Below, in pieces: positions 1-64,000 of a stretch of 64,000 nucleotides of DNA. This stretch comes from Candidatus Nomurabacteria bacterium (GTDB taxonomy: Bacteria; Patescibacteriota; Minisyncoccia; Phycocordibacterales; UBA918): contig CP060229.1 of NCBI GenBank assembly GCA_023898585.1, positions 314,709-378,708 on the forward strand, in the 5' to 3' direction. Positions within the stretch are counted from its first letter, which is position 1; each line of letters starts with the position of its first letter. Both the position numbers and the translations under genes were made by a program. The notes below the pieces were generated by a model. It was not told the origin of the DNA. It searched no databases and saw only the letters and a list, made by a program, of their open reading frames with translations.

Positions 1-1
1 A

Positions 2-538
2 ATTCACGATATCTTCTTGCAAGTCCTCGATGAGGGCTCCTTTACTGATTCACGCGGAAACAAAGTGAATGCGCGAAATACGATTATCATCGCCACGTCC
101 AATGCCGGGAGTGATTTGATTCTACGTACAGTAAAACAACGAAAAGTTCTTGCGACTTTATACCAAAAGATAATCGACCATGTCATTAAGGAAGGTACTT
201 ATCGACCGGAGCTAATAAACCGCTTTGACAGTACGGTTATTTTCGAACCTCTCACAACGGCACAACAAACCGAGGTGGCCAATTTGATGCTCGGCGGACT
301 GTATGAAAGAGTGAAAGAAAAAGGTTATGAAGTTAATGTGAGCGAAGATTTACTCGATATGTTGGTCAAAAAAGGCTACGATCCCGAATTCGGCGCCCGC
401 CCAATGCAACGAGTACTACAGGATGTGATCGAAGAAAAGATCGCGCAGAAAATAATATCCGGCGCTGTCAAAAAAGGGGACACTATAAATTTGACTCGGG
501 CTGATTTCACGGAGGAGGAATTAGGTGTGGGGCAGTGA
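2..538 (+). CDS. C-terminal fragment of a Clp/Hsp100-family AAA+ ATPase (ClpB/ClpC-like D2 small domain); 5' end lies outside the window
   Basis: Translation contains NTIIIATSNAGS and GARPMQRVLQ-type motifs typical of the ClpA/B/C C-terminal domain; reading frame is open from position 2. Confidence 0.7.
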   Translation: MHDIFLQVLDEGSFTDSRGNKVNARNTIIIATSNAGSDLILRTVKQRKVLATLYQKIIDHVIKEGTYRPELINRFDSTVIFEPLTTAQQTEVANLMLGGLYERVKEKGYEVNVSEDLLDMLVKKGYDPEFGARPMQRVLQDVIEEKIAQKIISGAVKKGDTINLTRADFTEEELGVGQ

Positions 539-565
539 GTACAGCAAGAATTGGAAGTTATGAAC

Positions 566-596
566 TGCCTCGTCCTGACAGGACGAGGCAGTTTTT
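566..596 (+). terminator. Rho-independent terminator after the clp gene
   Basis: ctgcctcgtcc-tgaca-ggacgaggcag stem-loop followed by TTTTT. Confidence 0.6.
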
Positions 597-841
597 GCGG
601 AATAAAAAACCTATCAGCCTCATTGTCCGTGTGGACAAAATAAAGACTGATAGGTGTGTAAGACGGGGCATCCTTATCCCTAGTAAGGTTGATTCGCACA
701 ACTAAGAGCAAAAACTGCATTGCTCCTAAACAATGACATATCAAACCCCGCATCACACAAGTCGATTTTTCACACAAATATGTTTGCGGTAAGGCGAGAA
801 AGAGAGCGTTTTCTTGCGCTTTCCGGACAAAAAACTCAACA

Positions 842-1834
842 TTGGTAAACTTTCCTAACCTGACATACAATAGTAGGTATATGCAAGCAAAAAATATTGT
901 AATGACCATATTGGCATTAGTACTAATAGGATCAGTGGCCTATTTATTCATTAAAAGTAGCGATGAAACAATGGTGGTAAAAGATGAACCGACACCCACC
1001 GAAACAACCGAGGATTTGTCTTCCGACTCTGACAAGGAGAAAGGAGAAGAAAGTAGACCACTTAATGAAGTTGTTATAAGAGAAAGAGGTGAGGAAAGCT
1101 CTCTCGGTTTTTCGGCTAACGGCAACGAGATTATTGCCTATCATTTCGGCCATGGAGCAAATGAGATATTATTCATCGGAGGAACACATGGTGGATACTC
1201 TTGGAACACTGCCTTGGTCGGATACGAATTGGTTGATTATTTGAAAGCCAACCCGGAGGCAATTCCGGAAAATGTAACCGTGACAGTTATTCCTCTACTT
1301 AACCCCGACGGACTTGAGGCCACGATAGGCAAGACCGGTAAATTCACTTCAGCGGACGCTACCGGAATAAGCGATGAAACTCGTGTGGCTGGTCGCTTCA
1401 ACGCCAATGAGGTTGACTTGAACCGAAACTTTGATTGCGAGTGGAAGGCAACCGGAACATGGAAGGACCAGTCTGTTAGTGGTGGAGAATCACCATTTTC
1501 AGAATCAGAAGCGGTTGCTGTGAGGGATTACGTAGAAACATACAAACCGGTGGCTGCCGTGGTTTGGTTTAGTTCCGAAGGAAAGGTATATCCATCTGCC
1601 TGCAAAGGAGTGCCAAGCAAAGACTCGGTCACACTGGCCGCCACTTTTGCAACCGCAGCTGGATACCCAGCCGAAGCTGAGTTTAACGCTTACGCCATTA
1701 CCGGCGACATGGTGAACTGGATGGCAGGTCAAGGTATCCCTGCTATCAGCGTTCTTCTTTCCGACCACAACAGCACAGAATGGGAAAAGAACGAAGCTGG
1801 TATTGAAGCAGTAATAAAGGCTTATTCTGAATAA
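842..1834 (+). CDS. M14-like zinc carboxypeptidase family protein with N-terminal membrane anchor, paralog 1 (HGGYSWN variant)
   Basis: N-terminal TM helix; motifs GGTHGGYSWN, NPDG and NRNFDCEW resemble M14 / murein-peptide amidase-type peptidases; 40-50% similar to the next ORF. Confidence 0.5.
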   Translation: MVNFPNLTYNSRYMQAKNIVMTILALVLIGSVAYLFIKSSDETMVVKDEPTPTETTEDLSSDSDKEKGEESRPLNEVVIRERGEESSLGFSANGNEIIAYHFGHGANEILFIGGTHGGYSWNTALVGYELVDYLKANPEAIPENVTVTVIPLLNPDGLEATIGKTGKFTSADATGISDETRVAGRFNANEVDLNRNFDCEWKATGTWKDQSVSGGESPFSESEAVAVRDYVETYKPVAAVVWFSSEGKVYPSACKGVPSKDSVTLAATFATAAGYPAEAEFNAYAITGDMVNWMAGQGIPAISVLLSDHNSTEWEKNEAGIEAVIKAYSE

Positions 1835-2733
1835 TGAACCAAACTCCAAAAGTTATACTGGGCGTATTGCTACTCCTTGTTGTATTAGGAATTGTATTCA
1901 TGACATTCAAAAGTGTGTCCGAGCCACTCCCGGTGCCGATTGCTGAACCAAAGAAAGAAGTAATAACCGTTAAACCAACACCGACTTCAACCAGAACGAT
2001 AATCGGCAGATCTGCTCAAAATAGAGAAATTTCAGCTCTTACTTTTGGAACCGGAGAAACGAATATACTTTTAGTCGGAGGAATCCATGGTGGCTACGAA
2101 TGGAACAGTGTTGTGCTAGCCTACGAAATGATTGATTATTTTGAAACTAACCCCATTGCGATTCCAGAGGAAGTTACCGTTCATATCATTCCCAATCTTA
2201 ATCCTGACGGACTATTCCTCGCAACCGGCCTGCAAGGTAAATTTTCCGCTTCAGACATTCCAAACAACGACATGCACAATTCGGGAGTCGGACGTTTCAA
2301 CGCCAACGATGTTGATATAAACCGAAACTTTGATTGTCGGTGGGCAGAGAGTGGCGTATGGAGAGGTAAGGAAGTTAGCGCCGGAAGTGCGCCGTTCTCA
2401 GAACCAGAAGCCGTCGCTCTTCGAGACTATGTAAACAGCATAAAACCAAAAGCGACAATCTTCTGGCACAGTAAAGCTGGCAATGTTTATGGTTCGGAAT
2501 GCGGAGGAGAAGTCGCCGATAAAACTTTAACCCTTATGCGTACTTATGCCAATGCTTCCGGCTACGGACAAGTGCCGGTGTTTGACGCTTACGTGGTGAC
2601 CGGAGCGGCTGAGGATTGGTTGGCTTCGCTTGGCATACCGACAGTTTCGGTTGAGCTAACGAGCAGAACAGACTCTGAGTACGAACAGAACTTAGCCGGT
2701 GTAAAAGCAGTGCTGGATCTGTACGGAAAATAA
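1834..2733 (+). CDS. M14-like zinc carboxypeptidase family protein, paralog 2 (HGGYEWN)
   Basis: N-terminal TM; GGIHGGYEWN, NPDG, NRNFDCRW motifs; start overlaps the stop of paralog 1 (tandem duplicate). Confidence 0.5.
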   Translation: MNQTPKVILGVLLLLVVLGIVFMTFKSVSEPLPVPIAEPKKEVITVKPTPTSTRTIIGRSAQNREISALTFGTGETNILLVGGIHGGYEWNSVVLAYEMIDYFETNPIAIPEEVTVHIIPNLNPDGLFLATGLQGKFSASDIPNNDMHNSGVGRFNANDVDINRNFDCRWAESGVWRGKEVSAGSAPFSEPEAVALRDYVNSIKPKATIFWHSKAGNVYGSECGGEVADKTLTLMRTYANASGYGQVPVFDAYVVTGAAEDWLASLGIPTVSVELTSRTDSEYEQNLAGVKAVLDLYGK

Positions 2734-2746
2734 AATGTTCTACTTT

Positions 2747-2842
2747 CTAGAGCATGTCCAAAAACCCACCGAGCTCCAAAGGTTTGCAAAATTTGAGACA
2801 AGAACTTACTCTTTTGTGTAGAGTTTTTGGACATGCTCTAGA
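2747..2842. repeat. Copy A of a ~60-nt dispersed intergenic repeat, here embedded in a long hairpin (19-nt inverted arms at 2747-2765 and 2824-2842)
   Basis: 2747-2807 is 52/54 identical (as reverse complement) to 44105-44165; arms ctagagcatgtccaaaaac / gtttttggacatgctctag. Confidence 0.6.
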
Positions 2843-2902
2843 GTAGGAGGCTAAGGGCACACTGCTGTAGTATAAGTTAGTGAAATTATTATGATTTAAA
2901 TT

Positions 2903-2933
2903 GCCGGCGCCCAAAGGCGCCGGCCGGTTTTTA
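2903..2933 (+). terminator. GC-rich hairpin terminator
   Basis: gccggcgcc-caaa-ggcgccggc followed by a T-run. Confidence 0.55.
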
Positions 2934-2958
2934 ATGCTACAATATTTACAAATGTTTA

Positions 2959-4005
2959 TTGGTTAATAAATTTAATATTATGTATCCATTTTTTCAAAAT
3001 AAATACGTCAGGTTTGGTGGAGGAGCAATTGTGATTTTGTTTCTATTATTTATAGTTTTTGCAGTAATTATCGGATCACTCAACGATGCTAGAAGTGGTA
3101 TAGGTCTTTCAAACGAGATGGGCTACGGGGGACAAAGCGCACCAAACTTTGCCATGAACAAAACAATGTCTGATGGAATGAGAGTGGACTCAGATATGGT
3201 GGTAATAGAATCAGAAGCGATGTACTATCCTCCAGAACCGTCACCCAGCAACTACACCTCAAATCTTGAGACCTACGAAACAACCACCTACGTAGCCTCA
3301 GGAAGGACGAAAGAATTTGACGAGGCTTGCTCAACAATCACGAATTTAAAAACAAGCTCTGATATTCACTTCCAATCAATCAACACGGGCACGAATTATT
3401 GCCAAGCAAGTTTCTTTGCTGAAGAAGAGCAAGCAGTAGCTGTAACGGAAACACTTAAAGGTTTCAAAGGAATTGAAGTCACACGAAATACATCTTCAGT
3501 CACTCGTCACCGGCAACAATTACAAAGTCAAACAAATATTCTACAACAACAGCTAGCTCGTGTAGACAAAACTCTTCAATCAGCCGAAGCACAACTCGAT
3601 CGACTCAACAGTCGATTCCATTCAACAGATGAAGTCACAGCACTTTCTTCAGAGGTAACAAACAGCCTGAGATTCATTGATCAAATGACATCCAAAAAAA
3701 TCAGTCTCATCAGTCAGCTAAACAATACCTACCAACAAGCTACCGACCTTGAGGCCCGCATGGACGTAGTTGAATTTTCTGTAAACTTCAATAGAGCAAA
3801 CCCAATCTATCCAAGTAAGTTTACTAGTCAGTGGGACAACGCTTGGGAAGAAGTGAAGGAGCAATTTAACGAAACTCTTATTGGAGTAACTGCTGTATTT
3901 GCCATCTTCCTATTCTGGGTATTCCGGATAGCTCTTTATCTAATTGTACTCATTGTTGTACTACGAGGATTCTGGAAGTTTGTAAAGCTACTTTGGAATA
4001 AGTAG
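2959..4005 (+). CDS. Hypothetical membrane protein (N-terminal TM, Q-rich coiled-coil middle, C-terminal TM helices)
   Basis: ORF with hydrophobic N- and C-terminal segments; no recognisable catalytic motifs. Confidence 0.45.
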   Translation: MVNKFNIMYPFFQNKYVRFGGGAIVILFLLFIVFAVIIGSLNDARSGIGLSNEMGYGGQSAPNFAMNKTMSDGMRVDSDMVVIESEAMYYPPEPSPSNYTSNLETYETTTYVASGRTKEFDEACSTITNLKTSSDIHFQSINTGTNYCQASFFAEEEQAVAVTETLKGFKGIEVTRNTSSVTRHRQQLQSQTNILQQQLARVDKTLQSAEAQLDRLNSRFHSTDEVTALSSEVTNSLRFIDQMTSKKISLISQLNNTYQQATDLEARMDVVEFSVNFNRANPIYPSKFTSQWDNAWEEVKEQFNETLIGVTAVFAIFLFWVFRIALYLIVLIVVLRGFWKFVKLLWNK

Positions 4006-4020
4006 CAGCAATTTGAAGTA

Positions 4021-4056
4021 AAACAAAACAGCGAGTTAGACTCGCTGTTTTGTTTT
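4021..4056. terminator. Bidirectional terminator hairpin between convergent genes
   Basis: aaacaaaacagcgagt-taga-ctcgctgttttgtttt, perfect 16-bp stem with A-run and T-run flanks. Confidence 0.6.
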
Positions 4057-4966
4057 ACTTTCCATGGAATTTTTTATGTACTTCTCGTAAATGTTTATCA
4101 GTCACATGCGTGTACACTTGCGTCGTACCGATGTTCGCGTGACCAAGAAGAGCCTGGACGGAACGCAGGTCGGCTCCGTTTGAAAGCAGGTCGGTCGCAA
4201 AGCTGTGGCGAATAACGTGCGGTGTCACTTTGCGAGTAATACCGGCGGAAACTGCATACTTCTTTAAAAGTCTTTGCACCGCCCGAGGAGACAATCGCAG
4301 ATCGCCACCATCATTTGCCTTACGCCCGTAGCGCACGAACATTGCATCGTCCATGTCTTTACGATTCTTCAGATAATCTTGCAGTGACTTCCTTGCGGTA
4401 TCAGACAAGAAAACCACTCGTACTTTGTCACCCTTACCCCGAACAGAAAATTCATCACGAGTCATATCAACATCATCGATTGACAATCCGCACAATTCGG
4501 AGATACGAAGACCGGTGGAAAATAAAAGTTCCAAAATCGCTCTGTCGCGCCTACCTTCGAGTGTCTTTTGATCCGGCGCGTTCATCAGTCTTTTTAGTTC
4601 AGCTGAAGAGATAAGATCGAGCGATCGCTCAGGCACCTTTGTCAATTCTATTCGCTCAGGAGAAAGAGCCTCTATCCCTCGCTTGCGCAAAAACTTTAGA
4701 AACGCCCTAAGAGCGATTAGGTAATAGTTTTGAGTGCGTCGTTTCATGGGTTCAATTCTTCCGCCAACTTTTGTTCCGGGTTGACGATTAAGATAGACTC
4801 GAAACGTTCGCACCTGTTCCTCGGTAAGGTCGGACGGTTTCTTCACATCGGCAAATGCAAAAAATCTATCCAGGTATCGATCGTAGTTCTCAACCGTCTT
4901 TACACTCCTACCCCTTTCTATTTCCAGATACTCCAGAAATTGTCGTTTCAGTTCCATCAGGTCCAT
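4055..4966 (-). CDS. xerD: Tyrosine site-specific recombinase XerC/XerD family
   Basis: C-terminal HVIRHSFATDLL...LGH...TQVYTH catalytic R-H-R-Y signature; ~300 aa, typical of Xer recombinases. Confidence 0.8.
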   Translation of the reverse strand: MDLMELKRQFLEYLEIERGRSVKTVENYDRYLDRFFAFADVKKPSDLTEEQVRTFRVYLNRQPGTKVGGRIEPMKRRTQNYYLIALRAFLKFLRKRGIEALSPERIELTKVPERSLDLISSAELKRLMNAPDQKTLEGRRDRAILELLFSTGLRISELCGLSIDDVDMTRDEFSVRGKGDKVRVVFLSDTARKSLQDYLKNRKDMDDAMFVRYGRKANDGGDLRLSPRAVQRLLKKYAVSAGITRKVTPHVIRHSFATDLLSNGADLRSVQALLGHANIGTTQVYTHVTDKHLREVHKKFHGK

Positions 4967-5240
4967 GTTGGTTACATTATATCAATTTTAGAAATTGTTT
5001 TGCGACATTAAGAGAACATTGACATAATGTTTTTTATATGTATAATATTGGCGTCACTTTTTTTGACATGGCTTAAGTTGCTGGACGCCTTTGTGGTGAC
5101 CTTGACCCAGCAACCTCCTGTGATCGTCGGGAATCAGAGATCAGGAGCCCAGGATGAGCCTTGACCCCTTCACCCCTTTTCGAAAGAAAAGTAAGCGGGG
5201 TATTTTCCTTCCTTTTCAGTCGGAAAAGAAGGAGAGAAAA

Positions 5241-5546
5241 ATGTACAGAGTAATTTGTAAGTCGAAATTTTTCGGATCAGAATCTGAAAAGATAATATGG
5301 GAAGGCAAGGATTTGGTGGAGCTCAGTAAAAAGTACCCACCGAGTAAGATATTCCGCGCCGATCCTTTCTGCCACAAAGAGTTCGAAGACGGATATATCG
5401 TGGAAGATTATCACTTCGAAAAACTCGAAGGTGGCGAGTGGGTCAAAATAAGTGACCCACGAAAGAGGATTGACGAGAGGCTCACTCAACACGAAATAGA
5501 GACCGAGCGAGAGAATCGTCGCATGTTCCCTGGCGACCACGTCTAG
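5241..5546 (+). CDS. Hypothetical small protein (101 aa)
   Basis: ATG at 5241 is preceded by AAGGAG at the right spacing; the longer ORF start at 5154 lacks an RBS. Confidence 0.4.
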   Translation: MYRVICKSKFFGSESEKIIWEGKDLVELSKKYPPSKIFRADPFCHKEFEDGYIVEDYHFEKLEGGEWVKISDPRKRIDERLTQHEIETERENRRMFPGDHV

Positions 5547-5564
5547 GACGTGACTAAGGGGATG

Positions 5565-5597
5565 GCCTGGCAACTAATCATTGCCGGGTTTTTATTT
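5565..5597 (+). terminator. Putative intrinsic terminator
   Basis: gcctggcaa...ttgccgggt hairpin followed by TTTTTATTTTT. Confidence 0.45.
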
Positions 5598-5604
5598 TTA
5601 CCAT

Positions 5605-5633
5605 TGACAAAAAATCACCTGGTGATAATTTAC
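5605..5633 (+). promoter_or_regulatory. Sigma70-like promoter (TTGACA-N16-TAATTT)
   Basis: Consensus -35 hexamer with near-consensus -10 upstream of the 5726 ORF. Confidence 0.35.
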
Positions 5634-5725
5634 AAACTACATTTTCCTCATTAACCAACACAAGTTCGGAGGACGACAAAGTGAGCACTTACGAACCTGA
5701 ACCCTCTCCTTGAATTAAGAAATTC

Positions 5726-6055
5726 ATGCGCGATTACCTGAAGAAACCAGAGGTCTCTTCTGTTGCAATATATATCTGGAAGCAGGCACTGGAGGAGTGT
5801 GACAGCTTCGACGACTACGCATATGTTTTACAACAAACGAAACTGACACAACGAAGCAATAGACATTGGCTTTTAGTCCGAAAACTGGCTTCCCTTGCAA
5901 GATCAAATCAACAGATAATGTACATTGCTTCCGTTATGCCAGACAACCACAAAGATCTCGTTCGCGAGCGCCGTGAACTAATGCGTAGGGCAATAGAGAA
6001 TTTGAAACCGCCAGATGAATTTAAAAAGCTACTAGAAGCTTTTAAGTACATATAA
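5726..6055 (+). CDS. Hypothetical protein (109 aa)
   Basis: ORF only; no recognisable domain. Confidence 0.35.
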   Translation: MRDYLKKPEVSSVAIYIWKQALEECDSFDDYAYVLQQTKLTQRSNRHWLLVRKLASLARSNQQIMYIASVMPDNHKDLVRERRELMRRAIENLKPPDEFKKLLEAFKYI

Positions 6056-6067
6056 GGACTCGATCTG

Positions 6068-6095
6068 ACTCCCGCCCCAGCGGGAGTTCTGTTTT
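6068..6095 (+). terminator. Intrinsic terminator
   Basis: actcccgc-ccca-gcgggagt followed by TCTGTTTT. Confidence 0.5.
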
Positions 6096-6127
6096 ACAAA
6101 CTGATGAAACAGTTTGGTCGTGCAGGG

Positions 6128-6160
6128 TTGATTTTTGCATAAAATATGCTATTATCATGC
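6128..6160 (+). promoter_or_regulatory. Putative rpsO promoter (TTGATT-N17-TATTAT) preceding a ~140-nt leader
   Basis: -35/-10-like hexamers; a long untranslated leader precedes rpsO. Confidence 0.35.
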
Positions 6161-6297
6161 GAACCTATATCCTCGTTAGGATTTTAAAAACTAACTTTTA
6201 GGTATACGGGTTTATTATTCCGGACCAGATGGTGCCACTCGTGTCTTTGGGCATATACGTGGAAATACACGATCGGTTACGTAACAGAAATAACACT

Positions 6298-6564
6298 ATG
6301 CTATCAAAGCGAATAAAAGAAAATACTATCAAGAGCACCCAGCGTCACGACAAAGACACCGGTTCACCGGAAGCACAAGTTGCTCTTTTGACCAGAAAAA
6401 TTGAGGAGTTGTCCACTCACTTACGTAAGCACAAAAAAGATTTTCATTCACGTCGCGGACTGCTACAAATGGTGGCAGACCGTCGCAATCACCTGAAGTA
6501 TCTTCAGAAGAAAGACGAGAAGGCTTACGATGCACTCATTAAAAAGCTTGGTCTAAAAAGATAG
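6298..6564 (+). CDS. rpsO: 30S ribosomal protein S15
   Basis: 88-aa product with S15-type LSKRIKEN...[10 protein letters not shown]...[16 protein letters not shown] sequence; the ORF-track start at 6229 is an upstream in-frame extension. Confidence 0.9.
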
Positions 6565-6587
6565 TTTCACAACTTTTCGACTCATTT

Positions 6588-6619
6588 ATTCGCTCCAAAC
6601 TGGAGCGAATATTTGTTTC
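6588..6619 (+). terminator. Putative rpsO terminator hairpin
   Basis: attcgctcc-aaac-tggagcgaat with a weak T-rich tail. Confidence 0.4.
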
Positions 6620-6787
6620 GCGGTATAGTGTAAACATTGCAATTATTTTCATATCTTCGCCCACAATCGAAGATAGCGGTTCTGACTGTTAGTATCAAAA
6701 CGATCGATAGTTGGTCTCTATTGCAATCAGACTGTTTTTCATAAACCGGAAACATTTTTAAATAATTAATTTAATTTTAAATAACCT

Positions 6788-7408
6788 ATGGGAGTAATCC
6801 GACACCCCGACCAAAGAGTCGCGGTAATGATTGATACACAAAACTTGTATCACAGTGCAAAGAATTTATATAAATCAAAAGTTAACTTCGGAGAAGTGGT
6901 CAAAGAAGCTGTCCAGGGAAGAAAGTTGATTCGGGCGGTCTCGTATGTAGTAAATACGGAAGGAGGAGAAGAGACCGCTTTTTTTGAAGCAATGGAAAAA
7001 TTGGGGATAGAAATAAAAACCAAAGACTTGCAGATATTTTACGGAGGAGCAAAGAAAGCCGACTGGGACGTGGGTATGGCGGTAGACGCCATCAAAGCTG
7101 CGCACAAAGTTGATGCTGTTGTTTTGGTAACCGGGGACGGAGATTTTATTCCTTGTGTGGAGTACGTGAAAAGTCTTGGGTGCCAAGTGGAAGCTATCAC
7201 CTTCAGCAGATCATCTTCCTCCGGCTTGCGGGCCGTGGTCGATGACTTCATCGATCTGGACGAAGACCCGAAAAGATTTTTGATCGGTTATCGTCCCAGT
7301 AAAAAAAGCGGATCTCGAAAGCGCTCAACTAAAAATTCGAGAACTTCTTCCTCGACCGTCGATGATTCGAAAGCAAAAGTTGTCGGCTCAGACACGGATC
7401 TATTGTAA
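6788..7408 (+). CDS. NYN-domain (LabA/YacP-like) putative RNase with Lys/Ser-rich C-terminal tail
   Basis: VAVMIDTQNLY ... VLVTGDGDFIPCV motif pattern of the NYN/PIN-like nuclease fold. Confidence 0.7.
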   Translation: MGVIRHPDQRVAVMIDTQNLYHSAKNLYKSKVNFGEVVKEAVQGRKLIRAVSYVVNTEGGEETAFFEAMEKLGIEIKTKDLQIFYGGAKKADWDVGMAVDAIKAAHKVDAVVLVTGDGDFIPCVEYVKSLGCQVEAITFSRSSSSGLRAVVDDFIDLDEDPKRFLIGYRPSKKSGSRKRSTKNSRTSSSTVDDSKAKVVGSDTDLL

Positions 7409-7435
7409 GCATTTTTATTAAGTCGAATCACAAAC

Positions 7436-9577
7436 ATGAAATCAAAATCATTTTCTTTAGAACTGGCAGGTAAAACTTTAATCGCGGAATTTTCCGATTT
7501 AACCAACCAGACCAACGGGTCGGTACTTCTTAAATACGGAGAAACAGCCATCTTGGTAACAGTCGTTATGAGCGACCGAGAAAGTGGTGCGAATTACTTC
7601 CCGCTATCTGTTGAGTTTGAAGAAAAATTTTATGCCGCCGGTCAGATTTTGGGTAGTCGATTCATGCGACGTGAAGGCAGACCAAGTGACGAAGCTGTCC
7701 TCTCGGCACGTATTGTTGACCGAACCATACGACCACTCTTTAACCAAAACACTCGTCGCGAAATTCAAGTGGTCGTGACTGTCCTCGCGATGGGTGAGGA
7801 CGACCCAGATGTACTTGGAGTCATCGGTGCCTCTTTGGCACTTTCAGTTTCAGACATCCCGTGGCGTGGGCCGGTGGGAGCGGTGCGCATCGGTCGCAAC
7901 AAAGAAAGCGGTGAAATAAAAATCAACCCGACTTATTTGGAGCGATCGGAAAACCTTTTAGATTTTGAGGTTCTCTCCTGTGGCAAAGACCAAACCATCA
8001 ACATGATCGAGACTGCGTCACACGAAGTTTCCGAAGAAGATATTGTCTCAGTGTTTGAAGCCTCAATCCAAGTGCACCAAAAACTGGAAGCTTGGCAAAA
8101 AGAAATAGTTGCTGAAGTTGGAAAAACAAAACAAACCGATCCTGAACAAATAATTCCCGAAGCTCTAACTGAATTGTTCGATTCGAAATTCAAAACCAAA
8201 CTTTCTGAAACCATTTTTTCCAACCAAGCGGGGAAATCACATATATATGAATTGAAAGATGAATTCATGAATGTGGTTAAAGAGACCGAGATAGACGTGA
8301 CCATGGCCGGAAACTTTTTTGAACAGGCTATTGATAAAGAATTACATCGTGGCGCAATCGAAGAAGGCAAGCGCGCTGACGGAAGAAAAATGGACGAAGT
8401 GCGGGAACTCTACGCTAAAGCCGGTGGCATTTCTCCGGTGTTGCACGGATCGGGAATCTTTTATCGTGGCGGTACACATATATTTTCCGTGCTTACTCTC
8501 GGCGGTCCGGAGTCGGCCCAGATGATCGACACGATCGAATCTCAAGATTCGAAAAAACGTTTTATGCACCACTACAACTTCCCTCCTTTCTCTGTCGGAG
8601 AAACGGGGCGTGTGGGCGGATTCAACAGACGCATGATCGGGCACGGGGCGTTGGCGGAAAAAGCGATCGCTCCGGTTATTCCTTCCCAAGCCGATTTTCC
8701 CTACACCATAAGACTAGTGTCGGAGACTCTTTCCAGCAATGGCTCCAGTTCGATGGGCTCAGTTTGCGGATCGATCTTGGCTTTAATGGACGGAGGGGTG
8801 CCGATTATAAGGCCGGTCGCAGGAATCGCGTCAGGTGTTCTGATCGAGAAAGACAAGTATCAGCTTTTGACTGACATACAGGGACCGGAGGATGAGTTTG
8901 GTGATATGGACTTCAAAGTAGCCGGGACAACCGTCGGCGTGACGGCGATCCAGATGGACGTAAAGGTCGACGGTGTTCCTCTTCCTATTCTCATCGGTGC
9001 TTTGGAAAAAGCGAAACAGGCCCGACTGCAAATATTGGAAGTGATGACGAAAGAAATACCAACGCATCGCGCATCGATTTCTCCGCGCGCTCCGGAAATC
9101 GTGACTCTAAAAATACTGCCAGAGCAAATCGGCTTGGTCATCGGAAGTGGCGGAAAGACGATTAACGGAATCAAAGACGAAACCAAGGTGGAAGAAATCA
9201 CGATAGAGGAAGACGGGGTGGTATTTATCACCGGAAAAAATGGTACCGCTGAATCAGCCGCTGAAAAAATTCGTTCCCTCACTAAAATCTATACTGTAGG
9301 TGAGAGTGTGCAAGCTGTAATTTCTCGCATCGCCACTTTCGGAGCGTTTGCTAAACTGGATTCGTATAACGAAGGTTTGATTCATATATCTGAAATTGCC
9401 CCGTTTAGAGTCGATAAAGTTGAAGGTCTTCTCAAGGAAGGAGAAACTGTCACTGTAGTTGTTTCAAAGATTGAAGATGGTAAAATCGGTCTCTCCATTA
9501 AGCAAGCTGACCCAGATTTCGCTCAAAAACGTGGGATAAAACCACCGGAAAGACCGGCAAAAGACGTTAGGCAGTGA
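7436..9577 (+). CDS. pnp: Polyribonucleotide nucleotidyltransferase (PNPase)
   Basis: 713 aa; two RNase PH-like domains plus KH and S1 domains at the C-terminus; follows rpsO as in the conserved rpsO-pnp operon. Confidence 0.95.
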   Translation: MKSKSFSLELAGKTLIAEFSDLTNQTNGSVLLKYGETAILVTVVMSDRESGANYFPLSVEFEEKFYAAGQILGSRFMRREGRPSDEAVLSARIVDRTIRPLFNQNTRREIQVVVTVLAMGEDDPDVLGVIGASLALSVSDIPWRGPVGAVRIGRNKESGEIKINPTYLERSENLLDFEVLSCGKDQTINMIETASHEVSEEDIVSVFEASIQVHQKLEAWQKEIVAEVGKTKQTDPEQIIPEALTELFDSKFKTKLSETIFSNQAGKSHIYELKDEFMNVVKETEIDVTMAGNFFEQAIDKELHRGAIEEGKRADGRKMDEVRELYAKAGGISPVLHGSGIFYRGGTHIFSVLTLGGPESAQMIDTIESQDSKKRFMHHYNFPPFSVGETGRVGGFNRRMIGHGALAEKAIAPVIPSQADFPYTIRLVSETLSSNGSSSMGSVCGSILALMDGGVPIIRPVAGIASGVLIEKDKYQLLTDIQGPEDEFGDMDFKVAGTTVGVTAIQMDVKVDGVPLPILIGALEKAKQARLQILEVMTKEIPTHRASISPRAPEIVTLKILPEQIGLVIGSGGKTINGIKDETKVEEITIEEDGVVFITGKNGTAESAAEKIRSLTKIYTVGESVQAVISRIATFGAFAKLDSYNEGLIHISEIAPFRVDKVEGLLKEGETVTVVVSKIEDGKIGLSIKQADPDFAQKRGIKPPERPAKDVRQ

Positions 9578-9622
9578 AAAACTCACCTCACAAATTAGCC
9601 GAAGCATGCGATACTAGAGGGA

Positions 9623-11434
9623 ATGAGTGGAGAAGTAACAATACAACGTCCCAAGATCCGCACTTACGCGGCTGATTTGGAAGCGCAAAGGAACAAGCAA
9701 AATCCGGGATCTTCTTCGGAAAAACCGGTGGCAGAAAAAGCAATTCCGGAGAATGGTGCCAGACAGCTCAGCAACTCACCGACCATAGCGAATGAACTTT
9801 CCAAAATTCCCCAGCCAGCCTCGAAAAAAAAGGCAGTTGAACCGGTTGCTAAATTTGTGGGAGAAGAAAAATTAACCCCATCCCCAATACCTTCTTTTCA
9901 TGAACTGCAAAAGCGAAAATTTAAAGACAAGACGCCGGTTCACGAAAACAAAAAGGAAAGTTCGGCAAAGCGGGGATCCCGAATAAAAGATAAGGAAGCC
10001 ACGGACAAAGAGGTGCCTCGCCCAAACATTGGATATGACGCGACTGTAATAACCGACACCGTTAGTGACAGGTTTAAATTGTTTCCTGCCATTAAAGCTT
10101 CTTTAGGATCCTGGTTCCGCAAAGTTAGTGCCAAAAAGAAAAAGCCGACACCAAAGTACTCGATACCGGAAGCCAACAGAAGAAAAGGGGTCATCCAAAG
10201 GGCCACCACCAAAACGGGTCTATCTTTTACCGCGGACAATGAGACATTGAAAGAACGTATCCGGAACAGAAAAAAAGAGGAGGAAAGGCACGATCCGGAA
10301 ACAAACTGGTCTCCATTTACTGAAACAGGCTATGAGTTACTCCCACCTGGAGACACAACTCAAAATGTATATGTTGAGTTCAAAAAGCGATCTGTGCCGG
10401 AGACTCTAACAACCATCCCTTCTCCCGTACAATCTACCCAACCAGAACCCACGATAGCAACTGAGTGGGTGTCCGAGGCACAAGAAGAACCACAAAGTCT
10501 TGGAGTGCCTGATATCGAGAGGTGGGGGGCAGATAGAGAACAAGACGCCGAATTTGCAACTGAAGAGCCGGTGGAATCTTCCTTACCATCACCAACCGTT
10601 AGTGAGGCGCCAGCAATAGAAACAGTGTTTGAACCGGTTGAAAACAATTGGGAGGACGAGACAGAAACCGAACCGGTGCCACCAGAGCCAGAACCGGAAA
10701 CTATGACTGAAATGATAGGGGAGGAAGAGAACGAAACGATTGTAACAGAAGAAAAACCAAGATCCTTCCTTGGTCGCGACACAAACTCACTTACTCTAAC
10801 CATGTTGATGGTGGTGATCGTGATACTTGTGATAATTTTTGCTGGCAAGCTTACCGTTCAGCACTTCAAACCTGAACCAGCAACAGTAGAAGAAGTGAAA
10901 ACTGAATCTATTGTAAAAAATGCGGTAGTCAAGAACATAATCATATCTCCTTCAGAACTAAGTCAAACTAAAAACACGATCAGGGAGACACTTGATTCTG
11001 CCCCGGCAGGAATAATAGAATTCCCGCTCATAACACCGGCCGGAGACGAACTCTCTCCTTCCTATCTTTTCGAAACTCTGGAATTTCAGACCTTGCCGAG
11101 CCTGCACCAGTCAATCACGACCATCCGCTTCCTTAGCATCAATCAGTCAGAACCGATGATAATCTTGCAGTTTGTTGATGAGGATACGGTTAGAGGTGGT
11201 TTCCTTAATTGGGAAAAATCCATGGTATCTGATTTGAAAAATCTCTACGAAATACCGGTTGTGTCAGAAGCTAAATTCAGTGACCAAACGGTGAAAAATG
11301 TTGACGTTAGAGTATTGAAGAACGATGATAAAGTTGTCCTGATGTATGGCATGGTAAGCAATAATACCGCAGTCATTTCTTCCAAAGCTGAAGATTTTGC
11401 ACAAATTGTCGAACTCGGACTGCTGGAACAATAA
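9623..11434 (+). CDS. Hypothetical protein: low-complexity basic N-terminal half, acidic middle, one TM helix (~aa 385), C-terminal globular region
   Basis: ORF composition only. Confidence 0.4.
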   Translation: MSGEVTIQRPKIRTYAADLEAQRNKQNPGSSSEKPVAEKAIPENGARQLSNSPTIANELSKIPQPASKKKAVEPVAKFVGEEKLTPSPIPSFHELQKRKFKDKTPVHENKKESSAKRGSRIKDKEATDKEVPRPNIGYDATVITDTVSDRFKLFPAIKASLGSWFRKVSAKKKKPTPKYSIPEANRRKGVIQRATTKTGLSFTADNETLKERIRNRKKEEERHDPETNWSPFTETGYELLPPGDTTQNVYVEFKKRSVPETLTTIPSPVQSTQPEPTIATEWVSEAQEEPQSLGVPDIERWGADREQDAEFATEEPVESSLPSPTVSEAPAIETVFEPVENNWEDETETEPVPPEPEPETMTEMIGEEENETIVTEEKPRSFLGRDTNSLTLTMLMVVIVILVIIFAGKLTVQHFKPEPATVEEVKTESIVKNAVVKNIIISPSELSQTKNTIRETLDSAPAGIIEFPLITPAGDELSPSYLFETLEFQTLPSLHQSITTIRFLSINQSEPMIILQFVDEDTVRGGFLNWEKSMVSDLKNLYEIPVVSEAKFSDQTVKNVDVRVLKNDDKVVLMYGMVSNNTAVISSKAEDFAQIVELGLLEQ

Positions 11435-11450
11435 GGTATACTTAGCTGAT

Positions 11451-11825
11451 ATGTTAGATACGGAAATATTTAAAAATAGACTTGAATCTGAACTTGCAAA
11501 AATCGTCTCAGAATTAGAGACAATAGCTGTACTTAATCCGCGCTCTGGTGATTGGGTGGCAATACCGGTTGCAGAGGATCTGAAGAACGCCGACGAGAAT
11601 GTCGAAGCTGATGCGGTGGAAGAATGGGAAAACAGGCGGGCTTTATTGGCAGAACTGGAAATCCGACACCGAAATATTGTCAGGGCTTTAGAGAAAATAA
11701 AAACCGGCACCTATGGTATTTGTGAAATAAGCGGAAAGGAAATCGAGGGTGAGAGATTAACAGCCAACCCGGCCGCTCGTACAAATCTGGCTAACATGGA
11801 AAGAGAAAAAGAGTTACCTTTGTAA
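11451..11825 (+). CDS. DksA/TraR-family-like protein (possibly degenerate zinc finger)
   Basis: C-terminal GTYGICEISGKEIEGERLTANPAARTNLANME resembles the DksA/TraR finger region, but only one Cys remains; the ATG at 11451 avoids overlap with the upstream gene. Confidence 0.45.
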   Translation: MLDTEIFKNRLESELAKIVSELETIAVLNPRSGDWVAIPVAEDLKNADENVEADAVEEWENRRALLAELEIRHRNIVRALEKIKTGTYGICEISGKEIEGERLTANPAARTNLANMEREKELPL

Positions 11826-11829
11826 TGTC

Positions 11830-13350
11830 ATGACAGTCGCAAAAGTCAGTACAGCACAACCGGATGTACTAAAGGGTACTATTGTCACCATAGAAACTGA
11901 CATTTCGCGAGGGCTTCACGCCTTTTCCATTGTTGGCCTCGCTGGTAAAGCGGTCGACGAATCAAAAGACCGGGTCGGTAGCGCTATCAAACACTCGGGA
12001 TTCTCTTCACCAAAGACGAAAAATCAAAAAATAGTCGTTTCTCTTTCTCCGGCGGATTTAAAGAAGGAAGGTCCATTATTTGATCTGCCAATAGCCGTCG
12101 CTTACCTGATCGCCTCCGGTGATATCAAAGTCGATAGTGTTAAAAGGGTGTTGATAGGGGAGCTTGGCCTCGACGGTACGGTTCGTCCGGTCAAAGGTAT
12201 TTTGAGTTCCGTTAAGGTAGCTAAAGAAGCCGGATTTACTGAAGTAATCGTACCAAAAGAAAACGCGATGGAAGCTGCTTTGATTGAAGAAATTGCTATT
12301 TATCCCGCCAATACGCTTAAAGAAGTGATTGATCACATATCTCTTCCTGATGAAGAAAATGAAAAAACCAAACTCACTTTTCAACCGCCGACGATCATTC
12401 AAGATGGTTGGTACGAGAGCAGTGTCAGCCTGGAAGATATCAAAGGGCAAGAGAGTGCCAAACGAGGACTTATTATAGCCGCGGCCGGCCGACATAATGT
12501 GATGTTGGTTGGACCACCCGGAACCGGCAAGACTATGTTAGCGAGAGCACTTCGCGCTCTCTTACCTCCCCTTTCGAGAGAAGAGGCTCTTACCGTCACC
12601 GCCATCCATTCACTGGTAAACAGTGATTTTTCCATCAGCACTCGTCCACCTTTTCGATCACCGCACCACACCGCTTCACACACTTCTTTGGTTGGAGGGG
12701 GGACGTATCCAAAGCCTGGCGAAATAACGTTGGCTCATCATGGCGTACTTTTTATGGATGAGTTTCCGGAATTCGACAGACGTTCACTTGACGCGCTACG
12801 TCAGCCTCTCGAAGATAGGGTCGTTTCCATTTCACGAGTTCAGAATACCGCGGAATTCCCGGCTGACTTTATCCTCGTCGCTGCTCTTAACCCTTATCGT
12901 GGGAGCGAAGACGGAACCAAAGACCTGGGAAGAGCAATGCAAGAAACCTACAAGAACAAAGTCTCGGGACCTATTTTAGACAGAATTGACTTGTGGCTTG
13001 AAGTACCGCACGTACCTTATGAAACCCTGACCGCCATACCAAGTAAGACTAAAGAGACGTCGATAGCGCGCGAACAAATACTGTCTGCGCGAGACAAGCA
13101 ACGTTCTCGTTTTGAAAACACAACTACTCACACCAACTCGGGCATGTCGGCAAGAGATATAGAAAATCTGATCAGCTTAAGTGACGAAGTCAAAAATCTG
13201 CTAAAAGTTTCCAGCGCGAAATTGAATTTATCGCCACGTGGTTATCATCGTTTGATTAAAGTCTCCAGAACCATCGCTGATTTGGATGGTAGGGAAGAAA
13301 TTACAACCGCTCACGTTTTGGAGGCATTGCAATATAGGGTAAATTTATAG
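11830..13350 (+). CDS. comM: Mg-chelatase-like AAA+ protein ComM/YifB family
   Basis: N-terminal Lon-protease-like domain, Walker A VMLVGPPGTGKTM, C-terminal Mg-chelatase domain; 506 aa. Confidence 0.85.
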   Translation: MTVAKVSTAQPDVLKGTIVTIETDISRGLHAFSIVGLAGKAVDESKDRVGSAIKHSGFSSPKTKNQKIVVSLSPADLKKEGPLFDLPIAVAYLIASGDIKVDSVKRVLIGELGLDGTVRPVKGILSSVKVAKEAGFTEVIVPKENAMEAALIEEIAIYPANTLKEVIDHISLPDEENEKTKLTFQPPTIIQDGWYESSVSLEDIKGQESAKRGLIIAAAGRHNVMLVGPPGTGKTMLARALRALLPPLSREEALTVTAIHSLVNSDFSISTRPPFRSPHHTASHTSLVGGGTYPKPGEITLAHHGVLFMDEFPEFDRRSLDALRQPLEDRVVSISRVQNTAEFPADFILVAALNPYRGSEDGTKDLGRAMQETYKNKVSGPILDRIDLWLEVPHVPYETLTAIPSKTKETSIAREQILSARDKQRSRFENTTTHTNSGMSARDIENLISLSDEVKNLLKVSSAKLNLSPRGYHRLIKVSRTIADLDGREEITTAHVLEALQYRVNL

Positions 13351-13538
13351 TACAGTTCCTTGAGAAATTGTCTGTAAGGAGAAATGACACATGATGGCAC
13401 CAATAGATTCGCAAGGCTATATAAACGCTAAATATCATGGTGGGTGGCGCTTGTGGTCTTGGCAGGTTAAGTATGTTTTTTGTTGTCTGCGAAACTGCTT
13501 CGCAAAAAAGTCTCGCGGTCCGGCGACATAGGACAGCA

Positions 13539-13574
13539 AAAAAAGCGACGGTTATTAAGACGTCGCTTTTTTTG
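13539..13574. terminator. Bidirectional terminator between comM and the convergent M23 peptidase gene
   Basis: aaaaaagcgacg-gttattaaga-cgtcgcttttttt. Confidence 0.55.
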
Positions 13575-13646
13575 ATTTTCAAGATGAATGGATTGAGATT
13601 CAAAAATATAGAGAGGATGCAGAAATCGTGGGTTTCAGAACAAGCT

Positions 13647-14642
13647 CTAGAAAGGATTCCTGGCCCCGCGAACTTCAAAGTGCAGATGGTTTCCGGTTGA
13701 TTTTCCGGTGTTACCCATACCGCCGATGACTTGACCTTGCGCCACATATTCGCCAACCCCTACATCGTTACGCATAAGGTGAGCGTATAAAGTTTGTGAA
13801 CCGTTGGCGTGCTTAATTACAATATAATTACCATATCCACCATTCCATCCCGAGCTCTTGGAAACAATGATTTCTCCGGCAGAGGCCGCCCTGATTGGTG
13901 CACCGTATCCTCCGGCTAAATCAACCGCGTTGTAACCATGAATACCTTGGGTTTTGACCGATCCGGGAGCCGGATGAATAAAGCCTGCGCCGGAAGCCAC
14001 CGGGCCTGAGGTTTTTGTAGGTTCCGCGTATACTCGCGCCGGCGCAGCGTGCATGGCCCCGCCGGGAATAATCAAAACGTCACCAACCGACAGCCCTTCA
14101 GCCGAAGTCAATTGGTTGTAAGACAAGATTTCATCGACTTCTCCTTCGTACTTTTTAGCGATAGTACTAATCGTGTCACCTTTTTTAACTGTGTGCTGCA
14201 CACCAACAATCGGTAAAATGACCAGGACGTCGCCCGGTTGGATATCTGTCGCCTTATTGATATCGTTGGCCCACATAATAGTATTGGTGGTTACACCGAA
14301 CATCTCAGCCACGCGTGAAAGGGAATCACCTTCGCGCACAGTATAAACACGAATCTCGCCGGTACTGGTTTTTTGTTCCGCAATATCATCTTCTCCAACC
14401 GGTCCGGTTGAAACTAAAGCGTTTTCATCCACCACAATTTCCGCTCCACCTCTTGCTCCCAAGGGATTCGGATTTTGCAGGGCGGTCAAAAGTGGAATAT
14501 CTGTGGCCGTGAACACTCCAACTACTTCTGTCTTCGCCTGCGCTTCTTCCCCGGTAAAAAATTTAGAAAAGAAACCGGCTTGGACGGAAATAGGAACTGC
14601 GACCGCGAGAGTGATAAGCAAAAATTCACCGATCATCGACAA
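13647..14642 (-). CDS. M23-family metallopeptidase with two LysM domains (murein hydrolase-like)
   Basis: N-terminal signal/TM, LysM repeats (GDSLSRVAEMF..., GDTISTIAKKY...), C-terminal HxxxD...HLHFEVR M23 motif. Confidence 0.8.
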   Translation of the reverse strand: MSMIGEFLLITLAVAVPISVQAGFFSKFFTGEEAQAKTEVVGVFTATDIPLLTALQNPNPLGARGGAEIVVDENALVSTGPVGEDDIAEQKTSTGEIRVYTVREGDSLSRVAEMFGVTTNTIMWANDINKATDIQPGDVLVILPIVGVQHTVKKGDTISTIAKKYEGEVDEILSYNQLTSAEGLSVGDVLIIPGGAMHAAPARVYAEPTKTSGPVASGAGFIHPAPGSVKTQGIHGYNAVDLAGGYGAPIRAASAGEIIVSKSSGWNGGYGNYIVIKHANGSQTLYAHLMRNDVGVGEYVAQGQVIGGMGNTGKSTGNHLHFEVRGARNPF

Positions 14643-15009
14643 TCGCGATAACGTGTTTGATTTGTTATTTGTAATCTGATCATCCTGTTTTCCAGAATCG
14701 CTATCAGAATCCTGAGAGTAAGTTTGTATATGCCTTTAGTTAGGGTCTCACCGCCATGCTTCCGTTACATCCGTTCGAGTATATAAGCGACTGAAAAGAG
14801 CTCGCGCTCCCGACATACCAGCAAACTGGTACGAGGACTATTTTACTAGAGCAGATACTCAAGACAATTGACGAAATACACTTTTTCAGCAAATTAACAG
14901 CTTCGCCAAATAAGCTATAGTTCGAGCCTTATATTATGTATTGACATTAATTTACTCAGATTATGTAATTTTTAATTAACTTTTTTTACCCGTGTTATGA
15001 TGTCCCGAC

Positions 15010-16974
15010 ATGTCTGAAGATCTTCCATACACCAAGGGGCTGAATGAGCCACAAAAAGAAGCGGTGCTTTACACCGAGGGACCACTAATGATTCTTGCCG
15101 GCGCCGGCTCAGGTAAAACCAGAGCCATCACCCATCGTATCGTGCATCTCATCCACCGGGGCGTAGCGCCTCACAATATACTGGCTGTCACCTTCACCAA
15201 CAAAGCAGCTAAAGAGATGCGCGAACGTGTTATTGCCCTGACAAAAAAATATTTTCCTTCAGACCGAGCGGTTATTGACAGCTATCCGGTGGTCACGACT
15301 TTTCACTCTTTGGGTGTGCGAATATTGCGCGAGTTCCACAATGTACTTGGTCTGCCGAGGCACTTCACTATCTACGATAAGAGCGATAGTCAAAAGGCCG
15401 TCAAACTAAGTATAGAAAAAGCTGGCTATAATCCGAAAGAGTTCGAACCACGTCGTATATTGTCTATCATTTCTCGCGCCAAGGGTGAAGCCATCACATC
15501 AGCAACTTTTAAAGACAAGGCTGACTCTTTCCCAGAACAAGTGGCCGGAGAAGTGTGGGAAAAATACGAGGAAATTCTTAAAGCCGAGCACGCGTTAGAT
15601 TTTGACGATCTCTTAGCTAAGACTCTCCGTCTCCTTTCAGAAAATGCGAGTGTGCGAGAAACATTACAACAAAGATATAAATTTATTCATGTCGATGAGT
15701 TTCAGGACACCAACAAAGTTCAGTTTTTAATAATGAAACTGCTAGCTGATGATAATCATCATATTTGTGTGGTGGGCGACATCGATCAAAATATCTATTC
15801 CTGGCGCGGAGCAGATATAAAAAATGTGTTGCAATTTGAAAAAAACTTTCCCCAAACCAAAACTATATTGCTGGAAGAGAATTATCGCTCGACCCAAACC
15901 ATTATCGCCGTTTCAAACGAAATCATTAAAAAAAACCGGAACCGAGTTGATAAAAACGTTTTCACCAATAACCACAAGGGGGAGAAGGTCATTCTTTACG
16001 CGGGTATGACGGGGTATGACGAAGCTGAATATGTCGCCATGACCGCCCAATCGCTGATTAGAGACGGTGCTGACCCGGCTTCAATTGCCGTCTTGTATCG
16101 CACCAACTTCCAATCACGCTCGCTCGAAGAGGCTTTCCTTAATTTTGAAATACCATATCAATTATTGGGAACAAAATTTTTTGAACGAAAAGAGGTAAAG
16201 GATGTCTTGTCGTATCTGCGCTTGGCACTTAATCCGGGTAGCAACGCCGATCTGGCTAGAGTTATTAATACACCGGCCCGTGGTATCGGCAAAGTTACTA
16301 TGCTAAAGGTAATAGAAGGGAAGCGAGCCGACCTCAACAAAGGAGCCACGGCTAAGGTAGCGGTATTTGACGAAATAATGTCCGACATCACAAAAACCGC
16401 CACTGAAAAACCCTTATCTGACACCATAAAATTCATCATGAAGTGTAGTGGTTTAGAAGCTAGTTTGAAAGAGGAAGGAACGGAAGAGGCATTGGAAAGA
16501 ATCGAGAATCTCCGCGAATTGGTAACTCTCGCCGGTCGTTTTGACGATACCGAACCAAACGAAGCGGTGGAGCAACTGCTCGAAACCGCGGCTCTACAGA
16601 GCGATCAGGATGAACTTAAGGAAAAAGAGGAGCAAAATGCCGTTCGTCTTATGACAGTACACGCAGCCAAAGGCTTGGAATTTTCTTACGTATTTATAAC
16701 CGGGTTGGAGGAGGGTTTGTTTCCGCACGAACGACTGGATGACGGGCGTATAGACAAAGAAGAAGAACGTCGCCTTTTCTACGTCGCTCTAACTAGAGCG
16801 GAAAAGAAGATATTCCTCAGCTACGCTCACATACGTACCATCTTCGGACAACAAAAAGTAAACCTTCCTTCATCATTCCTCAATGACATCAGTCGAGAAC
16901 ACGTGGAAAACGCTGAACCGGAAGGAGAGGGAGGGAAAAATTCCGGCTACGAAACAACGATTTATCTGGACTGA
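15010..16974 (+). CDS. ATP-dependent DNA helicase UvrD/PcrA family
   Basis: Walker A AGAGSGKTRAI, motifs DEFQDTN, YRST, and C-terminal VHAAKGLEF / YVALTRA. Confidence 0.85.
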   Translation: MSEDLPYTKGLNEPQKEAVLYTEGPLMILAGAGSGKTRAITHRIVHLIHRGVAPHNILAVTFTNKAAKEMRERVIALTKKYFPSDRAVIDSYPVVTTFHSLGVRILREFHNVLGLPRHFTIYDKSDSQKAVKLSIEKAGYNPKEFEPRRILSIISRAKGEAITSATFKDKADSFPEQVAGEVWEKYEEILKAEHALDFDDLLAKTLRLLSENASVRETLQQRYKFIHVDEFQDTNKVQFLIMKLLADDNHHICVVGDIDQNIYSWRGADIKNVLQFEKNFPQTKTILLEENYRSTQTIIAVSNEIIKKNRNRVDKNVFTNNHKGEKVILYAGMTGYDEAEYVAMTAQSLIRDGADPASIAVLYRTNFQSRSLEEAFLNFEIPYQLLGTKFFERKEVKDVLSYLRLALNPGSNADLARVINTPARGIGKVTMLKVIEGKRADLNKGATAKVAVFDEIMSDITKTATEKPLSDTIKFIMKCSGLEASLKEEGTEEALERIENLRELVTLAGRFDDTEPNEAVEQLLETAALQSDQDELKEKEEQNAVRLMTVHAAKGLEFSYVFITGLEEGLFPHERLDDGRIDKEEERRLFYVALTRAEKKIFLSYAHIRTIFGQQKVNLPSSFLNDISREHVENAEPEGEGGKNSGYETTIYLD

Positions 16975-17149
16975 AACGAAAAAACAACCGCTAAACCCTA
17001 CCGCTACCACAGACCACACTAAACCCTCGGCTCAGGTAGTCCTTCCGAAGGGTAACCCTTCGGAAATAGGAAGAGGTGTCGGATATCTTAAAAGGTAGAG
17101 TTTTGTTTTATTATTTGCTCTTTTCGGGCAAATGCTCTAACGTATTCTC

Positions 17150-17965
17150 GTGACGGAAAAATTTGAACACAAAAAAAGTCTCGGGCAACACTTTTTAAAC
17201 AGTGACTATGTGCCGAAAAAAATGTGCGACGCTTCCGCTCTTCAGACGGGGGAGACGGTACTAGAAATTGGACCGGGCACCGGCATCCTCACAAAGGAGA
17301 TTATAGCTCGGGGAGCAAAAGTGATTGCCATCGAGGCTGACCGGCGGGCGATTTCTGCTCTGGAAGCCAGCTTCCAGACAGAAATCGCCCGCGGTCAGCT
17401 CACCATTCACCACCACGACGCTCGCTCTCTCGACCCTGCCCAATTTAACCTTGAAAAACAAGGTTACAAGGTAATTTCCAACATACCATACTACCTTTCT
17501 GGACACCTGTTCAGAGCCCTACTTGATACCGATTGCCAACCGACCGATTTGGTTTTTCTTGTCCAGAAGGAAGTCGCTCAACGTATCGCTCGTGACCGAA
17601 AAGAATCTTTACTTTCACTTTCCATTAAAGTTTTTGGTGACCCTTCATATATATGTACGATTAAAAAAAGTCATTTTACTCCACCTCCCAAAATTGATTC
17701 GGCCATCGTGGCTGTAAGAAAAATTGGACGAGGTAATTTTGACAATCTCCCGTCTGACTTTTTTTTCAAATTACTCAACCTCGGCTTCTGCCAAAAACGC
17801 AAACAGCTTATCGGCAACCTAAGCGCTGAATTCCCCCGCAATATTTTAGAAAAAATACTTACTGATTTGTCGCTTCCTTTGGACACGAGAGCCGAGGACA
17901 TTTCGGTCGAAACGTGGCTCGAATTGTGTTCGAAATTGTATTCAACAGTCAAAACACAGACGTAA
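17150..17965 (+). CDS. rsmA: 16S rRNA (adenine1518/1519-N6)-dimethyltransferase
   Basis: QHFL N-terminal motif, SAM-binding LEIGPGTGILT, NIPY motif. Confidence 0.85.
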   Translation: MTEKFEHKKSLGQHFLNSDYVPKKMCDASALQTGETVLEIGPGTGILTKEIIARGAKVIAIEADRRAISALEASFQTEIARGQLTIHHHDARSLDPAQFNLEKQGYKVISNIPYYLSGHLFRALLDTDCQPTDLVFLVQKEVAQRIARDRKESLLSLSIKVFGDPSYICTIKKSHFTPPPKIDSAIVAVRKIGRGNFDNLPSDFFFKLLNLGFCQKRKQLIGNLSAEFPRNILEKILTDLSLPLDTRAEDISVETWLELCSKLYSTVKTQT

Positions 17966-18058
17966 CAACAAAAAATTCACATTTTATACACAGAATAATG
18001 CACAGCTGTGCACTTTTTGACAATCGAAAGGTTGCTGTACTGATATACTAAATAATAT

Positions 18059-18949
18059 ATGCAGGAGCAGAGTAGCAAAAAGGTTGTTGGAGCTACCATT
18101 ATTGGTTTTGCTTTGGTGGCACTCGCCTACACGGTCGGCAATTTTGGCGAGCGAAAAAACGCCGTTCAACCAGCCAGCGTCAGGGCGACATCACCGGTCG
18201 AACGCGTATCTATCGAGGTGACGGACAATGACAACAACGGTATCGAGGACTGGCGAGATCAATTTGTCACCACTGCTCCGGTTGTGCTCGACAAAGCCTC
18301 ATCCACCTATGTCAGACCTGAGACCTTAACGGGAAAAATGAGTATTGATTTCATGGAAAACATCATCCGTTCGCGCGGTTATGGTGAGTTTGGACGAAGC
18401 GACGAAGAAGTGATTAGTGATACGGTTAATTATTTGGTGAGAGAAACCGCCGATAAGCTTTATGGTAAATCAGATATTACCATCATGGAGGAATGGGACG
18501 ATCAAGATATAGTGAATTACGCCAACACGGTGGCTGCTACCTTATACCGACACAACATTCCCAACATGGATTCAGAACTCACAATACTTAACGATATCGT
18601 GAAAAATAAGGAGGAAAATCGAGTGGTTGAACTCAAATCATTAATGAATGCGTACCGAAACTACCGAGACGACACTTTGAAAATACCGGTTCCTAAGTTC
18701 TTGGCTAAAGAACATCTGGATTTGATAAATACCTACCATGCTGTATTTAAAGACATCGAAGCCATGTCGATTGCGCTTGAGGATCCGGTGGTTTCACTAC
18801 TGCGTCTGAAGCGCTACGAAGATGACGCCACCGGACTCGGTTACGCTCTAAAAAACATGTACTTGGCACTCGAACCTCACGCCGGCTTGTTCACGACGGA
18901 AGACCCGGCTGTGTTGTTTGTTATTTTTAGTCCCGATTATCAATTATAA
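18059..18949 (+). CDS. Hypothetical membrane-anchored protein (N-terminal TM); first gene of the T4SS-like locus
   Basis: ORF plus hydrophobic N-terminus; no known motif. Confidence 0.4.
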   Translation: MQEQSSKKVVGATIIGFALVALAYTVGNFGERKNAVQPASVRATSPVERVSIEVTDNDNNGIEDWRDQFVTTAPVVLDKASSTYVRPETLTGKMSIDFMENIIRSRGYGEFGRSDEEVISDTVNYLVRETADKLYGKSDITIMEEWDDQDIVNYANTVAATLYRHNIPNMDSELTILNDIVKNKEENRVVELKSLMNAYRNYRDDTLKIPVPKFLAKEHLDLINTYHAVFKDIEAMSIALEDPVVSLLRLKRYEDDATGLGYALKNMYLALEPHAGLFTTEDPAVLFVIFSPDYQL

Positions 18950-18959
18950 TTAATTACCT

Positions 18960-20342
18960 ATGGACACTTTCTTTACGATTCTCAAAAAAACTGTAGTGGC
19001 GACTGTTTTTGTGATTTTTGGTTTCATTGGAACCTACGTTCCGCAAGACTGGGAAAGCGTGAAAGTGGCAGAAGCCGGTGGAGGGGCAGGCGGTGTGGCG
19101 CAAGAGTCAACCCAGATGGCACAATTTGTAGCCGACAAGGCCTTCCAGGCGGCTTCAATCGCTAAGGAAACAATAACAGCCTTCGCCACCGATTATCTCT
19201 ACATCAAGAACTTTTCACTTGATGGTATCGCCTGGGCCTTGGCTAAATCTATCGTCAGCTCGATGGTACAAAGTCTTATCCATTGGATAAATTCCGGCTT
19301 TCAAGGCAGTCCAGCTTTCGTGCAAGACCTCCAAGGATTTCTCATTAACGCGGCCGACGCGGCCATGGGTGAGTACATAGAAAAACTTGGGAGCGTTGGT
19401 TCTTTCATCTGTTCACCGTTTAGGCTCGATATACAAATCGCCATTGCCACTCAGTACCAACTCGGCAGAATTGATCAACCGGCACCAACCTGTACTTTAA
19501 GCGGTATCATAGACAACCTAGAAGGTTTTACTTCCGGACTACAAGGAAGCTTTGGGGAAGGCGGGTGGAACGATTGGTTTGATATTACTTCTTCTCCTCA
19601 TATGTACACCAAATACGGCGCCGCTCTGTCGGCCGAAGTCGGAGCTCGTGCCCAAATCGTCAACGCCAAAGGAGAAGCTTTTTCCATTCTAGATTTTGGT
19701 GACGGATTTCTCTCCGGCGAAATATGCAATACTGTACACGGAGCTGGTGTCGCGAAAAAAGACTGTTTTATCTCCAAGCCGGGTAAAATTATCCAGGAAG
19801 CCTTAACTTTTGATCTTTCTATCGGCCCAAGGTCGCTTATAGAAGCGGACGAGGTTAATGAGGTAATCGGAGCTTTTCTTGGCCAGATCGCCAATAAGGC
19901 TATCACGGGCGCAGCCGGTTTGCTTGGCCTCGGTGGAGCAAACGGCTCTGTCACAGGCTCGTTTGACGCCAATTTTGACCCGGTCTTGTCGACCAACTCC
20001 ACCCTTGATCTAAGCAGAATGCAAAACGCCCGCGCCATCCAAAAAGACTACAACACTCTGGCTACCACCTACCGTTCAAGACTGATTGCTTTCGCTAACG
20101 ATTCTACCAACAGCGCCAGTTTGCGCTCTCAAGCTAGCGCCGGTGCCAACAACGCGCAGGTTATCATGTCGAACACTTCCTCGGACATCATCACCCTTAA
20201 TGAGCTGATAGCCGACCATTCCGATCCGTTTGCTACCGAAGCAGAACAAGACAACATAATGGTCATCTTCTCCGGACTGAATCTTTATTCGGATATAGAC
20301 ATAGACTCATCGAGAGCGGCTTGGGAAGCTATTTTGAAGTAA
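18960..20342 (+). CDS. Hypothetical secreted/membrane-anchored Gly/Ala-rich protein in the T4SS-like locus
   Basis: N-terminal TM; the start is 10 nt after the previous stop. Confidence 0.4.
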   Translation: MDTFFTILKKTVVATVFVIFGFIGTYVPQDWESVKVAEAGGGAGGVAQESTQMAQFVADKAFQAASIAKETITAFATDYLYIKNFSLDGIAWALAKSIVSSMVQSLIHWINSGFQGSPAFVQDLQGFLINAADAAMGEYIEKLGSVGSFICSPFRLDIQIAIATQYQLGRIDQPAPTCTLSGIIDNLEGFTSGLQGSFGEGGWNDWFDITSSPHMYTKYGAALSAEVGARAQIVNAKGEAFSILDFGDGFLSGEICNTVHGAGVAKKDCFISKPGKIIQEALTFDLSIGPRSLIEADEVNEVIGAFLGQIANKAITGAAGLLGLGGANGSVTGSFDANFDPVLSTNSTLDLSRMQNARAIQKDYNTLATTYRSRLIAFANDSTNSASLRSQASAGANNAQVIMSNTSSDIITLNELIADHSDPFATEAEQDNIMVIFSGLNLYSDIDIDSSRAAWEAILK

Positions 20343-20352
20343 AACCACACGT

Positions 20353-22560
20353 ATGAACGTTCTTAAGAAAAACATTCCGACTCTATCGCTACTCGCTCTA
20401 CTGCTCTTAAGTACGCCTTTTGTGGTTTTTGCTCAAGAAGGAGCTATCGAAAAAACATTGTGGTTCATTGCGAACGGTGTTTTCGGGACACTTTTTGGGC
20501 TGGCTGGAATGTTGTTGGATTGGGGTATAAAAGATTTTGTTATCGGTTTTGGTGATTCTTTTACCAAACCGGGTGGAGTGGGTTTTGTGGTCGATGCCTT
20601 GTGGGTGAATGTGCGCGATCTTTTTAATATCACTTTCATTTTCGGCTTGGTCTACATCGGCTTTAAAATGATTCTCGATAGCGACGACTCCAACACCAAA
20701 CGCTGGTTGATCAACCTTATCATGGCGGCTATTCTGGTTAATTTCAGCCTCTATATCACTAAATTGATCGTAGACCTTGCAAATATTACCGCCTCTCAGA
20801 TTGCAATAAACGGTTTCGAGACCGGATCAAAAGAAATCTCTGAACAATTCATGAATTATTTGGGCATCAACAGTGTTTGGGGCCTTGATAAAATACCTTC
20901 ATTGGAGGGTGGGGCATATGGTTACATTTTTGGAGCTGCCATTCTCTTTATCGTCGGCACATTTGTCTTTGCGGCTGGGGGAATAATGCTCATTTTCCGC
21001 TACGGCATGCTTTGTCTCTATATGGTGCTTTCCCCTTTGATGTTTATCGGCTGGGTCTTCCCCCAGCTACAGAGCGAGACTAGTAAGTACTGGAAAGGTT
21101 TTTTGGGGCGAGCCTTCTTTGCCCCCCTTTATCTTTTGCTCTTATTTTTCTCACTAAAAGTTATTGCTGGTTTCTATGGCGCAGACAATAGCTCTCCCGC
21201 CTTCCATAAATTATTTGTAGGCGGGGGTGACAACATTGAACCATCATTTTCAACAACACTGCCACCGTTTATTCTGTCCTGCTTCTTCATGATCGCTTCG
21301 GTCGTTGTCGCCAACAAACTGGGGGCCGATGGCGCCAGCCAAGCACTCCGGATTGGCAACAACCTGCGTGGCCGAGCACAGAGAGGGTTGCAACGAACAG
21401 CTATTGGAGCCACTCGATTCACGGCTTCACAAACTGCTGGTAGGATAGCGAGGCCACTTTCTAATGTGGCCGGCAATTACGCTAACAAGCAAATTACCAA
21501 ATGGCAGGAGGGAAGAGGCAGTGTCATAATGGGTGCTCTCGCCAACACGGTGGCGGGAGACACGATAATGAGAGGAGCGGCGACTAAAATGAAAGGGGCT
21601 AAATTCGGCCTAGCCAACACCTCTGATGAGGAAAGAGCGAAGAAAGACGCCATCAACAAGAGAAATGAAAACGCAGAGATAACCAGAAGAGGAGTGTCTG
21701 CTCAGGAAGAACTCGACAAAGAAAAAGAGACCACGGGAAGCATCGCAACTACCGGTCAGATTTGGGATCAGAGTCAAGGTAAAATGGTTAACCGAAGCAC
21801 CCTCACTCCAGATGAAATTAAAGTTCTACTTGAACAAAACGCAGCCAAAATGCAGAGTGTGGTCACTGGCTACTCCGACAAACAGTTGGAAGAAATGTTT
21901 AATAACGATAGGGAGAAATTTGACAGTATTGTTGGTCATCTTAAGGCCAGCCAATTCGATAAGTTGGTGAGTAGCGACGGAATTCCACAAACCGAGAAAG
22001 GTAAAATGTTGAGCTTAAGACAAAAGACCATTGAGAAAACGTTTATGCAGAACGGTAAAATCCTTACTGAGGAGTTCCAAAACCTCTCCATCGAACAAAT
22101 TGAGGCAATGGGAGACGACTTCATTCGCCAAAACGCACACCTATTCTCTGAAAGCCAGATGGAATCTATTAAGAAGAGCAGTTCGTTCACCGAAAGCCAG
22201 AAGGGCTCCTATATTGGCACCCGAAAGAAGAATCAGGTTGATATGGCAAACGATCCACACCGATTGGAGCAACTGTTCAAACACAACGCTCGAGGTTCAA
22301 CCGGTAGTTATTCAAAAGAAAAGAAAGCGATTGAAATCGCCAGTCTTCCATTCGAAGTGTTTATTGATAGTAGCGGAACACCAAATGATGTCGCTGTAAG
22401 CAAGATAGATGGTAGCGTCTTGGAACAAATTGCTAAAAAAGACACCATGACCGCAGACCAACGAAGAGAAATTGCAAAAGCTGTACGAGGTATCCCGGTA
22501 CCAAACGATAAGGCTATTAAATACTTGAACACCTCTCAAGGAAGAAGATATTACAGCTAA
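20353..22560 (+). CDS. Polytopic membrane protein, VirB6/TrbL-like candidate (signal peptide, ~6-7 TM helices, ~380-aa hydrophilic C-terminal extension)
   Basis: Topology resembles VirB6/TcpH-type channel subunits; no direct motif evidence. Confidence 0.4.
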   Translation: MNVLKKNIPTLSLLALLLLSTPFVVFAQEGAIEKTLWFIANGVFGTLFGLAGMLLDWGIKDFVIGFGDSFTKPGGVGFVVDALWVNVRDLFNITFIFGLVYIGFKMILDSDDSNTKRWLINLIMAAILVNFSLYITKLIVDLANITASQIAINGFETGSKEISEQFMNYLGINSVWGLDKIPSLEGGAYGYIFGAAILFIVGTFVFAAGGIMLIFRYGMLCLYMVLSPLMFIGWVFPQLQSETSKYWKGFLGRAFFAPLYLLLLFFSLKVIAGFYGADNSSPAFHKLFVGGGDNIEPSFSTTLPPFILSCFFMIASVVVANKLGADGASQALRIGNNLRGRAQRGLQRTAIGATRFTASQTAGRIARPLSNVAGNYANKQITKWQEGRGSVIMGALANTVAGDTIMRGAATKMKGAKFGLANTSDEERAKKDAINKRNENAEITRRGVSAQEELDKEKETTGSIATTGQIWDQSQGKMVNRSTLTPDEIKVLLEQNAAKMQSVVTGYSDKQLEEMFNNDREKFDSIVGHLKASQFDKLVSSDGIPQTEKGKMLSLRQKTIEKTFMQNGKILTEEFQNLSIEQIEAMGDDFIRQNAHLFSESQMESIKKSSSFTESQKGSYIGTRKKNQVDMANDPHRLEQLFKHNARGSTGSYSKEKKAIEIASLPFEVFIDSSGTPNDVAVSKIDGSVLEQIAKKDTMTADQRREIAKAVRGIPVPNDKAIKYLNTSQGRRYYS

Positions 22561-22567
22561 TATAATT

Positions 22568-23143
22568 ATGGAAATCACCAACGAACAACGTGACCAGGCT
22601 TACGAAACAGCAACCCCTGAGCAGAAATATTTGTATGCCGATCCGGAAAGCGGTCAGAAGATGTACGACATTGCGAATAAACACAACATTGTAAATGACG
22701 AGCAATACAATAAATACGCAATGATAGTTGGTGACGTGGTTTTAAATCTACGTAAAAGGTCTGATCTTCCAGCCTTACTGTCCAACTCACTCGGAATTAG
22801 TTCTGAAAAAGCGACTTCTATTGCGACTGACTTGATTGATTTTCTAGATCGTAAACCGATACAAAACACCGAGATCGACCTCTCCGCTGACATCGCAGAA
22901 ACTGAAGCTTCGCTCAAGGCCGTGCCACGCATACGCACCATGATGACCGACATGGACAAGGTTCAAACACCGGGCGAAAAAGTTTACTCTTCGACCCAGG
23001 AAGCAATTTTAAAAGACTCCAAACCAGCTGTTGCCGTTATGGTACCAGTCCCGCTACCGAGACCGACCGCTCCTCCTACCTCTTCTCCACCGCCAATACC
23101 GAAGCCTCAGAACTTCAAAAAAGACACCGGCAGTTGGGGATAG
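22568..23143 (+). CDS. Hypothetical protein with Pro-rich C-terminus
   Basis: ORF only. Confidence 0.35.
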   Translation: MEITNEQRDQAYETATPEQKYLYADPESGQKMYDIANKHNIVNDEQYNKYAMIVGDVVLNLRKRSDLPALLSNSLGISSEKATSIATDLIDFLDRKPIQNTEIDLSADIAETEASLKAVPRIRTMMTDMDKVQTPGEKVYSSTQEAILKDSKPAVAVMVPVPLPRPTAPPTSSPPPIPKPQNFKKDTGSWG

Positions 23144-23192
23144 TTGGAATCTTTAATAATTTTTCAGACACCACCATGTATAATGGTGGTGT

Positions 23193-23609
23193 ATGCGTTT
23201 TGAAGTTCCGCAATTCATTGAAATCGAGGATAAAATTTTCGGACCATTTACTTGGCGACAATTCGTCTATCTGGGCGGAGGAATCGGTTTGGCAGTAATC
23301 ATATTTTTTTATCTGCCCCTCATAGTATTTATTTTGTTCGGCATTCCTTTAGCCCTACTAGCCGGAGCGCTCTCTTTCTATCCGGTCAACAACCGCCCTT
23401 TCTCATTTTTTCTTGAAGCCATCTTCAATTATCTAAGCGGGCAGAGACTGTATCTCTGGAGACAGAAATCAAACATCGTACACCGTGGTTCGAGACCGAC
23501 CAAAACATCAGCTTCGTCAAGAGAAAGAAACCGTAGCCTGCGACCAAAAAGTGACATCGCCTCCCTGGCCCGTAAACTGGAATTACAAGCCCTACAAAAA
23601 ATTGAGTAA
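23193..23609 (+). CDS. PrgI/VirB3-like small two-TM membrane protein
   Basis: 138 aa, short cytoplasmic N-terminus then two adjacent TM helices; positioned immediately upstream of VirB4 as in Gram-positive-type T4SS operons. Confidence 0.45.
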   Translation: MRFEVPQFIEIEDKIFGPFTWRQFVYLGGGIGLAVIIFFYLPLIVFILFGIPLALLAGALSFYPVNNRPFSFFLEAIFNYLSGQRLYLWRQKSNIVHRGSRPTKTSASSRERNRSLRPKSDIASLARKLELQALQKIE

Positions 23610-23611
23610 TT

Positions 23612-24259
23612 ATGCCAAAATCACAAGCTTCCACACAAGATTTTGTCTCGGTAAGAGACATTAAGGAAAATGTCGTCATCAACAAAAACGGTCAGATGAC
23701 AATGGTGCTTTTGGCTTCTTCCATCAACTTCGCACTCAAGTCGCTCGACGAGCAAAAAGCTATTTTGCAACAATTTCAGCAGTTCTTGAACACGCTTGAT
23801 TTCACTCTGCAAATATTTATCCAGTCAAGAAGGCTGAACATTGAACCATATCTGGCCACGCTCTCCAACTTGGAAGAAAAACAAGACAACGACCTGATGC
23901 GCGTTCAACTGCGTGAATATGTCGAATTTATCCAAACCTTTACACAGGATGTAGACGTGATGAGTAAGAATTTTTTTGTGGTAATTCCTTACTCACCGTC
24001 AAAAATAAACATTGCTAAAGGCATCACCAATCTGTTCACCCCCGGATCGAGCAGAATGATACTGCCGGACGAGACACGTTTTGAAGAACATCGTATTCAG
24101 TTGGAGCAACGCGCGGGGATGGTATCGGAAGGTTTGGCGCGCGTTGGAGTGAGAACCATCACCCTGCAGAAAGATGATTTGGTTGAATTTTTCTACCACC
24201 TCTACAACCCGGGAGACTTGACCGGCTCTTCTCCACAAATTGATAATGAATATAATTAA
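23612..24259 (+). CDS. VirB4/TraC-family ATPase, N-terminal segment (separated from the ATPase body by one in-frame TAA)
   Basis: Same reading frame as 24263..26065; VRDIKENVVINKNGQMTMVLL... resembles the VirB4 N-terminal region. Confidence 0.5.
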   Translation: MPKSQASTQDFVSVRDIKENVVINKNGQMTMVLLASSINFALKSLDEQKAILQQFQQFLNTLDFTLQIFIQSRRLNIEPYLATLSNLEEKQDNDLMRVQLREYVEFIQTFTQDVDVMSKNFFVVIPYSPSKINIAKGITNLFTPGSSRMILPDETRFEEHRIQLEQRAGMVSEGLARVGVRTITLQKDDLVEFFYHLYNPGDLTGSSPQIDNEYN

Positions 24260-24262
24260 AAT

Positions 24263-26065
24263 ATGGGACTAAAAGAACTTCTACAACCACCGCAAAGTGG
24301 TGATCAGGGAAACAAAGACAGCATCAAAGATCAGATGATGACTCTGTCGGACGTAATTGCTCCGTCTGCCGTCAGTATAAATCCGCGCGGAATCAATGTG
24401 AGCGGTGTCACCGCGCGTGTGTACTACGCGGTCTCTTATCCTCGTTATCTAAACGACGGTTGGATTGAGCCGGTCTTGAACATGGCCAAGGAGTTGGATG
24501 TTTCTATTTTTATTCACCCGGTTGATACGGTTGATACTTTGAAGAAATTTCAAAAGAAAGTGGCCGAGGTGCAGAGCCAGATAAACATCAAGGCCGACAA
24601 GGGGGAAGTGCGCGACCCACAACTCGAAGCTGCCTACCGCAACTTGGAGGAACTTAGAGACAAACTGCAACAAGCGGAAGAGAAGCTTTTTGATGTTGGT
24701 TTTTATCTTGCAATCTACGGCGAGAATGACACCGAGATCAACCAAGTGGAAAATGAAGTGCGGGGTATTTTGGACGCCCGTTTGGTGATGGTAAAACCGG
24801 CTTTGTTCCAGCAAGAACAAGGAATAAAAAGTGTCTTGCCCTTGGCAGACGATCAACTCTTGGTGCACAGCAAATTCAACTCGGAACCACTTTCAAGCTT
24901 CTTTCCCTTTACCTCATTCGACCTTACCTCAGACACCGGTATTCTCTACGGCATCAATCGCCACAATTCTTCCTTGGTACTTTTCGACCGATACACGCTC
25001 ACCAACTACAACTCCGTCACCTTCGCCACCTCCGGCGCGGGTAAATCGTACGCTTTGAAATTGGAAATTTTGCGCTCGTTGATGTTTGGCACTGAGGTTA
25101 TCGTTCTTGATCCGGAGCATGAATACGAATACCTGGCCGATGCGACGGGGGGAAGATTCTTTAATATTTCCCTGTCCTCCAACCACCACGTTAATCCTTT
25201 CGACTTACCGCCACCGAGCAAAGATGAGGATCCGAGGGACGTTCTTCGTACCCATATTATCGAGCTGGTCGGACTTTTCCGCTTGATGCTCGGTGGCCTG
25301 ACCGCAGAAGAAGAAACTTTGATCGACCTCGCCATCCAAGAAACTTATGCCTTGAAAGACATCACCGGCGATACAGACTTTGGTGATATGGAACCACCGC
25401 TTCTTTCTGATTTTGAAATGGTGCTCGCGGGAATGGACGGTAGCAATTCACTAATCACCCGACTGCAAAAATACACCTCGGGAACCTGGTCCGGTTTCAT
25501 GAACCAACCAACCAACGTGGACATCAACCAAAAGTTTGTGGTGTTTTCACTTCGTGACATGGAGGACGAACTGAAGACCATCGCCATGTACATTATTACC
25601 AACTTCATTTGGGGCTCGATCAGGCGTCGCACCGCCAAGCGACTAATGGTAATTGATGAAGCCTGGTGGATGATGAAATCGGAGGACACCGCTTCTTTCT
25701 TGTTTAGTTTGGCCAAAAGAGGACGAAAGTACTACCTCGGCATCGCCACCATCACTCAAGATGTGGATGATTTTTTACGCTCTCCTTACGGCGTGCCGAT
25801 GATAACCAACTCTTCCATTCAACTTTTGATGAAACAATCACCAACCGCTATCGATAACATTCAAAAAACTTTTAACTTGACCGACGAGGAAAAATATCTG
25901 TTACTTGAGTCCAATGTGGGTGAGGGTATATTCTTTGCCGGACTGAAACACGTGGCTATCAAAATTATCGCCTCGTACACCGAAGACCAAATCATCACTT
26001 CCGACCCGTCTCAACTTCTCCAAATTAAAAAAGCACGCGAAGAACTGCAAGCATCACGTATGTAG
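24263..26065 (+). CDS. VirB4/TraC/CagE-family type IV secretion ATPase (main body)
   Basis: CagE/TrbE/VirB-type N-domain, Walker A FATSGAGKSYALK, Walker B MVIDEAWWMM, C-terminal TQDVDDF region. Confidence 0.8.
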   Translation: MGLKELLQPPQSGDQGNKDSIKDQMMTLSDVIAPSAVSINPRGINVSGVTARVYYAVSYPRYLNDGWIEPVLNMAKELDVSIFIHPVDTVDTLKKFQKKVAEVQSQINIKADKGEVRDPQLEAAYRNLEELRDKLQQAEEKLFDVGFYLAIYGENDTEINQVENEVRGILDARLVMVKPALFQQEQGIKSVLPLADDQLLVHSKFNSEPLSSFFPFTSFDLTSDTGILYGINRHNSSLVLFDRYTLTNYNSVTFATSGAGKSYALKLEILRSLMFGTEVIVLDPEHEYEYLADATGGRFFNISLSSNHHVNPFDLPPPSKDEDPRDVLRTHIIELVGLFRLMLGGLTAEEETLIDLAIQETYALKDITGDTDFGDMEPPLLSDFEMVLAGMDGSNSLITRLQKYTSGTWSGFMNQPTNVDINQKFVVFSLRDMEDELKTIAMYIITNFIWGSIRRRTAKRLMVIDEAWWMMKSEDTASFLFSLAKRGRKYYLGIATITQDVDDFLRSPYGVPMITNSSIQLLMKQSPTAIDNIQKTFNLTDEEKYLLLESNVGEGIFFAGLKHVAIKIIASYTEDQIITSDPSQLLQIKKAREELQASRM

Positions 26066-26079
26066 TATACTTCTGGTAT

Positions 26080-27039
26080 ATGGCGGAGCCTCAAATAGAC
26101 GATAAAGATTTATATAGCCGATCAAAGGGTAGAGGAAAGGCCATTAGCGACCTTTATTACGGCGCGGATCTAAAATCCGTCCCGACGAAAAGACCAGGGG
26201 TTGGAGACCGAATAACCGACCCCGAGCGAAGAGTGTTTAACCCCAACCAGACTTGGAACGTGCGCACTTCAACCATGCCCGGCTCATCCCGCAATCAAGA
26301 ATTCAACCCCGGCAAACCGGACATTTCGACGGAATTCACAGAGGCCCAGAAGGAAAGACTGACTCAGTCTGATTTACTAAACAAAATAGACACCCGGAAA
26401 CAAGAGCCGTACAAACCGATCTCACAAATCGATCGCTCCGCCAGAGTGGAATATTCTTCCGAGCCGGCAGTGGCATCGACGGCGCTGGCGAACAAAATTT
26501 TAGAGAAGGAGAGAGAGAAGAAAAAGAAAAAAACCACTCCTTTAACCCGCGCTAGGGTGACAGGAGTGAATACCGGTATTTGGATTGGTGGAGTGGGTAG
26601 TTGGTTGGTTTTTCAGCTTCCTTTTGCGATCGTGAGCGCGATGATGTTGGGAGTTGCTGGGGGGATAGATGCACTGAGAGCATCAGTCGGAACTATGAAG
26701 AACGAAATGGGAATATGGTACACCCTCGGAAAAGCTTCTGTTGCTACTCTTGATGGGATTGATGGTCTTATATCGAAAATAACTGGTTTCAAAATTTTAG
26801 ATCTTCCGATCAACCTATTCGCACTCACCTATATGGTAGTTTTAGCCTACGGAACCTTCTTATTGATACTTATTTACATCCTATACAAATTAAACCGTTT
26901 TAGGCCTCTGTCTGGAAAAGCAAGTGGTACGAAATACGGTTTTTTCCTTCTCGCTTTTGTGGGCTATGCTATCCCTATTTTAAACATCTTTCCGTGTTTT
27001 ATACCATGGACAATAGCTGTTTGGTTTAAACCAAAATAA
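26080..27039 (+). CDS. Hypothetical membrane protein (hydrophilic N-terminal half, ~4 C-terminal TM helices)
   Basis: ORF and hydropathy only. Confidence 0.4.
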   Translation: MAEPQIDDKDLYSRSKGRGKAISDLYYGADLKSVPTKRPGVGDRITDPERRVFNPNQTWNVRTSTMPGSSRNQEFNPGKPDISTEFTEAQKERLTQSDLLNKIDTRKQEPYKPISQIDRSARVEYSSEPAVASTALANKILEKEREKKKKKTTPLTRARVTGVNTGIWIGGVGSWLVFQLPFAIVSAMMLGVAGGIDALRASVGTMKNEMGIWYTLGKASVATLDGIDGLISKITGFKILDLPINLFALTYMVVLAYGTFLLILIYILYKLNRFRPLSGKASGTKYGFFLLAFVGYAIPILNIFPCFIPWTIAVWFKPK

Positions 27040-27119
27040 TTTGATAATTTAAAATAAAATGCCCAGTCATTAAACTGACTAGGCAAAAATAAACTGGTTT
27101 TGTCGATTGTTGACGTGAG

Positions 27120-27428
27120 CTAAATATCAAACAGCAAAACCGTCTTTTCTTTTAAGATTAAGCCTGGTTTACATTCCTCTCCAACCTCGCGATTCAGTTT
27201 ACAGATCTCATCTACCGAAAGTCCGTAAGTTTTTGCAAACAAGGACAATTCGGTATCTTCATGAGGGAATATGCAAGACTGCCCCTTTGTGTCGAAACAA
27301 TCTTTTTTGTTGAGTTTTTTTACGACGAGGTATTTGACTGCATCAGCAGCCGAAACCTGAGTCGTGAAACCCAGAGCCAGAATCAGTGCAGCTACAACGA
27401 TAGCTGCAAGTTTATTCAACTTGGCCAT
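27120..27428 (-). CDS. Small secreted protein with LysM-like segment and 4 Cys
   Basis: GAGGAGG RBS 5 nt upstream of the ATG at 27428; signal peptide MAKLNKLAAIVVAALILALGFTTQVSA. Confidence 0.4.
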   Translation of the reverse strand: MAKLNKLAAIVVAALILALGFTTQVSAADAVKYLVVKKLNKKDCFDTKGQSCIFPHEDTELSLFAKTYGLSVDEICKLNREVGEECKPGLILKEKTVLLFDI

Positions 27429-27552
27429 GTGGCCTCCTCGCGCCGTGGCGCTGCAAAAATTATGAAAAAGGGACCCCTCCTTGTCCAAGAACATTTGCGC
27501 GTCCATGCGCACCTATCTCTTTCGTACCACAATGTGCTACTTTTGGCAATAG

Positions 27553-27640
27553 GTTATCCACTGTGTTGTCAACAGGTTTTTCCACAGAGTTATTGTTAGC
27601 TTATCCACTGAGTTGGTATTCATTTCCCACAGATTAGTCA
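27553..27640 (+). promoter_or_regulatory. Tandem array of four DnaA-box-like 9-mers spaced ~23-24 bp apart
   Basis: TTATCCACT (27553), TTTTCCACA (27577), TTATCCACT (27601), TTTCCCACA (27623), all in the same orientation, each followed by a degenerate ~14-nt spacer. Confidence 0.45.
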
Positions 27641-27684
27641 ACATGTTCATAAAACCGTCCCTTCATCTGCTATTATTATAAACA

Positions 27685-28656
27685 ATGAGGGCGTTTATAT
27701 TATCTTGCTTAGTAACCTTTCTTTTAATATCCAATCCGACTTTGGCTCAGTTTGACAGCAACTCAATCGGTGCCACCGAACTCGCGATCGAACTGCAACC
27801 GGAATTCCCTCGTCCGGGCGAAGAAGTGATCGCCACTTTGAACGATTATCGGGGTGGGACCTACGGTTCTTCGATTACTTGGGTTTTGGACGGCAAAGAA
27901 ATTCCCGACGCGAAAAACCAAAGACAAACCATCATCACCGCCGGTCCGAGCGGTAAAGTGCAAACCATCGAGATCGTGCTGTCAAAACCGGACGGGGGAC
28001 GAGAAGTGATCAGCAATACTCTCAAACCCTACTACCTCGACGTCATAATAGAACCCCAAACCAGAACGCCGGACTTTTATCTCGGCCGGTCTCTGCCTAG
28101 TATTGGTAGTATTGTAAACGCGACCGCTCTTGTGAGTGGCGTTAATGGATTTCTCGACACCGATCTTATCTACACCTGGAGACTGGGACGAACCGTGTTT
28201 GAAGGCGGGCCTCTTAGAGGTCGTAACAAAATTTCCTTCGAAACCCCGATGGGAAAGGAGATGATTCTTTCGGTCGAAGTAACGAAGCCGGACGGAGAAA
28301 TAATCGCCAGCCGAGCGATGTTTGTGGCTTCGGTCGAACCGGAAATCTATTTTTATGAGGTGAGTACTCTTTTTGGTATTAAGCCGATTCCGGTTGATGA
28401 AAATATTTCACTTATCGGAAATAGTCTCATCATTCGAGCCGAGCCGTATAACCTTGATTCTCGGGTCTTTAATAATCCTGACGTAAGTGAGTGGCAAATA
28501 GACCGTATCACATCAAACAATACCGGAAGCAATCCCTATGAAGTGACACTGAAAAGAAATGACAGCGGATCCGGGTTGTCCGAACTCCAATTTCACGTCA
28601 GAGACTTGAAGCAAATATTACAAGGCGCTAAAGGGGGAACAAGAATAAACTATTAG
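27685..28656 (+). CDS. Hypothetical secreted protein (signal peptide)
   Basis: ORF with cleavable N-terminal signal. Confidence 0.45.
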   Translation: MRAFILSCLVTFLLISNPTLAQFDSNSIGATELAIELQPEFPRPGEEVIATLNDYRGGTYGSSITWVLDGKEIPDAKNQRQTIITAGPSGKVQTIEIVLSKPDGGREVISNTLKPYYLDVIIEPQTRTPDFYLGRSLPSIGSIVNATALVSGVNGFLDTDLIYTWRLGRTVFEGGPLRGRNKISFETPMGKEMILSVEVTKPDGEIIASRAMFVASVEPEIYFYEVSTLFGIKPIPVDENISLIGNSLIIRAEPYNLDSRVFNNPDVSEWQIDRITSNNTGSNPYEVTLKRNDSGSGLSELQFHVRDLKQILQGAKGGTRINY

Positions 28657-28660
28657 TCCT

Positions 28661-29863
28661 ATGAAACGTCCAGTCTTTATCATTATCGGCGCGATTCTAG
28701 TCTTAGTGTTGTTGGTGATTTGGGTATACATGCTTTTCTTCAATAAGCCGAGTGGTGGGGAAGATGAATTCGCCAATCTGAACTTTAACAACACCAACGA
28801 CCCAACCGCTATAGTCGATCAGCCTGAAAACAACGAACCGACAGTTGACGTAATGGGGAAGGAAAGATTGCGACAATTAACAACCAAACCAACCGCCGGC
28901 TACAGGGAAGTACAACGCACACCAAGCTCAACCCCCGAACTGCTCTACATAGAATCCGGTACCGGACACATCTTCTCCATTGATTTAGCGTCTGGGGAAG
29001 AGAAACGTATTTCAGCGACCACAATTCCCTTGAGCACTAAGGGAGAGATAACTCCTGATGGAAAATTCGTTATGATTCAATCAGGCTTTGGCGCCGGTAG
29101 CGAATTCGTCGTCGGGGAAATAAACCCTTCCGATAACACACTTTCCAATAAAGGTTTGAATGAACAGATTGTGAGCTTTTCCGCCACCGACAATAATACT
29201 TTCTTATACTCCATCCAAACCATCGACTCGGTGATTGCGAAAGAATATGATCCACTTAAAGAAACCCAAAAAACACTGTTCGTTGCTCCTTTCAGAGAAG
29301 CGCTGATTGACTGGGGAGACAGCGCTTCTGCTGTGCATTATTTTTACCCTAAAGCGACTAGTAAATTGGAAGGGTTTTTGTATAAAGTCGAAAATGGAAA
29401 AATCTCCAGACTGCCGATTGACGGCTACGGATTGTCAGCTGAGGGCGGTGGCGCTAATGTGATATACAGCAAAGATATGGTTGGTAAATACCAAACCTAT
29501 GTCTACAACCAAGAAAACAACGTGTCTGCTCAATCGCCGGTTAGAGTGATTCCGGAAAAATGCGCGACCGCCAACACCAACACCAGCAAAATATTCTGTG
29601 CCTCCTCAGACAACATAAAAGAGTCGGACTTACCTGATCTTTGGTACAAAGGAAAAGTAACTTACGCCGATGATCTATGGCGAGCGGACACCGATTCCGG
29701 TGGAATGGCATATTTGTTTAACGTGAAGTCTGGGAGTGGGCGTGAGTTGGATATGGTAAATCTAGTGACCAACAAAGACGACAGTAATTTATATTTCACC
29801 AATAAAACCGACGGTTTTTTGTGGATGTTTGAGTTGATTCCGGCTGATGAAAACAGGCAATAA
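28661..29863 (+). CDS. Hypothetical membrane-anchored extracytoplasmic protein
   Basis: N-terminal TM helix; beta-rich composition. Confidence 0.45.
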   Translation: MKRPVFIIIGAILVLVLLVIWVYMLFFNKPSGGEDEFANLNFNNTNDPTAIVDQPENNEPTVDVMGKERLRQLTTKPTAGYREVQRTPSSTPELLYIESGTGHIFSIDLASGEEKRISATTIPLSTKGEITPDGKFVMIQSGFGAGSEFVVGEINPSDNTLSNKGLNEQIVSFSATDNNTFLYSIQTIDSVIAKEYDPLKETQKTLFVAPFREALIDWGDSASAVHYFYPKATSKLEGFLYKVENGKISRLPIDGYGLSAEGGGANVIYSKDMVGKYQTYVYNQENNVSAQSPVRVIPEKCATANTNTSKIFCASSDNIKESDLPDLWYKGKVTYADDLWRADTDSGGMAYLFNVKSGSGRELDMVNLVTNKDDSNLYFTNKTDGFLWMFELIPADENRQ

Positions 29864-29891
29864 GGTAATATGTTTATAGTAAGATAATAAT

Positions 29892-30704
29892 ATGAAATAT
29901 TTCGCCATCTTTGCACTACTCCTACTACCGATTCTTTCCTTCGGGGCTCAGTACCAGCCTTTGGTTGGCATACCAAACGTAGATCCAAACGCTGATTTTA
30001 GTGGCTACATAGAATCCCTTTATATAATGTCGATCAGTATTGCCGGACTGTTGGCGGTTTTCAAGATAATTATCGCGGGTATAAAGTGGATGATGACGGA
30101 CATCGTCACCTCCAAAAGTGAGGCAAAAAAAGACATTCAGGGGGCTTTGATCGGTTTGTTGGTTGTGCTCGGCGCTGTGTTGATTTTGACGGTTATCAAC
30201 CCCGATCTGGTTAAGGTTGATTTAAGACTTGACCCGGCTCCAACTCCGACCCTGCAAAAATCACGTGATACTGAATACTATGCGTTGTTGGAAGAAGACA
30301 TGAAGTATGTTATACCAAGTAATGTGCCTGAAGCTAAAGCAAAAGAACTTTGTCTTTCTAGAAGCGAGACTCTTTGTGAAGAGAATAGGAAGATAGGTTG
30401 TTATGAAGGTGAGTACTATCAGACGAACGATGAGAAAGTTTGTGTCATCAGGGAGAATAATCTCGTCAAAGGTGGTGAGGAGTTTGATTGTGAATGGATA
30501 AGTAGTGAGCCACAACCTTTACAGTGTAGTTTTTCAACTATTTTTGATTGGGACAACTCTTGTAGTGTAATAAGCTGGGATCTTTTCAATGAAGGGTGGG
30601 ATTGTAGCGCCGCTCAAGCAAAATGTAGTGGAGCTGGTTTAGATTATGACACTGATTATGTTTATTCTGGTTCAGTACGCCAAGTAGAATGTGAGTGGCC
30701 TTGA
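29892..30704 (+). CDS. VirB2/TrbC-like pilin-type protein fused to a Cys-rich (12 Cys) C-terminal domain
   Basis: Signal peptide followed by two hydrophobic helices separated by a short charged loop, the VirB2/TrbC pilin architecture; then ~150 aa with 12 Cys. Confidence 0.45.
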   Translation: MKYFAIFALLLLPILSFGAQYQPLVGIPNVDPNADFSGYIESLYIMSISIAGLLAVFKIIIAGIKWMMTDIVTSKSEAKKDIQGALIGLLVVLGAVLILTVINPDLVKVDLRLDPAPTPTLQKSRDTEYYALLEEDMKYVIPSNVPEAKAKELCLSRSETLCEENRKIGCYEGEYYQTNDEKVCVIRENNLVKGGEEFDCEWISSEPQPLQCSFSTIFDWDNSCSVISWDLFNEGWDCSAAQAKCSGAGLDYDTDYVYSGSVRQVECEWP

Positions 30705-30789
30705 TGAATAACATTTTGATAAAAAGAACATCTGATTTCTCGGAGTTTTTAGGGGAATAGTAGTTGGCAGAACTAACCACCACCCCAAT

Positions 30790-31518
30790 TTACCGATGCT
30801 TCCTTACAAAATACTCCTGAGCGATGGAGGTAAGATTGCTGACCAAGAAATAAAGCGCGATGGCGGCCGAGATGGAGTAGGCGACTATAGTAATAAGAAC
30901 CGGCATCACGTAGCGCATTTGTGTTTGCATGTTGCGCATAAAGTCATCCTTCATATTTGGCTCGGCTCCGGCTTCTTTTGGAGGCAGTTTGGGCATGGTT
31001 AAATTCACATGAATATACTGCGTGATGCCGGCTCCGAGCGCCAACAAAACACTTTTTTCCGTAATGTCTATCAGACCGAGAAAATTCATCGTGACAATGC
31101 TTGGTTCGGCAATAAAAGAATATAGTAGACTAAGGTTTACCTCCGGCAAGGCCACCCCACCACCACTATAAACCGAGAAGTAAAGCGCGATAATGAACGG
31201 GATTTGTAGAAAAATAAGCAAAATACTGGCAAAGGGATTCATGCCCGATTCACGATAAAGAGCCATCATGGCTTCCGCTTGCATTTGTTTGTTGTCTTTG
31301 TGTTTTTCTTTTATAGCTTTGAGTTGGGGCTCAATCTCACGCATTATTTTTTGCGTTTTGGCGGCTTTTATGGAGATAGGCAAAAGAATCATCTTAACCA
31401 CTAAAACAGTGGCGATGATAGCCAAGCCGATGTCACCACCGGGAATAACATCAATAAAAAATACCAGTGCGTTGTAGACTGGGTCGAAGAAGAACGTGTG
31501 CCAAATATTACTCCACAT
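30790..31518 (-). CDS. yidC: Membrane protein insertase YidC/Oxa1 family (short form)
   Basis: 5-TM core with conserved hydrophilic groove residues; position downstream of rnpA. Confidence 0.85.
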   Translation of the reverse strand: MWSNIWHTFFFDPVYNALVFFIDVIPGGDIGLAIIATVLVVKMILLPISIKAAKTQKIMREIEPQLKAIKEKHKDNKQMQAEAMMALYRESGMNPFASILLIFLQIPFIIALYFSVYSGGGVALPEVNLSLLYSFIAEPSIVTMNFLGLIDITEKSVLLALGAGITQYIHVNLTMPKLPPKEAGAEPNMKDDFMRNMQTQMRYVMPVLITIVAYSISAAIALYFLVSNLTSIAQEYFVRKHR

Positions 31519-31562
31519 AAAAAATATTAACTCAGGACTAAATTTAAAATTTCCACACCATT

Positions 31563-31895
31563 CTACGTGCTTTTCAGAGCTTCGGCAATTGACTCCTTGA
31601 GTAAATTATCCGCCACTTTCCGAGAAAGGGAATTGAACTGGGTTTTTAGAATCACGATCACGAGCCCTTGATAACCTTTGGTCACCAACACCTCTCGGAG
31701 CGAAGCTACAACTCTTCTTTTTAGCGTGTTTCTCCGCACCGCACTTTTGGCCACTTTCTTCCCAACCACTACCGCCACCTTGCGGGTGGGAAGTGGTTTG
31801 GTAATTATGGTCATGGTTGGGAAGTGGTGTTTTTTACCGGTACGAAAATGTTCAGAAAATTCGTAGTGGGTTAAACGTTCGTTTTTCTTAAACAT
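31563..31895 (-). CDS. rnpA: Ribonuclease P protein component
   Basis: 110 aa basic protein with RNR-type motif KSAVRRNTLKRRV; lies between rpmH and yidC. Confidence 0.85.
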   Translation of the reverse strand: MFKKNERLTHYEFSEHFRTGKKHHFPTMTIITKPLPTRKVAVVVGKKVAKSAVRRNTLKRRVVASLREVLVTKGYQGLVIVILKTQFNSLSRKVADNLLKESIAEALKST

Positions 31896-31939
31896 AAAAT
31901 ACCTCCTGAGATTATATACAATATAATTACAAAAAAGCC

Positions 31940-32089
31940 CTATTGGGCTTTTTTGACTGTTAGTCTTGCACGTCCTTTTTGTCGGCGAGCTTGTAACACT
32001 TTTTTTCCGGCGGTGGTAGCTGATCGCACCAAAAAACCATGGGTGGTGGCGCGCTTTCTCTTACTTGGTTGATAAGTTCGTTTTGACAT
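31940..32089 (-). CDS. rpmH: 50S ribosomal protein L34 (not in the ORF track)
   Basis: Manual translation: [49 protein letters not shown], the canonical L34 sequence. Confidence 0.85.
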
Positions 32090-32303
32090 ATTTCTACAGA
32101 ATTAATACTCGGCCACTATACAGGATTACATAAATAATTCAATAGGAGCGCCATGTTCCCACGGTTTTGGTTTGGCTATTCACAGATTATACACAGTTGC
32201 ATTTCTAGATCGTAAAAATTGTGTTTTGACACGCAATTTTTTGATAAAAGATTTACAGTTTCCACACCACAGGTATAATGCAATTCACTGATCGATTTTT
32301 AGT

Positions 32304-33689
32304 ATGAATTCAATTTCTCATTCATCCTCAATAAACAGCATTGTTCATACTGAACAAGTAGATGTTAAGCAATTGTGGGATGACGCTTTGGTTAAAATCG
32401 AACTCTCCATCACCACCGCCAATTTTAAAACTTGGTTTAGAGACACCTATATCATTTCACTCGAAGACGGGACAGCCACCATCGGTGTGCCCAGTGTTTT
32501 TGTTAAGGATTGGCTTCAGGACAAATTCCAAACCATGATCCTTAAAACCCTACGCGACCTTACCCCACACGTGCGTAGCGTGGAATACGCTGTGGCGCAA
32601 AGAAATGACCGAAAGCAAGAATCGAACAAAAACCAAACAGTAAACGCGGCGTTGCCTTTGGAGGACTACTATATAAACAAGAGTGATAATCTTAATCCTA
32701 AATATTCCTTCGACACTTTCGTAGTCGGCCCTTACAATGCTCTCGCTCACGCAGCCGCAAAGACAGTGAGTGAAAAACCCGGCATAACCTACAACCCGTT
32801 ATTTATCTACGGAAAAACCGGACACGGTAAAACTCACCTCATCCAAGCTGTCGGTAACCAAATCAAAAAAACCGGGAAGAAGGTTTTTTACGTCACCAGC
32901 GAGCGTTTTGCTGTCGATTATTTCAACTCTCTCCAGAGTGGAAGTGCAAACAGTTTTAAAGATCGCTATCGTCAGTACGATGTGTTGGTAATGGATGATG
33001 TACAATTTTTAGCCTCTAAAGAAAAAACACAGGAAGAATTGTTCCATTTATTTAACGCCCTACATGACAACAACAAACAAATTGTTTTTTCAAGTGACCA
33101 ACACCCGGCTTTATTAAACGGGATGGAAGAAAGACTGCAGTCGCGATTCTCTCAAGGTATGATTGTGGACTTACCAGCCCCCGATCTTGAGTCGCGGGCC
33201 GCGATTTTACGAGCAAAATCAGCCCAAAACAGTATCACTTTGAGTGACGATGTGGTTGATCACTTAGCGCACAGCATAGAGGGTAATGTTCGTGAATTGG
33301 AGGGTGCTTTAAATACTATTATGTGCCAATCACAATTACTTGGTCGGACTCTTTCGATTGATGAGGTGAGAACTATTATTAAAAACAGTTCTCGACCGAG
33401 AAAGACGTTAGCAATTACTGATGTGGTGGAAAAGGTGGCTAGGTATTACGATATCGACCAAGCCAGCATCTACGAAAAAACTCGCCGTAAAGAGGTAGTG
33501 AAGCCGAGGCAGATTATCATGTATATTCTAAGGGAGGATTTTCAAGTTTCTTATCCCGCCATTGGTAAAAAACTTGGTGGTAGAGACCATACAACCGTTA
33601 TCCATTCTTGTGAAAAAATAAAGACGGAGATAAAAAGAGACGGGGAATTAGAAGAAGAAATCACCCAAGTTCGATTACTTCTTAAGTAA
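32304..33689 (+). CDS. dnaA: Chromosomal replication initiator protein DnaA
   Basis: AAA+ Walker A GKTGHGKTHL, sensor motifs, C-terminal DNA-binding HTH (HTTVIHSCEKI); DnaA-box-like sequences upstream (TTTCCACAC at ~32254). Confidence 0.95.
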   Translation: MNSISHSSSINSIVHTEQVDVKQLWDDALVKIELSITTANFKTWFRDTYIISLEDGTATIGVPSVFVKDWLQDKFQTMILKTLRDLTPHVRSVEYAVAQRNDRKQESNKNQTVNAALPLEDYYINKSDNLNPKYSFDTFVVGPYNALAHAAAKTVSEKPGITYNPLFIYGKTGHGKTHLIQAVGNQIKKTGKKVFYVTSERFAVDYFNSLQSGSANSFKDRYRQYDVLVMDDVQFLASKEKTQEELFHLFNALHDNNKQIVFSSDQHPALLNGMEERLQSRFSQGMIVDLPAPDLESRAAILRAKSAQNSITLSDDVVDHLAHSIEGNVRELEGALNTIMCQSQLLGRTLSIDEVRTIIKNSSRPRKTLAITDVVEKVARYYDIDQASIYEKTRRKEVVKPRQIIMYILREDFQVSYPAIGKKLGGRDHTTVIHSCEKIKTEIKRDGELEEEITQVRLLLK

Positions 33690-33699
33690 AAAAAAACCG

Positions 33700-34052
33700 G
33701 TCTAAAGACCGGTTTTTTAAATGGGATTTAGTTCAATTCAAGTTTTTATTTTACAGAGTGTAAACTTGTAGATAAGATGAGGAATACCTGTTGTTTATTT
33801 TCAATTAAACTGTCAATAGCTTTAGATAACTGGTAGTAAAACTCGACCAAAAACTATTTTTATCCACAGTAAAAATTTTATTTACTAATAAATATTAGTT
33901 AAAACCACATTCTTCCACAATAGTATTTAGTTAAATCCACAGCTATAGTAAATAGATGATGGTTATAAAACATAGACAACAGACCATAGATTCCACTTTT
34001 GCACACTTCCACACCCTTAATAATAAAGAGTAAAATAGATTAAAATAAAAAT
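33700..34052. other. Candidate oriC: DnaA-box cluster plus AT-rich unwinding region between dnaA and dnaN
   Basis: Perfect TTATCCACA at 33860-33868 plus several 1-2-mismatch boxes (AAATCCACA, TCTTCCACA, CTTCCACAC) and long A/T tracts. Confidence 0.6.
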
Positions 34053-35147
34053 ATGGAGATAACTATTCCACACGACCAACTAACAAGGGCTCTTGAGTTG
34101 ATGAGTCGAGTAAGTACAAAACATGTCACCTTGCCGGTGTTGCAGTGTGTACGAATGGAAGCGAAAGGGAATGAAATAAAAATCCAAGCCACTAATTTGG
34201 AAATAAACATGGAAGTTCCAATTGTCGGGGAAGTGGCTGAGGAAGGTGTGGTTGCTGTGCCGGCGCAAATTTTTTTACAAAGTATCCAATTTATTTCTCA
34301 AAAAAATATTACCTTAAGAACGGAAGATCAAGTCCTACAGCTTGAAACCGAAACTACAAACACTTCTATTAAAACTATGAACGCTGAGGAGTTTCCAAAT
34401 CTTAAACAACTACAAGGGGAAGAGTTTAGGATACAAAGTTCAACTTTCGCTTATGGGATTAAAAGCGTGGCATTTTCAGCCTCTCAGACTTCAATTAAAC
34501 CTGAGTTGGGTAGTGTTTTTATTCAACAAAAAAAAGAACACTCATTAACTTTTGTGGCCACCGACTCTTTTCGTTTGATGGAAAAAACCATTCCACAAAA
34601 AGGTTTGGTATTTGAGCAGTCTATTATGATTCCGCAAAAAAACGCAGTAGAATTAGCTCGAGTTTGTGATGTTTTTGATGAAGAACCAGTATTTGTGACT
34701 AATGAAAATCAATGTGCTTTAAAGTTTCCTGACGGAACTTACGTCTCCTCTCGTTTAACCACTGGTAGTTTTCCAGATTATGCTCAAATAATACCGAAAG
34801 AATTTATTACCCACGTTACAGTTTTAAAAGAAGATTTATTACGGTCGTTTAAAAAAACCAATATTTTCTTAAACAAATTCAGACAAGTTTCATTAATGGT
34901 GACCGACAATAGTTTAACGATCTCTTCTCAAAATAACGATGTGGGCCACACTACAGACACGTTAAAAGCACAGTCTGAGGGAGAAGATTTAACTCTCAAT
35001 TTTAATCAACAATACATCATGGACCCTCTAGTACATATACACGACGAATCGGTAAAGTTGAGTTTTGCTGGTATTGGAAGAGCAATGGTGATGCAGGGAG
35101 TTACAGATAAAACATTCAGGTATTTGGTGATGCCTATGAATAAGTAG
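34053..35147 (+). CDS. dnaN: DNA polymerase III beta sliding clamp
   Basis: 364 aa, three-domain clamp pattern; immediately downstream of dnaA. Confidence 0.9.
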   Translation: MEITIPHDQLTRALELMSRVSTKHVTLPVLQCVRMEAKGNEIKIQATNLEINMEVPIVGEVAEEGVVAVPAQIFLQSIQFISQKNITLRTEDQVLQLETETTNTSIKTMNAEEFPNLKQLQGEEFRIQSSTFAYGIKSVAFSASQTSIKPELGSVFIQQKKEHSLTFVATDSFRLMEKTIPQKGLVFEQSIMIPQKNAVELARVCDVFDEEPVFVTNENQCALKFPDGTYVSSRLTTGSFPDYAQIIPKEFITHVTVLKEDLLRSFKKTNIFLNKFRQVSLMVTDNSLTISSQNNDVGHTTDTLKAQSEGEDLTLNFNQQYIMDPLVHIHDESVKLSFAGIGRAMVMQGVTDKTFRYLVMPMNK

Positions 35148-35150
35148 TTT

Positions 35151-35450
35151 ATGGTGGAAGATTATCACGTCCCTAAAAAAATGAAGAGAGTGGGGGATTT
35201 GTTTGAAAAATACCGTTTAAATATAAAAGCACCGCAGGCAACAGTTAAAAAAGCTTGTGTTGAAGCGATAAAAGAAGTGTCTGGTTTTGATATTAAGCCG
35301 GAACAAATTAACTATGTTGTGAGTACTGGTGTGATTTCTCTACAAATTCCCAGTGTTCTAAAATCAGAGTTACGTTTTCATCAGGACACAATAATAAAAA
35401 CCTTGTCGGAAAAATTAAGTGGTGGCGTTGCACCTAAAACTATTCTTTAA
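35151..35450 (+). CDS. Hypothetical small protein downstream of dnaN (position typical of the DUF721/S4-like genes found there)
   Basis: ORF only; the family assignment is positional speculation. Confidence 0.3.
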   Translation: MVEDYHVPKKMKRVGDLFEKYRLNIKAPQATVKKACVEAIKEVSGFDIKPEQINYVVSTGVISLQIPSVLKSELRFHQDTIIKTLSEKLSGGVAPKTIL

Positions 35451-35487
35451 AAACCTGTATTTTCTATATTTCAGTGAAAGGCCGGCT

Positions 35488-37764
35488 TTAATCACCTTCT
35501 TCATTTGTTTCACTTTCTTCCTCTCCTACACCTCCTGTCTTTCCAGTGTTTAAAAGTAAACCAAAAGTCTCTTCGTTCCACTTCTGTACCCCATATTCCC
35601 AATTCTCGTACTGTGGGTCATTGGCTGGGTTCGTAGGATACCCACCTTGCGGATTGTTTCTGTCTACGAAATGTAGGATGGAATGAATGTTTTTATAAAC
35701 CGTAGCGATGTCAATTTTAGGTGAATCAGAAGTATTTGCTTCGTTTCCGTTATCATTTTCTTCATTAGTACTATTTTGGTTTTTCATCGCTTCAAGTAAA
35801 AGTGTGGTGTCTATGTACTCTCCTCGGATTATCGGTTTGACACCGGCTGTGTTTATCTGTGGTTGAGGAAAAGATTCCTGAGGAAGTTTCTTTAAGGCGA
35901 TGTCCATAAATTCACGCCACATCGGAGTGGTGATGAGTCCCGACAAACCACCACCCATTGCTTCATTATTATTATTACCACACCAAGCACCAACAGCTAT
36001 ATTTGGGGCATATCCCATAATCCAAGCGTCGCGTAGATTGTTGGTACTACCGGATTTAGCAGCTACATCACGGTTCGGAAAGTTGATCAGTGAATTTGAC
36101 CCCCAAAGTGGTGTTCTCGCAACATTATCAGAAAGAACATCGCTTATCATATAAGCAACATTGGCTTCCAAGACGCGGGAGGAAATAACTTCGGTTTCCT
36201 CGATAACATTACCTCGACTATCCTCTATTTTTAAGATTGACCTCGGTTGTGCTTTTACTCCACCGTTAGCAAAAACCCCATAAGCGTATGTCATATCCAA
36301 AAGTCGCACTTCTCCACCACCGAGCACTAAGGTAAGGCCATAACGGTCAGGGTCGTTTAGAGTGGTTAGGCCCATATCAGCGGCAAACTTCAATGTGTCC
36401 TTCAAGTCAGCCAAATAAAGGGTTTTTACTGCTGGAATATTTAGTGATTGCGCCAGGGCGTTTCTCATGCTGATTGGGCCGACGAATTTGTGGTTGTAGT
36501 TGTTGGGAGCGTAACAAGGGGATTCCGAACTACGACTCCACGGTTCACATTGGGGTGAGAATTGGGTTGGAACGTCAAAAAGTATGGTGGCTGGCAGATA
36601 ACCTTTTTTAAAAGCGGAAGCATAAACAAACGGTTTGATAGATGAGCCTGGTTGCCTTGAAGACAGAGTGATATTGAAATTACCTTCAATTTCTTCACTG
36701 AAATAATCTTTTGACCCAACCATAACGAGCAAATCACCGGTTTTAGGGTCGGTCGCTATCAGTCCAGCGTTTGAGGCGTTAAAACGTACTGTGTTGGAAG
36801 CGGCTTTTTGTGCCACGATACGTTCCGCTTCTTTTTGCAGATCCCAATCAAGAGTGGTGATAACTCTAAAACCTTGCTCCGCCATAGCTTCTTCCCCAAA
36901 ACGCTCCGCTAGTTGCTCCACCACGTACATAACAAAATGAGGAGCTCTTATCCCAGTTACCGCCTGAGGCTGGAATTCGACAACTACCCCTTTAGCTTCT
37001 TCGTATTCATCAACGGTAATAAATCCATTCAAGCGCATTCTCTCCAAAACCAATTTCTGTCGATTGTCCAAACTTTCACGATTGTTGCCGTAAGGCGACA
37101 GTCTGGTTGGGGCCTGAGGGATAGCCGCTAAATAAGCGGCTTCGGGAAGGGTTAATTCACTGGCGCTTTTTCCAAAGAAAGCACGAGAAGCTTCTTCCAC
37201 CCCGTAAATAGTTCCTCCGTATGGCGACTCATTTAAGTAGATTTCCAAAATCTTATCTTTTTCCAAAACTCGCTCCAGTTTAATGGACAAAATAGCTTCC
37301 TTTACTTTCCGACTGAGTTTTTTATCTTTCTGTAGAACGGAATTTTTGATCACTTGTTGAGTTATGGTTGAGCCACCTTGTCCACCCAAAAGATCACCTT
37401 CAGTAAAATTGGAGATCGCGGCTCTTATAATCGCTTTTACATCAATACCGATGTGATTGTAGAACTGATCGTCCTCGATTGCCACCGTAGCGTTTTTAAT
37501 ATGCCGGGACATTTCCGCGAAAGGAATAATAGTCCTCTTCACATCTTGGTTTAAATCGTAAAGCAAAATCTCTCCGGTACGGTCAAAAATTTTAGTTGAT
37601 TGGAGAACCCTTCTTTCTTCAAAAGCAGATAGATCAGGAATCTCTAAAGTGGAAATCCAAACCAAAAGCACAGCCGATAGAACAATAAAAGAAGCCAAAC
37701 CGAAAATAAAAATGTCGATCAACATTTCTTTCCAATTCTTTTTAAACCACGAACGGATCTTCAT
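35488..37764 (-). CDS. Bifunctional penicillin-binding protein 1A (glycosyltransferase GT51 + transpeptidase)
   Basis: N-terminal TM, GT51 motifs EDDQFYNHIGID / GGSTITQQ, transpeptidase SxxK (GSSIKP) and KSG(S/T) motifs. Confidence 0.9.
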   Translation of the reverse strand: MKIRSWFKKNWKEMLIDIFIFGLASFIVLSAVLLVWISTLEIPDLSAFEERRVLQSTKIFDRTGEILLYDLNQDVKRTIIPFAEMSRHIKNATVAIEDDQFYNHIGIDVKAIIRAAISNFTEGDLLGGQGGSTITQQVIKNSVLQKDKKLSRKVKEAILSIKLERVLEKDKILEIYLNESPYGGTIYGVEEASRAFFGKSASELTLPEAAYLAAIPQAPTRLSPYGNNRESLDNRQKLVLERMRLNGFITVDEYEEAKGVVVEFQPQAVTGIRAPHFVMYVVEQLAERFGEEAMAEQGFRVITTLDWDLQKEAERIVAQKAASNTVRFNASNAGLIATDPKTGDLLVMVGSKDYFSEEIEGNFNITLSSRQPGSSIKPFVYASAFKKGYLPATILFDVPTQFSPQCEPWSRSSESPCYAPNNYNHKFVGPISMRNALAQSLNIPAVKTLYLADLKDTLKFAADMGLTTLNDPDRYGLTLVLGGGEVRLLDMTYAYGVFANGGVKAQPRSILKIEDSRGNVIEETEVISSRVLEANVAYMISDVLSDNVARTPLWGSNSLINFPNRDVAAKSGSTNNLRDAWIMGYAPNIAVGAWCGNNNNEAMGGGLSGLITTPMWREFMDIALKKLPQESFPQPQINTAGVKPIIRGEYIDTTLLLEAMKNQNSTNEENDNGNEANTSDSPKIDIATVYKNIHSILHFVDRNNPQGGYPTNPANDPQYENWEYGVQKWNEETFGLLLNTGKTGGVGEEESETNEEGD

Positions 37765-38028
37765 AATATATAGTTATATAGTAGTTATCGGAGCCTGTCC
37801 AAAGAAACAAACCGTAGCAGGATGTAAGACATTCAATTTATACAATTTGACACACCTATTAAGAATAGCCATATTTTTCATTATATATCGACGAAACCAA
37901 AAAACCTATAAATAACTTCTGACTCAAAAACAACCAACTATCCCGGATAAAAAACTGGTTGTATGAGACAAGCTTCATAACTATTGTCTAGACGAATTAA
38001 TACGATTGTGTGATAGAGTTATTTCATT

Positions 38029-39276
38029 ATGAATTTAGCACATGAATTGGAAGAGCGGGGTTTTATTCAACAATTTTCATCTGATTCGCTCGGTGAGATT
38101 GTGGATGGAGAAAGACGCACCATTTTTCAAGGGATAGATCCAAGTGCCGATTCGGCCCATGTTGGCAATTTAACGGTGTGGATGTTGTTGCGTCATTTGG
38201 GCAAAGCTGGTCATAAAATCATTTTTTTAATCGGTGGTGGTACGGGGATGATCGGCGATCCGAAACCGGACAAAGAAAGGCAACTAGAAGATGAAGCTTG
38301 TGTGAAGGAAAATGTGGTAAAAATAAAAAAACAAGCTGAGAATTTTTTTACCGATATCGAAATTGAGTTTGTTGATAACGCTGATTGGTTGAAGGATTTG
38401 AAACTGATTGATTTTCTCCGCGATACCGGCAAACATTTCACAGTAAACGAGCTGATTAAAAAAGAAGCTATAGCCAATCGCTTGCAAAGCGACACTGGAC
38501 TTTCTTACACAGAATTCGCTTATCCACTTTTGCAAGGATACGATTATTTAAAACTATTCCAAACCAGAAATTGTACTGTCCAGATCGGGGGCTCTGATCA
38601 GTGGGGGAATATTATCTCCGGAGTTGAGCTTATAAGAAGGAAAACACAAAACGAAGTGTTTGCTGTCACCGTGCCGTTGGTGGTTGATAAAACCACTGGT
38701 AAAAAGTTCGGTAAAAGCGAAGGTAACGCTATCTGGCTCGATAAAGAAAAAACTTCCCCTTATCAGTTTTATCAATTCTGGCTCAATGTCAGTGATGACA
38801 GTGTCGAAGAGCATCTAAAAAGATTCACTTTTTTACAATTGGAGCATATTGTCGAGGTGGTTCGTGAGCATGAAAAGAATCCAGGAAACCGTCTGGCGCA
38901 AAAAACACTCGCACTCAGAGTGACTGAATTGGTGCATGGCATAGAGTTGTCGAAAACAGCAGAAACTGTGTCCCAAGTTTTGTTCGAAGGAAGATCTTTA
39001 GGGACACTGTCTGACATTGAAAAAGAGATGTTTTTAAGCAACGCTCCGGTTTTAAAAACAAAAGAAGGGGAGGCACTCACTGATGTCTTAATTAGGTCGA
39101 ATCTGGCAACCAGCAAAAGAGAGGCGCGAACTTTTATTGAAAGTGGTGCGATAGCTCTGGGAGATGAGAGAATAAGCGCTGTCGACACTAATATCAGCGG
39201 TAAATATTTTGTAGAAGGTATAACTCTCTTAAGAAGAGGAAAGAAAAACCTCTGCCTGTTATCGCTCGACACTTGA
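38029..39276 (+). CDS. tyrS: Tyrosyl-tRNA synthetase
   Basis: HIGH-type AHVGN, KMSKS-type KFGKS, C-terminal S4 domain. Confidence 0.9.
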   Translation: MNLAHELEERGFIQQFSSDSLGEIVDGERRTIFQGIDPSADSAHVGNLTVWMLLRHLGKAGHKIIFLIGGGTGMIGDPKPDKERQLEDEACVKENVVKIKKQAENFFTDIEIEFVDNADWLKDLKLIDFLRDTGKHFTVNELIKKEAIANRLQSDTGLSYTEFAYPLLQGYDYLKLFQTRNCTVQIGGSDQWGNIISGVELIRRKTQNEVFAVTVPLVVDKTTGKKFGKSEGNAIWLDKEKTSPYQFYQFWLNVSDDSVEEHLKRFTFLQLEHIVEVVREHEKNPGNRLAQKTLALRVTELVHGIELSKTAETVSQVLFEGRSLGTLSDIEKEMFLSNAPVLKTKEGEALTDVLIRSNLATSKREARTFIESGAIALGDERISAVDTNISGKYFVEGITLLRRGKKNLCLLSLDT

Positions 39277-39304
39277 AATCACAATAAAATGCTCAAGGTG
39301 AGTT

Positions 39305-39338
39305 TAAAAAAGACCCCGAATTACAAGGGGTCTTTTTT
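39305..39338. terminator. Bidirectional terminator after tyrS, also downstream of the acidic ORF
   Basis: aaaaaagacccc-gaattacaa-ggggtctttttt. Confidence 0.6.
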
Positions 39339-39367
39339 CAAACAGGTCAAATTTTTTGTTGTGGTTT

Positions 39368-39646
39368 CTACATCTCATCTACATCATCGAAAGTGTCGTA
39401 TTCCACATCCTCCGCGTCGTCTTCCAATTCATCATCATCGTCCTCATCGTCCTCATCTTCGTCCTCCTCCTCCTCTTCTTTGACGTGTCCAAAACCTTCA
39501 TCCTCTTCTCCTTCCTCGTCTTCCTCATCATCAACGCCTGTAACTTCATCAAGCAGATCGTCATCAATAGAAGAATCTTCGTCATCAGTCTCTTCCGTTT
39601 CATCCTCCATTTCTTCTGCTTCTGTATCAAGATCAAGGTGAATCAT
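39368..39646 (-). CDS. Extremely acidic small protein (92 aa, ~60% Asp/Glu)
   Basis: ATG preceded by a purine-rich AAGAAAG; ORFs on the opposite strand and other frames are low-complexity mirrors. Confidence 0.4.
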   Translation of the reverse strand: MIHLDLDTEAEEMEDETEETDDEDSSIDDDLLDEVTGVDDEEDEEGEEDEGFGHVKEEEEEDEDEDDEDDDDELEDDAEDVEYDTFDDVDEM

Positions 39647-39722
39647 AAATAACTTTCTTATATTTATTTCGTATCAAAATAACTCATCTTTAATTTTTTT
39701 TCAATACTTATTGGGGGCTAGT

Positions 39723-40202
39723 TTACTTGGTTCGGCCGTAATGTGCAAGACAGGTTATTCCAATTGCAATCGCATCATATTCATCATCCAAAACCTTTTG
39801 AGGAGTGGAAGGTATGAGACGTTTTATCATGTCAAAAACAGCCGATTTGTCACTTTTACCATAACCAGTGACGGCGATTTTTACTTCCTGCGGACCAAAT
39901 TCGTAAACTAAACAACCGTGTGTTTGTGCCAGATAAATCAATATCCCTCGAGCTTCTGCTACACCAATTGCGGTTTTTTGGTTTTTGTTGAAAAAAATTG
40001 TCTCAATACCAAGGGCGTTTGGTTTGTAAAGGGTGAGTAGTTGTTTAAATTTGTTACCTAAAAACTCCAACCTCTCATTTAAACTTTGTCTTTTGTCGGT
40101 CTCAACGCAGGTTGAATAGACGAGTTCTTCCGATTCACCTTTTAATTCCATTACAGCTACTCCCATACGGTCGTATCCCGGATCCACACTGATGACTCTC
40201 AT
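39723..40202 (-). CDS. ruvC: Crossover junction endodeoxyribonuclease RuvC
   Basis: MRVISVDPGYDRMGVAV N-terminus with catalytic Asp; RNase H-like fold size. Confidence 0.85.
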   Translation of the reverse strand: MRVISVDPGYDRMGVAVMELKGESEELVYSTCVETDKRQSLNERLEFLGNKFKQLLTLYKPNALGIETIFFNKNQKTAIGVAEARGILIYLAQTHGCLVYEFGPQEVKIAVTGYGKSDKSAVFDMIKRLIPSTPQKVLDDEYDAIAIGITCLAHYGRTK

Positions 40203-40291
40203 AGTATATGGAGTATAGCGTGGGATGGTTAAAAAAGAAAAGTGTCAGGGTGGCCGAAGGCCACCCTGACACTTTTCTTTTTAACCCCTGT

Positions 40292-40831
40292 TTATTCAGG
40301 AGTGTCGGCCGTGGTGTAGATGTCTGTCACATCATCTTGATCTTCAAGTTTTTCGATGAATTCAGACAGTTTTTCACCGGTTTCCGCGTCAACTTCCATC
40401 GGGTTAGATGGAACATATCCCTCGTTTGTCTTAGTGAAAGCCCAAGAGGCTGATCCGGGCGTCCCCAATTCAAAACCGGCTTTAGAAAAAATATGTCGTA
40501 TTTCCGGCGTTGTTCGATTAGGATTGTCAGTAACTGTTTGTATTAAAAACGCAACACCACCCGGCCCATACCCTTCGTAAGTGATTTCCTCCAATGTGGA
40601 TCCGTCCGCGCCACTACCTTTAGCAAGAGCTCTCTCTATAACATCTTTCGGCATAGAGTCTTTTTTGGCTCTATCAATACAAGCTAGCACTGAAGCGGAA
40701 GAAGTGTTTCCACCGTTTTTCTTAACTTCCATGGTGATCAGAGCAGAGTGTTTAGAGAAAATCCGGCTCCTTTGCGCATCAGTTGCTCCTTTTTTGTGTT
40801 TGATTTTTGACCATTTATTGTGTCCTGACAT
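40292..40831 (-). CDS. yebC: YebC/PmpR-family transcriptional regulator (shortened, 179 aa)
   Basis: MSGHNKWSKIKHKKGATDAQRSRIFSK N-terminus is diagnostic; sits upstream of ruvC as in many bacteria. Confidence 0.8.
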   Translation of the reverse strand: MSGHNKWSKIKHKKGATDAQRSRIFSKHSALITMEVKKNGGNTSSASVLACIDRAKKDSMPKDVIERALAKGSGADGSTLEEITYEGYGPGGVAFLIQTVTDNPNRTTPEIRHIFSKAGFELGTPGSASWAFTKTNEGYVPSNPMEVDAETGEKLSEFIEKLEDQDDVTDIYTTADTPE

Positions 40832-41035
40832 GGTGTATAGAGTGTAACAAACTTTAAAGGAGCTAATATAGTTGACTTAGTATGTATATCATTGTTTATA
40901 TATGTTGCTCTAATTATCAACTAATCCGTCACAAAGTTTTGCTTGTGTATAACATTCTTTCCTTAGTGAAGTATACATATAATATAAGTATATTAACAAG
41001 GTAATCTCGCTACCAAAATTAACTCAATAATTATA

Positions 41036-44000
41036 ATGTATAAACTAAGTATTCTCTTATTGTTAACATGTAATTTGTTATCAGTCGCTCCGATTATTAC
41101 TAACGCTCAATCAGAATCCCTACCCTTACCCTGGGAATCAGAAAAAATATTCGAGAAGTTTCCAGATGCTCCGGAGTTTCTTAAGGACGTACACACAGAA
41201 GAGGATTTTCGTGCTCTTACCCCCGAACAACAGGAGCAAGTGCAAAAGCTTTACAACCCAGACACCCTTGTCGAGGCTGTGATTATGGCTACTGTAGGAT
41301 TACACAATATTTCGGTTGAAAATAAAAACGGAAACTCCTTTGATATTCGTTTTGACGTAGCAAATAAAGTGGGGGCGCAGACAAACATCAAGTATATGGT
41401 AATTCTTGAAGAAGTTACAGAATCGGGTTTTATTCAAAGAGAGTCAGTACCTTTCTATGAGGTGATAAGTGTGGCAGAAGAAGAAACAATAACCAATGTT
41501 ATTTCCTATACGGCTTCAGAATACTTAGCGGGGGAATATAAGGTCAGGGTCATGCTTCAGAATGATAGCGGTCTTATCTTGGGACTTGGCTCTGCTCCAG
41601 AAACAATTCACTTAGACGGTACGGGAGAATACATCCAACTTGATACAAATAACTGTTACCTCACCATACCCGGAGATTTTACAGGTAGCAACGAGACCTA
41701 TTTCTTGATGGAGGGGGTTGATATAAAATCTTTCAGTGAATCATTAAAGGTCACCTGTACAGTAACTAGCACTTATTTGGAGGAGGTAACTGTATATCCC
41801 AAAATGGCAGTATACGAGCGTAATATTATGGGCGATCAAGTAATTGCACCAAATATTTTCAAAGAACAAACTTTCGTTCTTGAGCCGGGTGAAAATACTA
41901 TCACCACTCCCGTTGCCCTTGGTTACACCCCTCAAGCGTATGACACAACATTAACCCTTGTTAATGAAGTTGGTACCGCTGTCTCTCAGTCATTACCAAT
42001 CCACTATGTGATACGAGGAGAGAGCGCCACTATACAAAACATTGTTTTAGACAAAGACACTTATAAGAAGGGTGATACGGCAAAAGTCACGGTGACTTGG
42101 AGTGGCAGAGCAGACGCCTTCCCTGGAGCGAGATACGGTAATGAAGCTTCTGCCGGCAGTCTGGGTTATAGATTGGCTCTAACCAATGCGGGTGGGGAGA
42201 CTTGTGCTGATGAACATACTGCCGAACTGAGTTCCGACAAGGTTCAGTTTATGGCTGAAATACCAGTGACTTCCAGTTGTATGGATCCGGTTGTGATCAT
42301 GTCTCTGAGTGATGGAATGAAAGAACTTGACCGAAAACAATATGAGATCGAATCAAAAGGAGAACCTAAAGTATTCTGGACCAAATTTAGCAACATAGAT
42401 TACACGAGTGACTCAAATCCATTTATTAATATCCTTGTACAACTTATCCTTACCGCTAGTGTCGTTTTGCTTCTCGGAGCGGGAGTGTTATATGTCGTTC
42501 GAAAAATAAATGATCAAAAAAATTCCGAGTCTGATGACGAGGAAGAAAACGATGATGACACTACTACAACTAAAAACAATAAAAAATCATCCACCACAAT
42601 CTCCAGTTGGGCAATCATTACTACATTAGTCGGATTTGGAGCTTTGTTTGCTCCAGCCACATCAGTGGAAGCTTTGACGTTCAGCTCTGGTGGGTTTGGT
42701 TCGGTTACTTTCACTGTTAACGGTGTTAAGTCAGAGTATAGTCCTGGTGAAACTATAACTGTAGAAGGGACAGGAAAGATGAATCATTGTGGAAACTGGG
42801 GAGGAGTCTTTAAATTTGACATGGATGCAATGAACAACAACGAGGAACCTTATCAAGAATTGTTTTCTAATGTTTTTTGGATATATGAAATTGATAATGG
42901 TAGTGGCCAAGTTCAATTCACAGCTCCTACTACGCCAGGTGACTACGAGATAAAAATTAAAGCTGGATACAGTGAGATGGGTATTGCGCCCTCATTTAAC
43001 ATTAAGACTATGTCGTTTGAGGACCCGGGTTGGCAGTATATTAAAATTCCTATTCCTTACAAAGTCGTTACCGCCTCACCAAATGACGGAGCGTGTGGGC
43101 TTGCTAATATAAAAAATTATAATACTTGGCCTTTTTCAGTTGCATTAATTGAAGGTGAAGCTTGTTCTTTTGGTAATATGAATCCAGTACCGGCAGTTGA
43201 AGTGGGGGACGAGTTCGTTTGGGACTGCGAAGGAATAAGTGGTGGAGCTTCTGCGAGCTGTGACGCTGGGGTAATATCAGGTGGTATTTGCGGACCAGCT
43301 GATACCCAATCTTATACCGCAAGCAACCCACCAGACTCTTCTTCTTTGTGTGCAAGAGGAGCTAGCAGGGATTTTACAATATCCGGGAGTAAGTTCACTT
43401 GGTATTGTGACGCTATAAACGGGGGAATACCTGACAGATTTTGTGATGCCGACATAGTAGCAGCCGCCGCAACTGCACCTTCAGGCAACATTACCTTCTC
43501 ACCAAACCCTTGTATAATTGCAGTTGGTCAAAGTAACTGTTCTCTCAATGTTGATTGGACCACCAGTAACTTTGTCGGCACTCCTTCTATGATACAAGGA
43601 ACTGGTGCTCCTTTCAGCTCAAGTCACAGTGGTCCAGCATCTCGCACAGTTACACCAGACGACCGGGCGTTTACTCTTAAAGATGGCACGAATGACATTG
43701 TTACAAAAAGTGCAAACGTAGAATGTGCCACAGACAGCACTTGGGCAAAAAACATATCGACCGGAGTTAGCAGTTGTGTGAATGACCCTGAAATCATTAT
43801 AGAAGCCAACCCGGGTACTATCCGTATTGGGGAAACGGCTGATATATCTATTGACATAAAAGCTTCCGTGCCTGTGACTTGTGAATTGATCAATGCAAAT
43901 GACACTCCGGATATTATCAATTATGCGACCGGAGGAGACACCACAGTATTGGGCACGCTTAAAGAAGTGAAAATAACCACCAAAAATCTCAGTTCCGCCC

Positions 44001-44098
44001 AAATAATCCGCACCACCTGCTCAATGCCTACTTTAGATGTCCCGCCAACTGTTACAGATACCAGAATCGAAGTGGTTCCTGTTCCGCGAGAAGTTTAG
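41036..44098 (+). CDS. Large surface/secreted protein (1020 aa): signal peptide, central TM helix (~aa 470), C-terminal half with repeated Cys modules
   Basis: Repeated xFxWxCxxIxGGxxxxCDA modules (EFVWDCEGISGGASASCDA / KFTWYCDAINGGIPDRFCDA). Confidence 0.5.
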   Translation: MYKLSILLLLTCNLLSVAPIITNAQSESLPLPWESEKIFEKFPDAPEFLKDVHTEEDFRALTPEQQEQVQKLYNPDTLVEAVIMATVGLHNISVENKNGNSFDIRFDVANKVGAQTNIKYMVILEEVTESGFIQRESVPFYEVISVAEEETITNVISYTASEYLAGEYKVRVMLQNDSGLILGLGSAPETIHLDGTGEYIQLDTNNCYLTIPGDFTGSNETYFLMEGVDIKSFSESLKVTCTVTSTYLEEVTVYPKMAVYERNIMGDQVIAPNIFKEQTFVLEPGENTITTPVALGYTPQAYDTTLTLVNEVGTAVSQSLPIHYVIRGESATIQNIVLDKDTYKKGDTAKVTVTWSGRADAFPGARYGNEASAGSLGYRLALTNAGGETCADEHTAELSSDKVQFMAEIPVTSSCMDPVVIMSLSDGMKELDRKQYEIESKGEPKVFWTKFSNIDYTSDSNPFINILVQLILTASVVLLLGAGVLYVVRKINDQKNSESDDEEENDDDTTTTKNNKKSSTTISSWAIITTLVGFGALFAPATSVEALTFSSGGFGSVTFTVNGVKSEYSPGETITVEGTGKMNHCGNWGGVFKFDMDAMNNNEEPYQELFSNVFWIYEIDNGSGQVQFTAPTTPGDYEIKIKAGYSEMGIAPSFNIKTMSFEDPGWQYIKIPIPYKVVTASPNDGACGLANIKNYNTWPFSVALIEGEACSFGNMNPVPAVEVGDEFVWDCEGISGGASASCDAGVISGGICGPADTQSYTASNPPDSSSLCARGASRDFTISGSKFTWYCDAINGGIPDRFCDADIVAAAATAPSGNITFSPNPCIIAVGQSNCSLNVDWTTSNFVGTPSMIQGTGAPFSSSHSGPASRTVTPDDRAFTLKDGTNDIVTKSANVECATDSTWAKNISTGVSSCVNDPEIIIEANPGTIRIGETADISIDIKASVPVTCELINANDTPDIINYATGGDTTVLGTLKEVKITTKNLSSAQIIRTTCSMPTLDVPPTVTDTRIEVVPVPREV

Positions 44099-44104
44099 GT
44101 CGCG

Positions 44105-44165
44105 AAGTTGTTGTCTCAAATTTTGCAAACCTTTGGGGCTCGGAGGGTTTTTGGACATGCTCTAG
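44105..44165. repeat. Copy B of the ~60-nt dispersed intergenic repeat (inverted relative to copy A)
   Basis: 52/54 identical to the reverse complement of 2747-2800; lies just after the stop of the large surface protein gene. Confidence 0.6.
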
Positions 44166-44194
44166 GATTTGGGAAGAAAAAAAATGTGGACTGC

Positions 44195-45187
44195 TCAAAT
44201 TTTACTTATGTGAGCATGAGCCTCCAAGCTGGCCATCCGTCCGCGGGGGGTTCTTTCCAGTAGGCCGTGTCTTATTAAGTACGGCTCAATAACGTCTTCA
44301 ATGGTGGAAGATTCCTCTCCCGTCGCGGCGGCGATGGTGTTTAGGCCGACCGGGCCACCCTTAAATTTATAAATAATCGCTTCCAATACGGCGCGGTCGG
44401 GTTGTCCGAGGCCGAGATCGTCTATTTCCAATAACTCAAAGGTTTTTTCCACAATTTCTTCATTGAGCTCACCTCCTTTAAGTTGAGCCAAATCGCGACA
44501 GCGCTTTAAAAGGTAATTAGCAGTGCGCGGGGTGGAGCGACAACGCTTGGATATTTGAGACAACAAACTGTCTGTCGTTTTGACGCCAAGAAGCCCGGCG
44601 GAACGTTTTAAAATGGTGGCTATTTCTTCATCGGCGTAGAACTCCAATCGGAAAGTTCCACCGGAAAAACGCGAGCGAAGCGGGGAGGATAAGAGAGAAA
44701 TGCGCGTGGTCGCAGCCACCATGGTGAAGGGGGGCAATTCGAGCTGGACGGTGCGCGCGGATGGGCCTTTGCCAATGATAATATCCAACACCCCGGATTC
44801 CATAGCCGGATACAAAACCTCCTCTATGCTTTTTGAAAGTCGGTGAATTTCGTCGATAAAAAGTACGTCCCCGGGAGATAGGTTAGTAAGAATAGCGGCC
44901 AGATCGCCAACTCGCTCAATAGCCGGTCCGGAAGTTGTCTTCATGTTGGTGCCGAGGGTTTTTGAAACCAAATTAGCCAAAGTGGTTTTGCCAAGCCCGG
45001 GCGGGCCGTAGAGTAGTACGTGTTCAGCTGCGTGACCTCGCTCCTTGGCGGCTGTTAAAAGAATTTTTAAATTCTCTTTTATTTTTGTTTGACCGATATA
45101 TTCTTCCCAGGTTTGCGGTCTTAGTGTGCGGTCGAGCCCGCTCCCATCATCACGAGTGATTTCTTTCTCTGTATTATTGTCTGACAT
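44195..45187 (-). CDS. ruvB: Holliday junction branch migration ATPase RuvB
   Basis: Walker A LLYGPPGLGKTTLA, sensor and winged-helix C-terminus, 330 aa. Confidence 0.95.
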   Translation of the reverse strand: MSDNNTEKEITRDDGSGLDRTLRPQTWEEYIGQTKIKENLKILLTAAKERGHAAEHVLLYGPPGLGKTTLANLVSKTLGTNMKTTSGPAIERVGDLAAILTNLSPGDVLFIDEIHRLSKSIEEVLYPAMESGVLDIIIGKGPSARTVQLELPPFTMVAATTRISLLSSPLRSRFSGGTFRLEFYADEEIATILKRSAGLLGVKTTDSLLSQISKRCRSTPRTANYLLKRCRDLAQLKGGELNEEIVEKTFELLEIDDLGLGQPDRAVLEAIIYKFKGGPVGLNTIAAATGEESSTIEDVIEPYLIRHGLLERTPRGRMASLEAHAHISKI

Positions 45188-45383
45188 GATTCAGTCATTA
45201 TAAAGCAAAAAACAGATTATTCGAGCCAATTGAAGTCTTCCTATAGTTTGCGGAATCTTTTTTAAAGAAGGGTAAATAGAGAGCCAGGATAATTGCAAAT
45301 GCCGGTTTTTGGTGTAAGGTTCAATCAGATTGAGTCTCGAAGGAGGCTTTTGTTTTTTACATTAATTATATTGAGGTACAAAC

Positions 45384-47462
45384 ATGAACATGCCTGAAGG
45401 ATTAAAAACAGAGTTGTTAAAACAAGTTTGTAAAAAACCTGCCGTTGATAAATTCTTACAATCTCTAGGTAAAACCACGTTACTACTCAAAGACCGTTAT
45501 AAGGAGTGTGTCGGTTCTGACCCGCTCCTTGCTACAGGTTGTGAATATGTCTACCAACAGTGGTTACAGAACCAATCGGTTTCGGTAGTCAATTCGCACA
45601 GAAGCGGATTGGAGCCCAACTTTAAATTTTATGAAGAACATCTTCTCTACAAGATTGCTCTTTCAGTATTTTTGGCAACAGATGGACAAATCGTTGTCGA
45701 GGAAGGTGACGTTGATTTGGCAATTTCATATTGGAGATTAAGTGAAGAGAGTTCACCCAACCGTTCTTTTGTTGCTAAACAACTACCAGCCATAGCAGAA
45801 AAAACCTATACTCATGAACACGTGTGTTATGACTCTCGAAACATTCCAGTTGAACTGGACGAGTGGCAAAAGGATCACAACCAGAAACTGTTTGAAGAGG
45901 CTTGTGAACATTGTGTAAAAAATGATTCGTTACCCGCCAGTAGCTTAAGAAAATATTGGGTAAGAGTGTATAAAAATTGTTGGGCAAAAGAGCCAAATAT
46001 CAAACAATATCTTTTGCAAAGATGGTGTGAAGTCGTCTCATCGCAACCGCTACCCGATATGCAAAAACTACTGGTAAATTCACGAAATTTTAAGGAGAGA
46101 GGGCGCATAGCCTCCGGGCTCTTACTGCCTGATCTTGAGAGAATTGTGCATGATCGCTTAGTTAGGATGGAAGAGGAAAGCCGGTCGCGACTGGAAAGTG
46201 CGGCCAATGTCAAGGACTTAAAAGAGCTTCTGGAAAATGGTTTTTCCGATTGGGAAAGAAACGAAAGTTTTGACAACGCTTTAAAAAAGGTCTTGGAGAA
46301 TACCAAAGTGAGCGAAACCGAAGAAGTGGTTTCTCTTTTGGGCAATCTCTGTCAAGCTGATCGTTTGTCTGATAAAACCATTACCACGTTTAATGATTGG
46401 TTCGTTAAAACAGTCAATCAGGAATCGGTCGATATTCTAGTCAACGCTTTGTTTTCGAGAGAGTGTCGCGAGGCTAGAGACGTACTAGCTCCTGCGATTG
46501 TTGGTCTGTTTCAATGGAAAGTCCGAACCTTGCCAAGACGTTTGCTTGAGGATTTGGGAAGTTCGATGGGTTATGCCGATGAAGCTGCTAAGCTTGCTTC
46601 TTCCGAATTGCGACGGAGGAGTCTGTCTTACGTACAAACCATGAAGCTGGAGACAGCCGTTGCTCGTTGTAGGCTTTGTCGATCGGCGGAGGAGAATGAT
46701 CCATTTTGTCTTGCCTTGAAAGCACGGATTGACAAACTCCTGTCACAAGCCGAAAGTCCTGAGTTGTTGGAGCTTGTTAGAAAAAATAATCTGGAGCGTG
46801 CCTATCAGTTAAGACAGTCTTGCTCAATGGGAATGGATTATCCATGGTCGCAAATATTTGAAAGGATAGATGAACTACGACTGGCTCGGCTAAACAAGGA
46901 TGATTTGACTGAAGTGTTGAATAACTGTAGTACTCTCCACAGTGTTGAGGCGAGAGCGCAGTGTATGAGTATCTTTCTTAAAGGTGTCAAAAAGGAGGAA
47001 GACATCATCAAGCTTTGTGGGTATCAGACTGAAATACTGGTTTCTCGGTATAGAGATGTGGAGGAATTCACGAGACACATAATGGATGTGGTTGAAGCGA
47101 TAACTTCAAAACGTACTTTAACTGAAGAGGAAGTGTGTCAGATGGCGTCCGTACCTTCTGTGCGGTTGAGTCCAGGAGTGTTTGAGGTTTTTCACTCAGC
47201 AATATCAGCCTCGTTACCTCTGTTTCCGTTTCCCGCTTTGTGTCGGATAGAAAAACAACTTTCTTCTGAGTGGTCGTGGACGGTTGTTGCTTCAGAGTTG
47301 AGTAAACGAAAAAGAGACTTGCTCCCGGCTGAGATCGCACGAGTGTATGAAAGAGAAGAGGACGATGTCAAAATCGCCAAAGAACTCCTTGTTTTGTACG
47401 GGGACATGACCTCTGTTTCAGAGCAAGATTTCTTCCTCGAAACGTTAGGTTCGTTAAGGTAG
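45384..47462 (+). CDS. Hypothetical cytoplasmic alpha-helical protein (692 aa, 25 Cys, no TM)
   Basis: ORF only; codon and amino-acid usage visibly differ from neighbouring genes (Leu/Arg/Cys/Glu-rich). Confidence 0.45.
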   Translation: MNMPEGLKTELLKQVCKKPAVDKFLQSLGKTTLLLKDRYKECVGSDPLLATGCEYVYQQWLQNQSVSVVNSHRSGLEPNFKFYEEHLLYKIALSVFLATDGQIVVEEGDVDLAISYWRLSEESSPNRSFVAKQLPAIAEKTYTHEHVCYDSRNIPVELDEWQKDHNQKLFEEACEHCVKNDSLPASSLRKYWVRVYKNCWAKEPNIKQYLLQRWCEVVSSQPLPDMQKLLVNSRNFKERGRIASGLLLPDLERIVHDRLVRMEEESRSRLESAANVKDLKELLENGFSDWERNESFDNALKKVLENTKVSETEEVVSLLGNLCQADRLSDKTITTFNDWFVKTVNQESVDILVNALFSRECREARDVLAPAIVGLFQWKVRTLPRRLLEDLGSSMGYADEAAKLASSELRRRSLSYVQTMKLETAVARCRLCRSAEENDPFCLALKARIDKLLSQAESPELLELVRKNNLERAYQLRQSCSMGMDYPWSQIFERIDELRLARLNKDDLTEVLNNCSTLHSVEARAQCMSIFLKGVKKEEDIIKLCGYQTEILVSRYRDVEEFTRHIMDVVEAITSKRTLTEEEVCQMASVPSVRLSPGVFEVFHSAISASLPLFPFPALCRIEKQLSSEWSWTVVASELSKRKRDLLPAEIARVYEREEDDVKIAKELLVLYGDMTSVSEQDFFLETLGSLR

Positions 47463-47482
47463 AGTTCTTATTTTTACCAACA

Positions 47483-47509
47483 CCGGCAGGAATTTCCTGC
47501 CGGTTTTTT
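47483..47509 (+). terminator. Intrinsic terminator
   Basis: ccggcagga-att-tcctgccgg followed by TTTTTT. Confidence 0.6.
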
Positions 47510-47874
47510 ATGAGTAAACATTAAGCAAGCAACTTATGTTGAAAAACAAGGGCTTTTTCGGGTTGACAAAAATGTAATGTATGCTAGTATTACTGGCGAT
47601 TGGTTGTTCTCGAGCGCACAAAAATCGTGCGTGTTTATTTTTGAAAAATTCCAGACGATAACTCTCTAAGCAACTTGGGTACGTTGCGAGGGGTTTTTGG
47701 CGCTCACCTTGAGTGAGGGTGCTGCAAACTTCCTTAGCGCGGTATTCACTTTCAATGCGGAAGCTTTGCTTAGAGAGTTATATTCTGGAAGGAACTTCTA
47801 ACAAACTGACAGTATCATAATTTCTGAAAAAAACAGTATTGACCTCTGTTCATTTCGCTCATGCAATCAATTGT

Positions 47875-49629
47875 CTAAACCACGTGTGACAAAAAGTCAC
47901 CATCACCAGCTTTTTTACTGGTGGGTGTTTTTATGTTTATAGAGTCTAAAGAAACATTGGCTTCTTGATAGGGTAGTTCAATCACTCTACCGAGTTCAGA
48001 TATCGAGATTGTGCCTTCAAGTACTTTTTCTATTCCGTCTTCAACCATGGTTGGGATTCCTTGCGGTCTCGCTGATTCGAGAATGATGTGTTCTCGCGGG
48101 TCTCTGATCACCACTTCTTCAACTTTTTCGTCCATCACAACACCTTCAAATATACCCATTCTGCCTTTGAAGCCGGTTCCGCCACAAGCTTCACAACCGA
48201 CCGATTTAAATAAATTTGTCGGTTCTGGAACAGTAACCGGGTGAGGGTGATGGCTCATGATGTGCTTAACCAATTTCACCTCTTCCTCAGTAGCTTTGTA
48301 CTTAGCTTTACATACTTCACACAGTTTTCTAACCAAACGTTGTCCGATAATGATATTTATCGAACTTCCCATGATGCGGGGGTCAACCCCGAGGTCTATC
48401 AATCGGACAAAACCAGCAACAGCACTGTTGGTGTGGAGAGTGGAAAAGACTAGGTGTCCGGTCTGTGCGGCGTGAATGGCAGTTTCCGCTACTTCTTTGT
48501 CCCTAATTTCACCCACCATGATAATGTCCGGGTCCTGTCTCAGAATGGCGCGCAGTCCGGAGGCGAAAGTGTAGTCTTCTCCGATTTGGGTTTGTACAAT
48601 TCCATCAAGCTTGTATTCAACCGGGTTTTCAAGAGTAATAATTTTTACCCCCTCCGAATGTGCTTCTTGCAGGAAGGCATACAAAGCGGTTGTTTTTCCG
48701 GAACCGGTCGGTCCGGTTGTTATTATCAACCCGTTCGGCTTCTTTAATTGAACTTCCATCACCTTTCTTATGTATGGATTCAGCTTTATTTTATCCATAC
48801 TAAAACTAGCCACTGTCGGATCAAGGAGTCTCATCACGATAGATTCTCCCACCGCTCCCGGTATGACTGATGATCGGACTTCCACCTCGCGCTCGCCGGT
48901 ATTGAAAGTAAATCGTCCGTCTTGGGCTTCCGCTCTGCTGTTTAGGATCATGCCGGATAGTAGTTTCAGACGGGACATCATTCTTTTATAAATGTATGAA
49001 TCAAGGTCAGCCACGTCGTGTAGCACGCCATCAAATCGATAACGTAGTCTGACGGCATTCTGTTCCGGTTCGATATGGATGTCCGAGGCGCCTAGGGCGA
49101 GACCGCCGGCAAAAATCAATTCCAGTGTCTCCGAAATACGTCTGGTGTTACTCATCTTACTGATTGACTGCAAAATAGTCATGATATTTTCCCGGCTTTT
49201 AATCTCCTTGGATAGTCTGTTTATGTCTTCCGTACTTATTTCAAAAACACCTTTTTTCTCAGCTTGCGATTCATTGATGTCTTTGTAACGAGCCCAAGCG
49301 TGTTCAAGACTGCGGGTGGAGCATATGAATATTGTCAACTCGTAGCGTTGTCTTTGGAGCTCTTGAAAGACCGCTTGTGTTTTTGGATTGTTGGGGTTCT
49401 TAACAGCGACAGACAGCGTGTGACGATTAAGCGCGAAACCAATAATCTCCGCTTCGCGAGCTTTTTGTTCAGGAATAGCAGACACTGCTTCAGGGTCTAT
49501 GGTGATATTGCGAAGATTTACGTACTCAAAACCAAGTTGCGGAGCCATGGTTTGGATGACTCGCTCTTCTTCGTGAGAATGCAAATCAGCGATTTTTGTA
49601 TTGGAAAGATTGTCATCAAATTTGACCAT
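47875..49629 (-). CDS. GspE/PilB-family secretion ATPase (type IV pilus / type II secretion assembly ATPase)
   Basis: Walker A TGPTGSGKTT, Asp box, His box, C-terminal tetracysteine CEVCKA...CEACGGTG. Confidence 0.85.
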   Translation of the reverse strand: MVKFDDNLSNTKIADLHSHEEERVIQTMAPQLGFEYVNLRNITIDPEAVSAIPEQKAREAEIIGFALNRHTLSVAVKNPNNPKTQAVFQELQRQRYELTIFICSTRSLEHAWARYKDINESQAEKKGVFEISTEDINRLSKEIKSRENIMTILQSISKMSNTRRISETLELIFAGGLALGASDIHIEPEQNAVRLRYRFDGVLHDVADLDSYIYKRMMSRLKLLSGMILNSRAEAQDGRFTFNTGEREVEVRSSVIPGAVGESIVMRLLDPTVASFSMDKIKLNPYIRKVMEVQLKKPNGLIITTGPTGSGKTTALYAFLQEAHSEGVKIITLENPVEYKLDGIVQTQIGEDYTFASGLRAILRQDPDIIMVGEIRDKEVAETAIHAAQTGHLVFSTLHTNSAVAGFVRLIDLGVDPRIMGSSINIIIGQRLVRKLCEVCKAKYKATEEEVKLVKHIMSHHPHPVTVPEPTNLFKSVGCEACGGTGFKGRMGIFEGVVMDEKVEEVVIRDPREHIILESARPQGIPTMVEDGIEKVLEGTISISELGRVIELPYQEANVSLDSINIKTPTSKKAGDGDFLSHVV

Positions 49630-49740
49630 ATCGCTTTAATCATAACACGATAAAATTTCGCCTTTCGATTAACGTCCGGTTGTCTTCGTTGGTCTGGCTT
49701 CACTGGGAGTTTACTCCACCTTTTTAGATGTTATAGTCAT

Positions 49741-50211
49741 GTGACTATGGAAAAGAAGTATCAAGTACCGACCCCCCAGGATTTCTCGTTAGTCATTAAA
49801 GATATTTTTCTCCGGCAAAAAGAACATAAAGGTAATCGTGCCAATAATAATATCGTGCTAGCCTTGCAAGGAGATTTGGGAGCCGGTAAAACCACATTCA
49901 CTCAGGAGCTGGGAAGATTTTTGGGAGTAGCGGAAACTGTCAACAGTCCGACTTTTGTCATAATGAAGCAGTACGAAATAAATTACGAAGACTTTGATCG
50001 GTTGGTACATATTGACGCTTATCGTCTCGAAGACGAATCAGAAGCTTTGCCTCTTCGATTAAAAGAAATCATTAATCGCCCACACACCATCGTTTGTATT
50101 GAGTGGCCGGAGTTGATTTCTTCTCTCATTCCAGAGCAAGCTCTAGGTGTGAAAATCACTATCGGTGATGGTGAAGTTCGGACTGTGAGGTTGGAAAGTT
50201 CTTCGCGGTAG
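49741..50211 (+). CDS. tsaE: tRNA threonylcarbamoyladenosine biosynthesis protein TsaE (YjeE)
   Basis: P-loop LQGDLGAGKTTFTQ, ~150 aa. Confidence 0.8.
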   Translation: MTMEKKYQVPTPQDFSLVIKDIFLRQKEHKGNRANNNIVLALQGDLGAGKTTFTQELGRFLGVAETVNSPTFVIMKQYEINYEDFDRLVHIDAYRLEDESEALPLRLKEIINRPHTIVCIEWPELISSLIPEQALGVKITIGDGEVRTVRLESSSR

Positions 50212-50244
50212 AACAGAGTAAAGAAAAAACGTATACTAAACATT

Positions 50245-52635
50245 ATGTCGAAAAAAGCCACTCCCAGCACACTCGTCCTTTTGGACGCACACGCGATTCT
50301 ACATCGTGCTTACCATGCTTTGCCGGACTTTACTTCACCAACCGGTGAACCAACTGGGGCTCTGTACGGTGTAACCACAATGTTATTGAAGATCATTGAA
50401 GACTTTAAACCAGAGTACATAGTAGCTTGTTTTGATTTACCAGAGCCGACTTATCGTCATGAAGCTTTTGATGGTTATAAATCCAGGCGCTCCAAAACAG
50501 ACGAATCACTGGTTCAACAAATAGACCGTTCGCGCGACATTTTTACCACTTTCGGGATTCCTATTATCGAGAAGCCTGGTTTTGAGGCTGATGATATGCT
50601 GGGCACCATCGCGCATCTCACAGCAGATCAAGAAGACCTACAGATAATTATCGCTTCCGGTGACATGGATACTTTGCAGTGTGTTGATAAAAAACGCGTG
50701 CAAGTATTCACTCTCAAAAAAGGCATTAAAGATACGGTTATTTATGATGAAAAAGCGGTGAAAGAGCGTTTCGGCTTCAGCCCCAAGTTAGTGCCTGATT
50801 ATAAAGGTTTGCGTGGCGATCCTTCCGACAACATTCCTGGTATTCAGGGTATTGGAGAAAAGACTGCGACCACGCTTGTTAGCAATTTCGGGTCTTTGGA
50901 AAAGATGTATAAAAAACTCAGTAAAAATGAAAAAGCATTTTCAGAAGCCGGTATTAAACCGAGAATCATCAACTTGCTTAAAGAAGGGAAGGAAGAGGCT
51001 GAGTTTTCCAAGATGTTAGCAACCATCAGAACTGATGCGCTCGACAGCTTTGATTTATCGACTACAGAGTGGCGAAAGCATGCTGACGCGGAAGCGATAA
51101 CTAAGCTTTTTAGTGAATTTGGTTTTCGTAGTACTTCTGACCGGGTTAAAAAACTTTTCGGTATGACCATGTCTGAAGAAGAATCCAAAGTTGCCAAGGT
51201 GGGGGAAGAGGAATTGCAACAAGCGTCAATTTTACTCTGGTTGCTTGAAAGTGAGCGCACCAATGCTACTTACGATGATGTTGTTGAGTATGGTCGTTCT
51301 TTCCTGCAAACAACGACCTGGGACGAGACAGTGAAAGCTTTGAAAAAAAGGGTGAAAGAAGAAAAACTTTGGCACATTTATGAAGATATAGAATTGCCGT
51401 TGATTGAAGTGATTGCTGGGATGAAGAGACAAGGCATTTCTCTTGACGTGCCATATTTGAAAGAACTGTCCCAAAAAATGCATGAAGAGTTGGTGGTTTT
51501 GGAAAAGAACATACATCGGTATGTTGGGTTTGAATTTAATATCAATTCACCTAAACAACTCGGAGAGGTGTTGTTCGACACGCTTGAGCTAAAACCGAAA
51601 AACGCCAAAAAGACCGCCGGCGGTCAGCGCTCGACCAAGGAGTCGGAGTTGGAAAAATTACGAGCTGAACACCCAATCATCGGCGACATTCTTCGTTATC
51701 GCGAGTTGCAAAAATTGGTTTCTACGTATGTAGACAACTTGCCTAACGCGGTTGGAGAGGACGGAAGAGTTCATTCGACTCTGCTCCAAACCGGGGCTGC
51801 AACCGGACGGATGGCCAGTCGTGATCCGAACTTACAAAACATACCTGCCCGTACCGAAGAGGGTCGAGCGATAAGAAAAGCTTTTTTGGCGGAGGAAGGT
51901 TTTGAGTTGGTGGCGATAGACTATTCTCAGATAGAACTACGTATCGCGGCTATTCTTTCTGATGATCCAAACATGAAAGATATTTTTAAGCGGGGTGAAG
52001 ACGTTCATCATGGTGTGGCTTTGCGTGTGTTTGGTGTAAATTCTGAAGATGTTACCTCCGAGATGCGCAGAAAAGCCAAGGTGATTAACTTCGGTATTTT
52101 GTATGGCATGGGAGTTAATGCTCTTCGACAAAACTTGGGTGAAGATGTTTCTCGCCAAGCTGCGCAAGAATTTCTCAATGCTTATTTTCATACCTTTACC
52201 CGTCTGGCTGAGTATCTGGAAGAGACAAAAAGCTTTGCTCGACAGCACGGCTACACAGAGACAATGTTCGGCCGACGACGCTATTTTCCCGGGATCACTT
52301 CCGGTGTGCCTTTTATCAGAGCTCAGGCGGAGCGTATGGCTGTGAATGCTCCGATACAAGGTTCGCAGGCTGATATTATCAGGATCGCAATGGTGAAGAT
52401 TCACCAATACATCAATGATCTGAAATTAGAGAACGATGTACGGTTGCTACTTCAGGTACACGACGAGCTTATTTTTGAAATAAAAAAAGACAAATTAAAA
52501 GTAACAGTTCCGACTCTTTTGGAAATAATGACCGGGGTTTTAGATGATAAGCAATCCAAAGGAGTGCCGATTGTGGCCGAGGTGAAATCAGGTCCGAATT
52601 GGGAAGATGTGAAAAGCATGGAAATTAAGAATTAA
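50245..52635 (+). CDS. polA: DNA polymerase I (5'-3' exonuclease + polymerase domains; 3'-5' exo region reduced)
   Basis: FEN-like N-terminus, motifs A (DYSQIELR), B (RRKAKVINFGILYG) and C (QVHDEL). Confidence 0.9.
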   Translation: MSKKATPSTLVLLDAHAILHRAYHALPDFTSPTGEPTGALYGVTTMLLKIIEDFKPEYIVACFDLPEPTYRHEAFDGYKSRRSKTDESLVQQIDRSRDIFTTFGIPIIEKPGFEADDMLGTIAHLTADQEDLQIIIASGDMDTLQCVDKKRVQVFTLKKGIKDTVIYDEKAVKERFGFSPKLVPDYKGLRGDPSDNIPGIQGIGEKTATTLVSNFGSLEKMYKKLSKNEKAFSEAGIKPRIINLLKEGKEEAEFSKMLATIRTDALDSFDLSTTEWRKHADAEAITKLFSEFGFRSTSDRVKKLFGMTMSEEESKVAKVGEEELQQASILLWLLESERTNATYDDVVEYGRSFLQTTTWDETVKALKKRVKEEKLWHIYEDIELPLIEVIAGMKRQGISLDVPYLKELSQKMHEELVVLEKNIHRYVGFEFNINSPKQLGEVLFDTLELKPKNAKKTAGGQRSTKESELEKLRAEHPIIGDILRYRELQKLVSTYVDNLPNAVGEDGRVHSTLLQTGAATGRMASRDPNLQNIPARTEEGRAIRKAFLAEEGFELVAIDYSQIELRIAAILSDDPNMKDIFKRGEDVHHGVALRVFGVNSEDVTSEMRRKAKVINFGILYGMGVNALRQNLGEDVSRQAAQEFLNAYFHTFTRLAEYLEETKSFARQHGYTETMFGRRRYFPGITSGVPFIRAQAERMAVNAPIQGSQADIIRIAMVKIHQYINDLKLENDVRLLLQVHDELIFEIKKDKLKVTVPTLLEIMTGVLDDKQSKGVPIVAEVKSGPNWEDVKSMEIKN

Positions 52636-52637
52636 TC

Positions 52638-53339
52638 ATGTTTGTAGTTTTTTACGGTTCAGATAGGGGTGGGGTGCGCGATGGGGCGACCAAGTTTATT
52701 GAAACCAAAATGCCGTTAAACGGGTTGCTGACAACAATCGAGGTCAACGACTTTGAAATCGGTCGTTTGGCCAACGCGCTCGGCGCAAACTCACTTTTCG
52801 GAGAGAGTGAATGGTTTGTCTTGGACACCCCGTCAACCAATGTTGATTTCTTAGAGGAAGTCAATAATTCATTGGCGGAAATGGCACAATCGGATAACAC
52901 GTTTGTTATTCTAGAAGACGCACTGCTTTCGCTCGCCAAAAAGAAGTATGAAAAACATGCGTCCGCGATAACTGAATTTTCTGCTAAGAAAAACGAAAGA
53001 TTAAATACTTTCGCCATGGCTGAGGCTTTAGCAGGGAAAGATAAACGAAAATTGTGGGTCTTGTTGCAAGAGGCACGTTTAAATGGTTTACGGGATGAGG
53101 AAGTAATCGGAATGCTTTGGTGGCAATTAAAAAGCTTACGCCTGGCCTCCCTTACAAATTCAGCGGACGAAGCTGGGATGAAAGATTTTCCGTACAACAA
53201 AGCCAAGCGAGCGCTGGTAAAATTTTCTGACGGGGAAATCTCCCGGCTTTCCCAGTCTTTGCTTGAGGTTTATCACGACGGACACGCCGGCCTTCGCGAT
53301 ATAGATCTGGCGCTGGAGGAGTGGGTGTTGAAGTTGTAG
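52638..53339 (+). CDS. Possible DNA polymerase III delta subunit-like protein (short)
   Basis: N-terminal VVFYGSDRGGV resembles the HolA start; weak. Confidence 0.3.
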   Translation: MFVVFYGSDRGGVRDGATKFIETKMPLNGLLTTIEVNDFEIGRLANALGANSLFGESEWFVLDTPSTNVDFLEEVNNSLAEMAQSDNTFVILEDALLSLAKKKYEKHASAITEFSAKKNERLNTFAMAEALAGKDKRKLWVLLQEARLNGLRDEEVIGMLWWQLKSLRLASLTNSADEAGMKDFPYNKAKRALVKFSDGEISRLSQSLLEVYHDGHAGLRDIDLALEEWVLKL

Positions 53340-53406
53340 TTTTTTGACGCACAGTTTTTATAAGGTATTATCTAGGTGGAGGTTTCTCAGAAAGGAGAGA
53401 TTAAAA

Positions 53407-53595
53407 ATGTCGTTACCTGTTGGTAGATACGTTAGAAGATGGAGCGCTAAAGATTTACGAAAACGTGAGCAGGCGCTCGATAAAGTCATTGCTGAGATGC
53501 GGGCAGAGACCGCTCGTGAAATTGAGAAATCAGATGAGGAACATCGATTGATGAGACTGGCTGTTCTTGAGTTAAGAAGAAAGGGTGTTCACTAA
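53407..53595 (+). CDS. Hypothetical small basic protein (62 aa)
   Basis: Strong AGGAG RBS 8 nt upstream of the ATG at 53407; followed by a terminator. Confidence 0.35.
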   Translation: MSLPVGRYVRRWSAKDLRKREQALDKVIAEMRAETAREIEKSDEEHRLMRLAVLELRRKGVH

Positions 53596-53610
53596 AAGTG
53601 TTCACAAAAA

Positions 53611-53636
53611 CCGCGAGCTAGAGCTCGCGGTTTTCT
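53611..53636 (+). terminator. Intrinsic terminator
   Basis: ccgcgagc-taga-gctcgcgg followed by TTTTCT. Confidence 0.55.
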
Positions 53637-53732
53637 ACGAAAAGTCCCCACGGTGTTAATATAGTACAAGGTTTGTGTAACACCAAATAATTGGTTAAAT
53701 TATTAGTTATCTAAAGTAGGAGTTAAGTATTC

Positions 53733-54218
53733 ATGGATAAACTAGAGTTATTAAAAGAATACGTGGTAAACGGCAAAGTGCTTCAGCTCGCCACAATAAC
53801 TGAAGGCGGCCCCTGGGTTTGTCATGTATGGTATGTGGCGGATTGGGATAATGATAGATTGCTCTTCACTTCTAGGACAACAAGAAATCATTCGGTCCAT
53901 ATCGAGTATGATCACAGAGTGGCTGGTGGGATTCTGGATATGGAGCTGACATCGCTTGGACAGTCTGTTCGTGGGGTTTCTTTCACGGGATCAGCTCGCG
54001 TGGTGCCGTTGTCGGATTTGCTAGGCTCAATATATAAGTTTAGTAAGCGCTGGCCTGCGGCCGATTTAGCGCATGCTGCAATTGCTAACGGTAGTACCAA
54101 TATTAGGTTGTATGAAATAAACATTAACAAATGGGTTTTGCATGACGAGGTAAATATGCCATCTGATCCCCGGTTTGAATATGAACCAAATGCTTGTGAT
54201 GGCATCAGTGATGTTTAG
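53733..54218 (+). CDS. Pyridoxamine 5'-phosphate oxidase-like FMN-binding split-barrel family protein
   Basis: AGGAG RBS; N-terminal LLKEYVVNGKVLQLATITEGGPWVCHVWYV pattern typical of the PNPOx-like family. Confidence 0.45.
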   Translation: MDKLELLKEYVVNGKVLQLATITEGGPWVCHVWYVADWDNDRLLFTSRTTRNHSVHIEYDHRVAGGILDMELTSLGQSVRGVSFTGSARVVPLSDLLGSIYKFSKRWPAADLAHAAIANGSTNIRLYEININKWVLHDEVNMPSDPRFEYEPNACDGISDV

Positions 54219-54249
54219 GTTTTATCCATCGAGGCCTCACAACACACCA

Positions 54250-54531
54250 CTACAACCGTTCATGCCATAAACGAGCACTGTGTCGTACTGTAAGAATATT
54301 TACCACGTCAGTCACTTCATAGGCCACGATGTATGATGCGTGGACGACCAGTTCTCGGGCACCTTCAACTCGACCAGGCCGGCCGGCGTGCGGATTGGCC
54401 GGGAGCACGGTTTCCACCGAAGACAGAATTTGCTCCCCAAGATCTAATGCGGCAGTGAGGTTGTCACTGGCAATATATTCAATGATTGCTTCCAACTCGC
54501 GCAGTGACTCTGCGGACCATCGCAGTCTCAT
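54250..54531 (-). CDS. ParE/RelE-family type II toxin
   Basis: 93 aa; C-terminal HASYIVAYEV...ILTVRHSAR pattern; 4-nt overlap with the upstream antitoxin; ~53% GC. Confidence 0.7.
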   Translation of the reverse strand: MRLRWSAESLRELEAIIEYIASDNLTAALDLGEQILSSVETVLPANPHAGRPGRVEGARELVVHASYIVAYEVTDVVNILTVRHSARLWHERL

Positions 54532-54818
54532 GAGCCGTCTTGGCTAGAGGATTTCTCTGTGACGAAGGCTTTCAGCCGGTCACGCACCTCGTTTGTCTCG
54601 TACACGCGACCTTCCACAACATCCGTCATTCCTTGCCGTACAGAGTTAACGAAGGCCTCTTCCTCAGCGAGGTAGCGCTCAATCGCCTCGTTGGCGAGAA
54701 AAGACTTGGAGCGGCGGGTGAGGGTAGCCAGCCCGTCCAGCCGCTTAGACGTTTCAGGCTTGGTATGGACTGAGATAACCGAACGATTAGTCCCGCCATA
54801 TCCATTTTTATGACTCAT
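54528..54818 (-). CDS. Ribbon-helix-helix (CopG/ParD-like) antitoxin
   Basis: 96 aa; SFLANEAIERYLAEEE RHH-like segment; translationally coupled to the toxin. Confidence 0.6.
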   Translation of the reverse strand: MSHKNGYGGTNRSVISVHTKPETSKRLDGLATLTRRSKSFLANEAIERYLAEEEAFVNSVRQGMTDVVEGRVYETNEVRDRLKAFVTEKSSSQDGS

Positions 54819-54933
54819 ATGTATACATTCTACTACATTAGCATTATTTTACAAACTAAAGTCTTGTTATGACCGTAAAAAATTTGACAAGCTAATAAAT
54901 AACGGTCGCATGCTAAACGACCGTTATTTACTC

Positions 54934-55009
54934 TGGTCCGCCCTCCAGGGCTCGAACCTGGGACCATCTCCTTAAAAGGGAGCCGCTCTACCATCTGAGC
55001 TAAGGGCGG
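54934..55009 (-). tRNA. tRNA-Lys (anticodon UUU)
   Basis: Manual fold: acceptor CCGCCCU/AGGGCGG, D-arm GCUC-AGAUGGUA-GAGC, anticodon loop CUUUUAA, T-arm CCAGG-UUCGAGC-CCUGG, 3' ACCA encoded. Confidence 0.85.
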
Positions 55010-55184
55010 TGACTATTTTGTTTTTTTATACCATTCCTTAATTAAGGGGTGAAGAGTGTGGGACACTGTTCACGCTACCAATGTGATTAAGGGCGGTGAC
55101 TATTTTGTTTTTTTATACCATTCCTTAATTAAGGGGTGAAGAGTGTGGGACACTGTTCACGCTACCAATGTGATTAAGGGCGGT
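55001..55184. repeat. Perfect 87-bp tandem direct repeat (2 copies + 10-nt partial third) upstream of tRNA-Lys, including the first 9-10 nt of the tRNA
   Basis: 55001-55087 equals 55088-55174 exactly; 55175-55184 repeats the first 10 nt (taagggcggt). Confidence 0.85.
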
Positions 55185-55293
55185 ACAAATCTTTGCTTAC
55201 GCAAAGTGGAAAAACTATACCATGATGAGATATGAAATCAACCTTCTCGGCCGACAGTTTCTAATATCAGCCAGTTCTGTTACTCTAAGCGAG

Positions 55294-55755
55294 ATGAAAT
55301 ATCTTATGTTGGAGAACATTCGAAGCGCTCATAATGTCGGTGCGATTTTTCGTACGGCTGATGGGGCCGGTGTCGCAAAGATATTTTTGATCGGTTACAC
55401 ACCAACCCCGATCGATCGTTTCGGTCGTGTCCAGCCGGAAATAAAAAAGACTTCGCTCGGAGCCAGTCAAGAAATTAAATGGGAACACAATAGCGATGGT
55501 GCAACGGTGTTAGATAAACTAAAAAAGGAGGGTTTTGTTATTGTCGCGGTTGAACAGAGCGAACAGTCCGTCCCGCTTACGGGTTTTGTTTTTCCGGAAA
55601 AAGTCGTTTACATCGTTGGTAACGAAATAGAAGGGGTTTCCTCTCACTCTCTCAAAATAGCCGACACAGTGGTCGAAATACCCATGCTTGGTACCAAAGA
55701 ATCGCTCAATGTGTCAGTGGCTACAGGAATAGTTTTATATCATGGACTGGTTTAA
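55294..55755 (+). CDS. SpoU/TrmH-family RNA 2'-O-methyltransferase
   Basis: ENIRSAHNVGAIFRTADGAG and IVGNEIEGVS motifs; the start at 55294 (MKYLML) fits the family N-terminus better than 55222. Confidence 0.75.
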   Translation: MKYLMLENIRSAHNVGAIFRTADGAGVAKIFLIGYTPTPIDRFGRVQPEIKKTSLGASQEIKWEHNSDGATVLDKLKKEGFVIVAVEQSEQSVPLTGFVFPEKVVYIVGNEIEGVSSHSLKIADTVVEIPMLGTKESLNVSVATGIVLYHGLV

Positions 55756-57268
55756 AGAGAAATTGTTGTTGCAGTGGTCAATTTCCGGAGTGCTTCTCGG
55801 AATAGGTTTTGTTTACCCTAGCTTTTGGTTTGTTAGTCTTATCGGCGGAGCCTACTTTTTATATTTATTGGAAAGAGAACAGACCAGACGGAGTTTGTTT
55901 TTGGGAACTTGGCTTGCTTGGACTATCAAATCCGCCATGGCCATGGTGTGGCTATGGTCGGTCTATCCAATCGATTGGTTGCCGGATGAATTGGGAAATG
56001 TTCAACTGCTTATTATAGGCGGTTATTGGCTAGTGATCTCAATTTGTTTAGGGTGCGGGGCTGTTTTTTTTGTGTGGCTCGCTAAACTACTAAAAAAATA
56101 TTTCCCCAACAGTTCAATATCTTATGGTCTTTTGCTACCTTTGTTTTGGGTAGTGGGGGAGGTGGTAGGATCAACGGTTTTTTCGATAGTTTCTTTGGGG
56201 CCAGGCGGAAGCATTAACAGTTCTTTGAGTTTCGGGTATTCCGGATACTTGTTGGCAGAAAGCGAATGGCTGTTGCCACTGGCTAAAGTCGCCGGAGTCT
56301 ACGGACTCGGTTTTCTTTTCGCTGTTTTATCGTCTTTTATCTTTCATTTGGTTCGGCGAACAACCGATCAGTTATGGAAAACAGTGTCGGTGGTTCTGAT
56401 CATCTTTGCTTTACTCGGATCATTTTTAAAATTCAATACAGCAAATAACGATGGCCACCTACGAAGTCTCAGTGTGGTGGTTATAGATACTTATTTTCCT
56501 CGCTCATTGTTTAGAAGTTTTGAAGGAAGCTTGCTTGTCTCTCAAGAATTGGCCGGTGCAATGGAAGTGGCTTTAGATGAGAATCCAAATTACATCATAT
56601 TGCCAGAAGACTCTCGTTTTTTTAATCAACAGCAACCTCCCGGAGTGGTCAAGTCATTTTTTAAATTTCAATACAATAACCCATCGTCCGTAATTGTTGA
56701 CACCAGCCGAGTTGAAAGCCAAGGAAAAACTTTTTTACAAACTTTCATTTATAACGGAGGCGATAAACCCGTCGAGCAAGTACAAAAAAGATATCTGGTT
56801 CCGCAAGGAGAATTTCTTTCTTACTTGTTAATTTGGGCATTGAAAGCACTTGGGTACAGTGATGCACTTGATAAAGTCGGTAACGATCTGTCTTATGAAG
56901 TTGGTCCAAATACAGACCAGTCAAGAGTGGCGAGCGAGATTCCCGGTGTCTTGTTTTGTTTTGAAAGCGTAGACCCTTTGGGAGTGAAGACTGTCATGAA
57001 AGAAAGAGGCACTATACCATTTATTGCCCACCCGATATCGCACTCGTGGTTTCATGAGTCTGACATTTTATGGAATCAACTCGACATCATGCTGAAGGTT
57101 CAAGCTGTTTGGAATCATCAATACATAGTGAGTGCCGGAAATCATGTTTCAGGCAAGGTTATAAATCCAAACGGTAAATTATTAAACCTTGACATTGTAG
57201 AGGAGAATAATATGTGGAGAGTCAGCAAAATAGAATTTTTACTTCCGACTACTGTAAATAACCAATAG
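55742..57268 (+). CDS. Apolipoprotein N-acyltransferase (Lnt)-like: polytopic N-terminal membrane domain + CN-hydrolase domain
   Basis: ~8 TM helices followed by a nitrilase-like region with a catalytic-Cys candidate in VLFCFES; length 508 aa as for Lnt. Confidence 0.5.
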   Translation: MDWFKEKLLLQWSISGVLLGIGFVYPSFWFVSLIGGAYFLYLLEREQTRRSLFLGTWLAWTIKSAMAMVWLWSVYPIDWLPDELGNVQLLIIGGYWLVISICLGCGAVFFVWLAKLLKKYFPNSSISYGLLLPLFWVVGEVVGSTVFSIVSLGPGGSINSSLSFGYSGYLLAESEWLLPLAKVAGVYGLGFLFAVLSSFIFHLVRRTTDQLWKTVSVVLIIFALLGSFLKFNTANNDGHLRSLSVVVIDTYFPRSLFRSFEGSLLVSQELAGAMEVALDENPNYIILPEDSRFFNQQQPPGVVKSFFKFQYNNPSSVIVDTSRVESQGKTFLQTFIYNGGDKPVEQVQKRYLVPQGEFLSYLLIWALKALGYSDALDKVGNDLSYEVGPNTDQSRVASEIPGVLFCFESVDPLGVKTVMKERGTIPFIAHPISHSWFHESDILWNQLDIMLKVQAVWNHQYIVSAGNHVSGKVINPNGKLLNLDIVEENNMWRVSKIEFLLPTTVNNQ

Positions 57269-57288
57269 TCCACCCCAACACAGTGGCG

Positions 57289-58563
57289 TTAGTTGGAAAG
57301 TAGTTGTTGAACTGTCTCAGCGTCGCTCCAAACCTCTTTACTACCATTAGGTCCCATGATGTACGGATCGGTTCCTTTGCCGGAAATTATCACGTAACCA
57401 TCATTGGGTGAAATATCTATCGCGTGCTTAATTGCTTCGTGGCGGTCCATGATTATTTCGACGGGCGTTTTTTCACTCATTCCTTCTCTCATCTCCTTAA
57501 CGATTTTTTCCGGGTCTTCATCATAAGGATCTTCGTTGGTAAGAATAATCTGATCGCAATATTTTTCAGCGATAGCACCCATTTCCGGGCGCTTCCAAGT
57601 ATCGCGCCCGCCACCGGTGTTTCCGAGAACGCACACTTTGTAGCGGTCCGGAAAAGCTTGGTACAGTTGGGTCAGTGAATCCGGGGTGTGGGCATAGTCG
57701 ACGATTGTCGTAACGTGCTTTTCCGCTTCCGGCGGGGTTTCAAAATGTTCGACTCGTCCCTTAAGAGGGGGTAATTCACGTAATGATTTTTGAATTGTTT
57801 CCAGTGATACGCCAAAGGCTTGGGCGAGTGTAATGGAAGCTAAGGTGTTGTAGACATTGAATAAACCGACTATAGGGACTCTGATAGTGGTGTTTTTAAT
57901 CACCAAACTTATCCCGTCTTTATGAAGAGAGTGCAGTGTTAAATCCTTGAGAGAATATGGTAGTTTTGTTTCGACGTCGAAATCTAAAAATTCTCGACCA
58001 TGCTCATCATCAATGTTGGCTACCAAATAACGAGGGCGCTTGACTGACTTTTTCACCGCTTTGGCGATTGAAAGTTTGGCTTGTTTATAGTTTTCAAATG
58101 AACCGTGAGATTCAATGTGTTCAGGAGTTAAGTTGGTGAAGATCAACGCGTCGATTTCGATGTAGCTGTGCCGGTATTGTCTTGCTCCTTCGGACGTCAT
58201 TTCTATCACTGCGTGAGTACAGCCCGAGTCGACCGCCTGGCGCAAAAATTTCTGAACAAAAAAACGTCCCGGCATGGTCATTTTAAACATGTTTCGTTCA
58301 GTTTTTCCGTCAATGGAAAATTGAATGGTAGAGAGTGAGGCAACTTTTTTACCATCTGCACGCAGAATATGAGCCAACAATTCGGTGGTCGAGGACTTGC
58401 CTTTTGTTCCGGTTACTCCTATTACCACAATGTCTCGCGAAGGGTATTTGTATTTAACTGCTCCCCAGTAAGAAAGAAAGTTATGATAATAAGGTTGAAA
58501 AAAAGAAAAAACCCGCTTCGGCAGCAGTTTCTTGATAGTCTGTCGTACAAAATCCATATCCAT
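57289..58563 (-). CDS. Mur ligase family protein (MurE/MurF/MurT-like ATP-dependent amide ligase)
   Basis: P-loop IGVTGTKGKSST plus central and C-terminal Mur ligase domains; the specific substrate cannot be assigned. Confidence 0.7.
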   Translation of the reverse strand: MDMDFVRQTIKKLLPKRVFSFFQPYYHNFLSYWGAVKYKYPSRDIVVIGVTGTKGKSSTTELLAHILRADGKKVASLSTIQFSIDGKTERNMFKMTMPGRFFVQKFLRQAVDSGCTHAVIEMTSEGARQYRHSYIEIDALIFTNLTPEHIESHGSFENYKQAKLSIAKAVKKSVKRPRYLVANIDDEHGREFLDFDVETKLPYSLKDLTLHSLHKDGISLVIKNTTIRVPIVGLFNVYNTLASITLAQAFGVSLETIQKSLRELPPLKGRVEHFETPPEAEKHVTTIVDYAHTPDSLTQLYQAFPDRYKVCVLGNTGGGRDTWKRPEMGAIAEKYCDQIILTNEDPYDEDPEKIVKEMREGMSEKTPVEIIMDRHEAIKHAIDISPNDGYVIISGKGTDPYIMGPNGSKEVWSDAETVQQLLSN

Positions 58564-58672
58564 ATTTGTTTAGTATAAGCTGGATTTAACACGAATGCAC
58601 GCCAGTGTGTAGAATGAAGACAAATCGATTCCTCGGCTTTTAAACATTTGTCTGTGTCATCAAAACACAGCA

Positions 58673-59248
58673 TCATCGTATTTGTTTCAAGGCCTGAGTC
58701 ACGAGAGAATTCACGGTTGAATTTTCATCTGAAATTTTCACCACAATATCTCTTGCGGTACTCATGTCATAACCAAGTGAAACAAGAGCATCAATAGCAT
58801 CGGTTTGCATATCACTCAGACTGTCTGTTGAAACCATGATTGTAGCCGGTAATTTTTCAAGTTTTCCGTGCAAATATTGCACGATATTTTCACAGGTTTT
58901 CTTTCCGATACCCGATAGTTTATGCAAATAAGCACCGTCGTTTTTGTGAGCGGATTCTATGAGCAGGGTAGGGGTCGCTTGGCTTAATACTTGGAGAGCC
59001 GACTTTGGACCAATCTTCGGTACACATAGTATAAGCTCAAACATTTCCAACTCCACTTTGTTGATAAAACCATAAAGATCCAAAGCATTTTCTCTGACGG
59101 CCAGATAGGTATGAAGGGTGATTTCTTGATTTTTTTTAAAATTTTCTGTGGCAGTTAAACAGCTAACTAAATACCCGATATTGTTCACGCTTATCACAAT
59201 CCACCCATCACCAACGTCTTTAATTTTTCCCGCTAACGAACGAATCAT
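58673..59248 (-). CDS. ruvA: Holliday junction DNA helicase RuvA
   Basis: N-terminal OB-fold MIRSLAGKI...GWIVISVNNIGYLV, HhH motifs, 191 aa. Confidence 0.85.
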   Translation of the reverse strand: MIRSLAGKIKDVGDGWIVISVNNIGYLVSCLTATENFKKNQEITLHTYLAVRENALDLYGFINKVELEMFELILCVPKIGPKSALQVLSQATPTLLIESAHKNDGAYLHKLSGIGKKTCENIVQYLHGKLEKLPATIMVSTDSLSDMQTDAIDALVSLGYDMSTARDIVVKISDENSTVNSLVTQALKQIR

Positions 59249-59344
59249 AATGATATCTATTTTACCTAAATAAAGTCTTTATCCAAACCCTTGCCTTTTT
59301 AGGCTTGCTGGGGTAGAGTATGCCCACTTTATCGAAGTATATAT

Positions 59345-59608
59345 ATGCCAATCACAAAAGGAGCAGAAAAATCACATCGTCAATCAGAGCGCAAGCGCGT
59401 ATTTAATGTGCGTAGAAAAGGTGCAATGAAGGACGCAGAAAAAGCCATACAAAAAGCTGTTACCAGCGGTGACGCAAAAAAAGCAAAAGAACTTTTGCCC
59501 TCCGCGTACAAAGCCATCGACAAGGCAGCGAAGCGAGGTGTTATTAAGGATAACACCGCGGCCCGCAAAAAGTCTCGTCTCGCTACCCGGGTTCAGAACG
59601 TGAAGTAG
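59345..59608 (+). CDS. rpsT: 30S ribosomal protein S20
   Basis: 87 aa, KSHRQSERKRVFNVRRKGAMK... typical S20. Confidence 0.9.
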   Translation: MPITKGAEKSHRQSERKRVFNVRRKGAMKDAEKAIQKAVTSGDAKKAKELLPSAYKAIDKAAKRGVIKDNTAARKKSRLATRVQNVK

Positions 59609-59720
59609 CAAACCACTTGAGAAACGAAAAGGCAGGGTCGATTGGTTTGTGGTGAGTTGTTTCTCCGTCACCGATCACCCCCCCGCATTTTTCAGTCGAG
59701 TTGGCATTTTCAGCCATTAT

Positions 59721-59751
59721 AAAACCGCCGGACAGAAATCCGGCGGTTTCC
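59721..59751. terminator. Bidirectional terminator between rpsT and the convergent Trp-rich ORF
   Basis: aaaccgccgga-cagaaa-tccggcggttt. Confidence 0.55.
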
Positions 59752-59780
59752 TATAGCCACCCCTTTAACCGATCAATTGA

Positions 59781-60074
59781 TCAGCTGAGGATAAGATAGC
59801 TATGAAGAAATCCCCATGCGTAGCCAAATATGGCTAAGAAAATGAGCACCGGCGCAACGAACGTTACGAGGTTTTGAAGCGTCAGTCTCAGTTTGTTGAG
59901 ACAGGACCATACTTTCCAATATCTCCACTGCTTCAAGAATAACCATATTTCCCACTCCCTCCACTGCTTCAGGAATGGCCATATCTCCCACCGTTTCCAG
60001 TTTTTGAGATTTTCCCAGACCTTTTTGATTCGCAGTCTCGCCGGATGTTGACTCATTGGTATAACTATATACAC
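59781..60074 (-). CDS. Small Trp-rich tandem-repeat protein with C-terminal TM helix (97 aa, GTG start)
   Basis: Perfect AAGGAG 6 nt upstream of the GTG at 60074; peptide repeats KNWKRWEIWPFLKQW / REWEIWLFLKQW / RYWKVW encoded by ~36-nt DNA repeats. Confidence 0.4.
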   Translation of the reverse strand: MYIVIPMSQHPARLRIKKVWENLKNWKRWEIWPFLKQWREWEIWLFLKQWRYWKVWSCLNKLRLTLQNLVTFVAPVLIFLAIFGYAWGFLHSYLILS

Positions 60075-60202
60075 TTTTTACTCCTTGCTTTTTGCTACTA
60101 CATCAAACAACTAAACCCCGACAACTCTATGTCTATTTTTAAATTAGGTCAAGTACTGTATGGGAAGTGTACTTAAATGCACAAAAATTTTCCGTTCACC
60201 TC

Positions 60203-60571
60203 TTAGCCTAAGTGTTTTTTCTCATGGCAGGTACCACGAACAGTCACCTCTATCTCATCAACCTGAAAACCTTCGACATCAATTAGCTCCTTTATTTTTT
60301 CGTCGGAAGCGGTGAAGTGTAATACTTTACTGCAGTTACTACACACTGCATGATGATGTGGTTTGTCTTGATATTCATACTGAGATTCTTCGGTGCCAAG
60401 ATTAATTTTCTTAATCATTTTTTCTTTAACAAAGAGATCAAGATTTCGGTAGACTGTCACTAGGTCTATTCCCGGTATCTTGCTATGAATATCAGCCACT
60501 GAAAGAGAACCACGATTTTTCTTGAGGATCTCAAGAATCTGCTTTCTTTTGTCGGTTAATCTAATTGACAT
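60203..60571 (-). CDS. zur: Fur-family metalloregulator (likely Zur)
   Basis: N-terminal winged helix, HHHAVCSNC...CHE metal sites; divergent from a ZIP transporter gene with palindromic boxes between. Confidence 0.75.
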   Translation of the reverse strand: MSIRLTDKRKQILEILKKNRGSLSVADIHSKIPGIDLVTVYRNLDLFVKEKMIKKINLGTEESQYEYQDKPHHHAVCSNCSKVLHFTASDEKIKELIDVEGFQVDEIEVTVRGTCHEKKHLG

Positions 60572-60636
60572 ATGCAAATTACTTGCATTTTAACAAACAA
60601 CTGCTAGACTATCAATTGCAAATCATTTGCATTTAT
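60571..60636. promoter_or_regulatory. Two Fur/Zur-box-like palindromes in the zur-zupT divergent region
   Basis: ATGCAAATTACTTGCAT (60572-60588, overlapping the zur start) and TTGCAAATCATTTGCAT (60617-60633). Confidence 0.4.
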
Positions 60637-60709
60637 TGCTAAGTTAAAACACTCTGGCTGTTCATTGTAGGGATGACAGGGAAGGCTTTATTACCTATAA
60701 CAAAATTTT

Positions 60710-61507
60710 ATGATATTTGAATCAATAATCGCCTCTGTCTGTGTTGCCGTTGTTTCCCTCGTCGGAGTTTTCTTTTTCGGCAATAACAAACGTCTCATCG
60801 GTTCACAAAAATACGTTGTGCCATTGGCTGTGGGTGTGTTTTTGAGTTTGGTTCTTTTTGAGCTTATCCCCGAAACACTAGAGCTGTCTCCTTCGTTTGG
60901 CGGAATTGCTGTGGCGTTTGGTTTTATTGTTTTTTATGTACTGGCGAATGTATTACACAAACGACACCACGACTTGGAGGAAGAAGAGTGTGACCGTAAA
61001 GGGGTCGCCTCTTTACTCCTCATTGGTGATGCTGTACACAACGTAGCCGATGGAGTAGTGCTCGGAGGAGCTTTTTTAATTGACCCGAGTATTGGTGTCG
61101 CGACAGCAATTGGTCTCGCTTTGCATGAAATACCGCAGGAAATCGTAGAATTCGGTGTTCTTATAAGGGCCGGTTATTCACGCACTAAAGCCGCTTTGTA
61201 TAATCTGATTTCTGCGAGCAGTATCGTGCTCGGAGCATTACTCATCAATCTTCTGGCTCAACATGCTGAAGAATACGTATGGGTTATTACAGGAGTAGCG
61301 GCGGGCAACCTGCTCTTTCTCGCGGCAAGCGATCTCTTACCCCGCATACACGGCAATCTGAAAAACTACGGAAGCATTTGGCATTCATCCATTTGTATTG
61401 TTCTAGGCTTCACCATCATGACCACAGTTTTAACGTGGACACATAACCACTTTGGGCATGGCTATGCCACGGAGGAAAAAACAGAGGAGCATACTTACGG
61501 TCATTAA
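60710..61507 (+). CDS. zupT: ZIP-family metal (zinc) transporter ZupT-like
   Basis: 8 TM helices, His-rich loop HKRHHDLEEEE, conserved HEIPQE motif. Confidence 0.8.
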   Translation: MIFESIIASVCVAVVSLVGVFFFGNNKRLIGSQKYVVPLAVGVFLSLVLFELIPETLELSPSFGGIAVAFGFIVFYVLANVLHKRHHDLEEEECDRKGVASLLLIGDAVHNVADGVVLGGAFLIDPSIGVATAIGLALHEIPQEIVEFGVLIRAGYSRTKAALYNLISASSIVLGALLINLLAQHAEEYVWVITGVAAGNLLFLAASDLLPRIHGNLKNYGSIWHSSICIVLGFTIMTTVLTWTHNHFGHGYATEEKTEEHTYGH

Positions 61508-61534
61508 TCTGTTATTTATTGTATACTGCCTGCT

Positions 61535-62468
61535 ATGTCAGTGGTGCCAAAAATCAAAGGTTTGATTTTGTGTTCAATATTATTCTTTTTGACCACTGCG
61601 ACTTTCTCTTACGCCCAGGAACTTCATAGTGAGTACCAAGCGACCTGGCGTGGAGAGGTGCTGGAGGTCGAGGGACAAGAGATGCGTGTGATTCCTGGAA
61701 CAGGTACTGAACACTTGTATCAAACACTACATATTGAAATCATTGATGGTCCTCGTAAGGGTGAAAAACTTTCTATCGAGAACGATTATCTGGAACTGAA
61801 AAAAGGTGACAAGTTTTACTTCAATTATCTAAAGTACATCGGTGGTGAAGAGATTTACTCGATTATTAATATTGATCGACGCGACTCCCTGATTTTCTTC
61901 ACCCTTCTTTTTGTCGTCACAGTGGTTGCTTTCGGTGGTTGGCAAGGAGTCCGATCACTGGTTGCGCTCGCTGGTAGCTTTTTCGCGATTTTCTACATTC
62001 TTCTGCCTGGCTTGCTCCAGGGATGGAATCCACTGTTGGTTAGTTTTGCAGTGGCTTCCGCGATTCTCTTTGGTGCAATCTTTCTAACTCACGGGTTTAA
62101 TCGTGAATCGTCCGTCGCCTACGCAGGGACAATGCTGGCCGTATTATTCCGGAGTATTGTCCATTGTGGCCGTCAACATGAGCAGTCTATCTGGATTTAT
62201 CAGCGATGAATCTGTTTATCTTAATTTCAACACCGGAGGTTTATTGGATTTCACCGGGCTTCTTCTCGGAGCGATTATTATTGGTGTGCTTGGAGTACTT
62301 GATGATATAGCCGTCACACAATCAGCTGTGGTCTCCGAACTCTACAACAGTAACCCCGCCTTAAGTGCGCGCGAAGTCTACCGTAGAGCTCTGCGAGTTG
62401 GGCGTGAACATGTCGGAGCTTTGGTCAATACATTGGTTCTTGCTTATTGGAAGATACCCCAAAATTAA
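61535..62468 (+). pseudogene. YibE/F-like membrane protein gene disrupted by a frameshift (~62145) and truncated at its 3' end by the IS insertion
   Basis: Two overlapping ORFs (61535-62209 frame 2; 62103-62468 frame 0) together give a continuous multi-TM protein; the final codons and stop lie inside the IS terminal repeat. Confidence 0.55.
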
Positions 62469-63241
62469 GACACCTTTTGCAAGTCTTTTAATAATACCTC
62501 ATGTTGGTCTCTAAACAACCGAGGTGGTACTTTTAAGACGGAGTGGATGCGTTTTTGATTGTAATAATTAATCGTCTGATAAATAGTAGCCACTAACTCA
62601 CCGAGAGTATCAAACCGGTTTGGGTCACCTAAGTCCAATTTGAACCCTTTATAGAAACTCTCTTGGTAACCATTCTCCCAGGGACAACCGGGGGCACTCA
62701 TGGACTGTTTGATACCAAGCTTTTGGGTTAAGGCAGTGTAGTCTTTTGAGCAGTACTCACTCCCTTGATCGGAATGAATAATCCGTGGAGGAGCTCGATG
62801 GAGCACTGCTGAAGCCAAAGCGTTAATGACGAGCTGTGTCTGATGTGTTGTCAATATCGATACACCAACTATCTCTCTAGTGTACGTATCGAGTACTGTA
62901 GCCACATACAACCACTTTCCTCGATATTTAAGATAGGTGAAGTCTGAGGCATATATATCACCTGGCCCTCGTGGTTCCTCACTCATTAAATAGTTGGGAA
63001 ACACACTACCTTTAGGCTTTCTATAGACTTTTTTGGCTGTTCTTCGATAAGGTTTGATGTCAAAGAGTTTCATCACCCGTAGCACCTTCTTCTTGTTCAT
63101 CTTGAGGTGTTGCGATAACCGTTTGTGTCCGTACCCTGGATGCTCACGAAGAGCCGTCTCAATCTGTTGCTTGGTGTGCCAATCCTTTTGAGGTTGTTTA
63201 TGGTGATAATAGTGATGCGTACGTGAATAACCGATCACCAT
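62465..63241 (-). CDS. IS3-family transposase OrfB (DDE integrase core)
   Basis: YASDFTYL...D...HSDQGSEY...E DDE motif pattern; overlaps orfA in the -1 frame. Confidence 0.75.
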   Translation of the reverse strand: MVIGYSRTHHYYHHKQPQKDWHTKQQIETALREHPGYGHKRLSQHLKMNKKKVLRVMKLFDIKPYRRTAKKVYRKPKGSVFPNYLMSEEPRGPGDIYASDFTYLKYRGKWLYVATVLDTYTREIVGVSILTTHQTQLVINALASAVLHRAPPRIIHSDQGSEYCSKDYTALTQKLGIKQSMSAPGCPWENGYQESFYKGFKLDLGDPNRFDTLGELVATIYQTINYYNQKRIHSVLKVPPRLFRDQHEVLLKDLQKVS

Positions 63242-63510
63242 CCCTTGGAGAGCCCCTTTTTAGCCTCAATGGACATTTTTATGGTGAGGTCACCGATGAT
63301 TTGTTTGAGTTGTTCGTTTTCCTTCTTGAGTTTGTTGTGTTCAAGGAGACTGACCGTACCCGTGGCCTTTGTACCTAGCCAATCATAAATGGTTCGACTA
63401 CTGATGCCGTATTGGTTGGCAGTATCACTAACACTCAAGCCTTCGTGTTTGATTTTATTGATAACTTCTTCTTTGATCTCAGCTGATATCTTGTATCCTT
63501 TCTTGGACAT
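63235..63510 (-). CDS. IS3-family transposase OrfA (HTH + leucine zipper)
   Basis: HTH LSVSDTANQYGISSRTIYDW and heptad Leu repeat; ends near a CTAAAAAGG slippery-like site. Confidence 0.7.
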   Translation of the reverse strand: MSKKGYKISAEIKEEVINKIKHEGLSVSDTANQYGISSRTIYDWLGTKATGTVSLLEHNKLKKENEQLKQIIGDLTIKMSIEAKKGLSKGW

Positions 63511-63860
63511 ATTGCTTGTATTGTTTAAGTGATAATACTTGCAAAAGTTGTCTTAAGAAAGGGGTACCTTTCAGCGAGCAGCGAGGGTGGGGTTCGTCGA
63601 AGGTTCGTATGAATTATTTGAAGTTCATACTCACCTTCGTCAAAGCTAACGCTTTGTACCAATTTTTTGAGCTTCACTGTCGTGAAGGGGAAGCAGTGAT
63701 TTTGTATTTGTCTCTCCAACGCGATAAATTTTTGCTCTGTGTGTGGTGTGATACAATGGAGACGCAACCAAACCGACAAGAAAGGTCTTTTTTAATGGCC
63801 GTCTCGGACAGATCAAGGTCTTTCTTGGTTTGGTTGCACCGGGGCGGTCATTAAAGTTTT

Positions 63861-64000
63861 ATGTCTAGTACATCGCAAAAATTTTTCCTCTATGCCCGTA
63901 AGTCTACGGACGAAGCGGAGCGCCAGGTGTTATCTATCGAGGCCCAGCTCTTTGAACTCAGGGAATATGCAAAGAAAGAAGGATTGGAGATCGTTGAGGA
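63861..64000 (+). CDS. Serine recombinase (resolvase/invertase-type N-terminus), 3' end outside the window
   Basis: FFLYARKSTDEAERQVLSIEAQ matches the catalytic-Ser N-terminal motif (YARVSTxxQ...SLxxQ) of serine recombinases. Confidence 0.55.
   Translation, partial: MSSTSQKFFLYARKSTDEAERQVLSIEAQLFELREYAKKEGLEIVE

Follow-up and report, generated by a model that had tools for sequence, protein, structure and literature searches.

A relaxase-less type IV secretion locus beside the replication origin of a Candidatus Nomurabacteria bacterium, with a proposed role in host contact

We find that a compact run of same-strand genes at positions 18059–30704 of the window (the whole 64,000-nucleotide stretch of DNA analysed here) is likely a chromosomal, relaxase-less type IV secretion system (T4SS) of the Patescibacteria clade in its Paceibacteria arrangement, vertically inherited and derived from MPF-FATA conjugation machinery, and that as read from sequence it would work as a VirB4-driven pilus or conduit to a host cell. 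MPF-FATA is the conjugation machinery of single-membrane bacteria, and the Patescibacteria T4SS is a derivative of it without the DNA-processing half. Ultra-small Patescibacteria have such a cluster next to dnaA, and the present genome is of the Kaiserbacteria/Nomurabacteria type. The type of system is not new, as the system itself, its absent relaxase and its position near dnaA have already been published (Wang 2023; Quinonero-Coronel 2025). The VirB4 clade of Patescibacteria is monophyletic and nested in MPF-FATA, with TrsD, VirB3, VirB6 and VirB2 encoded near virB4 and relaxases rare, and the neighbours of the T4SS in Paceibacteria are dnaA, dnaN, rnpA, ksgA and rpmH (PMC12102498). Southlakia epibionticum needs its T4SS and pilin genes to grow as an epibiont (PMC10633639). 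A pilus or conduit has been put forward (PMC12857230), and tubular structures that are possibly T4SS pili have been described at a host interface (bioRxiv 10.64898/2026.06.21.733656).

The locus holds 11 co-directional genes, not 13 as the initial annotation had counted, and all 11 open reading frames are intact (Table 1). Gaps between them are 2–49 bp. Five of the genes have T4SS homology, namely an extended VirB6/TrbL, PrgI/VirB3, a TrsD-like VirB4 N-domain, the VirB4 ATPase and a VirB2-type pilin; profile searches give T4SS matches for four components beyond VirB4. The other six (g1, g2, g4, g8, g10 and g11) are lineage-specific, conserved partners that match no T4SS family, in keeping with the earlier expectation that several components would stay unassigned. 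A plus-strand reading frame at 27261–27599 was rejected as spurious: it is absent from every protein collection, and the annotated gene there is the opposite-strand frame 27120–27428.

Table 1. Features of the T4SS locus and its surroundings, in window positions.
Feature	Position	Strand	Description
LysM + M23 peptidase	13647–14642	-	Pfam Peptidase_M23 4.9e-28, LysM 2.1e-26
g1	18059–18949	+	N-terminal TM anchor, extracytoplasmic helical (four-helix-bundle-like) domain
g2	18960–20342	+	N-terminal TM anchor, Gly-rich linker, conserved domain, C-terminal three-helix bundle
virB6	20353–22560	+	Extended VirB6/TrbL-like polytopic membrane protein; Pfam TrbL and orthologue matches, hydropathy
g4	22568–23143	+	Soluble, TM-less; conserved N-terminal helical motif, Pro-rich variable tail
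Inverted repeat	23168–23192	+	Perfect 10-bp arms ACACCACCAT / ATGGTGGTGT around TGTATAAT
prgI	23193–23609	+	PrgI/VirB3-like small membrane protein; PF12666 4e-10
trsD-like	23612–24259	+	Detached VirB4 N-terminal domain; 215 aa, soluble
virB4	24263–26065	+	VirB4-family ATPase, 600 aa, MPF-FATA / CD1110-type; motor of the system
g8	26080–27039	+	About 165 aa disordered cytoplasmic N-terminus, then 3–4 TM helices (hydropathy)
LysM gene	27120–27428	-	Small secreted LysM-domain protein; exact sequence USN92558.1
Repeat array	27554–27631	+	Three exact TTWTCCACWGWGTT copies (DnaA-box-like) and a fourth degenerate one, spaced 22–24 bp
g10	27685–28656	+	Secreted, cleavable signal peptide, about three Ig-like beta-sandwich repeats
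g11	28661–29863	+	N-terminally anchored (TM 5–23) TolB-like beta-propeller
g12	29892–30704	+	VirB2/TrbC-type T4SS pilin; orthologue T4SS_pilin/TrbC matches, topology
rpmH	31940–32089	-	
dnaA	32304–33689	+	
Putative oriC	33690–34052		AT-rich spacer with DnaA boxes
dnaN	34053–35147	+	

VirB4, PrgI/VirB3 and VirB6 together make up the inner-membrane platform known from T4SSs. The assignment of VirB4, already made in the initial annotation, is borne out by a match to the Pfam TraG P-loop domain (9e-28), by 359.7 bits on NCBIfam conju_CD1110 (curated cut-off 325), by a match to PDB 4AG5 at 3.6e-49 of the orthologue-alignment profile with the window copy first, and by invariant Walker A (GAGKS, 258–262) and Walker B (DEAW, 465–468) motifs. 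The PrgI/VirB3-like protein likewise stands (40.5 bits on PF12666, gathering score 27; a long hydrophobic hairpin at residues about 25–65; found in 79/80 loci), but it is not encoded directly upstream of VirB4 as had been stated, since the trsD-like gene intervenes. The latter is separated by 2 nt from prgI and by 3 nt from virB4, and is translationally coupled to both. Its product matches NCBIfam VirB4_plasma at 1.9e-11 (model positions 99–248) and TrsD/TraD at 6.5e-5, and aligns with positions 2–122 of the CD1110 VirB4 model at 2.3e-4, while VirB4 itself covers 174–733. Judged by these alignments the pair is colinear with one full-length CD1110 VirB4, which is here split in two. The TrsD-like protein is present in 80/80 loci, with 34 invariant columns.

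The VirB6 and pilin assignments rest on orthologues, as both window copies score under the Pfam gathering thresholds. The VirB6/TrbL-like protein has a signal or TM segment and about six TM helices (residues 1–320) followed by a hydrophilic tail of ~400 aa, which agrees with the polytopic protein with a long C-terminal extension first described. The window copy matches TrbL at E=0.0062; seven of 40 orthologues match TrbL (best 8.5e-7) and one matches TrbL_4 (8.4e-7), and the profile gives a weak match to R388 TrwI/VirB6 that spans the TM region (E=0.15). The protein was found in 50/52 loci. The putative pilin g12, a VirB2/TrbC-like candidate from the outset, combines a signal peptide, two hydrophobic helices and a short basic loop with a fused C-terminal ectodomain of 165 aa that is Cys-rich and hypervariable. 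The window copy gives weak matches (PF18895, 0.0031; Mbov_0395 pilin-like, 3.3e-4), and T4SS_pilin is matched by 50/51 orthologues (best 2.2e-11) and TrbC by 15/51. The orthologues, found in 55/57 loci, are 189–396 aa long and all carry the extension. No pilin shown to polymerise is known to have a comparable C-terminal domain, which counts against the pilus proposed below.

The position next to the replication origin noted earlier is confirmed by the order rpmH, dnaA, DnaA-box spacer and dnaN, and the cumulative GC skew has its minimum near 26–30 kb of the window. The genes are colinear, in the same order and orientation, in 80 of 80 Paceibacteria genomes taken at species level, always flanked by uvrD-ksgA on one side and by yidC-rnpA-rpmH-dnaA-dnaN on the other; the neighbours are co-conserved with virB4 in strict order. 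Neither of the two outcomes that the initial annotation named as refuting it, no T4SS match besides VirB4 and no co-conservation of the neighbours, was observed. The fixed site in 80 species points to vertical inheritance and not to the behaviour of a mobile element. VirB4 is 67–90% identical over the 80 species, with more than 200 invariant columns that include the Walker motifs. Among the distant half of the genomes its median identity is 70%, compared with 56% for DnaA and 53% for UvrD, making it the slowest-evolving gene of the neighbourhood at long range, which fits an essential function. One could argue that the locus is a decaying, functionless remnant of an integrated conjugative element, given that it lacks the relaxase, T4CP and hydrolase genes that accompany this core in plasmids. 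With 11 of 11 frames intact, an identical order in 80 species, a VirB4 better conserved than DnaA at long range and homologous genes essential in Southlakia (PMC10633639), we regard this explanation as effectively refuted.

The initial annotation saw no relaxase, VirD4 or VirB11 in the window, and our scan of window reading frames of at least 100 aa agrees, giving no family match for any of the three. The window has a single T2SSE-type ATPase (47875–49629, minus strand), which is a PilB, the ATPase of type IV pili. The nearest plasmid systems carry relaxase, VirD4 and hydrolase genes around the same PrgI-VirB4 core, whereas the locus lacks them. A T4CP or relaxase could lie elsewhere in the 995-kb genome, and the locus could then be a true conjugation apparatus that transfers DNA among Patescibacteria or to and from hosts. 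The membership of VirB4 in the conjugative family CD1110, the core order shared with conjugative plasmids, and the VirD4-like T4CP homologues of 2,918 genomes, for the most part distant from virB4 (PMC12102498), would fit. We nevertheless consider this very unlikely, as relaxases occur in just 103 of 3,035 Patescibacteria genomes (PMC12102498), the 64-kb window has no oriT, relaxase or integrase, one chromosomal site is kept throughout the 80 species, and in Southlakia the distant T4CP is dispensable while the T4SS is essential (PMC12102498, citing PMC10633639). The rarity of relaxases agrees with a non-conjugative, host-interaction role, and the earlier suggestion of a reduced, possibly non-conjugative T4SS is upheld.

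The six partners raise the question of how far the machine extends. g1 has no family in Pfam or NCBIfam. g2 belongs to a large unannotated family, its conserved domain bearing a WINSGFxGxPAFV motif and four near-invariant Cys. Fold and family searches with g1 and g2 gave generic helical-bundle matches and no T4SS fold or family, and their role in the machine is read from gene position. For g10, found in 57/57 loci, 61 orthologues gave matches to BiPBP_C (29), Ig_3 (12) and PKD_3 (9), and the profile matched an Ig domain of phage T4 Hoc (2.9e-6). g11 was also found in 57/57 loci; its profile matched the TolB propeller (7e-6 to 1.8e-5), and orthologues weakly matched PD40, DPPIV_N and propeller families in Pfam; a Cys pair (C301, C313) is conserved. 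The envelope partners are extracytoplasmic by TM anchors or signal peptides and have conserved Cys pairs. g4 has no TM segment and no family match, and a PDB profile search with it was empty; a plus-strand frame occupies the VirB6-to-PrgI slot in 62/62 loci, 57 of them without a hydrophobic segment. g8 was detected by tblastn in only 16/80 loci, but in about 40 of 49 others a plus-strand polytopic membrane frame still sits between virB4 and g10; g8 is a fast-evolving membrane component with a conserved slot.

A narrower reading is that the machine consists of the five T4SS-homologous genes only, with g1, g2, g10 and g11 (and g4 and g8) as unrelated envelope neighbours. The synteny spans the whole neighbourhood, housekeeping uvrD, ksgA, yidC and dnaA included, so colinearity alone does not prove that g1, g2, g10 and g11 are parts of the T4SS. 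The folds of g10 (Ig-like) and g11 (TolB-like) are generic, g1 and g2 show no T4SS fold or family, and in one locus (L037) the whole uvrD-ksgA-g1-g2-virB6 block is missing from the place where it normally lies. Against this, the junctions are tight (g1-g2 10 bp, g2-virB6 10 bp, g10-g11 4 bp, g11-g12 28 bp) and free of terminator-like sites, every partner is found by profile in 48–57 of 52–57 loci, and the four envelope proteins all lie outside the cytoplasm, as expected of the missing wall-spanning parts. Moreover, the order of pilin and g11 swaps among loci (19 vs 38) and the pilin never leaves the g10-g11-g12 block. We therefore find it rather unlikely that the partners are bystanders, and favor the larger machine.

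Several further elements lie in and around the locus. A terminator-like hairpin of ksgA stands ahead of g1. The inverted repeat lies 8 nt ahead of the prgI ATG, and in 27/76 loci TATAAT begins 12 to 14 nt before the start of PrgI (in 33/76 it lies within 40 nt), compared with 3–9% upstream of the internal genes g3, g7 and g11; the repeat is probably an internal promoter or operator that would give a near-leaderless prgI-trsD-virB4 transcript. The array upstream of g10, whose 14-mer matches exactly nowhere else in the 64 kb, is possibly a regulator-binding array; related loci do not conserve TTWTCCACWGWGTT ahead of g10, and TRF finds no array. The minus-strand gene between g8 and g10, named 'LysM peptidoglycan-binding domain-containing protein', encodes a signal peptide and has its own promoter-like (27487–27459) and terminator-like (27085–27060) sites. 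It has no tblastn match in 80 loci, and two loci (L003, L006) have analogous minus-strand secreted frames in the same gap; it is a lineage-variable insertion and probably accessory. The sole peptidoglycan hydrolase nearby is the LysM + M23 peptidase, 3.4 kb upstream of the locus and syntenic upstream of uvrD in the 12 loci whose flank extends that far. With low confidence, it is a possible VirB1-type helper; in Paceibacteria, VirB1 homologues occur in association with virB4, and some of those in Patescibacteria are reported to bear additional M23 or LysM domains (PMC12102498).

We suggest that PrgI and VirB6 would form a membrane channel and pilin-extraction platform, to which VirB4 hexamers would dock via PrgI and TrsD, and that VirB4 would power pilin extraction and the polymerisation of the subunits into a short tube resembling a pilus, with the variable Cys-rich ectodomain covering its exterior. 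The anchored helical g1 and g2, the Ig-repeat g10 and the TolB-like propeller g11 would build, or lend stability to, the part that spans the wall and contacts the host, and may take the place that the VirB8 and VirB1 modules have in Gram-positive systems. Transcription of the genes runs in the direction of oriC and meets the replication fork head-on, an orientation unusual for highly expressed genes; the oriC-adjacent position would give a high gene dosage.

Alternatively, the locus could be an uptake machine with a function comparable to that of ComB in H. pylori or Ced in archaea, in which the pilus would pierce the host envelope and VirB4 would drive import of host DNA, RNA or other cytoplasmic material. 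No export-type coupling protein adjoins the locus, VirB4 has a weak similarity to CedB (4.7e-10), and genes for PNPase, a NYN nuclease-domain protein and S15 lie 9–12 kb upstream. A cultured patescibacterium is reported to feed on host RNA, and the interface shows what may be T4SS pili (2026 preprint 10.64898/2026.06.21.733656), and uptake through the pilus has been speculated (PMC12857230). On the other hand, no import-specific component was identified at the locus, and the CedB match is far weaker than those to conjugative families. Southlakia transformation needs ComEC and type IV pili, and loss of comEC is tolerated while loss of the T4SS is not (PMC12857230), which argues that competence DNA uptake is not the essential role. 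An uptake machine is possible, but we consider it to be unlikely. We favor a VirB4-driven pilus or conduit that would connect epibiont and host cell, and whose cargo may be macromolecules other than relaxase-piloted DNA, with proteins going out or host material, for instance nucleic acids, coming in.

We find that the same-strand run of genes at 18059-30704, which the initial annotation had read as a reduced T4SS next to the replication origin, is real and lies near the putative origin, with two corrections. Thirteen co-directional genes had been claimed; we count 11, plus one small gene on the opposite strand, because the plus-strand ORF 27261-27599 is absent from every protein collection and was rejected as a gene, and because the ORF annotated there is 27120-27428 on the opposite strand, a LysM protein that has a signal peptide and whose gene has both a promoter-like site and a terminator-like hairpin. 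PrgI had furthermore been placed directly upstream of VirB4, and a 215-aa soluble protein (g6) lies in between. Among the NCBI entries identical to several of the locus proteins (KC865_010xx; USN9255x), VirB4 is named "DUF87 domain-containing protein", the remaining plus-strand locus genes that were looked up are named "hypothetical", and the minus-strand ORF is named a LysM protein. The named genes of the locus and its flanks are listed in the table.

Coordinates of the core T4SS genes and of the flanking genes in the window
Feature	Coordinates	Strand	Description
uvrD	15010-16974		upstream flank
ksgA	17150-17965		upstream flank
VirB6 (g3)	20353-22560		leader and ~6 further hydrophobic helices in first 320 residues; ~400-aa hydrophilic tail
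PrgI/VirB3 (g5)	23193-23609	+	PF12666, 40.5 bits vs gathering score 27
TrsD-like (g6)	23612-24259	+	215 aa, soluble
VirB4 (g7)	24263-26065	+	Pfam TraG P-loop, 9e-28
Pilin (g12)	29892-30704		signal peptide, two hydrophobic helices, basic loop, then 165 residues with 10 Cys
yidC	30790-31518	minus	downstream flank
rnpA	31563-31895	minus	downstream flank
rpmH	31940-32089	minus	downstream flank
dnaA	32304-33689		downstream flank
dnaN	34053-35147		downstream flank

The spacing of the locus genes is operon-like. Eight genes with intergenic gaps of 2-49 bp form a first block (g1-g8, 18059-27039), with a terminator-like hairpin ahead of g1 at the 3' side of ksgA, and three genes with gaps of 4 and 28 bp form a second (g10-g12, 27685-30704), the two blocks being separated by a 645-bp insertion. 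This g8-g10 insertion (~620-645 bp; 27040-27684 in the window, 6652-7275 in the related locus L003 and 12730-13342 in L006) is limited to the window and these two close relatives, and encodes, on the opposite strand, a small secreted protein that evolves fast and is annotated in the window as LysM; most closer relatives with a detectable g8 have a g8-g10 gap of 40-90 bp. Just upstream of g10, at 27554-27631, the DnaA-box-like 14-mer TTWTCCACWGWGTT occurs in three exact copies and a fourth degenerate one, all on one strand with a spacing of 22-24 bp, and it has no other exact match in the 64 kb. The array was not conserved in the 64 related loci checked, and TRF calls no array.

The position next to the replication origin of this patescibacterial (CPR) chromosome is reasonable, as the 363-bp dnaA-dnaN spacer is AT-rich with a perfect TTATCCACA and several xCCACA variants, and the cumulative GC skew has its minimum at ~26-30 kb of the window; oriC itself is putative. 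Transcription of all the T4SS genes, and of most genes at 842-30704, runs towards this putative oriC (33690-34052), so that they meet the leftward replication fork head-on. Co-orientation with that fork is confined to yidC-rnpA-rpmH, and the layout is kept in the 80 related loci.

The assignment of the VirB4-family ATPase stands. In addition to its Pfam match, the protein scores 359.7 bits on the NCBIfam model "VirB4-like conjugal transfer ATPase, CD1110 family", above the curated cut-off of 325, a profile built from its aligned orthologues matches PDB 4AG5, the VirB4 structure from Thermoanaerobacter, at 3.6e-49 and R388 TrwK at 1e-4, and the Walker A and B motifs are intact, with G258, G260, K261, S262, D465 and E466 invariant. 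The closest 120 database proteins are 85-92% identical to it, and the names among them, where carried, are Parcubacteria, Kaiserbacteria, Nomurabacteria or Patescibacteria only. PrgI is present in 79/80 related loci. The g6 protein matches three NCBIfam models, namely VirB4_plasma (positions 99-248 of 894, 1.9e-11), the CD1110 VirB4 model (positions 2-122 of 752, 2.3e-4) and TrsD/TraD (6.5e-5), all at partial length and under the full-length cut-offs. On the CD1110 model the alignment of VirB4 covers positions 174-733, and since g6 and g7 together are colinear with one full-length monoderm VirB4, we suggest that the ATPase has been split in two. A comparison of the g6 family with the locus's own VirB4 family by hhalign gave no similarity, and the link of g6 to TrsD and the VirB4 N-domain comes from the NCBIfam models only; judged by these, a separate, predicted TrsD-like protein adjoins virB4.

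Ahead of the prgI ATG a TATAAT box (often TGTATAAT) starts at 12-14 nt in 27/76 related loci and at no more than 40 nt in 33/76. Its recurrence suggests a conserved internal promoter, from which a near-leaderless prgI-trsD-virB4 mRNA would be made, with a predicted start at ~23191-23193 in the window. The box lies within the loop of an inverted repeat of 9-10 bp, a possible operator, in L002, L003 and the window, where the repeat (23168-23192) is a perfect 10 bp.

For VirB6 and the pilin the evidence comes largely through orthologues. The window copy of VirB6 matches TrbL weakly (0.0062, below the gathering score); its orthologues match TrbL down to 8.5e-7 and TrbL_4 at 8.4e-7, and the family profile has TrwI/VirB6 as its sole membrane-region match in the PDB (E=0.15). 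The protein is therefore predicted to be VirB6/TrbL-like by transitivity via its orthologues, not from the window sequence alone; these TrbL matches, the hydropathy and the ~400-aa tail bear out the proposed VirB6/TrbL-like protein with a long C-terminal extension. The window copy of the pilin is likewise weak (PF18895, 0.0031; the mycoplasma Mbov_0395 pilin-like model, 3.3e-4), and its orthologues match PF18895 in 50/51 cases (best 2.2e-11) and TrbC/VirB2 in 15/51, which, together with the signal peptide and two-helix topology, supports the VirB2/TrbC-like pilin candidate. As the pilin orthologues are all 189-396 aa long, every one has a variable C-terminal extension. In alignment A9 this extension is hypervariable, 90-300 aa long with 0-21 Cys, and one orthologue carries an SLT lytic-transglycosylase domain in it (Pfam 3.2e-6), a pilin-hydrolase fusion. 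Profile searches of the PDB with g6, g1, g2, the pilin and g4 returned nothing or coiled-coil noise only.

A scan of one genome per GTDB species gave at least 596 VirB4 relatives, of which the best 80 (67-90% identity) were taken with 10-kb flanks. Gene order, which had been put forward as a check on the locus, is conserved among them: in 80/80 loci every detectable gene of the series from uvrD to g10 is colinear and on the same strand. The order of g11 and g12 varies (19 vs 38 loci), and downstream of them yidC, rnpA, dnaA and dnaN follow wherever the flank is long enough. Among loci with enough flank, profiles detect g1 in 48/52, g2 in 50/52, VirB6 in 50/52, g10 in 57/57, g11 in 57/57 and the pilin in 55/57. 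Two loci, L037 (1-9000) and L075 (1-10000), have no g1, g2 or VirB6 upstream of prgI by profile search. In L037 the immediate upstream neighbour of prgI is the M23/LysM peptidase gene, and the entire uvrD-ksgA-g1-g2-virB6 block is thus absent there; we take the two loci to mean that virB6 and the partner genes upstream of it need not lie beside virB4. Across 49 more distant genomes the median identity is 70% for VirB4, 56% for DnaA, 53% for UvrD, 43% for YidC and 39% for DnaN, a lead of VirB4 that is somewhat inflated by the ranking of the loci by VirB4 similarity, the gap being large all the same. Colinearity alone does not prove that the unassigned genes belong to the system, because the housekeeping flanks are equally syntenic. 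Their tight coupling, envelope location and near-universal presence nevertheless make it likely that they encode parts of the T4SS machine.

Among these partners, g2 is TM-anchored and carries the conserved motif WINSGFxGxPAFV and four near-invariant Cys; its C-terminal three-helix bundle is confidently modelled by structure prediction. No Pfam or NCBIfam model matched its window copy, and its family counts 5,117 representatives at 50% identity with E<=1e-3 (2,154 at 1e-30). The secreted g10 has Ig-like repeats, with BiPBP_C, Ig_3 or PKD_3 matches in many orthologues and a match of the family profile to an Ig domain of phage T4 Hoc (2.9e-6), and g11 is a membrane-anchored TolB-like beta-propeller (TolB, 7e-6 to 1.8e-5) with an invariant Cys pair. 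Both g4 and g8 are fast-evolving and nevertheless keep their slots: a TM-less plus-strand ORF with a common N-terminal motif occupies the virB6-prgI interval in 62/62 loci, and a polytopic membrane ORF follows virB4 in ~40/49 loci without a tblastn match to g8. We found no candidate for a VirB8-like (NTF2-fold) protein, the g1 and g2 models being all-helical, g10 Ig-like and g11 a TolB-like propeller, in keeping with VirB8 being rare outside class ABY1 (PMC12102498). Nor did Pfam and NCBIfam reveal a hydrolase domain of a VirB1-type peptidoglycan hydrolase in any of the 11 genes; hydrolase-related features nearby are the small opposite-strand LysM protein and an M23/LysM peptidase 3.4 kb upstream. 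We regard it as an unlikely, speculative reading that the six unassigned partners, all strictly conserved with the locus, and the long-tailed pilin form a Paceibacteria-specific, wall-spanning and host-penetrating tip complex with no known T4SS counterpart. The machine would then be an essential conduit for taking in host macromolecules, for example RNA. The g2 family, the Ig-repeat g10 and the anchored g11 may be the main candidates for such an outer apparatus.

The absence of relaxase, VirD4 and VirB11 from the window was confirmed, as Pfam and NCBIfam scans of the submitted window ORFs of at least 100 aa detected no relaxase, VirD4/TcpA or VirB11. A T2SSE ATPase at 47875-49629 was considered as VirB11 and rejected, since with 584 aa, an MshEN domain and PilB as best match (2.3e-129) it is a type IV pilus ATPase. 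Readings of the locus as a mobile element or a decaying ICE were considered and rejected on its flanks, its intactness and the synteny in 80/80 loci. Mobile-element borders were not found at the locus, which is flanked by ksgA and yidC at a site identical in 80 species, and the sole tRNA of the window is at 54934. A Xer-type tyrosine recombinase (4055-4966, minus) and an rve-family transposase/integrase (62465-63241, minus, near the right end of the window) lie 13 and 32 kb from the locus, neither adjoining the T4SS.

Several other genes of the window deserve mention. Two tandem M14 zinc carboxypeptidase genes (842-2733) do not adjoin the T4SS. At 6229-9577, ~9-12 kb upstream of the locus, is a group of genes for ribosomal protein S15, an NYN-domain (nuclease-type) protein and polynucleotide phosphorylase (PNPase), for which a central part in the host-RNA feeding of a cultured patescibacterium has been proposed (bioRxiv 10.64898/2026.06.21.733656). 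The gene at 9623-11434, for a conserved 603-aa protein that matched neither Pfam nor NCBIfam, has PNPase on one side, and a small DksA/TraR-type zinc-finger protein and a ComM/Mg-chelatase-like ATPase on the other; L037 has a gene of similar size (595 aa; 3600-5387) in the same relative position. Two large proteins with no family match, of 1020 aa (41036-44098) and 692 aa (45384-47462), are encoded near the PilB-type ATPase (minus strand) with ruvB between them (44195-45187, minus), and they may be pilus- or surface-related.

The system to which the locus belongs has already been described. The Patescibacteria VirB4 proteins form a monophyletic clade inside MPF-FATA (2,407/3,035 assemblies), with TrsD, VirB3, VirB6 and VirB2-like pilins near virB4, VirB8 rare and relaxases in only 103 genomes; the Paceibacteria neighbours dnaA, dnaN, rnpA, ksgA and rpmH were read by the authors as a gene-dosage effect (Quinonero-Coronel et al. 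2025, Microb Genom; PMC12102498). The locus has the same TrsD, PrgI/VirB3, VirB6 and VirB2-like pilin near virB4, a VirB4 that probably belongs to that nested clade and no relaxase or T4CP nearby, and the published neighbours ksgA, rnpA, rpmH, dnaA and dnaN are exactly those in the window, and in relatives where the flank reaches. At the system level we see no difference from this Paceibacteria arrangement.

In Southlakia epibionticum ML1, Tn-seq found the T4SS and the pilin array to be essential for epibiotic growth (Wang et al. 2023, Cell; PMC10633639). Its cluster (SEML1_0006-0019) has in common with the locus the order PrgI, TrsD-like, VirB4, VirB6-like proteins with long extensions, PF18895 pilins and the lack of a relaxase or T4CP. 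Southlakia has, however, six short tandem pilins (~100-185 aa) where the locus has one long pilin, lysozyme/CHAP and DD-peptidase genes directly 3' of virB4 where the locus operon has no hydrolase, and an NTF2-like (VirB8-like) protein, of which the locus has no candidate. Unlike Southlakia, the locus has g8, the Ig-repeat protein and the TolB-like propeller downstream, and g1 and g2 upstream.

The conjugative MPF-FATA systems of Firmicutes and Actinobacteria plasmids and ICEs (CTn2/CD1110; pGO1 TrsC-TrsD-TrsE) are likewise related, the locus VirB4 passing the CD1110 cut-off. The nearest plasmid VirB4s (Streptomyces, Embleya, Pontibacillus, Clostridium) are 30-36% identical to it, the core order of polytopic membrane protein, PrgI, (small protein) and VirB4 is common to both, and pGO1 also has a separate TrsD protein. 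Around this core the plasmid loci also encode MobC with a relaxase, VirD4, and a hydrolase of the SLT or NlpC/P60 type, none of which is in the locus, and VirB2 pilins are missing from Gram-positive systems (PMC12857230), whereas the locus has one. The mycoplasma ICE T4SS shows similarity through g6 to the N-terminal part of the Mbov_0397 (VirB4) model (1.9e-11), through the pilin to Mbov_0395 (3.3e-4) and through VirB4 to the Mbov_0397 VirB4 family (246.8 bits), all of these scores being below the family cut-offs; unlike the locus, that system belongs to a mobile ICE equipped for DNA transfer. H. pylori ComB and archaeal Ced are T4SS-derived, work without a relaxase and offer a possible functional analogy, but the similarity of the locus VirB4 to CedB is weak (4.7e-10, 38.7 bits vs a cut-off of 700), and no ComB- or Ced-specific components were detected at the locus.

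A 2025 review describes the patescibacterial system as the first T4SS to be essential and raises a pilus conduit as a speculation (PMC12857230). In a 2026 preprint, tubular structures seen where an RNA-feeding patescibacterium meets its host are described as possible T4SS pili (bioRxiv 10.64898/2026.06.21.733656). For the locus we envisage a membrane platform of PrgI and VirB6, a TrsD-VirB4 pair that would energise pilin extraction and assembly, and disulfide-bearing extracytoplasmic partners that would build the wall-crossing, host-contacting part; the cargo would be other than relaxase-bound DNA. Protein export and import of host material are indistinguishable from sequence.

In conclusion, the initial annotation read the locus correctly. 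The locus is real and biologically important, it is a member of a known system and no new kind, and the novelty left lies in its uncharacterised conserved partners. What is added here are fold-level descriptions and conservation counts for the partners g1, g2, g4, g8, g10 and g11, and a single pilin that always bears a long variable C-terminal domain. Patescibacteria, which account for a large part of bacterial diversity, spend their lives attached to other microbes, and theirs is the first T4SS shown to be essential for its own bacterium. The locus gives a clean, complete Paceibacteria parts list of five homologous core genes, six conserved partners and a probable internal promoter, a basis for structural (AF-multimer, cryo-ET) and genetic studies of those few relatives that can be cultivated.

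What the first reader, a model, noticed from the sequence alone, without database searches (positions are those of the whole stretch)
23612..26065. VirB4 ATPase reading frame interrupted by a single in-frame TAA
ORFs 23612..24259 and 24263..26065 are in the same frame, separated only by TAA at 24257-24259 followed by AAT and then ATG. Together they give 815 aa, the normal VirB4 length. The first part resembles the VirB4 N-terminal region and the second carries the CagE/TrbE domain and Walker motifs. This could be a genuine two-piece VirB4 expressed by stop-restart coupling, a recent nonsense mutation (pseudogenisation), or a sequencing error.
Basis: seen in the sequence. Interest (0 to 1): 0.6.

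Follow-up and report, generated by a model that had tools for sequence, protein, structure and literature searches.

The report
Two-gene VirB4 ATPase, naturally split
The "interrupted" secretion ATPase is not broken: in this tiny bacterium (Candidatus Kaiserbacteria), as in over 500 related species, the motor protein VirB4 is normally encoded as two adjacent genes, and this arrangement has already been published.

Summary
ORF1 (23612..24259, 215 aa) ends in TAA. AAT follows, and then the ATG of ORF2 (24263..26065, 600 aa) in the same frame.

The stop is neither a sequencing error nor a recent nonsense mutation:
- The junction is identical, base for base, in 8 independently assembled contigs.
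- The best 120 of 1,968 ORF1 homologues are all stand-alone proteins of 208-221 aa.
- In 79 of 79 species-level Patescibacteria genomes that carry both genes, the two are separate. All three relative frames occur (23/30/26), all three stop codons are used, and spacing runs from ATGA overlaps to about 500 nt. The shared frame in this window is therefore coincidence.

ORF1 is a TrsD/TraD-like protein, the detached first half of the VirB4 N-terminal domain. ORF2 holds the second half plus the ATPase domain. Three results support this:
- The two ORFs match fused VirB4 profiles in the right order.
- Their concatenated model superposes end to end on R388 TrwK/VirB4 (TM-score 0.60).
- A sister clade (Colwellbacteria) encodes the same two parts as one protein of about 790 aa.

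The gene order PrgI(VirB3)-TrsD-VirB4 mirrors trsC-trsD-trsE of plasmid pSK41. Quinonero-Coronel et al. (2025) already described TrsD next to virB4 in Patescibacteria. Verdict: already known, low interest.

The parts
23168..23192 (+). Perfect 10-bp hairpin that contains a -10-like TATAAT (23179..23184) ending 8 nt before the prgI start codon. Probable promoter of the prgI-ORF1-ORF2 transcription unit, giving a leaderless or very short-leader mRNA.
   Evidence: Searches show the hairpin (folding energy -17.7 kcal/mol for the intergenic 49 nt). In one search, 52 of 73 species (71%; 38 perfect) have at least 5/6 of TATAAT ending 5-10 nt before the prgI start. The figure is 14% at ORF1 and ORF2 starts and 0.5% at internal ATGs. 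The hairpin itself is seen only in a subset of the loci inspected (L012, L018, L027 among the 30 listed).
23193..23609 (+). PrgI family protein (VirB3-like membrane anchor of VirB4), 138 aa. Its stop TAA is followed by 2 nt and then the ORF1 ATG.
   Evidence: Pfam PF12666 PrgI, E = 4e-10, 40.5 bits against a cut-off of 27. The same annotation appears.
23612..24259 (+). ORF1, 215 aa: a TrsD/TraD-like stand-alone protein, equivalent to the first half of the VirB4 N-terminal domain (roughly TrwK residues 12-215). Soluble alpha/beta fold with a disordered tail from about residue 203.
24257..24262 (+). Junction: genuine TAA stop of ORF1 plus the 3-nt spacer AAT before the ORF2 ATG.
   Evidence: One search shows the sequence, and it is identical in 8 independent contigs. 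TAA is the commonest stop in the window (24 of 49 genes).
24263..24922 (+). ORF2 residues 1-220: a variable head (about aa 1-24) followed by the second half of the VirB4 N-terminal domain.
   Evidence: NCBIfam CD1110-family VirB4 positions 174-733 align to ORF2 15-565. Pfam TraC_F_IV positions 298-373 align to ORF2 118-194. Secondary structure comes from the model.
24923..26065 (+). ORF2 residues 221-600: VirB4 C-terminal RecA-like ATPase domain. Walker A (GAGKS) lies at 25034..25048 and Walker B (VIDEAWW) at 25649..25669. The stop is TAG at 26063-26065.
   Evidence: PDB 4AG5, E = 1.3e-40 over ORF2 221-580. P-loop_TraG, E = 9e-28. Motif positions.
20353..22560 (+). 735-aa protein of the same gene string, possibly a VirB6/TrbL-like channel subunit (weak evidence).
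   Evidence: Pfam TrbL, E = 0.0062, 16.8 bits, below the cut-off of 25.9. Position is two genes upstream of prgI.

Best explanation
This is the normal, conserved two-gene form of the type IV secretion ATPase VirB4 in a chromosomal T4SS locus of a Candidatus Kaiserbacteria (Patescibacteria) genome.

ORF1 is a TrsD/TraD-like protein. It corresponds to the first of the two subdomains of the VirB4 N-terminal domain. In the R388 structure, VirB3 wraps around this domain, and it also mediates VirB4-VirB4 dimer contacts. ORF2 is a 'short' VirB4 with the second N-terminal subdomain and the Walker A/B ATPase domain.

The two genes lie directly after prgI (VirB3-like). They are most likely co-transcribed from a -10 element immediately upstream of prgI.

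Inferred, not shown here:
- ORF2 is translated either by ribosomes that terminate at the ORF1 TAA and restart 3 nt later, or by Shine-Dalgarno-independent initiation in the A/T-rich junction.
- The two polypeptides then assemble non-covalently into a VirB4-like protomer that docks on PrgI at the membrane.

The shared reading frame in this genome is coincidental.
For: (1) The split is conserved.
- The best 120 of 1,968 homologues are 208-221 aa.
- Of the best 150 representatives at the 50% identity level, only one is a full-length fusion.
- All 79 species genomes that carry both genes keep them separate. Relative frames are 23/30/26 (chi-square p = 0.63). ORF1 stops are TAA 52, TAG 12 and TGA 15. 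Spacing shows 6 ATGA overlaps and 48 gaps of 1-14 nt.

(2) It is not an error.
- The junction is identical in 8 contigs: 7 from separate sequencing runs plus an NCBI metagenome-assembled genome.
- NCBI annotates two CDS, and the longest contig carrying them is 994,774 bp.

(3) ORF1 plus ORF2 equals a VirB4.
- Both match the fused VirB4 profiles CD1110 and VirB4_plasma in the right order.
- Position 447 of the profile built on the fused homologue P0158 aligns to TrwK 446.
- The ORF1 model (pLDDT 89) hits only TrwK/VirB4 chains with probability 0.99 or more.
- hhalign places ORF1 4-133 on TrwK 12-133.
- The concatenated model aligns over 833 columns to TrwK chain 8rtd_O, with TM-score 0.60 and E = 8e-27.
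- At least 116 clusters of naturally fused proteins of about 790 aa exist in Colwellbacteria and relatives, and they carry both PF26593 and PF19044.

(4) There is a precedent.
- pSK41 has trsC-trsD-trsE. ORF2 versus TrsE gives E = 5e-35, aligned in parallel from the N-terminus.
- ORF1 matches the NCBIfam TrsD model at E = 6.5e-5, and hhalign gives E = 1.2e-3 over 164 columns.

(5) The literature already covers it.
- TrsD is the most abundant T4SS component in Patescibacteria. It usually lies next to virB4 and is essential in Ca. Southlakia epibionticum (PMC12102498).
- VirB3 wraps the VirB4 N-terminal domain, residues 15-400 (PMC9259494).

(6) Expression.
- The -10 element is conserved before prgI (71%) but not before ORF1 or ORF2 (14% each).
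- Shine-Dalgarno motifs precede only 5 of 49 window genes.
Against: - No experiment here shows that the two polypeptides bind each other or PrgI.
- The AlphaFold model was made from an artificial concatenation, guided by fused homologues, so it cannot prove non-covalent assembly.
- Sequence similarity of ORF1 to TrsD and to TrwK is weak (22.8 bits against a family cut-off of 200; hhalign probabilities 19.5% and 1%).
- 19 of 78 orthologous junctions have gaps of 19-496 nt, so tight translational coupling is not universal.
- A TATAAT at 24251..24256, 6 nt before the ORF2 ATG, leaves open an independent leaderless ORF2 transcript in this genome.
Confidence: 0.88

Rival explanations
1. Recent nonsense mutation: a once-continuous 817-codon virB4 was pseudogenised by a sense-to-TAA change.
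For: The two ORFs share a frame, with only TAA and AAT between them. Fused proteins of about 790 aa exist in a related clade.
Against: None of the 79 related species genomes that carry both genes is continuous here, and they use all frames and all stop codons. The nearest homologues, at 73-82% identity, are all 208-221 aa. ORF2 starts at a conserved M-G/A-L/I... start. Both ORFs are intact and conserved, at 46-79% and 58-90% identity. The fused clade is only about 48% identical and has a linker about half as long.
Confidence: 0.01
2. Sequencing or assembly error created a false stop.
For: The source is a metagenome-derived genome, and one Logan contig (L002) does contain indels elsewhere in ORF2.
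Against: The 64-nt junction is identical in 8 contigs: 7 from separate sequencing runs plus an NCBI metagenome-assembled genome. Six of the eight are 100% identical to the window over 1.7-8.6 kb. The same two proteins also occur on a 994,774-bp contig.
Confidence: 0.01
3. Recoding: TAA is read through or reassigned, so that a single 817-aa VirB4 is made.
For: The arrangement is in frame. Some Patescibacteria relatives (Gracilibacteria and Absconditabacteria) are known from general knowledge to reassign UGA.
Against: TAA is the most frequent stop of ordinary genes in the window (24 of 49), and all three stops are in use. Orthologous junctions are out of frame in 56 of 79 genomes and include ATGA overlaps, so read-through cannot be the conserved mode of expression.
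Confidence: 0.01
4. ORF1 is an independent accessory factor. On this view it is a TrsD with a job of its own, such as an assembly chaperone or regulator that arose from an old duplication of a VirB4 subdomain. It would not be a structural piece of the ATPase protomer, and ORF2 would be a self-sufficient short VirB4.
For: - ORF2 is about the same length as other short monoderm VirB4s such as TrsE (672 aa).
- ORF1 and the ORF2 N-terminal part show the same order of secondary-structure elements, which fits an ancient duplication.
- Some ORF1 homologues carry long disordered tails of up to about 240 aa.
- 19 of 78 junctions are not tightly spaced.
Against: - Canonical VirB4 (TrwK) contains both subdomains, and the concatenated model aligns to it end to end.
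- Natural fusions in the same order exist in at least 116 protein clusters.
- The two genes are adjacent in 79 of 79 genomes.
- hhalign finds no sequence similarity between ORF1 and the ORF2 N-terminal part.
Confidence: 0.09

Closest known systems
TrsD-TrsE of staphylococcal plasmids pSK41/pGO1 (TraD-TraE of pIP501): the MPF_FATA pGO1 subclass of monoderm conjugation systems
   Same: The gene order is the same: a VirB3-like gene (trsC / prgI), then a protein of about 215-227 aa (trsD / ORF1), then a VirB4 of about 600-672 aa (trsE / ORF2). ORF2 versus TrsE gives 25% identity and E = 5e-35, aligned in parallel from the N-terminus. ORF1 hits the TrsD/TraD NCBIfam model and aligns to TrsD across nearly its full length.
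   Different: This locus is chromosomal and lies next to dnaA, with no relaxase or coupling protein seen in the cluster, rather than on a conjugative plasmid. The ORF1 score against the TrsD model (22.8 bits) is far below the family cut-off of 200, so it is a distant relative and not an equivalog.
Patescibacteria chromosomal T4SS as described by Quinonero-Coronel et al. 2025 (Microb Genom 11:001409; PMC12102498) and Wang et al. 2023 (Cell; Ca. Southlakia epibionticum)
   Same: The components match: VirB4, TrsD, PrgI/VirB3 and a VirB6-like protein. The context also matches, close to dnaA and ksgA. That paper reports TrsD as 'the most abundant T4SS component' (2,272 homologues, 1,664 next to virB4), as remotely homologous to the VirB4 N-terminus, and as essential in strain ML1.
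   Different: Nothing substantive differs; this window is one more instance. In the passages retrieved, the paper does not mention three things seen here: the fused Colwellbacteria-type proteins, the location of the split in a disordered linker, or the -10 element just before prgI.
Canonical single-chain VirB4 (R388 TrwK, 823 aa; PDB 7O41/8RTD) and fused monoderm VirB4s (CD1110 family; Mycoplasma ICE VirB4)
   Same: The total length is similar (815 against 823 aa). The domain order is the same, and the model superposes end to end at TM-score 0.60. The ATPase motifs are present, and a VirB3-like gene lies upstream.
   Different: Here the polypeptide is divided at roughly TrwK residue 215, inside the N-terminal domain (residues 15-400 in TrwK).
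VirB3-VirB4 fusion proteins of some conjugative systems
   Same: Both show that gene boundaries within the VirB3/VirB4 module are evolutionarily plastic (mentioned in PMC12102498).
   Different: That case goes the opposite way, fusion rather than fission, and involves a different boundary. No VirB3-VirB4 fusion is present here.

Membership tests
VirB4/TraC-type T4SS ATPase (applied to ORF2) | Walker A and Walker B nucleotide-binding motifs in a RecA-like C-terminal domain homologous to solved VirB4 C-terminal domains | tested here: met
   GAGKS at aa 258-262 and VIDEAWW at aa 463-469. PDB 4AG5, E = 1.3e-40 over aa 221-580, and TrwK, E = 9.5e-5.
VirB4/TraC-type T4SS ATPase (applied to ORF2) | Score above the curated cut-off of a VirB4 family model | tested here: met
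   NCBIfam NF045971 (VirB4-like, CD1110 family): 359.7 bits against a cut-off of 325, although the match covers only model positions 174-733 of 752. Pfam P-loop_TraG: 97.5 bits against 25.8.
VirB4/TraC-type T4SS ATPase (applied to ORF2) | Complete N-terminal domain of about 400 aa on the same polypeptide | tested here: not met
   ORF2 has only about 220 aa before the ATPase domain. The missing first part (CD1110 model positions 2-122) is matched by ORF1.
VirB4/TraC-type T4SS ATPase (applied to ORF2) | Encoded next to a VirB3-like membrane protein within a T4SS gene cluster | tested here: met
   PrgI (PF12666) lies at 23193..23609, and a weak TrbL/VirB6 match lies at 20353..22560.
TrsD/TraD family conjugative transfer protein (NF041427) / Pfam PF26593 TraC-like (applied to ORF1) | Score above the curated NCBIfam cut-off | tested here: not met
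   22.8 bits, E = 6.5e-5, against a cut-off of 200. hhalign against pSK41 TrsD gives E = 1.2e-3 and probability 19.5%. ORF1 is a distant relative only.
TrsD/TraD family conjugative transfer protein (NF041427) / Pfam PF26593 TraC-like (applied to ORF1) | Carries the PF26593 domain | tested here: inconclusive
   Precomputed annotation gives PF26593 for the exact ORF1 protein and for all 120 best homologues. The local Pfam scan did not return that model and found only TraC_F_IV at E = 0.048.
TrsD/TraD family conjugative transfer protein (NF041427) / Pfam PF26593 TraC-like (applied to ORF1) | Stand-alone protein of about 200-230 aa encoded between a VirB3-like gene and a short VirB4 gene | tested here: met
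   The window order prgI-ORF1-ORF2 matches pSK41 trsC-trsD-trsE.
TrsD/TraD family conjugative transfer protein (NF041427) / Pfam PF26593 TraC-like (applied to ORF1) | Homology to the N-terminal portion of VirB4 | tested here: met
   NCBIfam VirB4_plasma, E = 1.9e-11 at positions 99-248 of 894. Foldseek returns TrwK only. Natural fusions exist.
Pseudogene by nonsense mutation | Close orthologues are continuous, with a sense codon at the site of the stop | tested here: not met
   0 of 79 species genomes are continuous at this point, and the best 120 homologues are all 208-221 aa.
Programmed stop-codon read-through or stop reassignment | The in-frame arrangement of the two ORFs is conserved across relatives, and the stop codon is not used as an ordinary terminator | tested here: not met
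   Frames 0/1/2 occur in 23/30/26 genomes. TAA terminates 24 of 49 genes in the window.
Translationally coupled gene pair (termination-reinitiation) | Stop and start overlap or lie within a few nucleotides in most orthologues, with direct evidence of dependence of downstream translation on upstream translation | tested here: inconclusive
   Spacing fits coupling: 58 of 78 junctions lie between -14 and +14 nt, including 6 ATGA overlaps. Dependence of ORF2 translation on ORF1 translation cannot be tested with these tools.

The most novel reading that the evidence does not exclude
The covalent link between the two halves of the VirB4 N-terminal domain may be a switchable character in Patescibacteria. 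It is split in Kaiserbacteria and Paceibacteria-type lineages and fused in Colwellbacteria-type lineages.

The free TrsD-like subunit would then be functionally meaningful. For example, it could be made in different amounts from the ATPase. It could also decide which ATPase protomers dock on PrgI/VirB3, tuning assembly of the essential, non-conjugative T4SS of these epibionts.

The disordered Pro/Gln/Thr-rich tails on some TrsD homologues, up to about 240 aa long, could be an added interaction or spacer module.
Probability: 0.12. Interest if true: 0.4.

Novelty: already known. Interest (0 to 1): 0.12.

Why it matters
The main value is for annotation hygiene. Automated or by-eye scans will keep flagging this gene pair as a broken virB4, and in the NCBI records found here ORF1 is named 'hypothetical protein' and ORF2 'DUF87 domain-containing protein'. 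Reading the pair as TrsD-like plus short VirB4 gives correct T4SS inventories in Patescibacteria, where this system is essential for the epibiotic lifestyle. The split also offers a natural dissection of the VirB4 N-terminal domain that structural biologists could exploit. It is not, however, a new kind of system.

Tried and rejected
- **PDB sequence search with ORF1 alone:** found only chance hits (LolA and a methyltransferase, E about 1). Sequence alone does not reach solved VirB4 N-terminal domains.
- **PDB profile search with alignment A1:** the profile was dominated by the one fused member. It reported only the ATPase domain, but it did show that profile position 447 aligns to TrwK 446.
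- **Internal duplication test:** hhalign of the ORF1 family against ORF2 residues 1-242 found nothing (E = 0.37). The two N-terminal halves share only the order of their secondary-structure elements.
- **First search for related loci attempt:** failed because the alignment was too diverse. It was repeated with closer sequences.
- **Failed inputs:** It was replaced by natural fusion proteins.
- **An own promoter for ORF2:** a 10/12 sigma-70-like match lies at 24218..24247 and a TATAAT at 24251..24256. Promoter-like matches in the region are no commoner than in shuffles (20 against 18.8). Only 14% of orthologous ORF2 starts have such an element, against 71% for prgI, so I treat it as probably fortuitous.
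- **The two 600-aa proteins inside the fused clade (P0289, P0385):** I considered them as independent fissions. They begin inside the last helix of the ORF1-like domain, so they are more likely truncated gene calls.
- **The pELF plasmid paper:** its 'TraD' turned out to be an unrelated VirD4-type protein.
- **Rfam:** found nothing in the region.
Full report
**1. The observation**

The sequence is as described.
- ORF1 runs from the ATG at 23612 to TAA at 24257-24259 (215 aa).
- AAT follows at 24260-24262.
- ORF2 starts at the ATG at 24263 and ends in TAG at 26063-26065 (600 aa). It is in the same frame as ORF1.
- ORF2 has Walker A (GAGKS, aa 258-262) and Walker B (VIDEAWW, aa 463-469).
- ORF2 residues 221-580 match the crystal structure of the Thermoanaerobacter pseudethanolicus VirB4 C-terminal domain, PDB 4AG5, at E = 1.3e-40.
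- The Pfam hits are P-loop_TraG, AAA_10 and DUF87.

**2. Is the stop real?**

Yes.
- The exact ORF1 protein is encoded on 14 public contigs.
- The 64-nt junction is identical in all 8 contigs fetched. Seven come from different sequencing runs and one from the NCBI assembly GCA_020428745.1. Six of the eight are 100% identical to the window over 1.7-8.6 kb.
- NCBI holds the two proteins as separate CDS of Candidatus Kaiserbacteria. ORF1 is MCA9355124.1/USN92555.1, 'hypothetical protein'. ORF2 is MCA9355123.1/USN92556.1, 'DUF87 domain-containing protein'. One source contig is 994,774 bp long.
- The window uses all three stop codons (TAA 24, TAG 18, TGA 7 of 49 genes), so the standard bacterial code applies.

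**3. Is it a recent break?**

No.
- A search of 5.8 billion proteins with ORF1 gave 1,968 hits. The best 120 (73-100% identical) are all 208-221 aa long.
- An exhaustive search of representatives clustered at 50% identity gave 1,971 hits. Of the best 150 (33-70% identical), only one, P0158 (797 aa), also contains an ORF2-like part.
- I fetched the locus from 80 species-level genomes of Patescibacteria, out of at least 584 that encode a relative, and measured the junction in each.
- In 79 of the 79 loci that contain both genes, the genes are separate.
- The frame of ORF2 relative to ORF1 is 0, 1 or 2 in 23, 30 and 26 genomes (chi-square p = 0.63).
- The ORF1 stop is TAA in 52 genomes, TAG in 12 and TGA in 15.
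- Spacing shows 6 ATGA overlaps, 4 overlaps of 14 nt, 48 gaps of 1-14 nt and 19 larger gaps of up to 496 nt.

The shared frame in this window is therefore the one-in-three coincidence, not the scar of a nonsense mutation. Read-through or codon reassignment cannot be the conserved mode of expression.

**4. What the two proteins are**

*Match order on fused VirB4 profiles.* NCBIfam profiles place the two ORFs one after the other on fused VirB4 families.
- ORF1 aa 9-128 match CD1110-family VirB4 positions 2-122 of 752. ORF2 aa 15-565 match positions 174-733, at 359.7 bits, above the cut-off of 325.
- ORF1 aa 3-141 match Mycoplasma ICE VirB4 positions 99-248 of 894 (E = 1.9e-11). ORF2 matches positions 282-893.

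*Similarity to TrsD.*
- ORF1 also hits the TrsD/TraD family model (E = 6.5e-5). The score of 22.8 bits is far below the family cut-off of 200.
- In plasmid pSK41 the order is trsC (VirB3-like per PMC4027160), trsD (227 aa), trsE (672 aa VirB4).
- ORF2 aligns to TrsE from its N-terminus (25% identity, E = 5e-35).
- The ORF1 family aligns to TrsD over 164 columns (E = 1.2e-3).

*Structure.*
- An AlphaFold2 model of ORF1 (pLDDT 89, pTM 0.79) finds TrwK/VirB4 of plasmid R388 as its top 14 PDB matches, at probability 0.99-1.00. The next hit has probability 0.30.
- hhalign puts ORF1 4-133 on TrwK 12-133 (E = 0.057).
- A model of ORF1 and ORF2 joined head to tail, guided by natural fusion proteins (pLDDT 79), aligns to full-length TrwK over 833 columns with TM-score 0.60 and E = 8e-27.
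- The TrwK N-terminal domain spans residues 15-400 (PMC9259494). ORF1 therefore corresponds to its first half, and ORF2 aa 1-220 to its second half.

*Where the split falls.*
- The split is in the middle of the N-terminal domain, not at the boundary with the ATPase domain.
- The junction region (residues 201-240 of the concatenated model) has pLDDT 54-69.
- Distant ORF2 homologues align only from residue 25 onward.
- Some ORF1 homologues carry Pro/Gln/Ala/Thr-rich tails of up to about 240 aa at this point.
- In fused relatives the linker between the conserved YNP and APS motifs is 23 aa (median), against 46 aa summed over the two pieces here.

The break therefore sits in a variable, disordered linker.

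**5. Natural fusions**

Searching with P0158 showed at least 116 protein clusters of 775-807 aa, 59-100% identical to it and mostly named Candidatus Colwellbacteria. They carry both PF26593 (TraC-like, the ORF1 domain) and PF19044. The same two modules thus occur covalently joined in a sister lineage, in the same order. This is the strongest comparative argument that ORF1 works as part of the VirB4 protomer.

**6. Context and expression**

The cluster is chromosomal.
- ksgA (17150..17965) and a UvrD helicase lie upstream. dnaA (32304..33689) lies about 6 kb downstream, beside a dip in G+C content.
- PNPase, PolA, TyrRS and a PilB-like ATPase are also in the window.
- Directly upstream of ORF1, with a 2-nt gap, lies a PrgI family (VirB3-like) gene.

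Expression signals:
- A TATAAT at 23179..23184 ends 8 nt before the prgI ATG.
- Such a -10-like element (at least 5/6 match, ending 5-10 nt before the start) precedes prgI in 52 of 73 species (71%). It precedes only 14% of ORF1 or ORF2 starts and 0.5% of internal ATGs.
- Shine-Dalgarno motifs precede only 5 of 49 genes in the window.

I infer one prgI-ORF1-ORF2 transcript with a leaderless or very short leader. ORF2 would be translated either by reinitiation after the ORF1 stop or by Shine-Dalgarno-independent initiation in the A/T-rich junction. This step is an inference. The TATAAT at 24251..24256, 6 nt before the ORF2 ATG, leaves a private leaderless transcript possible in this genome.

**7. 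Mechanism proposed**

Shown here:
- The two-gene architecture is conserved.
- ORF1 is homologous to the first half of the VirB4 N-terminal domain.
- ORF2 is homologous to the rest of VirB4.
- The pair is adjacent to the VirB3-like gene.

From the literature (PMC9259494): in R388, VirB3 wraps around the VirB4 N-terminal domain, and that domain mediates the VirB4 dimer interface.

Inferred: ORF1 binds ORF2 non-covalently to complete the N-terminal domain and links the ATPase hexamer to PrgI in the membrane.

**8. Comparison with the literature and novelty**

Quinonero-Coronel et al. 2025 (PMC12102498) report the following about TrsD:
- It is the most abundant T4SS component in Patescibacteria, with 2,272 homologues in 2,221 assemblies, of which 1,664 lie next to virB4.
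- It is essential in Ca. Southlakia epibionticum ML1.
- These T4SS loci often lie near dnaA and ksgA.

The window is a textbook instance of that description, so the finding is already known. The small increments here were not found in the passages I retrieved from that paper:
- the frame, stop and spacing survey of the junction;
- the fused Colwellbacteria-type clade;
- the placement of the split in a disordered linker in the middle of the N-terminal domain;
- the conserved -10 element just before prgI.

**9. Verdict**

The 'interruption' is a genuine gene boundary of a conserved, published two-gene VirB4 (TrsD-like plus short VirB4). Pseudogenisation, sequencing error and recoding are each rejected, at about 1% residual probability each. 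Interest is low (0.12).

Noticed in passing
window 23168..23192 (and the region upstream of prgI in L009-L088): A perfect 10-bp hairpin (ACACCACCAT-GTATA-ATGGTGGTGT) abuts the prgI start codon and contains a TATAAT ending 8 nt before the ATG. A -10-like element at this distance precedes prgI in 71% of 73 species, which suggests a conserved promoter and a leaderless prgI-trsD-virB4 mRNA. The hairpin itself occurs only in a subset of the loci inspected (L012, L018, L027 among the 30 listed).
   Followed up: partly
window-wide (49 gene starts): Shine-Dalgarno-like motifs precede only 5 of 49 genes. Many starts instead have TATAAT, TATACT or TATGAT-like hexamers about 6-12 nt upstream (for example 4055..4966(-), 26080, 44195..45187(-), 50245, 61535). 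This hints at widespread leaderless transcripts in this genome.
   Followed up: partly
window 32304..33689, with the G+C dip at 32000-36000: dnaA lies about 6 kb downstream of virB4, beside the lowest G+C content in the window (0.37-0.39), probably the oriC region. ksgA (17150..17965) flanks the cluster on the other side. This matches the published T4SS context in Patescibacteria.
   Followed up: partly
proteins P0158, P0271-P0389 (not in the window): A large clade, mostly labelled Candidatus Colwellbacteria, encodes the TrsD-like module and the VirB4 ATPase as one protein of about 790 aa, with a linker of about 23 aa. The split or fused state therefore differs between Patescibacteria lineages. 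Which state is ancestral was not determined.
   Followed up: partly
proteins P0131, P0155, P0189, P0200, P0210 and others (ORF1 homologues of 280-443 aa): Some TrsD-like proteins carry long, low-complexity Pro/Gln/Ala/Thr-rich C-terminal tails of up to about 240 aa, exactly at the point where the split occurs. Their function is unknown.
   Followed up: no
model of ORF1+ORF2 (window 23612..24922): ORF1 and the N-terminal 220 aa of ORF2 show the same order of secondary-structure elements (three strands, helix, strand, two helices, strand, helix, strand, helix). This suggests the VirB4 N-terminal domain is an ancient tandem duplication. hhalign finds no sequence similarity between the two (E = 0.37).
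   Followed up: partly
window 24218..24256: Inside the last codons of ORF1 there is a sigma-70-like match (TTGACC, 18 nt, GATAAT; 10 of 12) and a separate TATAAT 6 nt before the ORF2 ATG. An internal promoter for ORF2 is possible in this genome, but it is not conserved (14% of orthologues).
   Followed up: partly
L002 (Logan contig SRR14493007_87796), positions 4508..6307: In this one assembly the ORF2 gene is called in two pieces (169 and 259 aa), and the contig has 9 gap openings relative to the window. These are probably assembly indels in a low-coverage contig.
   Followed up: no
window 9623..11434, 18059..20342, 22568..23143, 26080..30704, 41036..44098, 45384..47462: Several sizeable ORFs (191-1,020 aa) in and around the T4SS cluster have no Pfam or NCBIfam hit. 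Those flanking virB4 may be the unrecognised VirB8-, VirB1- or pilin-like components discussed in the literature.
   Followed up: no
window 47875..49629 (-): A PilB/GspE-type ATPase (T2SSE, E = 1.8e-107, with an MshEN domain) points to a type IV pilus system in the same 64 kb.
   Followed up: no

Follow-up and report, generated by a model that had tools for sequence, protein, structure and literature searches.

Quinonero-Coronel et al. (2025, PMC12102498) described VirB2-like pilins encoded near dnaA in the T4SS clusters of Patescibacteria. Epibiotic growth of Ca. S. epibionticum requires both the T4SS and its pilin genes (PMC10633639, PMC12857230), and a pilus in the Patescibacterial VirB2-like systems has been considered as a possibility only (PMC12857230). 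The PF18895 family also dominates the freshwater-specific structure clusters (bioRxiv 10.1101/2025.04.23.650224). Both this family and the Patescibacterial VirB2-like pilins encoded near dnaA are already known. The literature on Patescibacterial T4SSs that we searched makes no mention of a Cys-rich C-terminal domain fused to such a pilin or of its cassette-like exchange. We describe here a gene with these features from a 64,000-nucleotide stretch, hereafter the window, of the genome of a Candidatus Nomurabacteria bacterium, an ultrasmall member of the CPR/Patescibacteria. Its architecture and evolutionary behaviour appear undescribed; databases contain many members of the family itself under the name "hypothetical protein".

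The pilin-like core and its T4SS operon

The gene under study is a true ORF with an ATG start, and its boundaries are exactly those recorded beforehand (Table 1). Hydropathy analysis of the encoded 270-aa protein delineated three hydrophobic segments (aa 1-19, ~42-68 and ~82-104). The first of these (MKYFAIFALLLLPILSFGA) resembles a signal peptide, with a putative cleavage site that places the cut likely after G18 or A19. In the alignment of homologues, the ensuing segment (aa 20-41), which is predicted to lie outside the membrane, shows nearly invariant L24, V25, P28, G29 and F36 residues. The first helix of the hairpin displays the invariant residues Y44, I48, A51, A55, V56, G63 and M67, and the second helix terminates in an invariant N103-P104. 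The Lys-rich loop between them is predicted to face the cytoplasm or lumen, with this topology being derived from the signal peptide in combination with the two helices. An AF2 model generated with 120 homologues as input (mean pLDDT 77) pairs helices 36-68 and 74-102 as a hairpin, and shows disorder near aa 121-126 followed by a folded C-terminal part. The region of ~165 aa after the second TM helix comprises a low-confidence Pro/Thr linker of ~30 aa and a folded domain of ~134 aa, with the C-terminal region being acidic. Thus, hydropathy and AF2 bear out the signal peptide and two-helix hairpin that the first-pass annotation had proposed for the N-terminal 110 aa; as there are two TM-length helices, the protein is not single-pass.

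Table 1. Coordinates in the window of the pilin-like gene, the segments of its product and the neighbouring genes
Feature	Coordinates	Strand	Basis or remarks
Whole gene, T4SS_pilin-family protein with Cys-rich C-terminal domain	29892..30704	+	270 aa plus stop
Sec-type signal peptide, aa 1-19	29892..29948	+	hydropathy; AxA-type ends in aligned homologues
Conserved mature N-terminal segment, aa 20-41	29949..30014	+	Y-x-P-L-V-G-I-P motif
Pilin hairpin hydrophobic helix 1, aa 42-68	30015..30095	+	hydropathy, AF2
Short Lys-rich loop, aa 69-81, TDIVTSKSEAKKD	30096..30134	+	hydropathy, homologue alignment
Pilin hairpin hydrophobic helix 2, aa 82-104	30135..30203	+	hydropathy, AF2
Variable Pro/Thr-rich linker, aa 105-136	30204..30299	+	pLDDT <50 at aa 121-126
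C-domain module A, beta/alpha unit, aa 137-190	30300..30461	+	subtype alignment, C-domain model
C-domain module B, aa 191-270	30462..30701	+	subtype alignment, C-domain model
VirB6/TrbL-like polytopic membrane protein	20353..22560	+	weak TrbL; TrbL_3 in orthologous loci; 8 TM-like segments
191-aa protein	22568..23143	+	
PrgI (VirB3-like)	23193..23609	+	PF12666, E=4e-10
TrsD/TraC-like protein, resembling the VirB4 N-terminus	23612..24259	+	
VirB4-like ATPase, CD1110 family, monoderm type	24263..26065	+	NF045971, 359.7 bits (cut-off 325)
Conserved 319-aa membrane protein, function unassigned	26080..27039	+	syntenic in relatives
Conserved secreted 323-aa protein, function unassigned	27685..28656	+	in 76/79 related loci
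Conserved 400-aa protein (p400), N-terminally anchored	28661..29863	+	in 77/79 related loci
yidC, convergent neighbour, 3' boundary of the locus	30790..31518	-	conserved synteny

When scanned as a single sequence, the window protein falls below the thresholds of three pilin profiles: PF18895 (T4SS_pilin) matches aa 49-102 at E=0.0031 with 18 bits (gathering score 26.6 bits), TrbC/VirB2 (PF04956) at E=0.24 with 12.1 bits (gathering score 27.9 bits), and NF045849 aa 38-102 at E=3.3e-4 with 20.3 bits (curated cut-off 40 bits). A search of 5.8 billion proteins recovered 127 homologues, whose first ~110 residues are 60-75% identical to those of the window protein. Of 120 homologues scanned singly, 106 match PF18895 at E<=1e-3 (best E 1.9e-8); at the same threshold NF045849, the model of the Mycoplasma ICE pilin-like proteins, matches 83 and TrbC (PF04956) matches 10. 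The NF045849 matches indicate relatedness, as far as profile scores go, rather than equivalog membership. Because 106 of the 120 close homologues match PF18895, we count the core, by homology, as a member of the Patescibacterial VirB2-like pilin family despite its missing the single-sequence Pfam threshold, and it has the layout typical of PF18895, namely a signal peptide and two hydrophobic helices with a short polar loop between them. These counts for the three profiles support the VirB2/TrbC-like pilin N-terminus that had been suggested earlier. A profile made from the homologues matches the window ORF at 2.8e-53, a value that is partly circular since the window protein is itself one of the rows. 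The sequence profile of the family matched none of the solved pilins in the PDB, and a Foldseek search of the PDB with the full-length model returned only generic helical hairpins (best E=0.47).

The core has many invariant small residues within both helices and a conserved K-x-E-A-K-K-D-I-Q-G loop. Moreover, the hairpin is 58-76% identical across relatives, as against 35-59% for the other envelope proteins of the operon. Taken together, these features argue for a tight protein-protein or protein-lipid packing of the core, as might be read from such conservation, over a role as a simple anchor. Apart from the gene under study, the window has no pilin-like ORF, and related loci have one pilin copy in 76 of 84 cases and two in the remaining eight.

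The pilin gene is the last of a conserved monoderm-type T4SS operon, which codes for VirB6, PrgI/VirB3, TrsD and VirB4 along with four proteins without an assigned function. Its start lies 29 nt from the stop codon of p400. The VirB4 protein also matches the Mycoplasma ICE VirB4 model. Past yidC, the opposite strand codes for rnpA, after which come dnaA and dnaN, with rpmH also being part of the yidC-rnpA-rpmH-dnaA block. The same gene order is seen in six loci (L001, L002, L004, L005, L085 and L086) from Kaiserbacteria, Nomurabacteria and Parcubacteria/Paceibacteria assemblies. In a set of 79 species-representative genomes, which were retrieved by means of the conserved pilin core, 77 yielded p400, which is upstream of and co-oriented with the pilin gene in 67, and 71 yielded yidC, which is downstream and on the opposite strand in 68. 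The adjacency of yidC to the pilin gene is probably just a matter of gene order in the ori region. The T4SS context of the pilin-like gene is thus supported, with VirB4, VirB3/PrgI and VirB6 on the same strand and the synteny kept in relatives: the locus is the chromosomal, origin-proximal, relaxase-less T4SS known from Patescibacteria (PMC12102498). A scan for promoters and terminators around the gene returned promoter-like counts at the level of shuffled sequence.

The cysteine-rich C-terminal domain as an exchanged cassette

All the cysteines of the protein lie within aa 154-267. They number 10 (positions 154, 162, 170, 184, 200, 212, 224, 238, 245 and 267) rather than the 12 of the first-pass annotation; of the domain of roughly 150 aa and 12 cysteines that it had placed after the pilin core, the Cys-rich domain itself stands, with ~134 aa folded, while the count does not. 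Among the 39 window ORFs that reach 200 aa or more, none is denser in Cys than this one: its content is 3.7%, rising to 8.5% in aa 154-270, whereas the ORFs average 0.76%. If cysteines occurred at the background rate, a stretch of 117 aa would contain 10 or more with a probability of ~3e-8. Nearly all of the 120 homologues have an extension after the second TM helix, with a median length of 144 aa (144-162 aa for the medians across sets of relatives). Going by this distribution, the extension is a trait of the whole family and not an oddity of the window gene. That classical small VirB2 pilins have no comparable domain, as claimed earlier, is also supported.

The number of cysteines after the second TM helix is even in 118 of the 120 homologues (p ~1e-32), and likewise in 89 of 90 ORFs from the retrieved loci, a set that derives mostly from a genome scan and overlaps with the 120. 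An even-Cys bias in exported proteins is reportedly an established signature of extracytoplasmic disulfide formation (Dutton et al., 2008). Cysteines are absent from the cytoplasmic proteins of the operon (VirB4, TrsD and the 191-aa protein) and from the membrane protein PrgI, and the exported neighbours have two or four. Hence, given the even count across relatives, the C-terminal domain is very probably extracytoplasmic and disulfide-bonded. A position outside the membrane may be deduced from the cleaved signal peptide plus the two helices, and the Cys parity is consistent with this. A regex search for thioredoxin-type CxxC oxidoreductases found none in the window, which at 64 kb is a small sample.

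The folded domain can be divided into two modules. Module A has four cysteines (C154, C162, C170 and C184) that are invariant in the closest subtype and a C-Y-x-G-E-Y-Y motif, and it is found alone in some homologues. Module B contains the remaining six cysteines, a helix with the signature D-C-S-A-A-x-x-x-C, and a terminal C-E-W-P. From their presence or absence in the homologue alignment, C212 and C224 appear to be an insertion-specific pair, with C200, C238, C245 and C267 being the probable conserved set of the module. An AF2 model of the C-domain alone (pLDDT 84, pTM 0.72) shows an alpha/beta fold with a low-confidence loop at aa 215-227. Foldseek searches of the PDB and BFVD with this model returned nothing below E=0.39 (TM ~0.2), a search of the PDB sequences with the C-domain profile gave no match, and a Pfam scan of the C-domains gave no credible match. 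None of these searches revealed a recognisable lectin or adhesin fold.

When the C-domain sequence or its profile was used in word-indexed searches, the window's own allele came back with a single other protein. The C-domain profile, run exhaustively as an HMM against 1.84 billion cluster representatives, recovered only 25 proteins, in which the domain follows residue ~130-160 of a protein of ~185-350 aa, with the exception of an 88-aa fragment and an odd 806-aa protein. Those of the newly found proteins whose sequence was inspected start with the pilin core. The C-domain of the window protein was detected in none of the 79 species loci. A comparison of the window with loci L001 and L002 presents the amino acid identities of the individual genes in a descending series: DnaA (96% and 95%, respectively), VirB4 (90% and 87%), YidC (78% and 76%) and the pilin core (76% and 65%). 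For the pilin C-domain, the value is 34% over a partial length in L001, and there is no match in L002.

BLAST clustering of the extensions of 118 homologues resolved them into 28 components, of which three are large (38, 37 and 14 members) and 25 small. Between the extension type of the window and the second large type, hhalign gives a probability of 0.3%, i.e. no detectable homology. Unrelated C-domains are found on cores that are 99-100% identical, for instance in the sets P0070/P0100, P0102/P0088/P0090/P0094 and P0092/P0096, and the same is true of the tandem pair P0101/P0106 in L004 (cores 99-100% identical). The DNA of L085 and L086 exposes the boundaries of such a replacement: starting in the upstream gene, identity is 93.6% up to a point within the pilin linker; no similarity is left over the next 657 bp, to 36 nt before the stop codon; and from there through yidC identity is back at 95.9%. 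Thus, the C-domain is hypervariable and is swapped as a cassette in relatives, with the linker being the site of the recombination breakpoint in related alleles. We read these breakpoints as the trace of allelic cassette replacement, with homologous recombination acting through conserved flanking DNA.

The nearest relatives of the window allele have only ~75% DNA identity, and similarity within the gene is limited to 29956-30221; the pattern is the same as that of L085 and L086 in a blurrier form, with the sharp cassette boundary being seen in relatives only. Silent cassettes, invertible repeats or a recombinase adjoining the gene were not found in the window. It is apparently alleles that are exchanged, either from strain to strain or from one tandem paralogue to the other. 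What the first-pass annotation had missed is that the Cys-rich extension is a general trait of this whole Paceibacteria/Parcubacteria pilin family, hypervariable and cassette-like.

Possible function and competing explanations

We consider it on balance probable that the protein is a VirB2-like subunit, either a major pilin or a conduit component, of the monoderm-type T4SS of a Paceibacteria/Parcubacteria (CPR) bacterium, which carries a swappable surface head with a likely role in host recognition. In such a system, the Sec signal peptide would be cleaved off and the hairpin of two conserved helices would insert so that the Lys-rich loop faces inwards and the two ends outwards. The VirB4/VirB3/VirB6 machine could then extract or assemble the hairpins into a pilus-like filament or a wall-spanning conduit, with the ~30-aa Pro/Thr linker holding the ~134-aa domain, with its putative five disulfides, outside on every subunit. 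This outer domain would be exchanged between strains when the conserved core and the 3' flank recombine homologously. Most likely it would recognise the host-cell surface, or adhere to it, in a strain-specific manner, and it might additionally help in evading phage or host recognition. Polymerisation, head display on every subunit and ligand binding are thus predicted features of this mechanism. The gene product looks like the main subunit, with a head on every copy, because it is encoded by the only pilin-like gene in the window and the pilin slot is single in 76 of the 84 related loci.

From the published geometry of the F-pilus, we estimate that each subunit has ~7 nm2 of wall surface, as against a cross-section of ~8 nm2 for a 14-kDa domain. 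By this analogy, a head of ~14 kDa on each subunit would crowd a VirB2-type filament and would need an outer sheath at a larger radius: since ~7 nm2 are available per subunit versus ~8 nm2 per head, the heads would have to sit further out on their linkers, which would let them form an outer layer.

The same steric consideration bears on a different explanation, which we regard as unlikely though still the most substantial of the alternatives: the protein might be a non-polymerising, membrane-anchored surface protein, whose hairpin is part of the T4SS channel or stator or serves as a docking anchor, with the Cys-rich domain displayed on the cell surface beside the secretion pore and not on a filament. 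The "pilin-like" proteins of pilus-less monoderm ICEs may offer a parallel, and the match of 83 of the 120 family members to the Mycoplasma ICE pilin-like NF045849 points in this direction, as do the failure to match solved pilins by sequence or fold and our own estimate that a 134-aa domain per subunit would be sterically awkward in a VirB2-type filament. Furthermore, the T4SS is of the monoderm (MPF-FATA-like) type, in which pili are not known (PMC12102498, PMC12857230). However, a simple anchor needs less conservation than is seen in the hairpin, which at 58-76% identity exceeds the 35-59% of the other envelope proteins of the operon. The family also matches pilin profiles, and the long flexible linker suggests projection from a crowded surface.

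The version put forward in the first-pass annotation, namely a minor pilin or tip adhesin, in which a decorated paralogue would cap a shaft made of a separate, small major pilin, appears improbable. Other Patescibacteria have arrays of 2-11 divergent pilin genes (PMC12102498), eight of the 84 related loci have two tandem copies, and our view of this genome extends over 64 kb only. Yet, there is no second pilin-like ORF in the window, and the pilin slot of the operon is single-copy in 76 of 84 related loci. Where two copies are present, as in L004, a long C-domain is found in both P0101 (279 aa) and P0106 (318 aa); nearly all the 120 homologues have the extension (median 144 aa), and searches with subfamily-specific patterns, which included contigs of ~1 Mb, found one locus per genome with one exception. 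The single slot in 76 of the 84 loci and the sole pilin-like gene in the window leave the tip-adhesin claim unsupported. The proposal of an effector domain fares no better, as no toxin or enzyme family is matched and an immunity-like gene is absent downstream. A polymorphic secreted effector or toxin, with the pilin-like N-terminus as an export module and the variable C-domain released onto the host, might explain why a constant N-terminus gives way abruptly to a variable C-terminus and why identical cores bear unrelated cassettes, and the flexible linker could be a cleavage site. We nonetheless hold this to be very improbable: neither Pfam nor Foldseek searches of the PDB and BFVD recovered a toxin or enzyme family or fold, the convergent yidC lies ~90-130 bp away in nearly all loci with no immunity-like ORF downstream of the pilin gene, and a conserved disulfide scaffold with variable loops would be more typical of binding modules. 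A toxin/immunity reading was rejected, as the variable cassette is present, yet a cognate immunity gene is absent before the convergent yidC.

The gene bears on the wider question of host recognition and exploitation by CPR/Patescibacteria, for which one lineage has been tested genetically (PMC10633639). The C-domain is a candidate specificity determinant in the Paceibacteria, a much larger and mostly uncultured group. It evolves faster than any other part of the origin-proximal operon, which is conserved in all else, and the domain is swapped between near-identical strains. Should the protein polymerise, it would extend the range of cargo carried on a VirB2-type pilin, and a head on every subunit would mean that pilin and adhesin are combined in one hypervariable polypeptide. 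It is conceivable, if rather doubtful at present, that the systems of Paceibacteria and related Parcubacteria constitute a new type of T4SS filament or conduit, with a VirB2-type core, a disulfide-rich globular head per subunit that sits on a flexible linker and is exchanged as a cassette from strain to strain, and a role as host-range determinant of an episymbiont. Hypervariable appended domains may also explain the dominance of PF18895 in the freshwater-specific structure clusters (bioRxiv 10.1101/2025.04.23.650224).

Comparison with known systems

The described PF18895 pilins, such as those of the Ca. Southlakia epibionticum ML1 array, share with the window protein the signal peptide and two-helix hairpin. 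The genomic setting is also common to both, being a monoderm-type cluster with VirB4, TrsD, PrgI and VirB6, often near dnaA, from which a relaxase and a coupling protein are absent (PMC12102498; PMC10633639). They differ in where the variation resides: the described pilins are treated as small, with variation arising via 2-11 divergent paralogues, whereas the family of the window protein mostly has a single gene, whose core is highly conserved, and the variation is concentrated in the fused, disulfide-rich C-domain of 100-330 aa. The classical VirB2/TrbC/TraA pilins (PF04956) resemble the window protein in the hairpin, the placement of both termini outside and the basic loop, and have VirB3, VirB4 and VirB6 as partners as it does. 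In contrast to them, the window protein has a short Sec signal peptide in place of a long leader, a monoderm host and a large additional C-terminal globular domain, and the profile similarity is below threshold. Mbov_0395 and MMCAP2_0565 of the Mycoplasma ICEs (NF045849, a profile of 80 positions) have a two-helix core that is alike over aa 38-102; however, the window locus lies on the chromosome rather than on an ICE, and its C-domain has no counterpart there. With the hypervariable outer domains of flagellin, the antigenic variation of Neisseria PilE and the R64 PilV shufflon adhesin the likeness is one of functional analogy only, without homology. Each of these joins a constant module for polymerisation or anchoring to an exposed part that recombination replaces and that sets surface specificity.

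Conserved and exchanged segments of the pilin

At the mature N-terminus, residues 20-33 of the pilin encoded in the window (29949-29990; Y-x-P-L-V-G-I-P-G-V) are nearly invariant family-wide and directly follow the predicted signal-peptide cleavage site. This conservation exceeds what an exposed N-terminal tail would need; the segment may be a motif for processing, recognition or subunit contact.

A DNA comparison of the pilin loci of two near-identical strains (L085:1-3700 and L086:4491-7866) points to a replacement of the C-terminal domain (C-domain). Here the flanking DNA is 93.6% identical on one side and 95.9% on the other, while the 657 bp between the matching flanks, which span the C-domain, show no similarity. 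The final 12 codons of the pilin (…DP.C..FGTCN) are conserved at the 3' end, and seem to constitute the 3' recombination flank. A related pattern is found within a single locus, L004 (4565-6444), where the pilin slot between the gene for the 400-aa N-terminally anchored protein and yidC holds two tandem genes, coding for P0101 (279 aa) and P0106 (318 aa). The two products share one and the same mature core but have different signal peptides and unrelated C-domains. Either the core has undergone gene conversion, or the gene was recently duplicated and a cassette was then replaced, as this pattern suggests.

The C-domain profile search also recovered a window-type Cys-rich domain at residues 690-804 of the 806-aa protein P0134. 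The N-terminal ~680 residues of this protein lack the pilin core and resemble a HEAT-repeat / heme-binding dehydrogenase-like protein. P0134 is either a chimera of assembly or gene calling, or a case in which the domain has truly moved to another protein.

Cysteine usage and possible further exported proteins

Four T4SS-operon proteins of the window, namely VirB4 (600 aa), the TrsD-like protein (215 aa), PrgI (138 aa) and a 191-aa protein, are devoid of cysteine. The counts in neighbouring exported proteins are 2, 4 or 10, so that cysteine in this organism seems to serve mainly extracytoplasmic disulfides. Next in cysteine richness within the window are two large ORFs, which may code for further exported proteins. 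The small reverse-strand gene within the operon has a product with no match in Pfam and no called equivalent in L005. Reverse-strand genes for proteins of 91-100 aa occupy the same position in four related loci (L001, L002, L003 and L086), which makes it likely that the gene is genuine and belongs to the system.

Features of the window discussed in the text
Feature	Position	Strand	Remarks
LysM-LysM-Peptidase_M23 protein	13647-14642	-	~5.7 kb upstream of VirB6-like gene (20353-22560)
Cys-free T4SS proteins	22568-23609 and 23612-26065	+	
VirB4	24263-26065	+	
Small gene, ~102 aa	27120-27428	-	signal peptide, 4 Cys; opposite strand, within T4SS operon
Large ORF, 1020 aa	41036-44098	+	20 Cys; without Pfam family
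Large ORF, 692 aa	45384-47462	+	19 Cys; without Pfam family
PilB/T2SSE-type ATPase gene	47875-49629	-	~400 bp from ORF 45384-47462

Relationship to known systems

Wall hydrolases of the LysM-LysM-Peptidase_M23 kind are reported to be VirB1-like T4SS partners, particularly in Paceibacteria (PMC12102498), and the window encodes one candidate of this type. The pilin core matches the Mycoplasma ICE family NF045849 in 83 of 120 homologues, and the VirB4 of the window matches another such family, NF045975. Co-option of the VirB2-like protein from diderm systems is an alternative that PMC12102498 keeps possible; the joint matches of the two components to Mycoplasma ICE families suggest instead that the monoderm ancestor of the MPF-FATA type may already have included a two-helix protein resembling VirB2.
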